64,000 nt of DNA from Marsupella aquatica (taxonomy: Eukaryota > Plantae > Marchantiophyta), in the NCBI GenBank assembly GCA_973895155.1, contig OZ316891.1:25543899-25607898 (forward strand), in the 5' to 3' direction. Both the position numbers and the translations under genes were made by a program. Shown here one piece after another: positions 1 to 64,000 of this stretch (within the stretch, counting starts at the first letter, position 1; the number at the start of each line of letters is the position of its first letter). The notes under the pieces were generated by a model that was given only the letters and a program-made list of their open reading frames with translations, ran no database searches and had not been told where the DNA came from.

Positions 1-31
1 GGGAGACATATATAAAACAAACTCAAATATA

Positions 32-624
32 AAGCTCGGATAGACTGAGGGGTTTGTTCTGTCCAAATCCATGGACTGTGTGAAGTCATAGTTTTCATCG
101 AAAAGAAAAAGTGACTAGCTGCTTTTGGAAGGATGCTTTCACTTTGAAAGTGGCAGCCTGAATATGTCGTCTAAGTGCCCCAATCAATTGTAAACTGCTA
201 ATTGTTACCAGACTTGTGTATTTATTTGGGCACCTCCTGGGATTTTTTTTAGTCTCAAATTTTGTAAGTGTTCTTAGAGGCCCAATCTATTATCCAACAA
301 AGTTTCAAAATTTTCTGAGATTATTAGCTCTATTTCCAACAAACTCAAAAAAATGTCAATATTGTAAATCAAGTGTCAACAGAGCATTTCACTGTTGTGA
401 AGGACTCCTTGAGTAGTTTGGGCATGAGCAGCAAATTACCACCAGGCCACATAAACTAATTGAAACTAACTGCAAACTGTTAGGAGCTCATTTACAGGGG
501 ACAATTTCAGTCAAATTTGTAATAGTTGCTACCAGAGTCTTTTTAGACATTCCGGGCCAATCCATCCGAGGCTTGGGGAATCCCATTCGGACTTCACAGC
601 AAACCCCTCTGTGTATCCGAGCTG
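32..624. mobile_element. Tc1/mariner-like MITE (non-autonomous)
   Basis: Imperfect TIRs: left (a)agctcggatagactgagggggtttg; right, read as reverse complement, cagctcggatacacagaggggtttg. TA lies at 30-31 and 625-626. The interior is AT-rich and non-coding. Confidence 0.55.
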
Positions 625-713
625 TATTCTCAGGCAAACGCTAAACTAGAAGAAGACTAAAGGCAAATGCAAACCCCACAAAGCTATACTTTGTGTTCTA
701 CAAAAGTCATATT

Positions 714-871
714 TGTTGTAAGGTATAGAACAACTGATCCTTCATTCCCTTCCATATCCTTACATATAGGCTATCGAATAGCCAGGCAGTTAGACAGTTA
801 ATGTGGTCTAACCTGAGTAGGCGTAAACCTAGTTAACCTCATGTATGGTCTGGTTAACTCGGGTTACAACA
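714..871 (-). repeat. 3' LTR of copia element 1
   Basis: tgttgtaagg...ggttacaaca; a direct repeat of 6824-6981 (ggcagt vs ggcggt is the only difference seen). Confidence 0.97.
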
Positions 872-880
872 CTCCCCCTT
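872..880 (-). other. Polypurine tract of copia element 1
   Basis: AAGGGGGAG on the minus strand abutting the 3' LTR. Confidence 0.85.
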
Positions 881-1891
881 GGGTGTAACATGACCCGGGG
901 AGGAATGTTGCATCCACCTCTAGCCTACTCTAAATGTGAAATGTGTATTCTGAGGTTTGTGGTTTGGGGGGGGAATGTAACCTCATAAAAACCCCCCCTC
1001 CTTTCTTGCTGGGGGGAAAGAGTGTTACCATTCCATCCCTAAAAACCTTAGAATCATGGTTAAGTTATGAGTAATCGAGTTATTAGAGTTAAAATTGTGT
1101 AAGGGTGTCATATGCTATGTAACGTTATTGGAACTAGTAAAGACCTAAATGTCTCGTATGAGTTTCGAAAGTGAGAGAATTTGCGTGGCGATTTTTGGTG
1201 GTTGCAGTAGCAAGCTTTTGGTGTTGTCTGCTACAGTGTGAGGGTCGTCTCGAAGGAATGCACATCGCGGAAGTGTCTTTTTTGTAGTTTCGGCATTCTG
1301 TTGCTTCGAAGATCTTGAATGTGCTTTGGTTGGGTGGAGGGCGGACTCGTGTCTGAGATGATCGATGTGCGCTGCTCGGTTTCTTCACGTTAGATGGTTG
1401 ACGCGCGTTGTGGTCCTGGTCGTCTGTTAGATGTTGAGGGGCAATGGATTCAACTTTCTTCCTGAAGAAGTGATGCTGGGCCTAGGCGTGTTCATCACAA
1501 GGTCGGTGATTTTTGGTGGGAGGTGTCTGCAGCTGCATTGTTGGTGGTCGTTCTTTCTGAGGTCGGGCGATTCTTCTTTGTTCAGTTTGCTTGTGTGCGA
1601 TGGGAGTGTCGGGGAGCGGATGTGGCGAACTATGGCCGGTAAGATTTGTTCCCGGCTGCTTTACAGGCGAGGTTGCGCATTGCTCCCCCTGGGTCATTCA
1701 CTTTTGTGGCTCTCTTATAGTCATTCATTTTGTCATGTTGGCGTAGCTGCCGTTTCTTGTAGATGTCTATTGTGATCTTTGTTCGAGATCTGTTCGACTG
1801 AGGTGAGTTGGTCCGAGCTTCGCGGTGTAGTCTACGGATTGAGGTCTCCCCCTGAGCAAAATGAGCGCAACCACTGTAAGTATAAGTGTGT

Positions 1892-4800
1892 TTAATTTTG
1901 TAGTTCAGTTAAGGTCCGTAGACCTACTGAAATGGCATGTTGCTTATGTAATGCAGGAGGTAGGGATTTAGTAAACATATCGGCAATGTTCTTTGAGCTT
2001 TGTATCCATTTGACTTGAATACTACTGCCTTGTTGTTCATGCGTAAAGAAGAACTTAGGAGCGATGTGTTTGGTGCGATCTCCCTTGATAAAGCCTGCTT
2101 GAATTTGTTCAACGCAAGCTCGGTTATCTTCATGGATTTCTGTCGGTGTTGACAGTGTAGGTATGCCGGTATTCTCATGAATGTGATTGATAACGTTGCG
2201 TAGCCAGATACACTCCCTGCTTGACTCATAGAGAGCTATGATCTCTGAATGGTTTGATGATGTCGTGGTTAGTGTCTGCTTGCAGCTTCGCCATGAAATG
2301 GCTGTCTCGCCCATCAGGAAAACGTACCCTGTCTGGGACTTGGCGTCCTCAGGGTCTGAAAGGTAACCTGCATCAGCATACCCAGTGAGCAAATAATTAG
2401 TATTTGATGGGTAGAATAGTCCCAGATCCATGGTACCAGCTAGGTAGCAGAAAATGCGCTTTATGCCGTTCCAATGCCTAATAGTTGGCTTGGCACTGTG
2501 GCGTGCCAGTAAATTTACTGCAAAGGCTATGTCGGGCCTTGTCTGGTTCAAAAGGAACATCAAGACACCTATAGCAGATATGTATGGCTTTTCTGGGCCA
2601 AGTAGTGGCTCTGTTTTGCTCCTCTTCCGGAAGAGATCCTTTTCTTTGTCAAGTGAGCGAATGTCCATGGGAGATCTGACTGCAGTGGCTTTGTCCATGT
2701 TAAATTGCCTTAGTATCTTTTTGAGGTATGTGGACTGATGCAGTAGAATGCCATTGTGCAGGTGCTCAAATTGCAGGCCTAGGCAGAAAGAAGTTTGACC
2801 AAGGTCGCGCATTTCAAAGGCCTTTTTCAGTAATGTAATCGTTTCAGTCAGAATCTTTTTAGTTCCGAACAGGTTCAGATCGTCCACATAGATGGCTACA
2901 ATAATGAATTCTTTGTTCTCCCACTTCAGAAATAAGCAGGGTGCTATATCAGCATTCTGAAATCCCATAGCTTGCATCTCGGCCTTAAATCGTTTGTACC
3001 ATGTCAGGCCGCTTTGCTTAAGGCCATACAGCGATCTTAGCACCTGTACTACGAATCTAGTTCTCCGGGTGGTGTCCCTCTGATTCGGTGTAGGAGCTTT
3101 AAGGGCTATCTTGGCTGCAGTCTTGTGGAGTATTGCTGAATTTGTATGTTCGAATGTTTCCGGCTGATTTCGAGTTGCTGCAGTATGGAGTTGTTTCCCT
3201 TTGCTGTGGTATGCGACTCGTTTCACCAATGCTGGGGGGGCCTCCATGTATATAACTTTGTCTAAATGGCCGTATAAATATGCTGTTACAATGTCCATTT
3301 GGTGCATGGCGTTGTGAAAATGTAATGAGGTATCTGTAGGTAATGACATCCATTACCGGGGAGTATGTTAGGTCATAGTCCCTGCCAGGGACTTGAGTGA
3401 ATCCTCTGGCCACCAGTCTGGCCTTATGCCGTGTCACATCACCTTTCGCATTTCTTTTCTTGACTAATGTCCATTTATAGCCAGTGAGATGGGCTTCAGG
3501 TTCAGCTATTGTGATCGGTCCGAATACTTGGCGAGCTATGAGGGAGTCCAGTTCTAAGTGAATGGCCTGTTCCCATTCAGGCCAGTCAGGTTGGGCCTCA
3601 GCTTCTTTGATTGTGCGGGGGTCCGGCTGTTCGTCGTCGATCTGCTGTGCTATATGAAATGCAAATTGTTCGTCTATAGTAGTGTGCTCTCTGTCCCATA
3701 CATGCCCAGTTCTTCCGTAGTTGATTGAGATCTCGGCATTGTCTTCTGGTACATTGGATTGACTGGGAGTTGGGTCCCTGGTGGATGTACTGGGTACAGG
3801 TGTTGGGGCAGCTCTACGTTGTCGTGGTTGTCTGTCGACAGCTCCCAATGGGCGGCCTCTCTTTGCTTTTGGGGCTGTTGTTGTTGCTGGTGTGGTATCC
3901 ATTTGGATTCTGGATGGTGCATTTGCTGCTGGGATATGAGAGCGTGTCACCTGGGCGGCATCTGTGAAGGAGTCTGGTAGATGTTCTACCATCCTTGCTA
4001 AGTGTAAAGTTCGTTGTACTTCAGTGTCCGCGTGACTGTCCCTGGGGTCATTCCAGAATCCTGCATCAATTTGCCAAGTCAGTTGGGAGTTTTTCTCTGT
4101 GTCGTGATGCTTCGTATGTAGGCTTGGGAATATATCTTCATAAAAGTGGCAATCTACAAAGCGTGCTTTGAAGACATCAGAGGTTGTAGGTTCCATATAT
4201 TTGATAATGGAGGCTGAGTCAAAACCTATGTATATCCCTGGGTGTCTCTGGGGGCCCATCTTTGTTCTCATAGGTCCGAGGGTGGGAACCATTACCTTAC
4301 AGCCAAATGTTCTCAGGTGAGAGACATTTGGTATGGTCCCTAGTGCTAAATGATGTGGGGTAGAGGAGTTAAAGGATGATGGTCTGTAGCTGAGCAGTGC
4401 AGCAGAGTGGAGGATGGCATGGCCCCAGGCAGCTGTTGGTAGGTTCGACTGCATTAGGAGGGGCCAAGCAATCATCTGTAATCGTTTGATCAGGGATTCA
4501 GCTATGCCATTCTGAAAATGAACATGGGGCACTGGGTACTGTACATCTATGCCAGTCGCCTGGCAGTAATCTTCAAATGTTTTGGAGGTAAATTCTCCGG
4601 CATTGTCCACTCTGAGTGTTTTGATCTGGTGTTCGGGAAATTGTGCTCTCAGTTTTAGTATGTGCGCTAGGAGTCGGGAAAATACCAGGTTTCTTGTGGA
4701 TAATAAAGATATTTGACTCCATTTGGTTGATGCGTCTATGACCGCCAGGAAAAATTGGAATGGGCCGCTGGGGGGTCGATCGGCCCACATACATCGGCGT

Positions 4801-6532
4801 GTATGCGCTCCAGGAAGTGGGGAATTTGGCGCTCAGTTGTAGGTGGTGAGGGACGGATTATGAGCTTGCCCTGTGAGCAGGCTAAACAAGGGGCTTTTAT
4901 GGACGTAGGGTGGACAGTGTCCGGTATGCCGTGAGTTTCTCTGATAAGTTTCTGGAACATTGTTGTTCCCGGGTGGCCCAGTCTCCTATGCCAGATCTCG
5001 GTAAGTGTGCCTTGGAGTGTCCCAGTATAGAAACTGTGGATTTCAGTAGTGTAGCAACCGGGGGGTGATGCTCTCAAGATCTCTCTGATCTTGGTATTTA
5101 TTGGTTCCCCCGAGGTGATGTACAAGACTTCCCGTCCTTGTTGAGTGCCAGTTTTAATATATAACTTGTTAGCACGGATATCCCCAAAGCTTAGCAAGTT
5201 TCTGGTTGCCTTTGGGGCGTATATCGCTGACTCCACATGAATTATCGTCCCATGGGGTAGGGTGACCAATGCTGGTCCAAATCCCTCTTCCAATTGATGC
5301 TGGCCCATAATCGTTGTAAGTTTTCTTTGTGATGGTGTAATTTGCTTGAAGTATTCTTTGTGCTTGAAAATGGAATGTGATGTACCACTGTCTACTATGC
5401 AGTGAGAAGAATTGTCTTTTATATTAGAATCAGATGTGGTGTTTAATGTGACCATATGTATAGATGGTATGATCTCCGTAGATTCTAAAAAGGTCCCATA
5501 CGTCTCAGGTTCATTTTGTGCAGTGCTCTTCTTGTATAGTTGCACCAGGTGTGCGGGTGTACGGCAGAATTTTTGAATGTGGCCTTTAGTGCCACAACGA
5601 AAACAGGTAGAGGGGTTTTCGTATTTATCTCTTTGAGTGCTTTGTTGTTGATTTGTCCTCGCTCGGTGTTGGTAGTTGCCTTGCTGCCAATTGTTTCTGG
5701 AGTTATCGCCGGTGTTTTGGTATCTTCCCCTGGATCTGCCTCTGAAGTTGTTGCTTCTGCCTCCGCGTACTCTGAAAGAGCTGCCTCGGCCTCTGTATGT
5801 GGTTCTCCCCCTGAAACTGCCTCGACCACGGTAAGATGAGCCCTCTCCCCTCTGGGTTGTAACATAGTGGGATTCTGAATTTGTGACTGGAGGGAGAGTA
5901 CCAGGGGGTCGTTTTTGGGAATTCTGTAATAGCAATAGCTGGTGCTTTTCAGCCAGGAGCATATGGGCAATCAACTCGGAGTATTGTGTGAATCGCATAT
6001 TGCGATATTGGGTAGAGAGAATGAGATTTGTAGAGTGAAGGGTAGAGAGCGTTTTCTCAATCTGTTCGTCATCATTAACGGGATGGCCACATATGGCCAA
6101 TTGGGATACAATCCGAAATAATTCGCAATTGTAATCCGCGATTGTTTTATGGTCCTGGACCCGGAGATTTATCCAATCGTGTCTGGCCGCAGGCAGGTGT
6201 ATGGTACGCGTGTGGTCGAAGCGTGATTGAAGTGCATCCCAAAGGACTCTCGGATTGTATTCGTTCATGTACTGTCGCTTCAAGGAGTCACTCAAATGGT
6301 GTCGAATTAGTATCAATGCCTGCGCTTTTTGCTGAAGTGTTTGGCCATTGTCAGTTATTACTGTGTCCTGTAGATTCTTTGAAGTTAGGTGAGCTTCAGC
6401 ATCGAGCGTCCAGGACAAATAGTTGGCACCATCGATGCTGAGTGGTTGAAATAAGAGTTTCTCCATAGAATTCTTTGACATATTACAAGATTCTAGTGGT
6501 ATAATTTCTTGTTGGTAAGCACAAGGTTGCAA
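1892..6532 (-). pseudogene. gag-pol polyprotein broken into three ORFs (4736-6532, 3099-4790, 1892-3349)
   Basis: Zinc knuckle CFRCGTKGHIQKFC; protease IVDSGTSH; GAG-pre-integrase WHRRLGHP; integrase DNAGEF and NGIAE; RT YGLKQSG and IYVDD; RNase H GYADAGY, EDN and ADMFTK. Frameshifts lie at the G6 run (4770-4775) and at about 3305. Confidence 0.95.
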
Positions 6533-6805
6533 TTGTATTTTGGGTGTCGAATCTCAATTTCGTTCCATTGTTGAAATTTGAGAAAGAGGAAATGGAATTG
6601 CAAGTTGTAGTTGGTGAATTGTAATTTCTTATCTCAATCGTCCGATTCGTCCAATGTGTAATCTTGATTTATAACATTCCATCCCCCTTGGTTGATCTGG
6701 CCACCGCTGCACCTCCGCCTGCCATCAATCCTTTCCTAAGAGGTTGCCAATCTATCTCAAGAGAAGAAAAGAGGAGATAATTTTTAAAAAAGTTTGATTC
6801 AAATC

Positions 6806-6823
6806 AGCATCGTGCTGATAACG
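6806..6823 (-). other. Primer-binding site of copia 1 (half-tRNA-Ile type)
   Basis: Minus strand reads CGTTATCAGCACGATGCT directly after the 5' LTR. This is complementary to the anticodon-arm region of tRNA-Ile(AAU/IAU), not to a 3' CCA end. Confidence 0.8.
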
Positions 6824-6981
6824 TGTTGTAAGGTATAGAACAACTGATCCTTCATTCCCTTCCATATCCTTACATATAGGCTATCGAATAGCCAGGCGGT
6901 TAGACAGTTAATGTGGTCTAACCTGAGTAGGCGTAAACCTAGTTAACCTCATGTATGGTCTGGTTAACTCGGGTTACAACA
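6824..6981 (-). repeat. 5' LTR of copia element 1
   Basis: Direct repeat of 714-871, adjacent to the PBS. Confidence 0.97.
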
Positions 6982-7399
6982 ATATTTACATTGTTTAGCT
7001 TCTAGTCCTGTTTCCTTCCTGCTGCTTACTGAGATTCCAGTACTGAGTTAGAAGTTTAGCACTGTAACATGGACTCGTCCCCTTCTTGAGCATCATATTA
7101 GCCTTAATGATTTACAAGATGTTGTGTGCCAGAATGCTCCAAGAACGAGAGCTTCAGCCCAACTTTAGGGGGCCTACCATTACCCATAATTATCTCGTAA
7201 AAGGACCTACATACACTTGAAGGCCTCACACATTTTATATTTTACCAGAGAAATAAAAATAGAGAAGTATTTTATAAGGAGCTGATCCAAAGTTTGACTG
7301 TGCATTCTTCTCCATAAATGCCTTTAAAATTGCAAAGAGAAAATCACTAAGAGCATCAAGTCAACTAGACAAGTACATTAGTTTTCATGAGCCAAACCT

Positions 7400-10300
7400 G
7401 AAAGAGCTCACCTTCAACTAGCAACTTCCTGACTGAGTGAAATGGGTGCAGATTGTGACAAAAGTGGAGCGTCAGTCTTCTGGTAGACGGCGAGACCTCT
7501 GACTGTTCCTAACCTCTACAGTAGTAGAACTCCATTATTCGTCGAGTTTCTCGGCCCCGATCTCAAATGCAGTCAATCGCTTGGTACTTTAGAGTATTGA
7601 GCTCCACGTCTGAGTAACCAGAGTTCAGCCTCTGCGATAACTTACCACCCTCGAGATGGTCGATGAGCTTGTGGAAGAAGACTGAGACAGTTCTTGTCGG
7701 CTCGACGCAGGAAAGAAGAATGAGATCATCATCATGACTAATAGTTCCGAAATTGACTGGAGAGATTTTTACATCCTATCGTTGGTAAATATGACATGGT
7801 GTAAAGCGATTCGAAGCCGCCAGGTCTCTGATGAGCGAGGTTGCCTTCGTTCCCCAGAGAGGTTCTCTTCAGACACTACGTGTGTGAATCGGTCCTTGAA
7901 TTGATTGCTCTCTACTCCATGAAGCTCTACTCCATGAAGGGCAATTCAGGTTACAAATTCCCTCCAATCAATCACACCTTGTGCTAGAGGCCTGAGTAGG
8001 TGCGGCTCAAGCGTATCTACTGTTGACAAATATGTCGTGAGATATTCAAGGTGTCTGTCTGTATTCGATGTGACAGGCAATGGGAATAGTGTGAGAAGAT
8101 CGATGCAGGTAAAAAGTACAAGTTTGGATGTGGTATCTGGACGGGAAGATTTACATGTTTGGCGGCAGGTGTGGCCGTCATCCTGTGTATAGGTAACAGG
8201 TGTATGATCCCAAGAAAAACACTTGGTTTGGATGAAGCCCATGGCATCTTTACCGAATAGGCATAGAGTAGCAATGACGGAAGACAAGCTTTTTGTTCAT
8301 GGCGGAAATGTGTATCATCCAAGTTACTTTCATTCGCCAAGAAATCGATAGATTGATGCTAACAGTCTGAAGGCAAATGAACTGTTTGGAAATCTATGAG
8401 TGGACAGTGGTGGAATTAATTGTTGAAAGGACAGCCCCAACCTTCCTCCATCGGACAAGACAGCCGCGAAGCTGTATGGCAAAAGGGAAATTCTATTCCA
8501 TGACTCCTGCTGGTATGGAGGTCTATGATTTTGAGACAAAATCATAGACGTGCATCCATTTTCGTTTCCTGGGATTGGGCCAATTACTGGTCTTGTTGTG
8601 CCGGCGACTGTAATACTTTAGCTGTTGATGATGAACTCCCGGATTTGTGCATATGCTTAACAGCGAGGAATGCATCGAAAAGAGCATGTCTTATTAAAAG
8701 TAGTGGCCTTGGTGGCGAGAACAAACACATGCGGCACGACGCGCGAAGTCCTTATTCTTTTACCAATTAGCCTCCACCTTCCGGTTATCGGTGCAAAGTA
8801 TTTTTAATGTCCCCTATTCAACTTTGAGAAGGCAATTGGGGGCAAAGCTTCACCTTTTCTCTTAGCTCTAGTCGATTTTGATTTGAATAAATCTCTATTT
8901 GTAACCCACGGTTGGCTGTCAGTCCACTATTGACGGAAATGCTTCTTGTATATGATCGAAAACAATGGATTCATCACCTCATGATTCCTTAGTGAAGGAT
9001 CGGCCAAAACGTGGCCGGCCACAGTTTCAAAGTAGACACTTTGTAATCCAGGTCAGTTCTTTCTAGCAGTTTCGGCCACTGTCGATGGCTCTCAGTAGAG
9101 GACTTAAGAAAACCTGGGTGGTGATTTGATGGGCTTTTGTGAAATATCAATTCAAGGAATTCAACCGAGTTGTAAAACGGGTAATAGAGGAAGCGCCCTT
9201 TCCAAGTTCCCAAGTCTCATTTGGAGCTAGACTGCGACATTTTGGTCATGGATTTCAATACGAATGACAGCCATTCATTTTATTAATTTGAGTAATTGTG
9301 TTAGTCATGTGTGCTGAGCTGGATCTGACCACCGCTGCAGTACGTGGTGTGTTTTGAATATATAGATGATGTGTGTATTTCGTAATCTGTATGACTGCAA
9401 CATATTGGCTAGCCATGCCCAGGTCGAAAGAGAGGCTGACACCAAACATGGGACTCGGTGTCAGCCTCTCTTTGAATGAGCAATTCAATCTATCTTCCTC
9501 TCACTCTATATGACTCATTTGGTCTGATGAATATTTCTAATCCAACATATGAATGTGGGTCAGAAATGTGAAGGACATTGGTCCTGTCCCACATTGCATC
9601 GAATACTATACCGGCTCTAACTAGGAATGTTTTATAGAATAAGTTGCACAAATTCCTTTCGTTCCTCTCACCTACACTTCTTTGCCACTGACGAAATTTT
9701 TCACCCAGCAAAAATCGTTAGCTCATCGCCACTGGCTCTCGCACTGGCTCCCACTGGGCTACGTAGAATTCCAATTGGCTCTTCAAACGTTCCGTCTCTT
9801 TGGCGATTAACGGGTGACAGAATTTCAAAAGGAAATGTAAGTAACCGAGAGATGCAATTGAGTACAGGAATTTCCTTCAGGCAAGATCTACTTTTGTGTA
9901 GTCAATGATTTTGGCTGGGTCTGAGCGAAATTGAGTGACTTTTACAGGCATGGACAGTATCGGACAGAGGTTGTGAGACGTTAAATCTCAACTTTTCTTA
10001 TGTTTGTCCAAATATGTCAAGTCCTTTGAAAAAAACTTTCTCAATAATAAAAACCAAGAATTGTAGAGATTCTCATCCTTGGTGACCGATAGCTAAACTC
10101 ACTCATTTATCAAGATCTGTGTTGAAGGTTTTAATATCGAAAATACAGGCTGTGACATGCACATCAATTTGGAAACGCTGCAGCTTATTGACGTGCCCAC
10201 ACATTAGGAGTGACACTCCTAATAATTTGATTTGTCCATTTTGATTGACAGGTTCATATGAATTGAATTGATAGCTTAGACATACAATTCTATCAACCTT

Positions 10301-11450
10301 GCAAATATCATCTGATGATGAACGAACTATGATAAGAAACTGAATGACTGGTTAGTAAATCTCTCCTCCATGGAAAGATACTCCTTGAGGTGCATTGAAA
10401 ATATCCCACTCCAAATGAGTTTCCACAATGTCACGAAAAGCTTCTGGTATCAAGCGACGCAGGACCTCAAACCGTTTGCAAGTATCAGGGGCATCATCAG
10501 GAATGTAGACCCAAATCTTTACGGGTCGCCATGCTTCAATAAAGCCGGCCAACTCATCAATTCGCTCCACGTAGTCTATGAGAGGAGTGAGCTCCAGTTG
10601 ATCAACAAACAATGTGCGATTCGGCACATCAAATTTCCACCATATGTACTCCCACAGAGAATCGACCGGGCTCATGATAAATCCCTCATGGTTTGGAGTA
10701 CTGTAAGGAAGAATGCTTTCTATAGATAGTCCCATGTCCAAAGTGACTCATGGAGGATGTCTCTTACTTGTTTCATAACTCTCAGCTTTTATTTGTTCAT
10801 TACTATGAGCTTCAAGACATCCAGCAAAAGATGACTGTTAAACCTGATTTGAAGGTGGACATGAGGTGCACAATTGTTTTTTGTTTTTTTTTTCGGCCTT
10901 GGAAAGTCAATCTGAATCCATAAACCATGAGCTGCAGGAATATATGGTTCAAACACGGTTTCTCCATCAAATCACCTACTTGCGAGATGTCAAATCAATA
11001 ATTTCTTCGGTTTTTTGGTTACTTTTTGGTAGGGGAAAGTCTGTAATAATGAGTTATAACCTCGGATGGGATCTCAAAATGCCTTTTGTATGAAAGTAAA
11101 GGAGTTTTACTCTAATCGACCTCCAAAACACTGCAGCTATTGATGGTTTTATTTTATTTTTAATGTAGAGGTCGATGCTGCTCTGCTATTGAAAAGGATT
11201 GAAATATTCTCCGATTCATACATACCTTGGGGATGCGCTCATCAAATCAAGTTTCTCGAATTTGATTTGGGACATGTCAGATTTGGGGCACTTGCTCTTG
11301 GATGCTTCATGTCTTTCCTTTAGAAACTACACATTGCGTTAGTTCGTAGATAGCAATTCTGTGGACGTAATAAGTGGTATATCTTCATCCTGTGGCTCCT
11401 TGGCTGCATGGTTGTCACGTGGTATCGTCACATTCCTCCCTACATTATGG
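7400..11450 (-). pseudogene. Degenerate coding relic(s) of unknown family
   Basis: A chain of short, protein-like minus-strand ORFs (7946-8287, 8330-8545, 8989-9213, 9490-9711, 10352-10741) separated by stops and frameshifts. No motif recognised. Confidence 0.25.
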
Positions 11451-12368
11451 GCAGAAAACAGTGAGGCTTCATTGCAATAAATCAACATTCACTAAAGTAT
11501 TGACTTGCAGATGCACCCTTTGCACTATTGACACAAGAAGAGGCCTATCATAGCCACTTGCTGGTGCAGAATAGGGAGAGAGCTGGGTTTGGGAACTTTT
11601 AATGCCCTGATGTCAACGAACAAAATCTCACTACCCAATCGGCTGGTTGTGGACCCAACAAGGTGGTGGCGACATGGCCACAAATATGATGAAGTTTAAT
11701 AATCTGGATAATCATTATGAGTGGAACAATGTTTAGCTTTAATGGAATGGAACAATGGTCCATGTGATGTTAGTAGTATTATAGTTATTTACCCGTACCG
11801 TGCTGTCTTGATGGTGGTCCAGGTGGATACGTAACTGTCCATATGAACCTTTATCACATTATTTGTTTATGACAAATATGGACAATATGCCTCTCACTTG
11901 TGGATTCTTTCTCAGTTATAAAATAAGGTATGTACGAGGAGAGAAAACTAAGAAGTTGAAAACGTTTGTCTGTTCCATTTCCTATCCAACTGGATTTTCT
12001 TTTGTCATCTTTGAATAGTCCCTTTTGGATTTTGAATTTCTCGTTCAATTGATTGTTTGGCATGGGCAGAAAACAAATTACATTCCAAAAGTAGTAATTT
12101 TCAATTGTCAAGCATTTAGTGTAAAAGGTAACTTGACATTAGATTTGTTGAACACGGTCTGCTTGTGATGATTTTAGTTCCTATTGGGAAAGTTGGGTTT
12201 GAAGTGCGTGTGGTGCAGATCATCCTTTTTCAAAAAATGCATTAGAAGCATTTTGAACACAAACGAGGCCCTTAAGCCTTTGTCAAAAAGGTTCTAGTTG
12301 GCACCTGCCCGATTCTTGGCTTGGCTGCCCAATCTCAGAACAGACGGGTGAGATTAGTCGCATCGTAG

Positions 12369-12977
12369 TTGCCTGTAAGGAAAAGTCTGTCGTTCTTGCC
12401 AATCTTGAAAAGAAATGGCATGCATTGGGTATCCGTATCGTACCCAATGCATGAACGGCTTTCTCAGAGAGGACTGGCGCCAAGGGAGGAGCATTGCAAT
12501 GATCTTGGCCTTTTGAATCCCGCAATTGAAGCTTTTGAATCCTGTGAAGCTTTTGAATCCTACGAAGCCTTTGAATCCTACGTTCACCAATTTGAAATGC
12601 TTTTAATTTGGGCGGCACATCAACCGGTTGCAACTCCCATCACAGCTCAGGGGATTACGCTCACTCACATGACTGGCTGGATTAAAGCACTTGCCAGATT
12701 TGGGCTCGACAACGTAGTTCATATGCAGAGCAGACATTCAAAACTCTTTGCCCTCCAAGAATTGTCGATCCTGGAAGCACAATTAATTTCTCGATGGCAT
12801 TCAAGCACTTATACTTGCCGCAGGTTAAACTTGTCGCAGGAGGCCATCGTTCATTTCCTGATGGTTTTGCGTTGGCGCAATCCCAGGTTTATCACAGCAA
12901 AAACGGTAGCAAACCAGCGGATCAAATGTATGGATCTATCATCACCCTCCAGCCTTACCTTTGTTCATTGGGCCTAG
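12369..12977 (+). CDS. Hypothetical protein (~200 aa) with an 18-bp triplication (EAFESC/EAFESY/EAFESY)
   Basis: Open frame of 202 codons; no recognisable domain. Confidence 0.25.
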   Translation: MPVRKSLSFLPILKRNGMHWVSVSYPMHERLSQRGLAPREEHCNDLGLLNPAIEAFESCEAFESYEAFESYVHQFEMLLIWAAHQPVATPITAQGITLTHMTGWIKALARFGLDNVVHMQSRHSKLFALQELSILEAQLISRWHSSTYTCRRLNLSQEAIVHFLMVLRWRNPRFITAKTVANQRIKCMDLSSPSSLTFVHWA

Positions 12978-13317
12978 GAACGTTACACCTCAACATCAGT
13001 CGTTTCAATTAGCTTAAGCATTTTTGGAGATTTTCTTCTACCCATGCATGTACAACAAGAGGTAGATCTTTCCGTGGCCCGTGTAAACTAATTAAGGAGT
13101 ATATGCTTTGATTACTGTACATGTATGAACTTGCTTGAAATTTGCTGTGTTTGCTTGACTGGAGACGGCATGCAGCCGCTTTGAGCGATCATTAAGCTTG
13201 GGTGAGGACAGTCTCGGTGAAGAAGAGAGTTGAGGTGAGGCAGGTTGGCTGGATGCCCTAGTATTTTTCAAAACACCGGCACCCTGAATCACTTCCTCTG
13301 TGGGAGAATGAGAATGG

Positions 13318-13481
13318 TGTTGTGTGACAATGGAGAGACTTGCAACTCGCTGTTGTGTTCCATTATGGGTGTGACTTATATAGTCACCATAGGGTTACAT
13401 GTTGGGGTTGGTGTTAACCCATGTTACCCCTTCAGGATAGGGTTAGGGGTTAACCATGGTCTAGAGTAAATGGTTACAACA
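13318..13481 (-). repeat. 3' LTR of copia element 2
   Basis: tgttgtgtgac...ggttacaaca; followed on the plus strand by cttcccctt (the PPT complement). Confidence 0.97.
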
Positions 13482-13843
13482 CTTCCCCTTGGAGAGTTTA
13501 GGGGTATAAAATCACCACACTACTAACCCTATGTTTATTTTTGGTGCTGCCCCATTAAAACCTTCTGCTTTCTTCATAAGGAAAAAGGGTTCTAGCCACC
13601 ATTAGTAGGATTTTCTTAAATTTGCACTAAGGTGAGTCTACCTTATAATTTGTCCAAATGTAAAGTTTAATTTGGGTCCCCTATTACTAAAACTACTTCC
13701 CCTTAGTTTAAATGGGGTGTTTACGATAATAATTATTCTATCTTGTATTGGTATGAGAAATCGTATTCTGTCTATGTATACAGGAATGAAAGTTTTAGGT
13801 TGCATCGTCGTCGAGTCGGCTGTCGTCTGTCGGCTCGAGCTGC

Positions 13844-16800
13844 TCATTCAAACTGTGGAGTTTCTCTCGTTTGTGTGTTGACGGGCGGGCGCAATGTCGA
13901 CAATCTTGTCATGCCGATCGCTGCTACGTGCTTTCGATGGAGGCTGGCGGGTAATGGCTTCGTGAATAGATCAGCACAGTTCTCCTGGGAGCTCTTCCAG
14001 TGCACATTGATGTGCTGCCCTATCTGTTCATGGGTAAAGAAAAATTTTGGGTCGATATGCTTCGTGCGGTCTGTCTTCATATATCCTGCATTGATTTGGT
14101 CCACGCAAGCTTTGTTATCTTCATGGATAATCGTCGGTTTGGTGAGTAGTGGCTTACCAGTATTCTTGCGGATGTGGTTTATGATGTTTCGAAGCCATAG
14201 CACTTCTCTTGTTGCTTCGTAAAGAGCTATTACTTCTGAATGATTGGACGATGTGGTAGTCAAGGTTTGTTTTGTACTGCGCCATGATATTGCTGTGTTG
14301 CCTTGCAAGAAGACATAACCAGTCTGAGATTTCGAGTCATGCGGATCGGATAGATATCCAGCGTCCGCGTATCCTTGCAGTTCATCCGGGTTATCATTGG
14401 CGAAATACAGGCCCATATCCATGGAGCCTTGAAGATAACGAAATAGTCGTTTGATGCCGTTCCAGTGGCGAATAGTAGGTTGGGCGCTATGTCGTGCCAA
14501 GAGACTCACTGCAAATGAAATGTCGGGACGGGTGTTGTTCGCCAGATAGAGGAGAGCTCCGATTGCAGATAAATAAGGCTTGTCTGCATCAAGAAGTGGT
14601 TCATTTTCTTGTCTCCTTCTAAACATATCTTTAGTGGTGTCCAGGGATCGCATCTCCATGGGAGTCGAGACTGAGTAAGCATTCTGCATGTTAAACTGTC
14701 GAAGAATTTTCTTTGTGTAAGTTGATTGACTAATAAACATACCTTGTGGCAGGTGGTCGAACTGTAGACCGAGGCAATACGTCGGTTCTCCCAGTTCTTT
14801 CATTTCGAAGATGCCCTTCATTGTATTAATAGTCTACTTTAATAGCTTGGAGGTGCCGAACAGATTGACGTCATCAACATATAGTGCTAATATCACGAAC
14901 TCAGGTGCTAGGTGTTTTATAAAAATGCAAGGGGCGAGGTCGTCATTTATAAAGCCAAGAGTCTGCATCTTAGTTTTGAATGTCTGATACCAGATGCGTC
15001 CGCTCTGTTTCAGTCCGTTTATTGATTTAAGGACTTGCACAGCAAATGCCTGCTGTCCAGTCCCATATTTACCTGGGTACTGGAGTGGTTCTTTGAGTGT
15101 GTTGCCACTGCTCAACACTAGGCCTTTAATGTCATCATCAGGGACAATCTGTCGAAGTCCCGACTTCATGTCCTGACTTAGGGTATGTATATTCTTCCCT
15201 TGGATGTGCTCTACCACTCTTTCGAGCAATTCCTTTGGAGCTTTCATATATATTTCGGAGTCTAAGACTCCATATAGGTACGCAGTTACCACGTCCATGA
15301 GTATGTTTTTGAGTTTATGCTTTCTTGAAAAAGATATTAAGTACCTAAAGGTAGTTACATCCATAACTGGCGAATAGGTTAAATCGTAATCCCTTCCAGG
15401 GATTTGGGTGTAGCCTTTCGCTACAAGCCTTGCTCGATATCTTATGACATCTCCTTGGGCATTGCGTTTTCTAACGAATATAAAATGACTATCTGTATAG
15501 TCATTCTTTGGTTGTACAACCTTAACTGGGCCGAATACTTGTCTTTTGATTAATGCGTCCATTTCTGTATTGATAGCCTCTCTCCACTGTGGCCAATCGG
15601 GCCTTTTCTGTGCTTCTTTGATTGTATAGGGATCAGGTGTATCATTTGAGATGGATTGGGCTATATGATAAGCAAACTGCTCGTCTATTATTGTGTTTGA
15701 TCGAGCATAAATGTGTCCTGTGTGTGTGTATTGAATAGACATTTCTTCATTATCTGGTGCCCTCTTTTTCTCTGGTTCGATACTGACCAGATTAAATGTG
15801 GTTTCAGTATTTACCGTTTGTGCACGTCTCTGGCGAGGGCGAGAATCAGTGGATCCTAGTGGGCGTCCTCTCTTCGCCTTAGGTAAGGTTTCCTTTGCTT
15901 GAGTTGGCAGCAGCTGAATCCGAGCTGGGGTATTGACTGCTTCAACATGTGATCTGGTCACATTTGCTGCGTCATTGAAAGCGTCAGGAATCTTTTCCAA
16001 CATTTCGTGGAGATGTAATAAGCGCCTTACCTCCTCGTCTGCACTTTGAGTTCTTGGATCTTGATTGAGTAGATTTCTGCTATTCCAATTGAGCTGTACT
16101 GGTGTTATGTCGTGTGATGTAGTTGGCGCCTTAAGTAATGAGGGGAAAATTTCCTCATAGAAATGGCAGTCAGCGTGTCTTGCTTTAAATACATCAGCTG
16201 TGCTAGGTTCCAGATAGCGGATAATAGACGAGGAGTCATGGCCAATATAAATACCTTCTCTCCTCTGTGGGCCAAGTTTGGATCGATGTGGCCCAAGGAT
16301 GGGTACCATCACTTTACATCCGAATACTCTAATGTGTGAAAGATCAGGGGGTAAACCGAATGCAAGGTGATGAGGGGTTTTAGTATTAAATGCTGACGGC
16401 CGATACTTAAGCAAAGTTGTTGCATGGAGGACAGCGTGTCCCCATGCTGAAGGTGGTAGTTTAGAGTTCAATAGAAGTGGCCTTGTTATCATTTGAATCC
16501 TTTTTATGACTGACTCTGCTATGCCGTTCTGGAAATGGACGTAAGGAACTGAGTATTCAATGTCGATCCCCGCTGTCATACAGAAGTCGTCAAATGCTCT
16601 GGAGGTAAATTCCCCTGCCCCGTCCACTCGCAATTTCTTAATTGGACAATCTGGGAATTGTACTCGAAGTTTTAATAAGTTGGCTAAGATTCTGGCAAAG
16701 ACCAGGTTACGAGTAGAAATTAATGAAACTTGGAGCCATTTAGTTGAAGAGTCTACAATGGCTAAAAAATATCTGAAAGGCCCACTTGGAGGGTGTATTG

Positions 16801-18484
16801 GCCCGCAGACATCAGCATTTAGACGTTCCAGGAATTTAGGGATAGTATAGATGGTCTTTTGTGTAGCTGGGCGTGTACTCAGCTTCCCCTGAGAACATGC
16901 CAGACATTGCTTATGATTTATAGATGGACGCACTCCTTTAGGGATTCCTCGTGAGTCATTGATGATGCTACGGTACATATTTATTCCCGGGTGCCCCAGT
17001 CGACAGTGCCAGAGGTATGTAAGATTATTTGATTCTGCTGTGGCATAGTTCGCTGTTATTGGGGCTGCATATAAACCCGGGGGTATTAGAGGTAGTATCT
17101 CTTTGATTTGAATTCCATCTGTGGTCATGGCTACTATTTGCAAAGTAGGTTTCTGCTGGAGCATTGCTGTGCGGAGTTGATAATTATTAGCAACAACGTC
17201 TTTGAAGCTAATCAAATTTCGAGTAGCTTTTGGTGCAAAGATAGTTGCTTCGATGTTAATGACTGTTCCTTGGGGAAATTTGACAGTAGCCTTTCCTGTT
17301 CCTTCCTCAATCTTATTCGTACCTGATATGGTTGTCATTACCCTGGCAGATGGAGTGATGTCTTGGAAATAACTCCTATCTTTTAGGATAGTGTGGGATG
17401 TCCCACTATCAATGATACCTAAATTGGGATCGTTGGAGGAGGGATATGGTGGCTCTACTGTCACCAGATGAGCTTCAGCGTTGGATTGGTCTATCATATC
17501 AGTTTCTTCTCGATAAGATGGTAGCTCCTCTTCCAATTCCATATAGTTGCCATCTGGATTTTGCTTTAACTTAGCTCTTGCTTCTGAGTGCCTCTTAGCC
17601 GCTTGGTCAGAAGCCCAGCAGTCTTTCTTTAGGTGGCCAATTTTTCCACATCTATAACACATTCGGTCTTCTCGTGTGTTGTCAGATGATTGGGCGTGAC
17701 CTCTGCCGCGTCCTCTTCCTCTACCCCGGCCACGGCTTCTGCTGCCTCGACCTCTGGTATTTTCATACTGATTTCCCCTTCCACTATAATTTGAGTTGCG
17801 ACCTCGTCCTCTATATCCACCTCTTTGTGTACCCCGGCCTCTTATATTTCGTTGTTGGTCTTCTGGGGCATTGTAATTAATTTCTGGTTTCTGTGGTATT
17901 GGTGCAGTGCCTGGTGGTCGTTTCCTTGCATTCTGTAGAGAGACAATTTGTTGTTTCTCCTCTACTAGGAGATGTGCAATTAAGTTAGAATAAGTTGTGA
18001 ATTGCATATTCCTGTATTGAGTTCCCAAGGCGATGTTGGCCTCTGGGAAAGTACTCAACGTTTTATCGATTTTGTCTAAGTCTGCAACTGGGTGGCCACA
18101 CATCTCTAATTGAGATGTAATACGAAATAGAGAACTATTATAATTTGCTATAGAAGTATGATCCATGACACGTAGATTAAACCAATCCCTGCGGGCTTCT
18201 GGGAGCCAGACCTCTCGCATATGGTCAAATCGAGCTTTTAATTTGTCCCATAATAGACGGGGATTAAGATCACTCATATATTGTGTCTTCAGTGATGGTG
18301 TCAAATGCTGTCTAAGTAGAAATACAGCTTTGGCCTTCTGTTGCAATGTTAAATTGTCATCAGTAATTAATGTATCCTCTAGTTGTATTGATGCGAAGTA
18401 GGTCTCTACATCTATTGACCAGGTTAAGTAATTATTGCCATCTGCCAATAGGGCTGGAAAGTGTAATTTCTCCAGGGTGGCCAT
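13844..18484 (-). pseudogene. gag-pol polyprotein with one in-frame TAG in RT (14834-14836)
   Basis: The 1216-aa and 325-aa ORFs are in the same frame. Motifs: CYRCGKIGHLKKDC, IIDSGTSH, WHCRLGHP, DGAGEF, LYVDD, GYADAGY, ADLFTK. Confidence 0.95.
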
Positions 18485-18924
18485 AGTATCTCAAATCTGT
18501 AACAAATCACTGTCCGCGTTCTGATTAATATCAAATCTATGTCGTTCTCAATTACTTCAATCACTCGTGCCTTTTTATCCACGGGATTTTCCTTGGCGAT
18601 AAAAGAAACTCAGGATTTCCGTGGCGGAACAATAAGATATAAAAAAATTGAGTCGAATTTGAACGGGAAAACACTATTTCAAAGTGATTCATGCCTCTCC
18701 GATAGTGTCACTAATCAATTATATACGGATTGTGTGTTTTCCGTAAGGATTCGTGGACTATTCAGAGGATCCGAAGTTTAAATTATGGTGTGATTTGAAT
18801 CGGTGGCAGTTACTGATGTGGGGTGGGGCTAAAAACGCAACATTGGAAGTCAATTTCTTTGTCTGAAAGCCGTACTCCAATTATCCTACCTTAACTCCAA
18901 ACTGAAAAAAATTTAGATGCTATT

Positions 18925-18936
18925 GTGCTGATAACG
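18925..18936 (-). other. Primer-binding site of copia 2 (half-tRNA-Ile type)
   Basis: CGTTATCAGCAC immediately inside the 5' LTR; same core as copia 1. Confidence 0.8.
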
Positions 18937-19100
18937 TGTTGTGTGACAATGGAGAGACTTGCAACTCGCTGTTGTGTTCCATTATGGGTGTGACTTATAT
19001 AGTCACCATAGGGTTACATGTTGGGGTTGGTGTTAACCCATGTTACCCCTTCAGGATAGGGTTAGGGGTTAACCATGGTCTAGAGTAAATGGTTACAACA
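18937..19100 (-). repeat. 5' LTR of copia element 2
   Basis: Direct repeat of 13318-13481. Confidence 0.97.
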
Positions 19101-20312
19101 AATGGATGGAAATCTTTCCAAAGTTCCTAGAATCCTGCTGATTTTCATGCCCACCTATAATCTTGCTCTGCCTCTCCCACTCCGTGTATCTCCGAGACAA
19201 ACCTGCTGGACTCCCACAACATTCATTGCAATCGACGAGTGCAGCTTCCTCATGTGACCCAGCTGCTGGTTTGGTCCGACCCAATCCCAACCCCCATGAG
19301 AAATAATGGAATCCGATCGGAATGAGGGAAATTCAGTGTCCCATGGTTTGCCAAATTCTTTCCCTGACTTCCCGGTCCGCGCACCTTTGTACAGACCACT
19401 AGCTGCATAATCTGTCACAGGCCAAGCAAACTCTTTGTGCACAACGTCACTCTTTATATCGACTCTTCCCTCTATGCAATTCTGAACCTCCTTACTACAA
19501 GCAAGGACTAGGATTTCTCGAGCTTTTCCATGAGAAGAACTCCTTGGTATGCGGATTCAAACCAAAACTCTGTATTCTATGTACATACAAAATTCAAAGC
19601 AAAACTCCTTTTGATGAGGATATCCAACGAGAGCTCCCTACAAGAGACGCTAACGGAAAGCTATCCTGTTGTGTGCTTCTTATTGCTAAGATTTCAGCTT
19701 AAAATTATGTCTAAGAATTCAGGTTTGAACCTTATGGCTAAGATTCAGCTTCGAGGCCAATCTTGGTAAACCCAAAGGTGAGAAGAAGAACAATAATCGG
19801 GTAACAGCGAGCAATCATGATGGACACAAACCTCATTGAGAATGAGGGTGGTAATGTTGTGAAGGAATCGATTCTGCTATTTGTTTCTGGAAACAATAAT
19901 TACTCTCTAGACACACATTCTTGACTTGGATGTTTATACCTGATATGTATGCGTCTCCAAGTACGTGGATTGAGAGACAATATGGGTTGGTGACAGACGG
20001 TGATGGCGAACATACAAGAGGAGTGCCAAGGAATTCAAGTGTTATTTTCACAAGTGGAGTCCATTCAATCAGTGAGTGCCCTGATTAGTAAATGGAAGTA
20101 AAGTGTGTAACTAGGAATATATGTCCCTCATTAGTACATATATGTAAGTAGGCTGTGCCACTGGGATATGTGGTTTTAGCAGCGTTGGATAGAATTCCTT
20201 TCAAATTAGTAAATTAAATAAAGGCTCTAAGCATAAAGCGTGAACTCTAAGTTGTATCAATAAATGAGATTGATTTCTTTCCCATTATGACCGTCTCTTA
20301 AAATGCAGAGTC

Positions 20313-21419
20313 ATGGCCTTGCAAGACATTACAAACAAATGGGGCAAGTCGTATGAGATACGGTTTGCAGTGGATCCAAAATATGCGCCCCTCATCAAAA
20401 GAGGGGTCAATGTTGACTTGCAAACACAGAAATTTGATTTCCCCCAAAAAAGGGTTGAGGGGGCTACTAACATAGACCTGTGGATAAATGGGGCTATATA
20501 CCCTAAAGATCCAAGAACAAATGCACCACCACCCTTTACAACCTTGAAGGAGCTTGTAGTTTATATTTGTGAAGGAGAAAATGGATTCTATGGATATGCC
20601 CATAGCCTATCAAAAACAAATATGACTATTACTAAGCAATACAAGGCAAACATCAAAAACATAGAAAGTGGCAGGGCTTTTTTTATGCAAGTGAGTCGTG
20701 AGCTGAGGGTGGAGAACCTTCAGTTGCTACAAAAAATACAGTCATTGCAATCTGACCATGATCAAATAGCAAGCTTACAACAATCAGTTTTGGCATGTAC
20801 AACATCATTGCAAAACAAAGAGAAAGAGCTTGTTTCTTTGAGAACAAAATATGATAAATTGTTGCGAGAAGGGCATGTTCGCAAAAGAAAAGACTTGTCA
20901 GATCTGAGTCAAACAGGTGGGCATGCAAAAAGATTAAGACGTCCAGTCCGAACTCTACTACAAGCAAGGACTTCAAAGGAGGTTCAAATGGATAATGCAA
21001 TATGTGGGGGGAAACATTGTGTTTGTGGAGATGTTGAAGCACAAAGACAGAATGCTATGTTACTTGCAAAGATGTTGACAAAAGAGGAGAAGGAGTACAT
21101 GGTGCAACAACCTAGCATGACCACAACAATTGTGAAGGCCACAAACAGTATCTTGACTGAAGTTGGAGATCCTATCCAGCCAACTAGTATGTTGGCAGTG
21201 TGTGATCAAACTGGTGTTTCTCAGAAAGGTTTTTCTGCTATCCGTAAAACTTTGAAAAATGGCTTCAAGTTTGTGCATCCACTGTTGAAACTTGCTGCTA
21301 TTCCTAATTCCTCTCAAGTGTCTAAGTTGAGGGTTGAATATAATGCAAACCTTGTTCACTTCATTGGTGAGTACAAAAGCTTGCATATGGAGCTTCCAGA
21401 TGCCCCAAAGGCGAGATAG
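20313..21419 (+). CDS. N-terminal part of a putative RAG1/Transib-like DDE transposase, probably truncated
   Basis: 368-aa ORF with a coiled coil. IQPTSMLAVCDQTGVSQKGFSAIRKTLK...IPNSSQVSKLR resembles the RAG1 segment [28 protein letters not shown] that precedes the catalytic core. The ORF ends 2 bp before the MULE TIR. Confidence 0.4.
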   Translation: MALQDITNKWGKSYEIRFAVDPKYAPLIKRGVNVDLQTQKFDFPQKRVEGATNIDLWINGAIYPKDPRTNAPPPFTTLKELVVYICEGENGFYGYAHSLSKTNMTITKQYKANIKNIESGRAFFMQVSRELRVENLQLLQKIQSLQSDHDQIASLQQSVLACTTSLQNKEKELVSLRTKYDKLLREGHVRKRKDLSDLSQTGGHAKRLRRPVRTLLQARTSKEVQMDNAICGGKHCVCGDVEAQRQNAMLLAKMLTKEEKEYMVQQPSMTTTIVKATNSILTEVGDPIQPTSMLAVCDQTGVSQKGFSAIRKTLKNGFKFVHPLLKLAAIPNSSQVSKLRVEYNANLVHFIGEYKSLHMELPDAPKAR

Positions 21420-21699
21420 GTAACATCATCAGTTATCAGTGACTGATAACTGATATCAGTGAAGGGTCCATAGTGAGGGGATGTGGGCGAGGTCTCTGAC
21501 ATTGGCAAGGATATGTCGGCGTACTCGCCAACATCATAAAATCATTCAAGCGGACCCAATATGTCCTTTCCGTACACATTAATGCGACCAAATTAGAATG
21601 TCAGCGAGACCGCCGACTTGATCTTTACTATAATTGTTTTTGGAAACTTCATACATTGTCTCTCCTTGGTGGGTTAGGTGCTATGCTTGGCTGTTTCGT

Positions 21700-22075
21700 G
21701 TTGGGAAAAGATCTCGGCGAGGGTCGCCAACTTCACAAAGCTGCGTGCTCAAAACAAAGTTGTCTGTTCAAAACCGCAAAATGTGTCAGAGACCCTCGCC
21801 GAGTGTTGCATGGCATTGGCGATCTGACGTACGTCCAGCAATCTGACGTACGCCAGCATATCTTGGAGAAGGCCGCCGAGATCTGGCCGAGTATCATCTC
21901 AGAGACCCTCGCCGAGTTTTGCATGTCGGCGAGGTGGTCGACATTGGCGATCTGACGTACATCCAGCAATTTGACGTACCCCAGTATATCTCGGAGAAGG
22001 CCGCCAAGATCTGACCAAGATTCATCTCAGAGACCCAAGCTGAGTTCTGCATGTCGGCGAGGTAGCCAACATTGA
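21700..22075. repeat. Subterminal ~120-bp tandem repeats
   Basis: Repeated agagaccctcgccgag...cattggcgatctgacgtac blocks, about 3 copies. Confidence 0.8.
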
Positions 22076-22249
22076 AAAAACACCGTGCCAAACATGTTTG
22101 TCGTGCAAATGTCAAGTAATTTATTAATCACAAACTCATACAAAATTTGTCCATGTTACAAAATCTGAACCAAAACTACCAGGGGTGAGGATAAATTCTT
22201 CTAAACTAAACCTAAACCAACAATGGCGATCGACCTAAACCCTAAATGA

Positions 22250-23062
22250 TCAAATGTCATCACTATGAAGCCCGTACCCACTATCGGGATTGTTGCTCTC
22301 CCAACTCGCTACATCGTCACACCACAACAATGTGTGTAGCCTGTTCTCCACCCATAGCTTGACCCTTCCAAGCTCATCCTTGTCAAAGAAACTGTCATAC
22401 AGATCCCTCTCATATCTCTCTGTCCTCCAAACATAATATGCCACCCAAGACTTCAATGATATAGGTGACATCATCGCGAGGGCATCAATAGGAGGAATTT
22501 GACGCAAGAGGACTCAAAACGTGGACGCGGTTGAGTGTCGAGTCCAATGTCGATTTTCAGATATGTTTTCAACAATGTCCAGCAGCACTTTTATGGCTGC
22601 CCATCCCTTCGAGTGAGTCATTAGGAATCTCCATTTCCTACTAACTCTTGACAATACACGCATGTTGTTGATTGCGTTGAATGTAGCATTATCATCTCTG
22701 CCATGAGCATTTGCACATTCAAATCTGTTTCAAAGTAGAGGCCAAATGTGTCCCTCCGTCAGATCATCCGGGAGGCCGGGGATGAGACTCTGCTTTCGGG
22801 CTTCCTGACTGCGCAATGGATAACGCATAGGCTCCCCCCCAGAACTCCAGGGAGAACTCCATATTGACAACTTATCGGAAAGAGCTATCAATTTCAGCTC
22901 AGTAACGGTCATCCTGAACGTCTCAAGCCGTGCAGCGCACTTCTCATGATAACACCTCTGCGCATTGGATCCTTCCATGTTGAACAAGAGAATAGTGTCA
23001 AGTGGAGACCTCCATGATAAGGCAACCAAAGAGTGAATAGTGATATGGATGATTGACCTCAC
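22250..23062 (-). pseudogene. F-box-like protein, disrupted by stops
   Basis: LIPGLPDDLTEGHIWPLL*...RVSRKWRFLMTHSKGWAAI...IPPIDA; paralogous to 23583-24389. Confidence 0.6.
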
Positions 23063-23582
23063 AAATTTTGCCCAAAACTTATGGTTTTATTGCTAGGAGC
23101 AGATTAACTAAAAAAACATTGTCTAAATATTATGGGACTGTTCGATATATTACGGGGTCTCCTATCTGTTATCCATCTCAGAGAGGGTCTCTGAGATTTT
23201 GCGGATTGTGCCCGCCAATTTGTCAACACAATATAGTACACTTATCTCAGAGACTCTGGCCGACTTCACGAGGACAAAAGTGATGGTAAACAACCTCTCC
23301 AAGACACATCTCAGAGACTCTCGCCAACATGAGAAGGACAATTGTGTACTGCCATGTATGTTGAAGAGGTCACTAACATAACGAGAACACCGCACTGAGA
23401 TTCCGCTCAAAAAATTAAAACTTTTACTATTCAAATGTTTTTGTACAAAATTGTTCTAATTGGTCTATTACACAAAATTGGTCTAATTGTTCTAATTGGT
23501 CTATTACACTAATGCAGGCTGATATTTGACATGGCATTCAATGTGGGCAAACAACTTTCACATTGGTGCTCAGTCGATGCCG

Positions 23583-24389
23583 CTAAAAATTGTCACGATT
23601 AACAGGAACACCATTATCAAGTCTTTCTTGAACCTGTTCAATGTACCAGTTATCAACACAAGTCCTTTTCCAAGACTCTACTTGCGCTTGCTCAAGACCA
23701 TATACGGAGAGGTAGCAATCCACTTCCTCTGAAGCACATAACAACCAAGAATCGATCCTTTCATTTAAGATACTATCAGACAACCGACTCCAAACATCGA
23801 TCGGTGGGAACGCTCTCATTGAATCTCGAAAGAACAAAGGGGTCATTGTAGGCCATCTTACGCGACAAAATGCTATAGCTGTAGTCATTGCAGCCCATAG
23901 TATGGAGTTTGTTATCAAATGTCTCCATTTCCTATTGATATGAGCAACTGATCGCACCGTCAAGAAGAGAGTCTTCACTGGATGATGACCATCCTGAACT
24001 GGATCCAAAACTGCAACACCTTCGAGCATTGACCGAATTTGGGGCCAGATGTGCAACTCCACAACCTCATCAGGCAACCCTGGAATCAAGTTACTCACTA
24101 GAGGGTGACATTGTAGGGGATAACGAGGATTCCAAATGTGAGCACGATCTTGTTCCTTACTAGCCAGAAGCATCCGCAATTCCAATCTAAGCTTTTGTTG
24201 TGTCCTATCAATCAAAAGCTCACGTTCGCCTGCGCCGCGATCCATAGTAAGTTTGTAACAAAAAAACATGCCTAATCTGAGAGCGGGCGGATGGTCTACC
24301 CTCCTATTGTGACCCTGTCCATAGCAAACCCTAAACACTAAACTGACAAGAACAACGGATACATAATATCGGTCACATAAAACGGTCAT
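23583..24389 (-). CDS. F-box-like protein (likely start at MDRGAGE)
   Basis: LIPGLPDEVVELHIWPQI...VAHINRKWRHLI is an F-box signature with an insertion. Confidence 0.65.
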   Translation of the reverse strand: MTVLCDRYYVSVVLVSLVFRVCYGQGHNRRVDHPPALRLGMFFCYKLTMDRGAGERELLIDRTQQKLRLELRMLLASKEQDRAHIWNPRYPLQCHPLVSNLIPGLPDEVVELHIWPQIRSMLEGVAVLDPVQDGHHPVKTLFLTVRSVAHINRKWRHLITNSILWAAMTTAIAFCRVRWPTMTPLFFRDSMRAFPPIDVWSRLSDSILNERIDSWLLCASEEVDCYLSVYGLEQAQVESWKRTCVDNWYIEQVQERLDNGVPVNRDNF

Positions 24390-24393
24390 TTAT

Positions 24394-25620
24394 CCTAAAC
24401 CCTAAACCCTAGGCCCAAAACAAGTGACCCTATTTGGCTGTTTGGTAAATGTCGGCGAGGGTCTCTGAAATACAATGTCGGCGAGGGTCTCCAAGATACA
24501 ATGAGGAAGGAAACCTGTTCATGTCGGCGGAGGTCGTCCAGATCAGACAATACCGGCATTTGATACAAGTTTGTCGACCTCAAAGTCAAGATTGGTTGGT
24601 CATTTTTCCTAAACCCTAAACCCTAGGCCCAACACTGGTGACCCTATTCAGCTATTTGGTAAATGTCGGCGAGGGTCTCCAAAATATCAGCGAGGGTCTC
24701 AGTAATACAATGTCTGCGAGGGTCTCCGAGATACAATGAGGAAGGAAACCTGTTCATGTTGGCGGAGGTCGCCGAGATCAGACAATACCGGCATTTGATA
24801 CAAGTTTGTCGACCTCAAAGTCAAGATTGGTTGGTCATTTTTCCTAAACCCTAAACCCTAGGCCCAACACAGGTGACCCTATTCAGCTGTTTGGTAAATG
24901 TCGGCGAGGGTCTCCAAAATACAATGTCGGCAAGGGTCTCCAAAATACCTTGTCAGCGAGGGTCTCAGTAATACAATGTCGGCGAGGGTCTCCAAAATAC
25001 CCTGTTAACGAGGGTCTCAGTAATACAATGTTGGTGAGGGTCTCCGAGATACAATGAGGAAAGAAACCTGTTCATGTTGGCGGAGGTCGCCGAGATCAGA
25101 CAATACCGGCATTTGATACAAGGTTACCGACCTCAGAGTCAAGATTGGTTGGTTAACACATTCATCCATTCATAGGAACCGTTCATACATAATATCGGTC
25201 ACATATAACCGCGTCTTTTTTCCTAAACCCTAAACCCTAGTCCCAAAACAGGTAACCCTATTCGGCTATTTGGTAAATGTCGGCGAGGGTCTCCGAAATA
25301 CAATGTCGGCGATGGTTTCCGAGATACAATGAGGAAGGATACAATGAGGAAGGAAACCCTATTCGGCTATTTGGTAAATGTCGGCGAGGGTCTCCGAAAT
25401 ACAATGTCGGCGATGGTCTCCGAGATACAATGAGGAAGGATACAATGAGGAAGGAAACCCTATTCGGCTATTTGGTAAATGTCGGCGAGGGTCTCCGAGA
25501 TACAATGTTGGTGATGGTCTCCGAAATACAATGTCGGCAAAGGTCGCCGAGATCAAACAATACCCGCATTTGATACAAGGTTGTTGACCTCAGTTAGAGT
25601 CAAGATTGGTTGGTTAACAC
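24394..25620. repeat. Complex tandem array: ~215-235-bp units with CCCTAAA telo-boxes and ~26-bp sub-repeats
   Basis: cctaaaccctaaaccctag occurs 4 times and tgtcggcgagggtctccgaaatacaa many times. The units include a copy of the transposase 3' end (gtcaagattggttgg). Confidence 0.9.
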
Positions 25621-28600
25621 ATTGATCCGTGTCGATATTCCTTTTGAGATGTTTGCAAAGCACCAGTACAAGTGCTTGCACGGGAAGTAGGCTCTTCCCA
25701 TAGACTCCATGTACATGAAATCCTTGCAGGAGCAACTTGGGAAGACACAGATCTGTACGCAATGTATTGAAGTTTGGCCCCTGCAAGTGTTGTTCACCAT
25801 GAGCCTCACGCCTGTAGCATTCCCTGTTTTGATTCTCCTCATTGATGTGCACACAATTGCCTCGGTCTTAGAATTACGGATACGTGTGGCAGCGTACTTG
25901 GAGGTGTCTGACCTCCTTCGCCTTGCCTGGCCATTGCGTCGAGTACCACGCTCATTAGGCATTGTAGGATCTATTCGCTCTGGGTATGTGTTCAAATCCA
26001 TTATGATGTCGCCAGCACTCACCAATTCATTCATAACATCTTCACCAAAAATGACGTCCACTCCATTGTTGTGCAAGAACAGGACCTCTTCTTCTGTAAG
26101 ATTAGTTCCACAAGAGACAGGAAACTTTGAAGGCAGTGGTGGTAAAGCACCGGTAATAAATGGCAAAGATGATTTTGTGCAACACTGGTTATTTGGGCAA
26201 AACCAATACGGATATGGAACACCTGGTTCGTTAAATTTACTCCCAGCCAGCCAACAAATACCGACAACGCCTAATCCGCTTACTTTTAGTCCTGCCTCTC
26301 TGATAAATTGAGCACATACTCCTCATTCCTTGCCTTTGAATGCACCTCGACAACCGGGACTCTTACCAATCGTTGAGATGCGAGCCAAAAAGAACATGCC
26401 TGGAACCAAATCACTTTCCTGAACACGTCTTCTCACGGGCTCCGGACGTGGGGTTGACCTCATCCTTCGGGGTTCCACAATGACAACATCTGGTTTGCCC
26501 GAGCCACGAGAGCCATCGAACGATAGATCCACAACTTCAGCATCCTGGCTTTTCAAGTTTGCGTCCCTATTTGCAATCCCCCTGAACTTCCTCTTCTTTG
26601 GTCTGTTACCAAAACAATGTCAGGCCGGTGGGAATCTTCTACTACAACATGATGGCCAGCAGCGGCCTTCCCGCGTTTCATCGGAACCATTTCTACATCT
26701 TCGCTAAGTGGGTCCGCGGATGAGAACTCACGCAAGTGTGGTTGAGTTACAGCGGTGTTCAATTTTGGAAAGAAAGATTCTACATTCCCAACGGCAGTAG
26801 CATCTTGAAGTCGAAGTTCAAACAAGCTCGGTCCCCGTCCTTTCCTCCCACTGAGTTTGTAGTTCTTCAAAGCTCCATTCTGGCTCAACGCGCGAGATGC
26901 ATCCAGGGTACAAGATTGTACTAACCCAACCTTTGTACTAGATGAGGATTTACGCATAGATGCGTGTACCGACTCTGCCCCGCTGTGGTTAGGCATGAGT
27001 GCTGCCTTTTCTCTGTCCATCTCCTGCAATATTGTTCTAGAAAACATATCAATTTTGGTCATTTGTTATGTCTAGGCAACAGACAAAATAGGTGTATCCG
27101 AGCGTATCTCGGAGAGCTTCGCCGAGATCCGACATGTTGACGGATATCATGCATAGGGAGGGAAAGTGTTAAGACACTTACAAGTCTCAAAAAGTTTCCC
27201 CATTGAGAAAACCGAACAATCCACCAAGACATCCACGTGGTGAGCTCCTTTGCTTTTCCTGGTAGCGCATTGCCCTCATTCCACCACGTTTTCAGCTTCT
27301 CAAAAACTCGATAGGCAAGAACTATATTACTGGCGTGCCGAAGTGAATCCAACAATTCTTTATGCTCGAATCTCTTACTTGGGACAATGTGCTTCTGCAT
27401 TCTCTGTACTGATTGGGCCCAGTGAAATGCATCAGACCTCTCTCTATGGGAATTTACCTTTCCATCCCAAAATTCATTGCGGATCGCATTCCACCCAGCA
27501 GCAGCATTATCAGCCATAAATCCACAAAATTGCACATTCTTCAGCCCATGTTCTTCACATACCCTCCTCATGACCTTCCATGCAGTTTGCAATGACTTGC
27601 TGTCTTCTGAAACTAGCTCACAGACAAAGATTGTGCATAAGCCTCGATAGAAATGGTCATATACGTGTGCAGACATAGTGCACCATCTATTGTCAAGTAT
27701 GCGGTGCATGACATCAGACATCACCCAAGAATGCTCAAGATCCCCTCCTGGCTGCATTCTTCGAACAAGGTCCACTCCTGAGCCAGGACCTTCTGTACTC
27801 ATTTTAAAAATGTGCGGCCGCTCATTTGTTCCCATGTTCTGGGCTGGGAACAAAACACTTTGGATAAAAGGAAATGCAGTCTGCTTCCGCATCTCTAGTA
27901 TCATGCTTACATCAGACGACACATGAGAGTATCTCTTGATGCTCCTGATCATCGAGCGGAAAACAGATTCGTCGCCCAGAATGGCCAACATTTCATCAAG
28001 GTCGTTTGCCTCCTCAGTGGTGACCATCTCAGCCACTGGGTCCTCAAAAATATCTTTAATTTTTTGTACTGCTTTGACCTTGATCACAGACGGCCGTGCA
28101 GTAGGACTCCTCTTCAGTTCCTCCTCCACGAGATTACGCACAAGTGATCGTTGATCTTTGTTGTGCGTGAACATTGCGGGATGGGTGTGATTTCCAACAT
28201 GCATGGCAACATGAGACTTGTGACAGTAATTAAGGTCGCCCTTGGTTGGAGTGATGTAGTACATCTCACTTGGGCATCCAGCTATACACCTAGAGGCCTC
28301 CTGTAGAAGCTACAAATTACACTTGATGGGGGAACGTCGCATCCAACAGGGAAAGGCAGCTCATTTGTGCCTGCTCAATCTCGGGTCCACTTTGCAGAAT
28401 TGTGCTCTTTACGCTCTTCAAAATTCTCACAATCCCTATGCATACAACGCAGAGAACCCAAACACTTCACAGTTTGGATCTTGTAAGAGTGACTATTGTT
28501 GTTTAGCTTTGGGCCGATATTTGCTCCTGTCTCAATCAACCTGCTCCACATGTAACAATCATTCTTTCGCTCCATGCCCAAAAAGAAACACCCCTTCGAG

Positions 28601-30000
28601 TATGGACCTGTAAAAGGTGGCAACTCAAAAACATGGTCTCCATCATACACTTCTGGTAATCGTTGAACTCTCTCCGGCAATTTTGTGCTCAAAATCTTAC
28701 GAGCAGCTTGTACACATCGAGAGGTCCCTTTCCCGTGTAGCATGGCATGAACAACACTGACAAGGAACTCATCCTTCCATACTGAATTGCCTTCTCGAAG
28801 ACCCTCTCTGAGAAGGAATGCCTTTGATTGAGGTGTCTCCTTTGGTGGAGTATAAGCAGCTCCTCGATCCTCCCAAAATTGGGATGATGTAGACTCGGGT
28901 GTATTCGTCCGAGAAGGTTCACCATCTTGAAGACCCCCTCTGAGATTGAATGCACTTGATCAAGATTTCTCTTTCACTAGTGTATCACCATCTCCAAGAT
29001 TCTCCCACATTTGGAATGAATTGGACCCAGGTGTACTTGTTCGAGGAGGTTCACCATCTCGAAGACCCCCTCTGACATTAAATGCACTTGATCGAGGTTT
29101 CTCTTTCACTGGTGTATCACCATCTCCAAGATCCTCCCACATTTGGAATGAATTGGACCCAGGTGTACTTGTCCGAGGAGGTTCACCATCTCGAAGACCC
29201 CCTCTGACATTAAATGCACTTGATCGAGGTTTCTCTTTCACTGGTGTATCACCATCTCCAAGATCCTCCCACATTTGGAATGAATTGGACCCAGGTGTAC
29301 TTGTCCGAGGAGGTTCACCATCTCGAAGACCCCCTCTGAGATTGAATGCACTTGATCGACATTTCTCCTTCACTGGTGTATCCACATCTCCAACATCTTC
29401 CCACATATGGAATGAATTTGACCGAGGTGTACTCAATCGAGAAGGTTCACCATGTCGAAGACCCCCTCTGAGATTGATTGCGTTGGGTCGAGGTGTCTCC
29501 TTCACTGGCTCATCTGCCTCTCCAACATCCTGCCACACTGGCGACAAATTTGAGTGGGGTCTACCAACTCGGTGAATGTCCTCCCAAAATTGGGACAATT
29601 TTTGACACGGTGTATTGTTCCATAATTCACCCGGTTCATCAATCTGTGGGGAGTGCGCAAAATCTCCAAGACCCTCACTAACATTGCATGAACTTGCTTT
29701 CTTTTTGCAGATAGTATAGGACACGCCACATTTTAGATACCACTCTCGCTCATCTCCATTGCCTTTGGATTCAGCAGAAGTGGACAGCCCATCTTCTCTC
29801 TCCTCGTAAATCATGAAATCCCCTACCTTCAAACCAAATCGGCTTGCTACTTCATGCTCCTTAGTGACTCGAACACTGTCTCCCTCAATTTGACAAAAAA
29901 CAACAACATCCCTGGTTACTGATTGGATTATCACAAGAGAAGCCATGTGTCCCAAATCCACACTGGGAATGTTAGTCCCCAGGCCTTCGGCTTTATACAT
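25600..30000 (-). pseudogene. MULE transposase: B3-like N-terminus, 40-aa repeats, GCM-like Zn domain, DDE core, Cys/Zn module, SWIM finger
   Basis: GCM-like: KCLGSLRC...HVGNHTHP. DDE: WVMSD, FMADN, AFHWAQ, GAESVH. SWIM: CSCKDF...CKHLYW. Fragmented across ORFs 28960-30000, 28375-28743, 27059-28264, 26553-27062, 26323-26556 and 25600-26166. Confidence 0.8.
28940..29560 (-). repeat. Coding 120-bp tandem repeat (40 aa), about 5 copies
   Basis: WEDLGDGDTPVKEKPRSSAFNVRGGLRDGEPPRTSTPGSNSFQM is repeated. Confidence 0.95.
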
Positions 30001-30414
30001 CAGACGTTAAAGTCTTGGTACCACTTTATGCCAATAATACCGCACTTTCAGGCTTAGAACTTGGGCGGTACATCAGACGTTAAAGTACCCATACTTTACG
30101 CCAAGAATACCGTTCCAGACAACGTGCGTACCATAAAACGATCGTAGAATCCGGAGCGTACATATAACAATTGTACCACAAAGAAGGTACCTATTTGCTA
30201 GCGGCCGCCAAGAAGGTACAGATTCTGCACATGTACAAGGTACATATTTGCCAGCAGCCGCCAAGAAGGTACATGCAAACTCTGGGGATGTAGTATATTC
30301 TCCAAGATTCCGTCCGGCCTTGCCTAAAACATTTCTTCTTCTTCCGTCGTGTGGCTTATAATCCCCTCTGCAAATATGCCTGACTTGAAGGATGAATAAA
30401 TAGCCTTCCGACTT

Positions 30415-31560
30415 CCTACTCGGCGAGGGTCTCTGACATGTGGTCGCGCTCTTTGGCGAGCCTCTTTGTGGTGGATTAGGGACTTCCTTGGTCGCTGAGT
30501 GTCATTTACTTTTCATCCCAAGTCATTCTCGGCGGGGGTCTCCGAGATTCTAAGATGGATTCTCATAGATTTTTACCTAGAATCCTACTCGGCGAGGGTC
30601 TCTGACATGCGGTCGCGCTATCTGGCGAGCCTCTTTGTGGTGGATTAGGGACTTCCTTGGTCGTTGAGTATCATTTACTTTTCATCCCAAGTCATTCTCG
30701 GCAGGGGTCTCCAAGATTCTAAGATGGATTCTCATAGACTTTTATCTAGAATCCTACTCGGCGAGGGTCTCTGACATGCGGTCGAGCTATCTGGCAAGCC
30801 TCTCTGTGGTGGATTAGGGACTTCCTTGGTCGCTGAGTGTCATTTACTTTTCATCCCAAGTCATTCTCGGCGGGGGTCTCCGAGATTCTGAGATGGATTC
30901 TCATAGACTTTTATCTAGAATCCTACTCGGCGAGGGTCTTTGACATGCGGTCGCGGTATCTGGCGAGCCTCTCTGTGGTGGATTAGGGACTTCCTTGGTT
31001 GCTGAGTGTCATTTACTTTTCATCCCAAGTCATTCTCGGTGGGGGTCTCCGAGATTCTAAGATGGATTCTCATAGACTTTTACCTAGAATCCTACTCGGC
31101 GAGGGTGTTTGACATGCGGCCGCGCTATCTGGCGAGCCTCTTTGTGGTGGATTAGGGACTTCCTTGGTCGCTGAGTGTCATTTACTTTTCATCCCAAGTC
31201 ATTCTCGGCGGGGGTCTTCGAGATTCTAAGATGGATTCTCATAGACTTTTACCTAGAATCCTACTCGGCGAGGGTGTCTGACATGCGGTCGCGCTATCTG
31301 GCGAGCCTCTTTGTGGTGGATTAGGGACTTCCTCGGTCGTTGAGTGTCATTTACTTTTCATCCCAAGTCATTCTCGGCGGGGGTCTCCGAGATTCTGAGA
31401 TGGATTCTCATAGACTTTTATCTAGAATCCTACTTGGCGAGGGTGTCTGACATGCGGTCGCGCTATCTAGCGAGCCTCTCTGTGGTGGATTAGGGACTTC
31501 CTCGGTCGCTGAGTGTCATTTACTTTTACCTAGAATCCTACTCGGCAAGGGTCTTTGACA
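30415..31560. repeat. 169-bp tandem array, about 6.7 copies, between the divergent genes
   Basis: cggcgagggt at 30421, 30590, 30759, 30928, 31097, 31266, with a variant at 31435. Confidence 0.97.
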
Positions 31561-31789
31561 TTTAGTTTCCACCCTAAATTATTCTTGGTGGGGGTCTCTG
31601 AGATGGACTCGGGTCATTTGGGCAACAGTATTTGTACTCGGCGAGCCTCTCTAAGATGGTAGATTTGTACGGACACGCGATCCATACAAAATTACATTGT
31701 AAAAACATTGAAAAGTACTGTACGGTCAGTTTTTGCATGCACTTTTGGGTTCATCCTTGTATTTTGGCGAGGGTCTGACATCGAATGTG

Positions 31790-32370
31790 GGATAGAACCA
31801 ATTTGGGTCCTTCATTTGAAACGGAATACCCTTAATTTCATCTCGGAGAGGGTCTCTGAGAGACACAGTGTATGTTGTAGCTAACCCTTTGAAACTGTTA
31901 ACAGGGTCCACAAGTGGTGTCATCTAGCCAAAGTACGCCCACGACTCCATCTCAGAGAGGGTCTCCGAGAGGCTGGGTCTCATTTGGCGACCTTTCTGAC
32001 CCAATATGCGATCTGGGAGAACTTCTCTCTGGCCACTTGGGGCACACGGCTCCATCTCAGAGAGGGTCTCCGAGCGATTGGGTTGCAATCTTGCTTCCCT
32101 TTCCACCCAAGACGCGATTGACAATTTTTGTCGTCTGGCCGTTCGGGCCACACCACTCCATCTCAGAGAGGGTCTCTGACATTGGATGTTGGATAGAACC
32201 ATTTTGGGTCCTTCCTTTGAAACGGAATACCCTTAATTTCATCTCGGAGAGGGTCTCTGAGAGACACAGTGTATGTTGTAGCTAACCCTTTGAAACTGTT
32301 AACAGGGTCCACAAGTGGTGTCATCTGGCCCACGACTCCATCTCAGAGAGGGTCTCCGAGAGGCTGGCGA
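31790..32370. repeat. ~400-bp-period partial duplication
   Basis: gatagaacca...aaacggaatacccttaatttcatctcggagagggtctctgagagacacag at 31791 and 32192. Confidence 0.85.
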
Positions 32371-33481
32371 CCTTTTTGACCCAAGAAGCGTACTTTTCTA
32401 CCGTGAAGTTCGCTAGAGTGTTGGACTTTTTTCTACTTCTCATATTTTACTCTAAACCCTAAACATAATTGGCCGCCTTTATTAAGTCTCCTCCAACAAA
32501 CCCTCCTTGATCTTGTTGACTTGTGCTCTTCACCCTTCTCTTAACCCCAATTTCCTCTTTTAGTTAAGCCACCCAAATGATAATGCATGTGGGCAACCAT
32601 TTCCTCTTTGAGCTGACGCACCGAGATGTTGACACATCTTAGTAGGCCTCGAAATGAAATGACAGCAAGGGTCTCCTACATTCGGACTCATTTGAGTTGT
32701 AGGCCAAAGTCCCTAATTGTACCCTAAATGTACCCTAAACTCTCTCGTACTAGTGGTGGTCAGTACTCGCGTTAGCATTGTGTACTTTCTTGTTTGGGCC
32801 GTTAACATGTACGTATCGAAATATAGTTAGGATCTCCCGTATCTATTGCGTACTTTAGTGTTGTGCAGTACGTGTGGTACGTTATTCCTTGAAGTGGATG
32901 TCGTTCCTTCCTCGTCACTCTTCCACGGTGTGACACCTTAGGTTTGGCGCTCGTCTTTATCACTAATCCCCGGACCTTCTCACTCTGCCTCACTCTTTTG
33001 CGTCCCTTACTCGTTCGCGCTCTAATCCGCGCTCTTCCTCAATCTTCGCATATTGGTCTTGTGCAATCTCTCACTTCTCCGCGCTCACATCCGCGTTGTT
33101 CCTGCTCTTCTTCAGTCGTCCCACTCACGGTAAACTCTCCTGTGCAACCCTGTTATCGTGTCTACTGGATTGCGTTGGTGTTTTGAGGCAGTGAGCGTGT
33201 GGTAGCTTCTCCGTGAGCGTTTAGGCAACATTTTCTTGTGAGAATTTGCGACAGTGATTTGCCGTGAATGTTGGTGATTCTCTCAGGTTTTTCTCTTGGC
33301 TCCCCCTTTTTCTTGATATGTAAAATCCATTTGTAGATGAATCAAATGCGTGATAGGCTAGACCCCGCGTATCCTTGAAAACTGGCTCTCTCGGCGGGGC
33401 TCGCTGAGATCTTGTCAGGTTTATAGGTCGAGCTATTGCCGAGTAATAACTCTTTCATTTCTCATGTAATCTAAGGTCAAA

Positions 33482-36400
33482 ATGCCAAAGAGGAAAGACT
33501 CGACTGGAGCTGGACCTGCCGACAGCCAAACTTCTCAGTGAAGTAAGAAACCACGATCCAAGTCTCCTTCGCCAATCACGTCTCGATTGACGCGCTCACA
33601 GGGTGGTCCACTTATGGAGTCAGTCGACTCTAGGAGGAAGTTTGAGCCAAAGCAGATATCATTTGAGCCTATTGGAGTGGCAGAATTGGCTGATATTGCT
33701 GAGAAGGGAGCCTAGGAGTCTATCGTCTCCAAGTATGAGACAAAGTTTAGTAAGGATCCGCCCCGGATCCCCTTGTGCCGGCTCATGCCAATGGAGGCAG
33801 TGAGGAATCTTCAAGATGAGTCGCTTGCAAAATTAAAAAAAAGATTCAAAGAGAGCGGCTATGTTGTGAAGCTCAGCGAGTTCCACATTACTGAGTTCAA
33901 TGAAATTGGAGAAACGCAGATAGTGACAGACTTCAAGCCATTTTGGGACCCTCTATGGACTCAACTCAATGAACAGTTTGAGCAAGAGTGCGATGCATCA
34001 GAGGAGTTCAAAGTCCTTAAGGACAAGATGTTTTGGGTTTTTGATGGAAACCACAGATACACAGCCTGGTTCGCACTTGCTTCTGAGTATCCGGATCAAT
34101 TGCAATACCATCCGTGCGTCAGATTCTCTCTTTTGAACGCTGGGAAGGACGGATTCAAGAAGGTTGAGCAAGCAATGCAGGCTCTCAACTCGTAAGTACT
34201 CTCATTCGCGTCTTTTTGCAAAATGTGATTACCCGTTTGTGTAAACCTTGTGTGCCATCTTGGAGAGCCTCTCTGAAATTGCTGCTATGAGTACTGTTTG
34301 TCATTTTCAGGATAAGTGCGACTGTCGTAAAGACGTCCTGGTTTAATGACGCTGATCGGGTTGCAAAGCTATTGAACACTCCATTGGAGGAGTACAGTTC
34401 GCTCATGTCAAAGGAGACAATGGAGGCTTTCATGAAGGCCCAAAATCGAGGACATGGGAAGACTTGGTACTCAAAGAATATGACAAAAGAAGCCGCTGTG
34501 TACATCATGTCTTGGTCAAACATTGAAGCGGGATGAATCAATATCTCCAAGGAGATGGCACAAGACGCAGCTCGTGGGCACCCGTGGAGTGTGAAGAGAA
34601 CTGAGGAGGAGACGGAGGCAATGATTATTGTTGCATGCAAGGCCTGGGACAACAAGTTCCCCAAGCTTGCGGCCTGCGTGAATCCGGCCAATGGAGACCA
34701 GTTCATGCCGGTATGTTGGCAGCTGTATCACAAGTTGTCAAAGGACGCCAAGCAGGGTGTGATGAATGTACAGGTTGGCTTGGACAGGGTCCGCTTGTTT
34801 GCTGGGGCTTGGGTAACTGCAGAGTGCAGAGTAAAGCTATTGAAAGCTCATTTTGGAACGGAGGAGGAGAAGAGTATGTATCATCATCCACATAGCAATG
34901 GTGATGCTGCAATTAGATCCTGGTTAGCGGTCTGGTCAATGTGGTGTTACATTGACCATGTTGGTTGTGTGATTTTGACCAATTTTGCTGCAAAGGCCTA
35001 CCAAAGACAGATGTACCGTGAGTTTTCTGGGATAGAGGAGGAATTTGCAGAGCTATACAGAAGGTTTTATCGAGCTTATGTGCAAGAGAAATCACTGAAA
35101 CTAGGCGGGGAAATTTGGATTGACGGAAAGGCCACGGTCTTGTTAAAAGAATTGTGGAAAAAGCGAACAAAGAGGTGCGTGACAAGATTTCTAATCAATC
35201 AGGAGAACATGAATGCATCCGTATTGAAAGAGCTGCCATGGGCACTCACATCTTGGATGGAGCCCAAAGGGAGCCTTAGCATGTATCCATGTGATGGCCA
35301 AATTCCTAATGGCAGAGTAGTCTACAATTGGGAACGTCAAAACTGCCCATGGTATATGGAATACGGTGACTGGAATACTTTTATCGATGACGCTGAGAAG
35401 GAGTGTGCAATGAAGCTGAAGGACCAACAGGAGCCTACAAATTACTACAATATATCCAAGCTGCAACAATTGACGGACTCTATGCCCCAGGCAATAGCGT
35501 TGGAGGCCATAATCCCAATGGACCCAGCCTATGATGGGAAAAAGGCCCGAAAGGAAGGAGGCGAGAAGAAGGTCGACAAGGAACAATCCGCCGAGGCCAG
35601 TCAGTCAGATTCTATAAGCACTCCAACAAAGACCCCATCAGGTATTACTCAATTCCTTTCGAATCAGGTGGTGGCTTGCATTGGAAAAAACCTTGGCTGG
35701 ATTGGCGAGGCTCGCCGAGATTAAGTGTCTGGTCCAGTCCAGATGTTGGCGAGGCTCTCCGAGATTAAGTGTCTGGTCCAGTCCAGATGTCGGCGAGGCT
35801 CGCCGAGATGAAGTATTAGTTGAGTAATAAGTTGCTTGCATATAATGAACCCGATCTTGGCGAGGCTCGCCGAGATGCAGTTGCCATCATGAAGCTCATC
35901 AATTTGCATCCTATGCAGGTCATGCAGAGATCCAAATGGAACCTGATTCTATCAAGAGCAAGGGTGTAGAGCCGGCTACAAAGGCAGCAGTTGAGGACGG
36001 TCCAGGGGTTTTGCAGGGTCCAGGGCACAAGGATAAACAACCAATAGTTGAGTTGGGTCCAGACGAGGCTCCACTGCAAGAATTTGACTTGCCTCCACAT
36101 GAGGCTCCTGAAGTACAAGATGAATTGGCTGACAAGCAACAAGGTGAGGATGATGTGGGTGAGCAAGAGGAAGAGAAGCGAGAGGAAGAGGACAAAGGAC
36201 AATCCGGAGACGAAGGGCGCTTGTCTGATATCTCTCCTGTGCCTTACCGGCCACCATTACTGTCACGGCAAAAGGAAAAGACCTTAAAAAGAAAGCAAAC
36301 TAGGCGACCCAGAGCTCCCAAAGGGAGCCCAAGCAAAGCACGTGACGAGGAATTTCCTCCTCTTCCTTCCCCCACTGAGTCGCCTCCCCCGCCCGGCACT

Positions 36401-37545
36401 AGGGAGGTTCCGCCCACAACCATCCAACCTGACCCCACATTGGAAAATGAGGAGGATGAAGAGGCCCTTGGAGAAGAGGATAACACAGAGCTGGAAGGAG
36501 TAAGGCGTCCTTATGCCAATACCATGTCTTCCCAGAGCAGACATATGTATTTTAGGTGGTCTCCAAATCTATTTACAACTTTTTTTGATGCGGCTAAAGA
36601 AGGTACCGAACCCCCTATAGTTAGTAAATTGATCTCATGGTGCAGAAAGCTATTGCGGGAAGGTTTGCGTCAAAATGCCTGGAGAAAAGGGGGGAAGCGA
36701 GTGAAGACTGGTGCAGATTTAATTCTGATACATATGGGAACAGACACGCGTATGGTCGAGGGTAAGTCCACCCCGTTGTGGAATTCGTTCCGGGAGGACG
36801 ACTTGAACCGGGTTCAGGAGTTTGCTTGAGATGTCCTTGATTCCAAAGGACTGTTTGCCATCGTGCACAGTGGTTCGCTTCGGCACTCAACTTGCATTTA
36901 TGATGCATTAGTTTACGAGAATACCAACTGGGGGTTGAAAGAAAGCTTCTTTATCTGGAACGACACACCCACCTACGATGGTAGGACTGGGAAGCGAGTA
37001 AGTCCCATCAATTACCTACTTCTTCATTTATTTTTTATTCCAATGACTTACTATCCTAAACTGAGGAAGTCTGACCTCTGAATATGTTTGGCCGATCCAG
37101 AGCAAATATCTCAAGCTAGACCTGTGGGGGTTTCAATTTGCTGTGGAGATATGCCCAAAGGACGATGTGGCACCAATTAGTGCAGAGCTCGATATGAAAA
37201 GTAGGAATGGGCTAACGAACTATACATCCAAGAAGAATCAGGTTAACGATCCTTTTGCGGGCACATTGTCGCCAGCAACGCTCCAATGTATCATCGAATA
37301 TACAACACACCCTGGGGCAACTATCCTCACTTTCAATGCACAGTTTGGGGCAATATTCAAGGCGGGTGAAAATTGCGGGCGGATGGTGTTTGGGACTGAA
37401 TCCTATCCTCACTTCGGAACTTGTGTGCAAGACCAACTGGCACAACTGGTTGGAGTGATCTCCCCGGAGGAGGAAGAGGTGGTCCGTTCAAAAGCCAATC
37501 CAGAAAAGCGCAAGAAGAAAAAGCCGGCAGTACTCCCAACGACAT
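33482..37545 (+). pseudogene. Multi-exon ParB/Srx-like + acidic linker + degenerate beta-class N4/N6 DNA-methyltransferase-like protein
   Basis: ParB-like: IPLCRLMPMEAVR...FWVFDGNHRYTAW. MTase fold: ADLILIHMG, DVLDSKGLFAI, FFIWND, PATLQCIIEYTTHPGATILTFNAQFG...GRMVFGTE. GT-AG introns at about 34192-34310, 35642-35920 and 36998-37100. In-frame stops at 33539, 33713, 34534 and 36827. Confidence 0.65.
35700..35880. repeat. Intronic ~52-bp tandem repeat containing the palindromic motif
   Basis: ggcgaggctcgccgagattaagtgtctggtccagtccagatg repeated. Confidence 0.85.
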
Positions 37546-37769
37546 GTAAGTTTTTTGGCGTTTGACGTTGTTCATTTCATATTTGCTTGCTCGTCGCAAT
37601 GGTTGACAATAGAGGGATACAAGTCAGCGGCCTCACCAATATGTATGCATGTCGGCTGACCTCGCTGACATTCATAGTGTCTGGCCTCCTCTACAAGCGA
37701 GGGCAAGTCCTAACTTGAGATGCATGTTGGCGGACCTTGCCAAGATTCATTCCTCTACATGCAACTCAG

Positions 37770-38850
37770 GAAGAGTCATCTTGGCGGGCCTCTCCAAGAT
37801 CCATCTGAGGAAGAGTGATCTCGGCTGGCCTCTCCAAGATCCGTCTCAGGAAGAGTTAATCTCGGCTGGCCTCTCTGAGATCCGTCTCAGGAATAGTCAT
37901 CTCGGCTGGCCTCTCCGAGATCCGTCTCAGGAAGAGTGATCTTGGCTGGCCTATCCAAGATCCGTTGCAGGAAGAGTCAATCTCGGCTGGCCTCTCTGAG
38001 ATCCATCTCCGGAATAGTCATCTCGGTTGGCCTCTCCGAGATCCATCTCAGGAAGAGTGATCTCGGCTGGCCTCTCCAAGATCCGTCTTAGGAAGATTCA
38101 ATCTTGGCTGGCCTCTCTAAGATCCGTCTCAGGAATAGTCATCTCGGCTGGCCTCTCTGAGATCCGTCTCAGGAATAGTCATCTCGGCTGGCCTCTACGA
38201 GATCCGTCTCAAGAAGAGTGATCTCGGCTGGCCTCTCCGAGATCCGTGTACCAAAGAGTCATCTCGGCTAGCCTCTCCGAGATCCGTGTACTGAAGAGTC
38301 ATCTCGGCTGGCGTCTCCAAGATCTGTCTCAGGAATAGTCAATCTCGGCTGGCCTCTCTGAGATCCGTCTCAGGAATAGTCATCTCGGCTGGCCTCTACG
38401 AGATCCGTCTCAGGAAGAGTGATCTCGGCTGGCCTCTCCGAGATCCGTGTACCAAAGAGTCATCTCGGCTAGCCTCTCCGAGATCCGTGTACTGAAGAGT
38501 CATCTCGGCTGGCGTCTCCAAGATCTGTCTCAGGAATAGTCAATCTCGGCTGGCCTCTCTGAGATCCGTCTCAGGAATAGTCATCTCGGCTGACCTCTAC
38601 GAGATCCGTCTCAGGAAGAGTGATCTCGGCTGGCCTCTTCGAGATCCGTGTACCGAAGAGTCATCTCGGCTAGCCTCTCCGAGATCCGTGTACCGAAGAG
38701 TCATCTCGGCTGGCGTCTCCAAGATTTGTCTCAGGAATAGTCAATCTCGGCTGGCCTCTCTAAGATCCGTCTCAAGAATAGTCATCTTGGCTGGCCTCTA
38801 CGAGATCCATCTCAGGAAGAGTGATCTCGGCTGGCCTCTCCGAGATCCGT
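37770..38850. repeat. Intronic ~40-bp minisatellite (~26 units) with a 201-bp higher-order repeat
   Basis: Unit atctcggctggcctctccgagatccgtctcaggaagagt; the gatccgtgtacc variant recurs at about 38241, 38442 and 38643. Confidence 0.97.
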
Positions 38851-38951
38851 CAATCCATGTCGACTACCTTCCCCGACAGATGCCTTCTTGTTTACGTCTA
38901 TTTTGGGCGCAATACATTATTTGATTGAATTTAAGTATAACTTAGTAGCAG

Positions 38952-39223
38952 TTCCCGACAGGACTATCGAGTCAGCTATAGCGGAATGGGACAGCCAGGA
39001 CAGACGGCTTGTCAAGCTCGCGTGGGAGGAAGCTTTGGCATATTTCTCGCCGGAGAAGTTAACCCTTCCGTGCTACGCTGCTGATACCTATCATGAAGAA
39101 ATAGTGCCTCGCTGTGTACAAGAGAGAAAAAGGAAAACTCTCAAATTTGTCGATGATAGGGCAAAAGAAGCTCAATCGGATGAGAGTAGCTCGGTAGGAA
39201 GTGACAGTCTCCAAACTCACCAT
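38952..39223 (+). CDS. Internal exon, probably continuing the ParB/MTase-like gene
   Basis: The acceptor gcag|TTCCCGAC matches the phase-1 donor ACA T|gtaag near 37546; open frame PDRTIESAIAEWD... Confidence 0.45.
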
Positions 39224-39373
39224 GTAAGTATAAGATTATCAAGCTCCAGTTCCGAAGAGTAATGTTTGAATGAATTTACCTTCATTGCAGCTCAGGAGAG
39301 ACCTGAGCAACCAGTGAATGAGGGGCTGACTCCCCGGGCAGGAGTGAAAGAGGTGGGGCTTGAAAACAAATGA

Positions 39374-40069
39374 GTGCCCGCACAACAGCAACCATCCAAA
39401 TTTTTGGCGATAGTGAAGAAGGCATTGGACCCCAAGGCGGACCAAAAAGAGGTCATAGTGACAATCGAGGACGTGCACTTGACGAGGGCACATTTAAAAT
39501 GCTTGAGGCCAAAAAAATGGATCACTTGCGACGTCATCAATGCTTACATTGCTTTACTGGAACAAAGAGCACAAACCCTTCATAAACCCAAGGCCATGTT
39601 ATTGCCAACACATTTTTACCAAGTGATGACATCTCCGGAATATAACTTCAACGCAGCGTTGGCATATTGGCGGGGCATTCAAATGTGGGAGCACGAGTAC
39701 ATTTTAATCCTCGTCTACTGGCCAAAACACTGGGTACTAGTTGTGGTTGATACTGCCTTGCGGCAACTGCATTTACTTGATCCGCTTGTGCCCGAAGCAC
39801 ATGATGGCACAAAAGTGTTCAAAGTAGCTCAGTTTCTTTCGGACCTCTCCATCTTGCGGGGTCGTACCTTGTTATGTCCATTAGAATGGCCACGCATTTA
39901 CCGAGATAACATTCCAGGTCAAGGGGATGATTACAATTGTGGTGTATATATCATTAACTACATGGAGCGTATTTCTGGAGGCGGCGTACTGAACTTTGAC
40001 CCTGCACTTATAGACATCATGCGGCAAAAGATTGTTGTGGACCTTGTCTGCCAGACAATTACCCTGTAG
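39374..40069 (+). CDS. Ulp1/C48 SUMO-protease domain
   Basis: WITCDVINAYI, PTHFY, KHWVLVVVD, LDPL and GQGDDYNCGVYI give an intact His-Asp-Cys triad and the oxyanion Gln. Confidence 0.92.
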   Translation: MPAQQQPSKFLAIVKKALDPKADQKEVIVTIEDVHLTRAHLKCLRPKKWITCDVINAYIALLEQRAQTLHKPKAMLLPTHFYQVMTSPEYNFNAALAYWRGIQMWEHEYILILVYWPKHWVLVVVDTALRQLHLLDPLVPEAHDGTKVFKVAQFLSDLSILRGRTLLCPLEWPRIYRDNIPGQGDDYNCGVYIINYMERISGGGVLNFDPALIDIMRQKIVVDLVCQTITL

Positions 40070-40738
40070 AGAGGATGGAAGATGGAGACGCAGCCTAGTG
40101 GAATTTAGTTCAGAAAATTGAGATAGACAACATCGTTGTAAAGTACAAAGTTTAATAAAAAGTGTGTCATCCAAACGTTCTTAATGTGGCTCCTATTTGA
40201 TATGCTATCTTGTACACGTTGCTGGGTATGTTTTCATCTTGGCGAGCTCAGCCGAGATGGAACAACACTCCAAGGATATCTCAGAGAGGGCGCCAAGATG
40301 GTCAGAGAGGCAGCCGACATTACTAATTGTCCGAACCAAAACAATGTCGGAGTGGACTCCGACATAGGGTTTGACTGTGGGTGTGAATTAAGTCCATGTC
40401 GGCGGCGTCGCTGAGTTTCGGGCATAGACTGATATCAGTGACTGATGAAAGTCACTGATAACTGATGAAGTTGTGTACCTCGGACGTAGATTGTGTTACC
40501 GTGTCTTAAACGATGTAAACGTTTATTTAACCATTCTTCTGATGACGTTCAAAGTTTCAATCAACGTTACTCACAAAACACATTACAAATATAAATTGCC
40601 TGGGAGGGACTTTTTATTCATGCGCTCAGAAACATACAACGTGCACATAAGGCATGAGTCTGACTCCAGTCTAAACTGATTCCAATCCTAGGCAAATGAT
40701 GCTCCTCCGTCTCCAACTGACCTTGGCACTAGTGTAGC

Positions 40739-41299
40739 TTAAGGGGTCCCTTCACCAGACCAGTAGTACTCCTCATCTGCCTTCCTCTTTTTGTACAAAT
40801 CATGCCTATTGCTGGCGTTCCATTTCTTGCGGACCACTGCTTCACCAACCTTCAGGCTTTCAGCCTCAATCTCAGCTGCACAGCTTTCCTTGTAGTCATA
40901 CATCACAATATCAAGTTCAGTCGGTGACAACTAACATTTAGCCAACTTTGGTGGACAAGCCTCACCATCATCATCCTTGGGCGTATCGTCCAGCATCAAA
41001 TCGTCCCCTAGATGCAACAAAAACTCTTCTGGGTCCAACTCCTTATTGCCCAGAATGGAGTACTGTACCCAACAAATCGAGATGAAATGCACGGACTCTG
41101 CAAAGTGCTCGATCAATCCAGGATAGTCACTGAAGTGCTCTGTGACTTGTTTCCAGGTATTGGCAAGCAAGTATTCCGTCTTTGAGTTACAAAACTTGTC
41201 TATCACACCTCCACGACAAAAAAAGCCACGAACAGTCTTGTCTTCTTCACCTAGCAGAAGAAAACAACAGTGGACATCCTTGAATATCTTACGCACCAT
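40739..41299 (-). pseudogene. BRCT-domain-like small protein with an in-frame stop at 40931
   Basis: IFKDVHCCF...FCRGGVI...KTEYLLA...ISICWVQYSI...ELDPEEFLL fits the BRCT pattern (GG turn, WxxxS). ORF 40739-40930 continues in frame. Confidence 0.55.
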
Positions 41300-41449
41300 A
41301 GCTGAAGACTTTCAATCTCACTCTACAAATTCTGTGCACTATCGTACCGGTAGGACATCTGAAATCATGAATGACCTGTGCAGTGAGGTCCCAGTAGCCT
41401 TGCCCCAAAAACTCCCGCAAAAAACCTTACGCATGCCAATTGGATTCCA

Positions 41450-41795
41450 TTAACGTCGTTGCCCACATTGGTCATATAAATCTAACATCGCCCAACATCC
41501 ATTATACGTCGTCATAGCATAGTATCCGTTATAGCCACGTCTGAAACGACGTACATCTATACGTCGACCCAACCCTATTCTGCTACACCGTCTGGGATGA
41601 CGACTACATGTTTGCCTCGTTATAAAAGACGTTAATAGCCCTATTGGGAGATACGTTAAATTAAAGACCCTCTAGACGACGTAAAATGGGAAGGAAAGTC
41701 AAATGGGTAAACCCATTTTGGGTTACGACGTAGAGGGAGATGTACTGGGGAGTAACGCCGTGTCACATGACGCGAAAGGAAGTCATGATGTAGTG
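41450..41795. mobile_element. Orphan CACTA right terminus A
   Basis: Ends ...agtcatgatgtagtg (reverse complement CACTACATCATGACT) with subterminal acgacgt/acgtcgt repeats. No matching left end found. Confidence 0.55.
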
Positions 41796-41933
41796 AAATG
41801 TAGTTGTGATATTGGGGTCTATATGTATATATTCATTTTAGGGGCTTGAGTACCCTTTTTGGCCATGCATGGGTTCAAATTAGATCTATGTTGCATGGTT
41901 TTTTCAATAAGCTCCAAAATGCCTCCAAAACAC

Positions 41934-41973
41934 CCCTACACCTAACCCTAACCCTCACCCTAACCCTAACCCA
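41934..41973. repeat. Short (CCCTAA)n telomere-like tract
   Basis: ccctacacctaaccctaaccctcaccctaaccctaaccc. Confidence 0.7.
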
Positions 41974-42009
41974 CTAAATATGCTAATAAGCGTGGCATCC
42001 CCGCTTCCC

Positions 42010-42468
42010 AAAGCACTCTTTCCGATGCCATTCTGATACTTAAATCATCCCACTCCATCCAACCAAAACCACGACCTTCCGATGCACTTTGTATTGGACT
42101 TCCCCATTCCAGAACATTCGGATCTTCCGAATCTTACCGCATTGGAACTTGCAAAACTACTAATATTGGATATTTCGATGTCTTAACAAACGGACAATAA
42201 TCGGACACAAATTAAACAGAATGGGCGACAAAGTAGTGGTCCGACACTTCCGGCATCGGATAGTAAAATATCCGATATTTAAGATTATGGATGGTCTGAT
42301 GAAGGTAATATCGGTGTTTCTGATACTTGTCCGATGGTCTATATCCGATGTGCAGAAAATGGCATGTTCTGATGTTGTAGTAATCGGAAGTTCCAAAAAT
42401 CTGGCTGCAAGTTGCCGAAGGATTTCGATACTTTCATTGTCGGAAAAGGGCGATAAAATGTACTAGTG
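42010..42468. mobile_element. Orphan CACTA right terminus B
   Basis: Ends ...gataaaatgtactagtg (reverse complement CACTAGTACATTTTATC) with dense tccga/tcgga subterminal repeats. No matching left end found. Confidence 0.6.
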
Positions 42469-42892
42469 AGAGTTGGCCACAAAAGATGTAATTAGTAGTG
42501 AGCTATATGATTGGATTTAAATAACTGTCTATACTTCTGAACTTCTCATCAGAGTCCTTCATTTGCCTACCCTTTTTTTATGCGCAAAAATTTGCCTTCT
42601 CCAATGTCTTTGAGAATCATTGATATCCTTTTCCTTCCTCTTGTTTATCTGCAACAGCTTTTAAGTACATTGCCACTAAAGATCTTTGGATTTACAATCC
42701 TGCCACTTTTTTTTGTGTTTACAAAAATGCCACGGTTTCCGTATATAGCTCCCCTAGTTACCTTGGTAAACTTATCGTCCATATACAAAACCGTGGCATT
42801 TTTATAAATACAAAAAAAAACAGTGGCAGTATTGTCAATTAGCATATCTTTAGTGGCAAACTACTTAAAAGCTGTTATCTGCAAATAACACT

Positions 42893-42983
42893 TCAAGTAC
42901 AGATTACAATCTAAACTAGATGCTATTAAAACATTTTGTGGAACCATGGAAGGCTAAAACAACAGTTCAAGTACAGATTAGAA
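42893..42983. repeat. 74-bp tandem repeat, left part, interrupted by the CACTA
   Basis: tcaagtacagatta at 42893 and 42967; the register resumes exactly at 61521-61650. Confidence 0.9.
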
Positions 42984-44139
42984 CACTAGAAGGAAATTGG
43001 AATTTTATCACTACCTAATTCACTTGTTTCAGAGTAATAACGGGCAATTTATAACTCAATGGTTTGAGTGCACTAATGTTAGTCGCTTTAGACAACTAGT
43101 GGTATTGAGCATAAAGTCATTTATAACAAGAACTCAAAACGTATGAGTGTTTTATGTCACCGTCACTTTCAAACCCAACCGTCTTAAATAACTAGAAAAA
43201 TAATAGTTGTTTAAATTTTGCCCAAAACAACTACTATTGTGAAATTTTTTAACAAATGATACCTAGACATGTGGCGATCTCCACAATCCTTGGGGATGAC
43301 ATTTGTCAAAAGTCAATTGTGGTCAATGCACCTTGAACCTTAAACAACTTATTTCATGACTAGCATTCAAGTATAAATTATATAGCCCTTGCCAATATAT
43401 GACTAGATTTTGAGTGTGAAAGATACTTTGTGTCACACATTTAATACTAGTTATATGACTAGAATTGAAGTCATAACCAAAACACCTTTTAGACTTGTCC
43501 TATCACTAAATTTGAAGTGATAACATGAAATATTTTGATATACTTACTACATGTTATATAACTAAGTTTGATGTAGTAAAGATATATTATTTTGCAATTT
43601 AAGTACTTGTTATATATCTCAAATTGAAGTAGTAATTGTAGAGCTTTTGTTATTTGTTATATGACCCTATCTATAGAAGTATCATTCAATACATTATTAC
43701 TTGCTATATGACTACATCTTAAATATTATAGATTGCTATTCTACAACTTTAAAATGGGTGACAAACATCATATCAATGACAACTATAGTCATAGTAGTAT
43801 GACCATAGTCTAGTATCACTGCAATTATAATGATTTGGGTGTATTATAGAACTTGAATGATAGTACATTGAAGTGTATTGATCAGTAGATTTGGGTGTAT
43901 TATAGAACTTGAATGAAAGTACATTGGAGTGTATTGATCACTAGATTTAGAGTCATTAGTTTTAGAGTTCTAAACCCTAAAATGTAAGCACTCACAATAA
44001 CAAAAATCTCACATGATTGTCTCATATACAAAATCAGCAAACTCATATAAATCATCATTTCAAACATCAACAAAATTCCAGAGTAATCCACATCTGGGAA
44101 TCCAAAAACTGAGAGTTATAGTTGCACAATAGTATCCAT

Positions 44140-47100
44140 GCTACCTATAGGAACCCATATACTTCTTCAATCACATGGATTCTCTATTGCAAGCACTACT
44201 CAATTATCAAATCCTACTTCCTCATTAACTTCAAATGAGTGCCCCTTCACATGTTTGAGGGCTACCAAGCCTTCTGGGTGCTTTTCTTGGAGAGGTGCAT
44301 CTCCATTCAAAATAGAAACAGCTTTGACAATCAAGAAGCCAATAGGAACTGGGTTGTCATAATATCGATCAACTCCACATACTCCATCAATTTTTGCAAT
44401 AGCAATCACCTGCTGATCCACCGGTGACTTCAATTTCACCATGTCTCCTACTTTAAACTGTTTTGCACACATCAACAAGATAACACAGTCATTTCATTAG
44501 ACTCATACAATCATTTCATTAGGCTTGTTAATGACAAGTTACAGCAAATAAATGAATAAGACATGTATTGAAAGCAATAATTCGCTTTTGCTCGCCTTCA
44601 AGACAAAGGTGAAGGTACCAACTTTGGAAACTCTGCAAGCATGGCTTCTTCAGATGACTTTGTACAAACAGCTTCAGGTGTCACAACTTCAGTTATCTTC
44701 TGCAAAACAGATTAGGGTGAGACAACTTACATAAGCATGCCCTACTAGGTTCACATTACAAATTCATGGGATAATGAACACATTAATAATCACCACTTAC
44801 TTTGCCTGCTTGATCATGCTGCGCAGGCGAACTGTATACCACCTCTGTTTCTTCATTGATCTCTTGTTTCACAATCACTGGGTCGACAACATTGTATTCC
44901 GCATCAGCATTGACATCAATCCCCTGATCATCTTCAACTGCCCATAAACATTTCAAGACATTAGAAAACATTCACTAATCCAAGTCATGCATGCATTACA
45001 CTACTTTAATTGTCCTCTATAAAGAACATACCTTCTTTGGTCAAGTCCACCAAAAAGTCTAGTTTCACAGCTGAAGTACTACGGCCTGAATGACTTTTCA
45101 GGCCCGATTGACTTTTCATAACTGAACTCATTTGTGAGGGCATTGAAGACGGTCCTGGCCCAACTGGGACAGTTCTGATTTCTTCCACATCTTCACTATG
45201 GTTCTGTTTTGCCAAAACTGTTACTATTTTGTCAAACCCAACACTCATCCCAGTACTTATCCCAATATTTATTGCATCCACAATTTTAGTCAACATAAGA
45301 TAACCATCGTCTTCCATCGTAGCCTTGGAAATTGGTGTCTACAACCATTGACCAATCATACAAAAGTTAGTGGATATCACATAGCTTTCACTGGCAATTT
45401 GGAAATCACAAATTGGGCTTGTGAACTATACTCACAATTGACTTTCTACCTCTCCGATGAGATGGTGTGGCCTGTCCTATGACAGATCTCACACTTGATG
45501 GATTAATTCTATCATCTCTGGAACGTAGCTCTGACAGAGGTGGACTTTCCCCTATTTTTCTCTTCTGAACAATGAAACCAAATAAAACATATCAGAATGA
45601 AACTTCTTGCTTCTTTGCATACCAATTGCTAAAACAGAGGAAGACACATGTTGTAAGCCTACTTGTTGTTTACAAACATTCATAATAACTATAAATGAAT
45701 CTTGTATACTTACAAAGTCAGACTCCTTCCCACGGTAGCCACCTCGTCCAACCCTTGATGGGTTAATGACTTTAGATCTTGCATACTTCATCTTGTCAAT
45801 GCTAGACATCCCTTCTGGAGACAGCCACCACTCACACAATGCCTTCCAATGTTCAGGTTTCATATTCTCAGGGGGCTTCTTGTCCAGGCGTCTCCCACCT
45901 TCCTGAAAATGTTTGTGGAGTCTTGCTCGCTGTGCTTTCATTACTGGTGAACAATGAGACCTAAACTTCTTCATTGACAGAGTCCCCTATAGATAGTCCC
46001 AATCATTCTCCAACACAGCATAAATATGAAGAAGAACCCCTGAGTCTTGCTTCTTAATCTCACGGATAGAAGGATTCAGTTTACCCATACACACAGCACG
46101 AAGATCATCTCCCCAACGTGCCCAATATGGATCACTAGGATCAACATCATTGTTCCAAATCTGCACACAATGCATCATAAGAAAACAATAACAGAGGACA
46201 AACAATAAATCACAAACATGATCTTTCACAAGCAACATACAGTGATTGCAGCTTTCTTCATGCCCAACTTGCGACGCACGCTTGTGTTCTCTTCCCATTG
46301 CTTCTTTGCAGCACGAGATGATTATCGTACATATGTCTATTTTGATCTTTCTGTGACAATTCCATCATCCGGATCACGAGTAGATGCTTTTGGCAAGGGT
46401 GTCACTACCACAACCAACCAAAGAGATCCTGTTAGCAAGTCAAACATTAATGTAACTAGTGACAGTCAATCTGCAATTATGAGAATCTCTGAACTCGGGA
46501 ATCACTTGGCAAGTCAAAAACAAGCTCATGGCAAATGAGGTAATGAATAATTACTTACATAAACTCACTTCTTTTGTCCTAGGATCCATATAATATTTAG
46601 CTCTTGACTGTCGGGGAGCCTGTGGATGACACTGTGCACATTCAAATAATTAGTAACACTAGCACCACATCAAAATATACAGAAATTGGACAATTAATGC
46701 AATTAGCTTCAATTGAAGTGAGTCTTCTCCTACCTTACGTGGCTCTTCAACACCATCTGATTCAACGCCATCACTTAAACCTGCCCCATAGTTTGTGTCA
46801 GCTGACTGTTCAGACCCATCACTCCCACTGTTGTCACTCTCCATGATTTTCTCCAAGTGCCTGCCAAGTAATTGTGAACTCCTACGCTTTGCTTTAGATG
46901 GCTGATTCTGTTCAGTCTTCTTTGACAACTTAGATAGACGCTTATATGCACCTTGCCTCTCCCTATAAACTGCAATCACCCTGACAATGTCATGAGTGTG
47001 AACCATTAGTAATAAAGTCAAGGCATAAATTGAAAACTATATAGGGATAGAGTACATACTTTAAATCACTTGCAGTAGTTCCTGCGAACTGGTCAAGTAT

Positions 47101-47181
47101 AGCTTTGTTGGCTGCTATGTTCCTATTCCTCTGTGCCTCATAGGCATTCTCAAAACCTTTCACCCCAGACCAATCATGCAT
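44140..47181 (-). pseudogene. Multi-exon TnpA-like (ORF2) gene of the CACTA
   Basis: KPPENMKPEHWKALCEWWLSPEG...ARSKVINPSRVGRGGY is Transposase_24-like; C-terminal FKVGDMVKLKS...AIAKI beta domain; YEAQRNRNIAANK at the N-terminus. Exon boundaries are approximate. Confidence 0.7.
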
Positions 47182-47255
47182 TTCAATTCAAAACTGCATA
47201 AAAAAACACTATCACCAAAGAGCAATCAGTACTTCCTGCCCCAAGAGGCACATTC

Positions 47256-50200
47256 TCACTCTTCATCTGAATCTTCTTCATCTTCCCAGACATCATCATC
47301 ATCACTATCACTTCTTGTCAACACTGCCATCTCCTGAAAAACTACAATTTCTCCTTCATCCAAGGACACTCGTCTGTTAGCTGCTGCAACAAGCTCAGCC
47401 TCAACAACCTCATGATGATCCACAAGATCATTAAACTCAAGGTCATTTATACCCTCAACAACTCGTCGAGACCTCCCTTCCTTATGGAGAACATGTCTCC
47501 AAGAGGCCCTGGCTGTTTGGGTAGAAGAAAACCTGCTCAATTTGACTGGGCAAGACATAATCTAATTTCTCAGCTGAGGGATAAGGCATATTAAAATTAG
47601 CAAGCCATAGGCCAGTCTCATCATGTTTCATTGATGGATTAGACCTCTCCTCTCCCCACTTAGACCGCACCCATTTTGCCTTCAAGATTATGGCTGGTTC
47701 AGAATGTAACAGAGGTCCATAGTCAAGCACAAGTATCTGTGTTAGAACCCCCACATATGTAAGCTTGGCCAAATTCACCCCAATTTCTTCCCTGATCTGC
47801 TCATGGAAAGTTGTGGCCACCCCTGAATCGAATGTAGCATATCCTTGACAATCAGTGTCCCTGAGAGTGGACATCTCACGCCATTCACCATTCCTATCTT
47901 TGCAGCGCATCACTCTGTAATGGTTCCCAAAGCCTTCATTGAATTGTAAGACAAAGCCTTCTATCTTGGTGGAAAAGAAATTGCAGTCAACAACAACTTG
48001 CTTGACAACTTGTCCTCATTGTCATCCAGGTTAGCCTTGTGTATTGTATCCCTGAACCACACTCCAAAAGGAATGGAAGCAAATTCAGCAGGACAGGCCA
48101 TTGCTTGACGTCTGCCTCGTCGTCGTTCTGCATTATTCTGTCTTACAACAACTTCCCTTTCTATCCTTCGCTCCTCCTCTTCTGACTCATACAACCTTCC
48201 AAGCAAGCAAAGAACAATGTCAGATATCATAAAAGAAATACTGTCATATTGTGAAAACGCATTTAGAACTACATTACTGAACACTGAGACAGCCATAAAC
48301 AAAATGATGTAGTGATCATGTACCTGAGCCATGGTGCAACCTGTACATGGTTCTGTAGGTAATAGGTGTGGGCAGCATCTCGGTCAGCAACAGTTAGAGA
48401 CAGTTTACTTGAGGCCCCTTCCAGGACCACACCTTTAAACCCTGCCTCTTCTTCAGAGTCCCAGACCTGCTGCCGAGTTACTTGGCACTGAACCATATAC
48501 TCTGTGAGAAATCCCAATGCCTCCTCTAGGATATAACCCTCAGCCATAGATGCCTCTGGTTGTGCCCTGTTTCTTACAAAACCCTTTAGGTTTTTCAGGT
48601 ATCTCTCGATTGGATACATCCACCGTTGTGATACAGGTCCACATATATCTAGCTCTTCCACTATATGCACCATCAAATGTGCCATGACATCAAAAAACAA
48701 AGCTGGAAAATGCATTTCCAGAGCACACAAAGTATGTGCCACATCTGTCATCAGTTCATCCTTAGTGCTAGGGTCCCAGACCTTACAGCAAATTTTACGC
48801 CACACACGGCACACACTAATGATAGCCATTTGAGGTCCTGTTGCCATCAAGTCCTTCAATGCCAAGGGAAGTATCTGCTGCATCAGGCAATGGTAGTCAT
48901 GAGACTTGAGACCAGCCAACTTATTGCTAGCTCTCACACACTTTGCCAATGAGCTACCAAAATCTGTGGGAACTTTCAAGTTCTTCAAAGTGCCCAGAAA
49001 CTTCTCCAGCTCTGGTTTGCTCATCACATAGGGCGCCTTGGGCTTCACAAAGTGATCCTTCTTATTGTTTGGATGAGGCTTCATCCATAGCTGCTCGTGA
49101 ATGCCTTCAGCCTCCATATCATTCCGCACAGCAGTGGTATCCTTCTTCCCAGAAGTAGTGTGAATCAAATTCTGAGCAATGTTCTTCTCTGTGTGCATGG
49201 GATCCAGCACATGGTTGATCAGAAGTTTCTGCATGCAAACAACAAAAAGCAAATCAGTCCAACTGCAAATTGACATGTGTGTACAATGCTGGTTGCAATA
49301 TCTTCAAGTAAAAAACGTGAATGCAAGTGTGATTTTACTCACTGACTAGTATGGCAGCTTTGCAAGACCTTGTGTCCTCTTCACCCCATGAAGCTTCAAA
49401 GGACAGTTCTTGCTTCCTTGTTTGGCCCCAGGTGTTTTCAAGTACTCTTCCACCTCAGCAGCAAAGGCTAATTTTTGCTCACAAGTCATCCTTGGGGGAG
49501 GCCCCCGTGGCTTGCACTCCCCATCAAATTTTGCTGCAAACTTTGGGAGCGGTACTTATGGTTCTCCTCCAACCACCTTCTACTCCCCAGAAATACATTC
49601 TTGGATAGAGCAGCAGACCTTCTGCAGCTCACATTGGGACCACACACAATGCATCCATGATATCCTTTTGTGACTTGACCCGATATGAGACCCAAAGCTG
49701 GATAGTCATTCACTGTCCACAATAGAATGGCCCGCAGATTGAACCACTTATTCAGGCCAGGCCTATCAAGTGAATCAAAGCATGGAACTCCCTCCCAGAG
49801 CTCCAAAAGCTCCTCCAACAATGGAGCCATGTAAATGTCAATGTTGCGGTCAGTCATTGAATCAGGCCCAGGGATCAGCAAAGATAACATAATGAAGAAC
49901 TTCTTGGTGGACAACCAAGGGGGAAAATTGTAATTCAACAATACCACAGGCCACGTAGAATGCTTGAGGTTGTTTTCCCCAAAGGGATTCACACCATCCA
50001 GAGCCAATCCAAGGTGTACATTGCGAGGCTCTGCTTCAAATGTTGGATCAATTGTTGTATCAATCTCCTTCCATGCCCTAGAATCTGCAACATGCCGGAC
50101 CTTTCCATCTGTGCTTTTACTGTCCTTATGCCATGTCATCAACTCTGAAATAGCCTTGCACTTGTACATTCGTTTCAACCTGGGTATGAGGGGGAAATGT

Positions 50201-51012
50201 CGAAGGACTTTCACAGGTTGCTTTGATTGCCCAACCTGCTTATACCTAGGCTTTTTGCATAGTGGACACTCATCGCAATCAGCATGCTCCTTTCTGAATA
50301 GGACACATCCATCCTCACAAGCATGAATTTTGACATAATCCAAGCCAGCATGACTGATTAGCTTCTTGCATGCATACAGGTTTTTAGGCAGCAGATTCTT
50401 AGCAGGCATCAACTGTTTCCCCATCAACGAAAGCAGTTCATCAACTCCAGAGTTGGTGAAACCATGATTATGGCATGTGTTTAGAAATGTCAACACAAAT
50501 GACAATTGGGAAGTAGTGGACCCCTCATACAAAGGGGCACACGCCTCTTCAAATGCTTGCATAATCTTCTCCTCTGCCTGTTGGTCCCAAATCTGAGTTG
50601 CTTCTCCAGATGTACTGTCCGCCTCCAGAAGATCATCCATGTTGAAGAGACCATCTTCACTTTCCTACAGAGTGGGCTCCTTTGCAGTGGTTTCTTGGAC
50701 AGGTTCACTGGCATTAGCAGTTTCACTTGGTATTGCCAGGTCCTCTAGTATCCCAGGGATATCTATGCCACAGTCCATATCATTGGCAAGTTCCTCTGCA
50801 CATCTTGCATTGTCCACAGGGCCCTCAAATGCACCATCCCCCTCCATGCAGCGTGCATTCCACTCATCATCAGAAGAGTCACAGTCCTCTCCCCACCAAT
50901 ACCTTTGCAATGGGTGGCGAGAATTCTGAATGAGGTGCTTTTTGACCGTCCCTAGACTCACACGATTACCCCTACAGTTGCAAATGTAGCAAGGACATTT
51001 TATCTTTGTCAT
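47256..51012 (-). pseudogene. tnpD: CACTA transposase (TnpD), spliced and frameshifted
   Basis: CPCYIC...HL transposase-associated motif; LALDGVNPF; VNDYPAL; LDPMHTEKN; GLKSHDYH; WMYPIERY; a DUF4216-like tail (PSQIEQVFFY). Confidence 0.93.
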
Positions 51013-51383
51013 CCCAGCAGCTCTACAAGCTGCAGTCTATTGACGCCATAACTTATCATCCCTCCTATTCAAGTCATCTTGACTACCACAAAAGTTCCTC
51101 AACATTATTTCAGCCGATTCAAGTCAATCCAATCAACGTCTTCCACTCAATTTGCCAAAATGCAGAGGACCCACGTACCTTGCAACCTCTGCAAGCTCTC
51201 TGGATACTGCAATCCTCCACTCTAATGGTACCAGCACTGGACTCCACAACTCTAGGCTACTCTGCACGTACATCCATGACCATATCAGAATACAATCACC
51301 TATAGTCATAGAAACCCACTCCACTAGAGTGATATCATATCTTTGAACATATTGTCAGATCAGTACAAATACCATTCCTGTGC

Positions 51384-51890
51384 TCAATGATAGTCAACCC
51401 TCAAGTACTCAGGCAAGTACATTAAGTCATCTATGTCTAACCCAAGATCATGCCACGGTGGTCTACAATCTGTGCCTACAAGTAGTGGTTTCAATGCCTT
51501 CCATTGTGGGGACATGGCTACCAAGTCCCTCCATTGGGTACTAATGAGTCGATATTGGCATATGTCTTGAGCTGATGACATGGAAAGAACCCTAGGCCAT
51601 ATATTTGTGACTACTATATCATATGGCAAAACATGTAGCAAACTACTACATTCCTCATCATCCTCTTCACACCCTGCTTCACACTCATCTGCTGAAAAGT
51701 AAACCTCCCCCTCCCCCTCATCTGCCCTACCATACTGTACAACAGATTCAAGGTTGACAATGATTCTGCCACGTGAGGGTACACATTGCCGGATTACCAA
51801 ACCAACCAGCCAACCCACCACAACATACATCCATGTAGCCACCCGTATGAGGGGTCTACATATGGTGTGGCAGTCTGGAAAAAATGACAT
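51384..51890 (-). CDS. F-box-like protein with a hydrophobic N-terminal segment (CACTA cargo)
   Basis: LLHVLPYDIVVTNIWPRVL...ICQYRLISTQWRDLV; N-terminal WMYVVVGWLVGLVI. Confidence 0.6.
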   Translation of the reverse strand: MSFFPDCHTICRPLIRVATWMYVVVGWLVGLVIRQCVPSRGRIIVNLESVVQYGRADEGEGEVYFSADECEAGCEEDDEECSSLLHVLPYDIVVTNIWPRVLSMSSAQDICQYRLISTQWRDLVAMSPQWKALKPLLVGTDCRPPWHDLGLDIDDLMYLPEYLRVDYH

Positions 51891-52502
51891 ACCGAGTGTA
51901 GTGTTTCACCTCCAAAGTACATTTACTGGTGAGAACCTACAACATGGACACGACAATAAGCTCAGCTCCCTCATAATCTATACTTGCCACTTCGTAGTTG
52001 TCTGTGTTCATTCAGACAATTCACAGTCTGAGTTCATACTGTGAATTTTTATTTGCAGAAAGGTTTTACATTTTACATTTCATGTATTTAGGATGCTTCT
52101 TTCAAATCTGAAACTCTATTTCTACCCACACACAACAGGTTGAAGAAAATACCCCATTGACAATGCCCCATCCATGACACCCAATAGCCAAGACAATCGT
52201 ATAAACACTGGGTCCAAACAATTCAATCACATCCACAGTATTGACATCCATAAACATCAATTGGAATGGTCCTCATACTGGTATACAAAATAATTACCAA
52301 ATAAATAAATAGAGTTTGAGTACTTAAGATGTTTTAGGAAGCCTTAGTCAATTAAACCCGGAGCACTGTCTCCATGCTCGTGCTAACCATTCACACAGTT
52401 CACAAAATGTGTGATTATGACAAAACGTCATTGTTCCATTAACTAAGTGTATCAATGTCTGTAGTAGTATTGATCTATTTGAACCAAAATGGACCACATG
52501 AA

Positions 52503-53151
52503 TCAAAGCCAGGAGATGTGATCATGAGGCGCAGTGCCTAGAGCAGGGTCAATAGGATGGTCAAGACAGTAAATCATCCAACGTCCTTGGTCATTTGCAG
52601 TATGATGCCAGGGCACTCTGTTTGGTGCAAAACCTTGACGTTGACTCTCGGCTAGGCAAGTACGATGCCAAGTTTTGGGACATCTCAAACACTGCACGGC
52701 CTCTGCCAGATGAGGGTCACGATGGTCCTGATGGCATGCAACACATGTATGGATAGGGCAAGACTCCACATCAAGTGGCAAGCATCCATGACAATAAAAA
52801 TGAACACAGTATGGCTGGGGGCACTGCCTGGCTGCAGTAGAGACAACACCACACTGAAAACACCTGTTTGTCTTATCCTTATACTCTGGACAATACCAAG
52901 GATCATCATCCTTGCCTGCTGCAATAAATACGGCAGGGCACCTGCCAACAGCCTCACCAACTTTGGAAACATGGTGGAAGTGCTGATGGCAAGCCCCACA
53001 TGGCCAGATCTCCATGCCAGTCACAAATGCCACAAAGTTGGGGACTACATTGACGTTTCTCAATGTCTGACCACAATTCAATCATCAACACATCTTCCTC
53101 CTTTCTTGTTCGAGTATCATTCTTTCTGGCTTTATGCTTGGTCCTAGCCAT
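52503..53151 (-). pseudogene. Histone H3-tail-like N-terminus + EDM2/NSD-type PHD-finger cluster (one frameshift near 53005)
   Basis: MARTKHKARKN...CGICDWHGDL, then after the frameshift WPCGACHQHFH...WYCP...CFQCG...CVHFYC...CPIHTCVAC...CLRCPKTWHRTCL...IYCLDHPIDPALGTAPHDHI. This matches the plant EDM2 PHD module and its IYCLxHxIDxxLGTPxRDHI tail. Confidence 0.8.
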
Positions 53152-53784
53152 TATGACCACTGGACAATGAACAAGAAAACTTGAAGAGTTATTAAACTGT
53201 TACATTGGATGTCATAAAACACGTACTACCACATGCATATTGCAATCCAATGTGGGGCCAGAATACAGAGGACTCACCAACTGTACTCAACCAAGAGGAA
53301 GGCAATGAAATTGGGAGATTGTCTTGATCGATGTCAAATGTAGATCTCAATCTCCTCTCACGTCACAAGATGTAAAAACAAGGATTCATAATCTGCAACA
53401 ACACAAATGTGACACAAAAGAGTCATTGGACTACATACAGGCATCTGATGTTTAATTTCAAACTCCTTTTGTAACTAAAGGTTGCCTAATACTCATTTCA
53501 GAGTACTATTCTAATTCTGCAGTGGTAGGTTGGATTGCCATTGAACTCAGAAAAATATACCATCAAATCATTTTGTGTTGGTAAAATGAGATGAAGCATG
53601 TGGCAAACAAACTTACTGGAAATGAATTTCAGTTTATATACAGGGATGAATCCCTGAACGTTTTAAAAAACAAGCTCAGACAGGCTGAAGACTTTCCCAA
53701 TGCCAACAATTGGTCATTCTATTTACCCAAAGCAAAGTTATTTATTGCTATCTTGCGAGCACATCCATGAGAGTACAGGTGCAT

Positions 53785-53786
<2 letters not shown>

Positions 53787-53828
<42 letters not shown>
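53787..53828. repeat. (AG)21 microsatellite
   Basis: Perfect dinucleotide run. Confidence 0.98.
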
Positions 53829-53829
<1 letters not shown>

Positions 53830-56569
53830 ACATAGGATGAGCAGACAAAGAGAAACTATGAAGGAAGTGAGAGAGAGCTGCCAGAAAAGTGAGATTGCAA
53901 ATTGAGCAATTATGAGAGAGCAAAACACACGATTTAGCAAAGGATGTTTGTGTGCACATCTACGAATAGTTTGTGTCCAGGGCATTGCACTCCACAGAGA
54001 CGTTTGAACCAAAGAGCTTAGAAGCAATTGCCTACCATGCAGCAAACTTATAAACCAACTTCCCAGTGTTGTTACTGGCATGCAGTAAAGTCAACCTCAA
54101 GTTTTTTGACGCTTCTATCAATTCAGGAAAGTGGACACCGACAGCTCAATGTAGTTTTCAAGCGAATGGCTTCTTGTCTATAGACTCAAAATTTGTCTGT
54201 AGTTTAATTGTCAACCCGGGACGTGTAGAGCAAGACTACAAGACTCCATCCTGGACGTTCATTCCCGGTTTCAATGGGCATAAGGCACAAACTAGTTTGT
54301 CTTGTTAATATATTAAACTGGCCATAGTTAGAAACCAATATTCCTTCACATCCACATTTTAGCCCAAACCATGATCGGCCAAGAAGACTTGATCTGGCCA
54401 GATCTCTGTGTACAGGGCAATGAAGTAGAGCTCTCGATGAAACTGCCAATCAATCATAATCAGTTTGTCTCTATTTCAACTCTGAACCAGTAGACAGTCT
54501 CTATTAAATAGTTAACCCGGGACATGGAGAGGAAGACTGCACTCAAATTACCCAACGCAAAGACCAGTATGCTGAATAAGTAAACACCAACTCTGCACTC
54601 GGAGATTGCTCACAGCAATAGCACTTGGTTAGTTAGGGAAACTCACCTCGGTCCTTCTGATGTACTCAAGTGCCACAGAGCTAGATCACTTAGCTCCATT
54701 GTTGAAGGCTTAACTCGGCAACTTGATTGGAGGCAGCTTGTTGGCTTGACTCGGCAGCTTGATCGGAAGTAGCTTAAAGGGTTAACTCAACACCTTCATC
54801 AGAGGCAACACGGAAGTGTGAGATAGTAACAACAATGCACGGAATCACTTTGTAACAGACAACTGAAAACAAAAACATATTACCATACAAATCAATAGTA
54901 GATAGGTATAATGCACATTGCACAGAATAGAAGATCTAGCAATGGATCTGCTCAGAACAATTGCAAATGACATCCTCCACTCATTTCATTTGATGAGGAT
55001 GCAATCTGTTCCTGCTAACTCTTTTGCTAAATCTGTCTGGACTCAGCGTTACATGATTGACAACTAAGAATGAAATAACTAAGCAGTGAATAGATCAAAG
55101 GATTATGTTTAAAGAGAATCATGACAGATCTGCTGGTCATGCAACCTAATCAATTCTCTGGACCCATTCAAGCATATCACAACAACAGCAGATGGAGGAC
55201 AGGGATGCCAGCAGAGGGACGGAGGACAGGGCCAACAATAGTGAGTAGCAATGAACTCCAGCTCTACAAAACTTAATCACAGAACTTACTTGGTGAAGCT
55301 CCACTATTGAAAGTTGATAACTCGATTTCAATCTCAATGCAAAGGAAAGGAAAGCAGCTCAATTGGTGTGCAATCACAGCAGGCGCACTACAATGCACAG
55401 GTCACCCTAGGACTACCGTAAAGATGAATAATGAAACAAAGGTAGAGGAGCTAGACCCCGAGAGAAATGTATGCCACTACGAGAAAGCAACCTCCCTAGA
55501 TAGAATATCGCTTCACCAGCTCAGGGAGGAAGAGTGACACCTCGTGACAGTCTCTCCTACTACAGCAAGGACTGCTCAGCCCTGCATACTTCTACCGGGA
55601 CTTCTACAGCACTCTCGGTCTCCATGAGTGACCACTACTACAACCCAAAACTCCTTGCTTATAACATTGTGCACATTCGGGAAGCCATTGCACAGAACAA
55701 CCAAGACATTCAAACAACTAATATCAGCCGTGGACTTGTAGTAGAGAGCAAGTAGCTCGGTAGACAAGAGAAAACAAGGCGCAACTAAAGCTGGCCATGG
55801 AAAAGGAGACCCAACAGTTGTTTCAGGGAAGGATAGACCCAATACTTGGTTCAGGAAAGCTAAAAGAAATACAGAGCATGGCCAGGAAGTGAAAGAAGCA
55901 CAAAAGCTTCACTAACCTTGAAACAAAGGAATGGCAAGTATGCTGAGCCTCCTTTGACTACTTTTGCAAGCTCCTTCAAGCTGCAGTCCACCTTATGCAA
56001 CAGCAGCGCTTGCAGTAGCATAAGCCTCACTTGAATTGCTTGACAGCAACTCGGCCTCGATCAGCTTGACGGCAGTTCCAAGAGTAGACTTCCCGATGTA
56101 GTGTAGGAGCTAAAAGTCAAACAAGGGAGACCAATTCAGGCCATCTGCTTGGGCACTCACCCGCATCTCACGCGGATAAATGAACATTTTATTTCCCCGT
56201 CTCCACAATAGACATGACGGACTCTGCAATGAGTCCACGTACCCGTAATGATGTCCCACGATCAACACAAGTGACACGACTCACACTATTCACTCCACTG
56301 CCAATTAATTCTGCAGGGATACAGTCCTACTTCACACCAGCAACAATCATTTCTAAAAATCTTAGTGCAGAGTCTTAAGGAGAGAGCAAAGCAGGAGAAT
56401 AGTTCTCCAAAGTCCCCCCCCCCAACGCACACCTTCAAACGCTAACAAGTCACAGACTCTAGCAAAGAGTTTTCCAAGCAGAATCAAAAACAAACCGGGA
56501 AACAAACGCACCAATAAAAGCCAAGAAAAGCCAAGCAAAGCCAGGCGACTGACCTCCCAACGAGCACTC

Positions 56570-56635
56570 ACAACTCTAACAACTCAAGTCCAACTCTAAC
56601 AGTCCAACTCTAACAGTCCAACTCTAACAAGTCCA
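56570..56635. repeat. ~14-bp tandem repeat
   Basis: caactctaacagtc, about 4 copies. Confidence 0.85.
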
Positions 56636-58489
56636 GCGCGCATCGTGGGAGGTCGGCCACTTGGAAGCCTTACCATGATATTCCTTGAACCTACAATAGC
56701 ATTTGAGCTCACTGCATTTGAGCACCAGCAAGAGCTACCCTAAACGCCTCCCAAACTGCTGGTCGCATCTCAGTTGCCCAAAGCAGCAGCAGCCCAGCCA
56801 AAAGTCAAACTTAAAGGCACAAATTCCACATTTCCTGAAAGCAATACTCCCGTTAGTCTATAGATGTGCGCACATTCAGCCTATGTTAGAGATCAAAACC
56901 TGACATTGCCCGATTAGCCTCGACGTTTCCAGTGGGGAAATGCACTCCTCTGTTTGATCTCCGACAGGCTACAGCTGAATCGCAGCTCCACACTCAATTG
57001 CTCCGCACTCAATCACAGTTTGTGGCTCTGCAACTCTTGCCACTCCTGCACTCCGCACTCGCGCACTCCCACAACTCTGTGCTCCCGCAGCTTCGCACTC
57101 CCGTAGCTCCGTCGCGCAGCTCTGCACTCCACTTCAGAAAAAATCCATGAGCCTTGATCGCAGCACTAACTCCAGCGCACCATGCCCACATTCACTCCCG
57201 CAGCTTTGCACTCCACAAACTCAATCCATGAGGTGCAATTGCAGCCCTAAACTCCACAGCTCTGGAGGGAAAAAAAGCAGTGCAACCTTGCTAAACCCCT
57301 CCGCTCTCTTCTCCTAAACCCTTTGTGCTAGAGAGTAACCACAACATTCAGCATTTCACCTTGATACTTTGTCGGAAAAGTGGAACGCAACTCTTCCTCC
57401 AACGTAAGGCGGGTGCAAATAGCCGTTTGGCGCGAACCCGTACTCTAGACTTACTCTGACATGGAAGCGCCTAGGGTGATCTCAGCCATCGGATGAAGGG
57501 AGATTTCCCTGAGCGATCTCAATCATCAACATTGGGGAATTTGATGTTAACCCAAGGCCTCCGTTCCCTCTACTTAATTAACTGTCTGCATTTACACCCC
57601 AAGCCCCCAGGCCATCCCATCCCATCCCATCCATCCCTTATGTTATAAAGCCAACCCACTCACCCCCCAGGTTTTTTTGTAATGTAGTTTCACCCCAACG
57701 TTGCCCCTTGTCTAACCCCTACAAATAAGTGCTAAGTGGTGACTACCTGGCTCTTTCAAAGTAAAGCAAAAAATGAAGAACTTCCAATATGCCACCAACA
57801 ATGTTACCTAAGCAGGTGGTATAATTACTTGGGTAGTAAACATTTAATTTCTCGCAACGCTTTTTTAAGTGAGAAATGACATTATCCATGTGAGTCCTAA
57901 TGCGGGTCCTAATGCCAACCATTTATCCTAAACCACATTTTCATTTCTAGACTACCCTATGTGAATCACTTTTTGTCTATTGCCAATTTTAATACCTTAC
58001 TTACTCCTTGAAAGTGTGTAAATATATCATACAAAGCTTGAGAAGTAATGCTAGTGGTGCTACAAAATAATGCATTTTCTATGACACTCCCTTGAGAGAT
58101 ACGCTCAGTGTCCAGAAACCCCAAGCTTCTATGTACCCTATTTACACCGTGTTCCGGCCAGGATGTTGTTTTAAATTTTCTCTATGTTTTAATTACCCTT
58201 GGCACCATTCACTAAACTTCTTTGGCAATTTAATGGCTCGAACTTCGGAAAATCACCACATTCCAAGTGCTTTTGCCAGTCCCCTCGGAACCCACTACCT
58301 GGTGGCAAGTGGTTTAAGCAATGTATTACTCAAATGTTGGTGACATAGTTGCTGCACTTTGGTGAGAGTCCGATACTACATCACTTGTAGTGGTATTTAC
58401 AAGCTCTCCATCCCTTCCTTGATTGTAAGTTATTTGTAAATTACAACATTTATGTCATTTATCACTACTGACTAGGTGATGGTAGTAGC

Positions 58490-60475
58490 GACCACCACTT
58501 CATGAGAAGTTGTTTAGAAGGATGCATGATGTACCACCCCAGCCTGAGTGACAATGTTAGTCTCTAGAAATGAGGGCTTCAAAGCACATTGTTTTGAGTG
58601 GTTTCCGGAGTGACAAACTTACAAAGGATAATAAGAAGTGGACGGGGAAGTGGATCCACCTTGCAACAATTCTCGGAGGGCCACAATTGAAGGAGGAGGG
58701 TTGGGCCCGCCGCCATAACAATTTCTCCGTATTAGCCCCCCCATGGTGAAGACGTGGGACATCCCCATCACGTGTGCCAACTAGTTATAGCAACGACAAT
58801 GAGGTTGTGACGCATAAAATACCAAGGTGGAGAGATTTGAGACACACAAGTGGTGGAACATCATGAACTCCACACAAATCACTCCAAGACTCTACGGAAT
58901 TACAAATATGGAGCTTATGTGATGTGACACACAATTCACTCATTTTAGCACTAGTTCATGGTTTCGGATCACACTAAAGTGTGTTGCATCACTCAAATAC
59001 GGGTGCAATTTGTAGTCGCCAAAAGGCGAGGGCCTCAAAGGACCTTTTTCCGAGTCAATTGGGCGTGTACATATAAATACACTTCATTGCAAGTGTTTGC
59101 ACCCAATTTACTTCTCAACTCAAATAAAGGTGGTATCTTAAGTTGCATTTGCCCTAAACCCTAAAACCACCTCATTTGTAGTGGTTTGGGAACAACAATC
59201 ACCCTTGGACTACCACTTCATGACAAGTTGTTTCAAGGGATGCATGATGTACCACCCCAGCTTGAGTGATAGTGTTAGTTACTAGAAATGAGGGCTTTGA
59301 AGAACATAGTTTTTAGTGATTTGGGGAGTGACAAACCTACAATGGATAATAAGAAGTGGATCCACCTTGCCGCAATTCTCGGAGGGCCGCGATTAAAGGA
59401 GGAGGTTTGGGTCCGCCGCCATAAAAATTCCTCCATGTTAGCCCCCCCATGATGAGGCTGTGGGACACCCCCATCACGTGTGCCAACTAGTTATAGCAAC
59501 GACAATGAGGTTGTGACGCATAAAATGCCAAGGTGGAGAAATTTGAGACACACAAGTGATGGAACATCATGAACTCCACACAAATCACTCCAAGACTCTA
59601 CGGAATTACAAATATGGAGCTTATGTGATGCGACACACAATTCACTCCTTTTAGCACTAGTTCATGGTTTTGGATCACACTAAAGTGTGTTGCATCACTC
59701 AAATACGGGTGCAATTTGTAGTTGCCAAAAGGCGAGGGCCTCAAAGGACCTTTTTCCGAGTCAATTGGGCGTGTACATATAAATACACTTCATTGCAAGT
59801 GTTTGCACCCAATTTACTTCTCAACTCAAATAAAGGTGGTATCTTAAGTTGCATTTGCCCTAAACCCTAAAACCACCTCATTTGTAGTGGTTTTCCCCCA
59901 ATCACCCTAGGACTACCACTTCATGAGAAGTGGTTTAGAGGGATGCGTTATGTACCACCCCAGCTTGAGTGATAGTGTTAGTTGCTAGAAATGACGGCTT
60001 TGAAGAACATGGTTTTTAGTGATTTGGGGAGTAACAAACTTACAATGGATAATGAGAAGTGGATCCACCTTGCCGCAATTTTGGGAGGGCCACGATTAAA
60101 GGAGGAGGCTTGGGCCCGCCGCCACCACAATTCCTCCGAGTTAGCCCCCCCATGGTGAAGCCATGGGACACCCCCATCATGTGTGCCAACTAGTTATAGC
60201 AATGACAATGAGGTTGTGATTCAGAAATTGCCAAGGTGGAGAGATTTGAGGCACCCAAGTGATGGAACATCATGAACTCCACACAAATCACTCCAAGACT
60301 CTACGGAATTACAAATATGGGGCTTATGTGATGCATCCACACAATTCACTCCTTTTAGCACTAGTTCATGGCAAGTGGTCACACTAAAGTGTGTTGCATC
60401 ACTCAAATACGGGTGCAATTTGTAGTCGCCAAAAGGCGAGGGCCTGAAAGGACCTTTTTCCGAGTCAATTGGGCA
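58490..60475. repeat. ~705-720-bp tandem triplication in the CACTA subterminal region
   Basis: accacttcatga...gtaccacccc at about 58494, 59212 and 59915; near-identical ORFs 58958-59164 and 59664-59870 lie 706 bp apart. Confidence 0.95.
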
Positions 60476-61520
60476 CCTGTTGTGTAGTTGTTTGGGTACA
60501 ATTTGTAAAAATAAATTGTTTGTCGCTATAATTCCGGTGGCATGCATATCGTGACTGAAAATGTGTGTTGATAATGACATCATTGGGAGAGGTTTGGGAC
60601 ATCACAAGATAATCTGTTCAATTTTCAGTCATTTGTCAAAATTGTTTTGACACTCTAATGTTGGTGGCATTTGTAGTGGCAAAATGTATTTAAAGAATGA
60701 CATTATTCATAGTGATTTCTGAGAATGGAAAATGATCTACTTTATTTCAAGTCATTTGCAAGGTCCTGCATTGACACTCTACTCTTAGTGGCATTTGGAG
60801 TCACTAAAATGTGCGAAGACAATGACATTCTTTAGAGTGATTTTGGACTAAGGAGGATGTGGCACTTGGTTTGAAGTTGCATCAAATAATATTTATTGGA
60901 CTCTAATATTAGTGGTATTTGTAATCAGACAATTTGTGATAATAATGACTTTATTTAAAGAAATTTTATACATTGACAATTATTTCACTCAATCTTAAGT
61001 TGTTTGTAAGAATTTCCTTGTCACTAAAATATTTTAAGTGATTTTACCAAAATTCATTTGTGACTCCACTATTGGTGATATTTATAGTAACAAAATGTGT
61101 GCTCACAAATGACATTATTTCAAGTAATTAAAATCACTTGGAAAAGATTCACTTGGTTGGGAGTTGATTGAAAAAGCACCTTTACCATTCAAATATTGGT
61201 GGTACTTGTATTTGTAGTGGTTTCGGCCAGTAGTAAAATCTTAGTTGAAAATAGAGTGTTAAACATCAACGGTGTAGTGGACGGTGGATTGTAGTGATTT
61301 GTAAATTTGTGTAATATACAACTCTAATTCAAGTGATCTAAGTTTTAGTGGCAAAAAAAAGAGTTGTAATCAGTGATTAAGGTAACATAGTTCTAAGTAG
61401 AGTAATAAAATGCAGATTATTACAACTTATTAAGAAAACAGTGGTTGGCACCATGTATGAGTTATTTAGGCAAAGTAGTTGCAGGGCCTGTAGTAGTAAA
61501 ACACAAGTTTTCTTCTAGTG

Positions 61521-61650
61521 GAATCTAAAGTAGATGCTATTAAAACATTAAGTGGAACCATGGAAGGCTAGAACAACAGCTCAAGTACAGATTAGAATCT
61601 AAAGTAGATGCTATTAAAACATTTAGTGGAACCATGCAAGGCTAAAACCC
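61521..61650. repeat. 74-bp tandem repeat, right part
   Basis: gaatctaaagtagatgctattaaaacatt...gtggaaccatg, 2 copies, in register with 42893-42983. Confidence 0.9.
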
Positions 61651-61679
61651 CGACTAAAACTGGTTGGGATGCTTGATAC

Positions 61680-62896
61680 CTTTTCCCAATGCCCAGGCTT
61701 GGTTGGGTTTACAATGCCAAAAACCCAATTTCCATAGTCCTCAGAGTTAATGTAGAACCCCACTTCTTCACGAATATCACGTAAGCCCCAATTTTTGCCA
61801 ACGTCCAAATTGATACATGTTCCATCCAAAAGTTCAACCTCAAGACTCATCATTTCCACCGCATCTGACTGGTCCTTCACAAGTCGTTCACAAACATATC
61901 CGAAAGTAGTGTACAACATTTGCCGACCAACATGGTATCTAAAAGTGATAGACAATTGAAGAACTTGACATTTAATGATATCACTTGCAGCCTCTCTTTT
62001 AACATCCCAACCTGGATCCATGAGAGATGCAAGTAGATCTTCTGAGACTGGTTTAAAAACATAAAATGTCTTGGTTTGTCGCATTCCAATGTCCACTTGG
62101 ACATGAAATAGATCGACCATGATGTGGAATGGCATGAACCAGTTAATTCTACAAACACGACCACCTGTGCTGGGTTTCATTGCCATATGAAAGTCAGAAA
62201 ACAGTCTAGCACAAAAGGACTCAGTAGTACTCATGTCGGGAATTGGCCATGATGGGTCATCAAATGAAGGAAGTGGTATTGGTATAAGTTTCCCAAACTT
62301 TCCTTTTCCCAAAGGTGGTACATAAGAAGCATCATAAAATAAAATGCCTGATTCTAGCAACTCCTTATGGGTTCGGGTTCCTCGCATTGCTTCACCAATA
62401 ACTCCATGTACCACCACAACCAAATCTAATATAGAATTTGGGTCCTGCCAATCTTCATATTTTGTGGGGTGGAGATCTGTTAGTAGCAAAAAAACAATAA
62501 TATCATTAGTAAATATTTGATGCCTACTAATAACTAATGGCAGTTTGCTTAGATAGTTTTATTGCACTGAAAGTAACTTATATATAGGGATCAGAAATTA
62601 CACTTACAATTCACCCGGTTGTTGGGTACACCATGTTGACAACGTGACTCCAACTGCAACTGCCGGGGACAATATGCATGTGCAACCAATATAGATTGTA
62701 ACACTACTGAATTTGTGGCAAACTTGAACTTCTTTACTTGAGCTATAAAATGTTGTTTAGCCCATGGTCCTCTCTTTGGTGGATTTAAAGTAATCCAAGA
62801 GTCGATCTCAATTTTTTTTGGAATCCAAACATGGTCGCTATCCCCTTTAATGTGGATGAGCATTGATTGGATCTCTGAACGAGGCCGCTTTGCCAT
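61680..62896 (-). CDS. Spliced gene for a BAH-like domain protein with a possible C-terminal ubiquitin-like fold; the downstream intron is interrupted by the CACTA
   Basis: Exon 62896-62608 (phase-1 donor gtaagt) joins exon 62476-61680 in frame: HFIAQVKKF...VAHAYCPRQL...NYLHPTKYEDWQDPNSILDLVVV...FYDASY. LEVELLDGTCINLDVGKNWGLRDIREEV follows. Confidence 0.5.
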
Positions 62897-64000
62897 CGTA
62901 GACTCCCTCGCTCCGATGTCTCACAATTCTCTACCCAGATGATCTGCTTCCTTCCGGCTGGACTCTAGAAAGTCGTTCGTCATGAATGGAGCTCCAACGG
63001 CTGGACTCTGGAAAATTGTCCATTATGAATGGAGAGCTCCCATGTCACAAGGGATGAACTGCGATTGAGTAAGGAAGGAGAAGCTTGCACAACGGCATGC
63101 AACAAAGCTCAATACTAATGATTGCACAAGGACATGCGATGAAGCTCAATTCTATCACTGACTGTGCTTTCGATTGGGCATAAAGGAACTTTGATAATTA
63201 ACTTTGAAAATAGAATCCATGACAAGGGAACGGAACAGGGATTGATTGAACGACACACTGGGATCAAAGCAAGTCTGGGCAATAATCCGTCGTAAATGTT
63301 GTCGTTTCGGTACAGTAGGAACAGATCAACACCAAGTCGAGCTTGGAAAATGATTTAACTCAAAAACGCAGGCCCTGCGGTAGCCACGAGGGACGCAGAC
63401 TTAGCGGTAGCCATGAGGGATGCAGACCCTAAATTTTCTGAACCGGAGGTCAAAATAGGAAGCTGCGACGTAATGTTGACAAAAATTGCAATAGGGTGGG
63501 GGCAGAATGGAACGGAACCGTAGCTCAAGTCTGGGTGGGGGCAGAACGGAACCGCAGCTCGACACAAGCAAACTGACAAAGAAACGAGTATGAAAAATGA
63601 ACAAACAGTGCTGCCAGCATCCGCCTTTGCTCAGAGACCCTCAAGACAACCGGTTCCACAGAATGATTGTGAGCCTGAAGTATGTACTGTCATGGGGGGT
63701 TTTCACACACCGTCTCGTCCATGAAGCTCGATAGGTTGACGGATACGACATGAGTAATCAAGAGCCGGCTCAGGATGTCTAGATTCAGAAGCGTAAAGAG
63801 CAGGTATGAGCTATGAAAGTCATCTCATTTCTAATCTTCTTCATCCTGAAACAACCAAAGAAGTAGCCCACCAATTCGAGCAGCTCATTCAATGATTAGC
63901 AGTGAAACTGCAACACATACAGAGGAAGCTAAATGGAAATCCGAGTTGCAATTTACTCGATTGAGCTTCGACAATCGGCAGCAAATTGCAGGTTTCAGTA

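Follow-up and report, generated by a model that had tools for sequence, protein, structure and literature searches.

A PHD-finger gene with a histone H3-like N-terminal tail in a CACTA transposon of Marsupella aquatica

Why would a plant DNA transposon carry a gene whose product begins like histone H3 and continues into a cluster of PHD zinc fingers? The question is raised by a 64,000-nucleotide stretch of Marsupella aquatica (contig OZ316891.1, positions 25,543,899 to 25,607,898), hereafter the window, in which the minus strand encodes MARTKHKARKN from 53151 and, in another frame, a Cys/His-rich PHD cluster that runs to a stop at 52503. An initial annotation of these letters described an H3-like start and a PHD cluster lying across a frame break, and both descriptions hold: the decamer after the Met shares seven of 10 residues with H3 (A1, R2, T3, K4, A7, R8, and K9), and the cluster does sit in a different frame, ending at 52503. 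It had also reported that the C-terminal domains of EDM2 are lacking, and a stop codon indeed follows directly after the PHD module, both in the window copy and in intact relatives.

The description of the gene as CACTA-borne is borne out by its surroundings. A full-length CACTA (En/Spm) element of 18,537 bp occupies 42984..61520 on the minus strand; its ends read CACTAGAAG, its termini at 42984 and 61520 are inverted repeats beginning CACTA (12 of 13 terminal bases complementary), and a 3-bp target-site duplication, GAA, lies on both flanks (42981..42983 on the left, 61521..61523 on the right). The insertion site is a tandem repeat unit of about 74 bp, both flanks being copies of repeat family D17. 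Following the minus strand, one meets the subterminal tandem repeats at the 5' end of the element (58490..60474; three units of about 703–718 bp, repeat families D5, D11, and D12), the PHD gene, a weakly matching F-box-like ORF (51387..51905; Pfam F-box E 0.0013, below cut-off), a TNP2/TnpD-type transposase distributed over several frames (47256..51036; Pfam Transposase_21 E 4e-66 and DUF4218 E 8e-34), and a weak Ptta/En-Spm (TnpA-like) exon (45552..45986; Transposase_24 E 0.033), all four of the latter on the minus strand. The F-box-like ORF may be a candidate second accessory gene. Short CCCTAAA runs, which resemble plant telomere repeats, occur within the subterminal units of about 703 bp.

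The remainder of the window holds other mobile sequences. Two young Ty1/copia elements lie at 714–6981 and 13317–19100, with terminal repeat stretches that are 99% and 100% identical. The region from about 20000 to 40100 is rich in repeats and contains several long ORFs with no Pfam match at E 0.01 (for example 20274–21419, 27059–28309, and 34537–35724), an Ulp1 protease at 39374–40069 (E 2e-14), and pieces that look F-box-like and SWIM-like by eye; it is possibly one large uncharacterised DNA transposon. Between 23163 and 38882, several tandem arrays with periods of 26, 40, 132, and 169 bp share a motif around GAGGGTCTCCGAGA, present in either orientation, which suggests a putative binding site of the elements there. 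Just left of the CACTA element, a MITE-like 62-nt inverted repeat (84% complementary) with an inner 32-nt pair is found at 42653–42876, and just beyond the right end are two minus-strand open frames of 311 aa (61623–62558) and 109 aa (62591–62920), neither with a Pfam match.

The PHD accessory gene (52503..53151, minus strand) is intronless, and its intact relatives are mostly 213–225 aa long, counted from the tail Met. It begins with the H3-like N-terminal tail (Met plus 10 residues, 53119..53151), for which the family core is A-R-x-K-x-K-[A/S]; this is followed by a variable linker with approximate bounds 53080..53118, unconserved in both length and sequence, and by three NSD/EDM2-type zinc-finger units with a conserved C-terminal segment (52506..53052), all on the minus strand. 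An AG that follows a pyrimidine tract on the same strand (53160..53161), 8 nt before the ATG, is a candidate splice acceptor as judged from the sequence, and from it we infer a possible intron in the 5' UTR.

The frame break had been put down to a 2-bp deletion at gat c|tgg cca tgt. The effect on the frame does equal that of a two-base loss, but five bases are actually missing, about 10 bases further on (52996..52997), and the loss removes the Cys codon of the third PHD1 ligand together with the next Asp codon. The five additional bases are present behind 52996 in contigs of sequencing runs X2, X3, X4, X5, and X6, which rules out the two-base deletion at the site first proposed; run X1 has no contig across the lesion. 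When the intact relative P0002 is used as a tblastn query, residues 1–51 are joined to residues 54–217 across the lesion. Single contigs in X3, X4, and X5 span 52980–53200 with four other letters changed in each, the three listed ones being synonymous, and no differences in the tail codons are listed among the run contigs at a 1% share. The tail is also covered by X1 record 6 and X6 record 32, each with only three differences, matching the number listed outside the tail. Because the spanning contigs of X3, X4, and X5 combine with these unchanged tail codons, close copies do have the H3-like start and the fingers in one frame, and the in-frame fusion that the initial annotation had hoped to find in intact copies is present in the contigs of these three runs. 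The window copy itself is a pseudogene, with a frameshift and a lost zinc-binding Cys. Its eighth PHD1 ligand is Tyr, and the 21 listed majority differences that were classified, taken from 40 of 99 difference rows, comprise 11 non-synonymous ones, including the PHD1 Cys loss, against 10 synonymous.

What kind of fingers are these? Judged by their zinc ligands and nearest relatives, they form a tandem atypical NSD/EDM2-type cluster. Pfam types the cluster as NSD (PF23004 E 1.3e-4 and PF22908 E 1.5e-3, both below curated cut-offs), and Cys or His fills 14 of the 22 alignment columns that are invariant across 13 rows. PHD1 is C4HC3, with 11 residues separating its His from the next Cys and a near-invariant Asp directly after the third ligand. 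In the second unit, ligand five is Cys and the final ligand is His (His136 in P0002 numbering, invariant in the 13 rows), and the third ends Cys-x-x-His (Cys197–His200) in most rows. EDM2 appears to have a PHD1 insertion and a C-terminal segment similar to those of the window-type gene, in keeping with the match of the cluster's tail to EDM2 noted in the initial annotation, and would be a candidate donor of the module. A His as the last finger ligand (C4HC2H) is given as a mark of EDM2/NSD1-type fingers in PMC3776765.

Structural comparison leads to the same relatives. The closest PDB sequences are the PHD clusters of NSD2 and NSD3 (profile E 8e-10 to 2e-8, about 25% identity), and the closest fold is the NSD2 PHDv-C5HCH tandem, with a middling Z of 6.7 and an rmsd of 2.6 over 75 residues. 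Every Foldseek match lay above E 0.001, with none at or below it. In the ESM Atlas, the nearest cluster is a plant-dominated Streptophyta PHD_NSD cluster (score 0.92), which, like the domains of the element, agrees with a plant host, and among 177,635 PDB sequences no solved EDM2 PHD structure was found. PHD1 and the helix preceding it are acidic in all 14 rows, with 7–17 acidic versus 2–5 basic residues. EDM2 is described as having 2.5 atypical PHD repeats in addition to PGR, ELP, and proline-rich regions (PMC7529245), and its PHD module is reported to bind H3K9me2 (PMC9910501; PMC7529245; also PMC4980392); by analogy, the window-type module may bind histones as well.

Relatives were found as 15 small stand-alone proteins and three DNA loci (L001–L003), which are 41–75% identical and unnamed. 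The protein searches gave two relatives among 11 candidates, 14 among 2310 (lengths 90–392), and one further cluster member. The metagenome locus scan with A3 gave the three loci among 290 pattern matches, the scan with A2 gave no relative in 599 stretches, and the viral and prokaryote genome scans gave none in 51 and none in one, respectively. A search of longer proteins for EDM2 or fused forms returned none among 2475 candidates of 533–2000 aa, a result of little weight.

With these relatives in hand, one can ask whether the tail is more than a chance resemblance. The 7/10 identity of the window tail was not equalled once in 20,000 shuffles of its first 20 residues, and the pattern [A/S]-R-x-K occurs 0–3 residues after a Met in 15 of the 17 sequences examined versus four of the 2725 Mets in the six frames of the window; P0008 lacks a tail of this kind, and the P0011 sequence begins only at PHD1. 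As R2 and K4 are the anchor pattern, their 15/15 counts are circular; for P0003, P0007, and P0009, an in-frame Met beside the motif was taken instead of the called start, and P0015 is a near-duplicate of P0007. The unanchored columns are nonetheless strongly kept at A1 (14/15), K6 (14/15), and A/S7 (15/15). Other H3 residues are rare, namely T3 (1/15), R8 (2/15), and K9 (7/15); position 3 is usually Pro (7/15) or aromatic and position 6 is Lys, whereas H3 has Thr at both. In a 14-row set from which the near-duplicates P0015 and L001 were dropped, mean pairwise identity is 0.56 for the tail heptamer, 0.10 for the linker, and 0.46 for the PHD positions other than Cys and His, and the tail lies 16–29 residues from PHD1. 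With no anchor used, likeness to H3 exceeds that of the sequence's own first-20-residue shuffles at p<0.05 in 11 of 16 sequences, which are related and thus non-independent, and the column-majority motif compares with H3 at p=0.0016 (post hoc, in one register).

The tail opens with Met-Ala in seven of 15 cases and carries extra residues ahead of the Ala/Ser in the other eight. As the start type (Met-Ala versus a two-residue extension) switches at least three times on the tree while A-R-x-K is retained, the conserved Ala is not mere start-codon context. The Arg codon varies between AGG and CGT among three DNA copies. A 33-residue N-terminal piece matched no PDB sequence at E 10, and a 48-residue piece matched no Pfam family. 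Taken at the level of the alignment, the tail motif A-R-x-K-x-K-[A/S] is conserved about as strongly as the PHD body, as expected of a short motif under selection. PHD fingers usually read A1, R2, and K4 of H3, and the conserved register of A1, R2, K4, and A/S7 makes a mimic of the H3 tip plausible.

We therefore favor a reading in two parts. Intact copies are probably a selected accessory chromatin reader of the transposon, the protein being a likely chromatin-binding helper for the CACTA element. The whole statement, in which the H3-like tail additionally serves as the ligand of an H3-reading pocket, is held tentatively, with a probability of roughly 0.4. Such a protein would be nuclear, and its fingers would bind nucleosomal H3 tails in the methylated chromatin of the element, by analogy with EDM2; its tail would occupy a pocket that reads H3, in the simplest case that of its own acidic PHD1. 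The tethered tail might then be a latch displaced by a real H3 tail bearing the preferred marks, or might dock onto a host reader. Having none of the other domains of EDM2, the protein could act as a competitor or adaptor that aids transcription or mobilisation of the element despite silencing. Canonical PHD pockets read a free amino end, and the extension in eight of 15 tails would hide that end from such a pocket. Two AlphaFold2 models show folded fingers (mean pLDDT 71 and 73) and an undocked, disordered tail (pLDDT <50 for residues 1–33 and 1–27), which, with alignments of just 13 and 16 rows, is weak evidence against a latch.

In the same selected CACTA accessory protein, the tail could instead be a basic arm that holds on to DNA or to the surface of the nucleosome, or that serves nuclear import, for instance as a non-classical nuclear localization signal, with the likeness to H3 a by-product of a Lys-rich start beginning Met-Ala-Arg. 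We regard this as a serious competitor, though a tentative one. K6 is the most conserved non-anchor residue and is not found in H3, while T3, Q5, T6, and S10 are missing from all or nearly all tails; the N-terminal extension on about half of the tails and the disorder in the models also suit an arm of this kind, and the locus was chosen from a large scan for H3 likeness, which inflates the match. A classical monopartite nuclear localization signal within the decamer is ruled out, however, as its core pattern K-[KR]-x-[KR] occurs in none of the 15. A tail kept for its charge would not need so strict a register, in which Ala1 and Ala/Ser7 are conserved, and the adjoining linker, though likewise basic in several members, is not conserved.

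The initial annotation had gone further and suggested a decoy that could titrate writers or readers of H3K4/H3K9. In a version limited, if need be, to the window lineage, which has come closer to H3 or CENH3, the tail would work in trans as a substrate or decoy for such proteins (ATX, SUVH/KYP). Here, one should distinguish the family from the window lineage. A sink for H3K9 writers across the whole family is unlikely given the counts for T3, R8, and K9, and the ARTK..ARK start, although unchanged in close copies, is confined in full to the window lineage among the 15 tails. In a tree of the finger region alone, the window nests in a 99/96 clade whose other four members have neither T3 nor R8, and an early-branching position of its lineage is rejected (p-AU 0.00036); because of this, the near-exact match, which is specific to the lineage, is most likely derived. 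As the ancestral state of the family, the 7/10 match is rejected.

What speaks for the decoy is that the seven identities persist in close copies from three coded organisms, and that the likeness exceeds the family profile: when columns are drawn from the 13 other tails, at least seven identities arise at P ~0.0004 per lineage, or ~0.005 for any of 14, under a model that under-rates new residues at variable columns and ignores the selection of the locus by a scan for H3 likeness. MARTKH, the first six residues of the window lineage's protein, is moreover the conserved start of plant CENH3 according to PMC9842635, a match absent from the 14 other tails. On the other side, R8 and K9 occur together only in this lineage, nested among four tails without T3 and R8, one base change suffices to turn Pro into Thr, and the close copies are too alike to show selection on the tail codons. 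We consider the decoy unlikely, but the window lineage may have converged toward H3 or CENH3. A further proposal, that the protein promotes full-length processing of the transcript, finds no direct support in a protein that has none of the other domains of EDM2.

Does the gene belong to the transposon at all? One could suppose that it is mainly a host family of short EDM2/NSD-like PHD proteins, a copy of which was recently picked up by the CACTA element through Pack-type capture. The transposon context is shown at one locus, Pack-CACTA capture is described (PMC13317346), and the gene has the F-box-like ORF as its neighbor, an arrangement seen in elements that acquire host fragments. L001–L003 lie on contigs of 1.1–1.9 kb, too short to reach a transposase, and contain no recognised one; residence in a transposon is thus shown for the window copy and not for the distant relatives. 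(In L002, an open frame with a Cys/His stretch at 633–1094, minus strand, converges on the PHD gene relative and has no Pfam match.) Against a recent capture, all three loci are damaged by a stop, a deletion, or a frameshift, the two that span the whole gene are intronless, and the runs hold many slightly differing contigs of the gene (365 in X2). The observed/expected CpG ratio is similarly low in the PHD gene (0.26) and the transposase (0.22), versus 0.68 in the neighboring copia element and the 20–40 kb region, a shared depletion that suggests long methylated residence in the element. We rate recent capture as less likely still than the decoy.

The family is under purifying selection: of nine pairwise codon comparisons drawn from four DNA copies, five show saturated dS and the other four give a dN/dS of 0.11–0.38, which runs counter to the neutral evolution of a captured fragment that the initial annotation had allowed for. 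A last reading denies the gene any function and sees in it a captured fragment in neutral decay, or EDM2 exons joined by accident to the beginning of an H3 gene. It accords with the decay of the window copy yet is very improbable and largely refuted, as zinc ligands are kept in intact ORFs across the family, in-frame copies exist, dN/dS is low or dS saturated, and the tail keeps its register while the linker next to it varies freely.

The selected accessory reader with an H3-like tail therefore remains our preferred reading. In its fullest form, a DNA transposon family would have kept, over a time sufficient for synonymous sites to saturate, a miniature EDM2-type heterochromatin reader tethered to its own false H3 tail, which gates the reader or baits host H3 readers and so defeats silencing, and the window lineage would have been refined toward a near-exact H3/CENH3 start; this form we consider doubtful. 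If true, the transposon would encode a histone mimic; viruses are known to use this trick, but we found no transposon example in the literature searched. A tail that works in this way would extend histone mimicry from viruses to transposons and provide a naturally occurring ligand with which to map H3 recognition by EDM2-type fingers. On intronic heterochromatin, the host AAE complex relies on the same kind of reader module. How CACTA elements persist in the methylated genomes of plants is not as well explained as it is for Mutator elements with VANC, and the PHD gene is a concrete candidate for a counter-silencing or targeting factor, small enough for direct expression and assay.

Comparison with known systems shows what is shared and what is not. 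With Arabidopsis EDM2 and EDM2-like (AAE complex), the window-type protein shares the atypical PHD repeat common with NSD proteins and its His as last ligand (PMC3776765), here His136 and His200. It differs in being a stand-alone protein of about 220 aa without the PGR, the ELP methyltransferase-like, and the proline-rich regions given for EDM2 (PMC7529245), in having Cys rather than His as the fifth ligand of the second finger, and in its N-terminal A-R-x-K tail and transposon location. NSD1/2/3 are the best relatives of the fingers with solved structures, by sequence and by fold, but the window-type protein has no SET or PWWP domains and is only about 25% identical.

Some of the experimentally named histone mimics come from the host. 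In the PHF2-VRK1 structure, the N-terminus of VRK1 is bound by PHF2 as a histone mimic. The auto-methylation motifs of SetDB1 have been described as histone mimics, and viral ones as short linear motifs resembling the H3 tail (PMC11738798). These are backed by binding or modification data, whereas the window tail is a predicted mimic; unlike them, it is part of the same protein as its reader module and is encoded by a DNA transposon. The first six residues of the window lineage are identical to those of plant CENH3 (PMC9842635), from which the protein differs in having no histone fold and in a match missing from the 14 other tails.

Among mobile elements, VANC of VANDAL and the PHDs in Chlamydomonas Gypsy/CR1-like elements offer the nearest parallels, each being a selected accessory gene likely to act on chromatin. 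VANC is described as the anti-silencing factor of VANDAL elements (PMC10398659), and PHD accessory domains in transposable elements have been reported (10.1101/2022.06.16.496473). VANC, however, is a sequence-specific DNA-binding factor of Mutator-like elements, and the Chlamydomonas PHDs sit in retroelement polyproteins, whereas here a free-standing NSD/EDM2-type module is found in a CACTA element with an H3-like tail. In the full-text, mostly open-access literature that we searched, no CACTA-borne EDM2/NSD-type PHD gene or transposon histone mimic was found. Neither "PHD" nor "histone" occurs in the main text of an atlas of Arabidopsis TE products (PMC13547354) or of a gene-capture review (PMC13317346). 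TE PHD domains, VANC, and viral mimics were thus known already; what appears new, as read from the sequence, is a free-standing NSD/EDM2-type PHD gene with an H3-like tail in a CACTA element.
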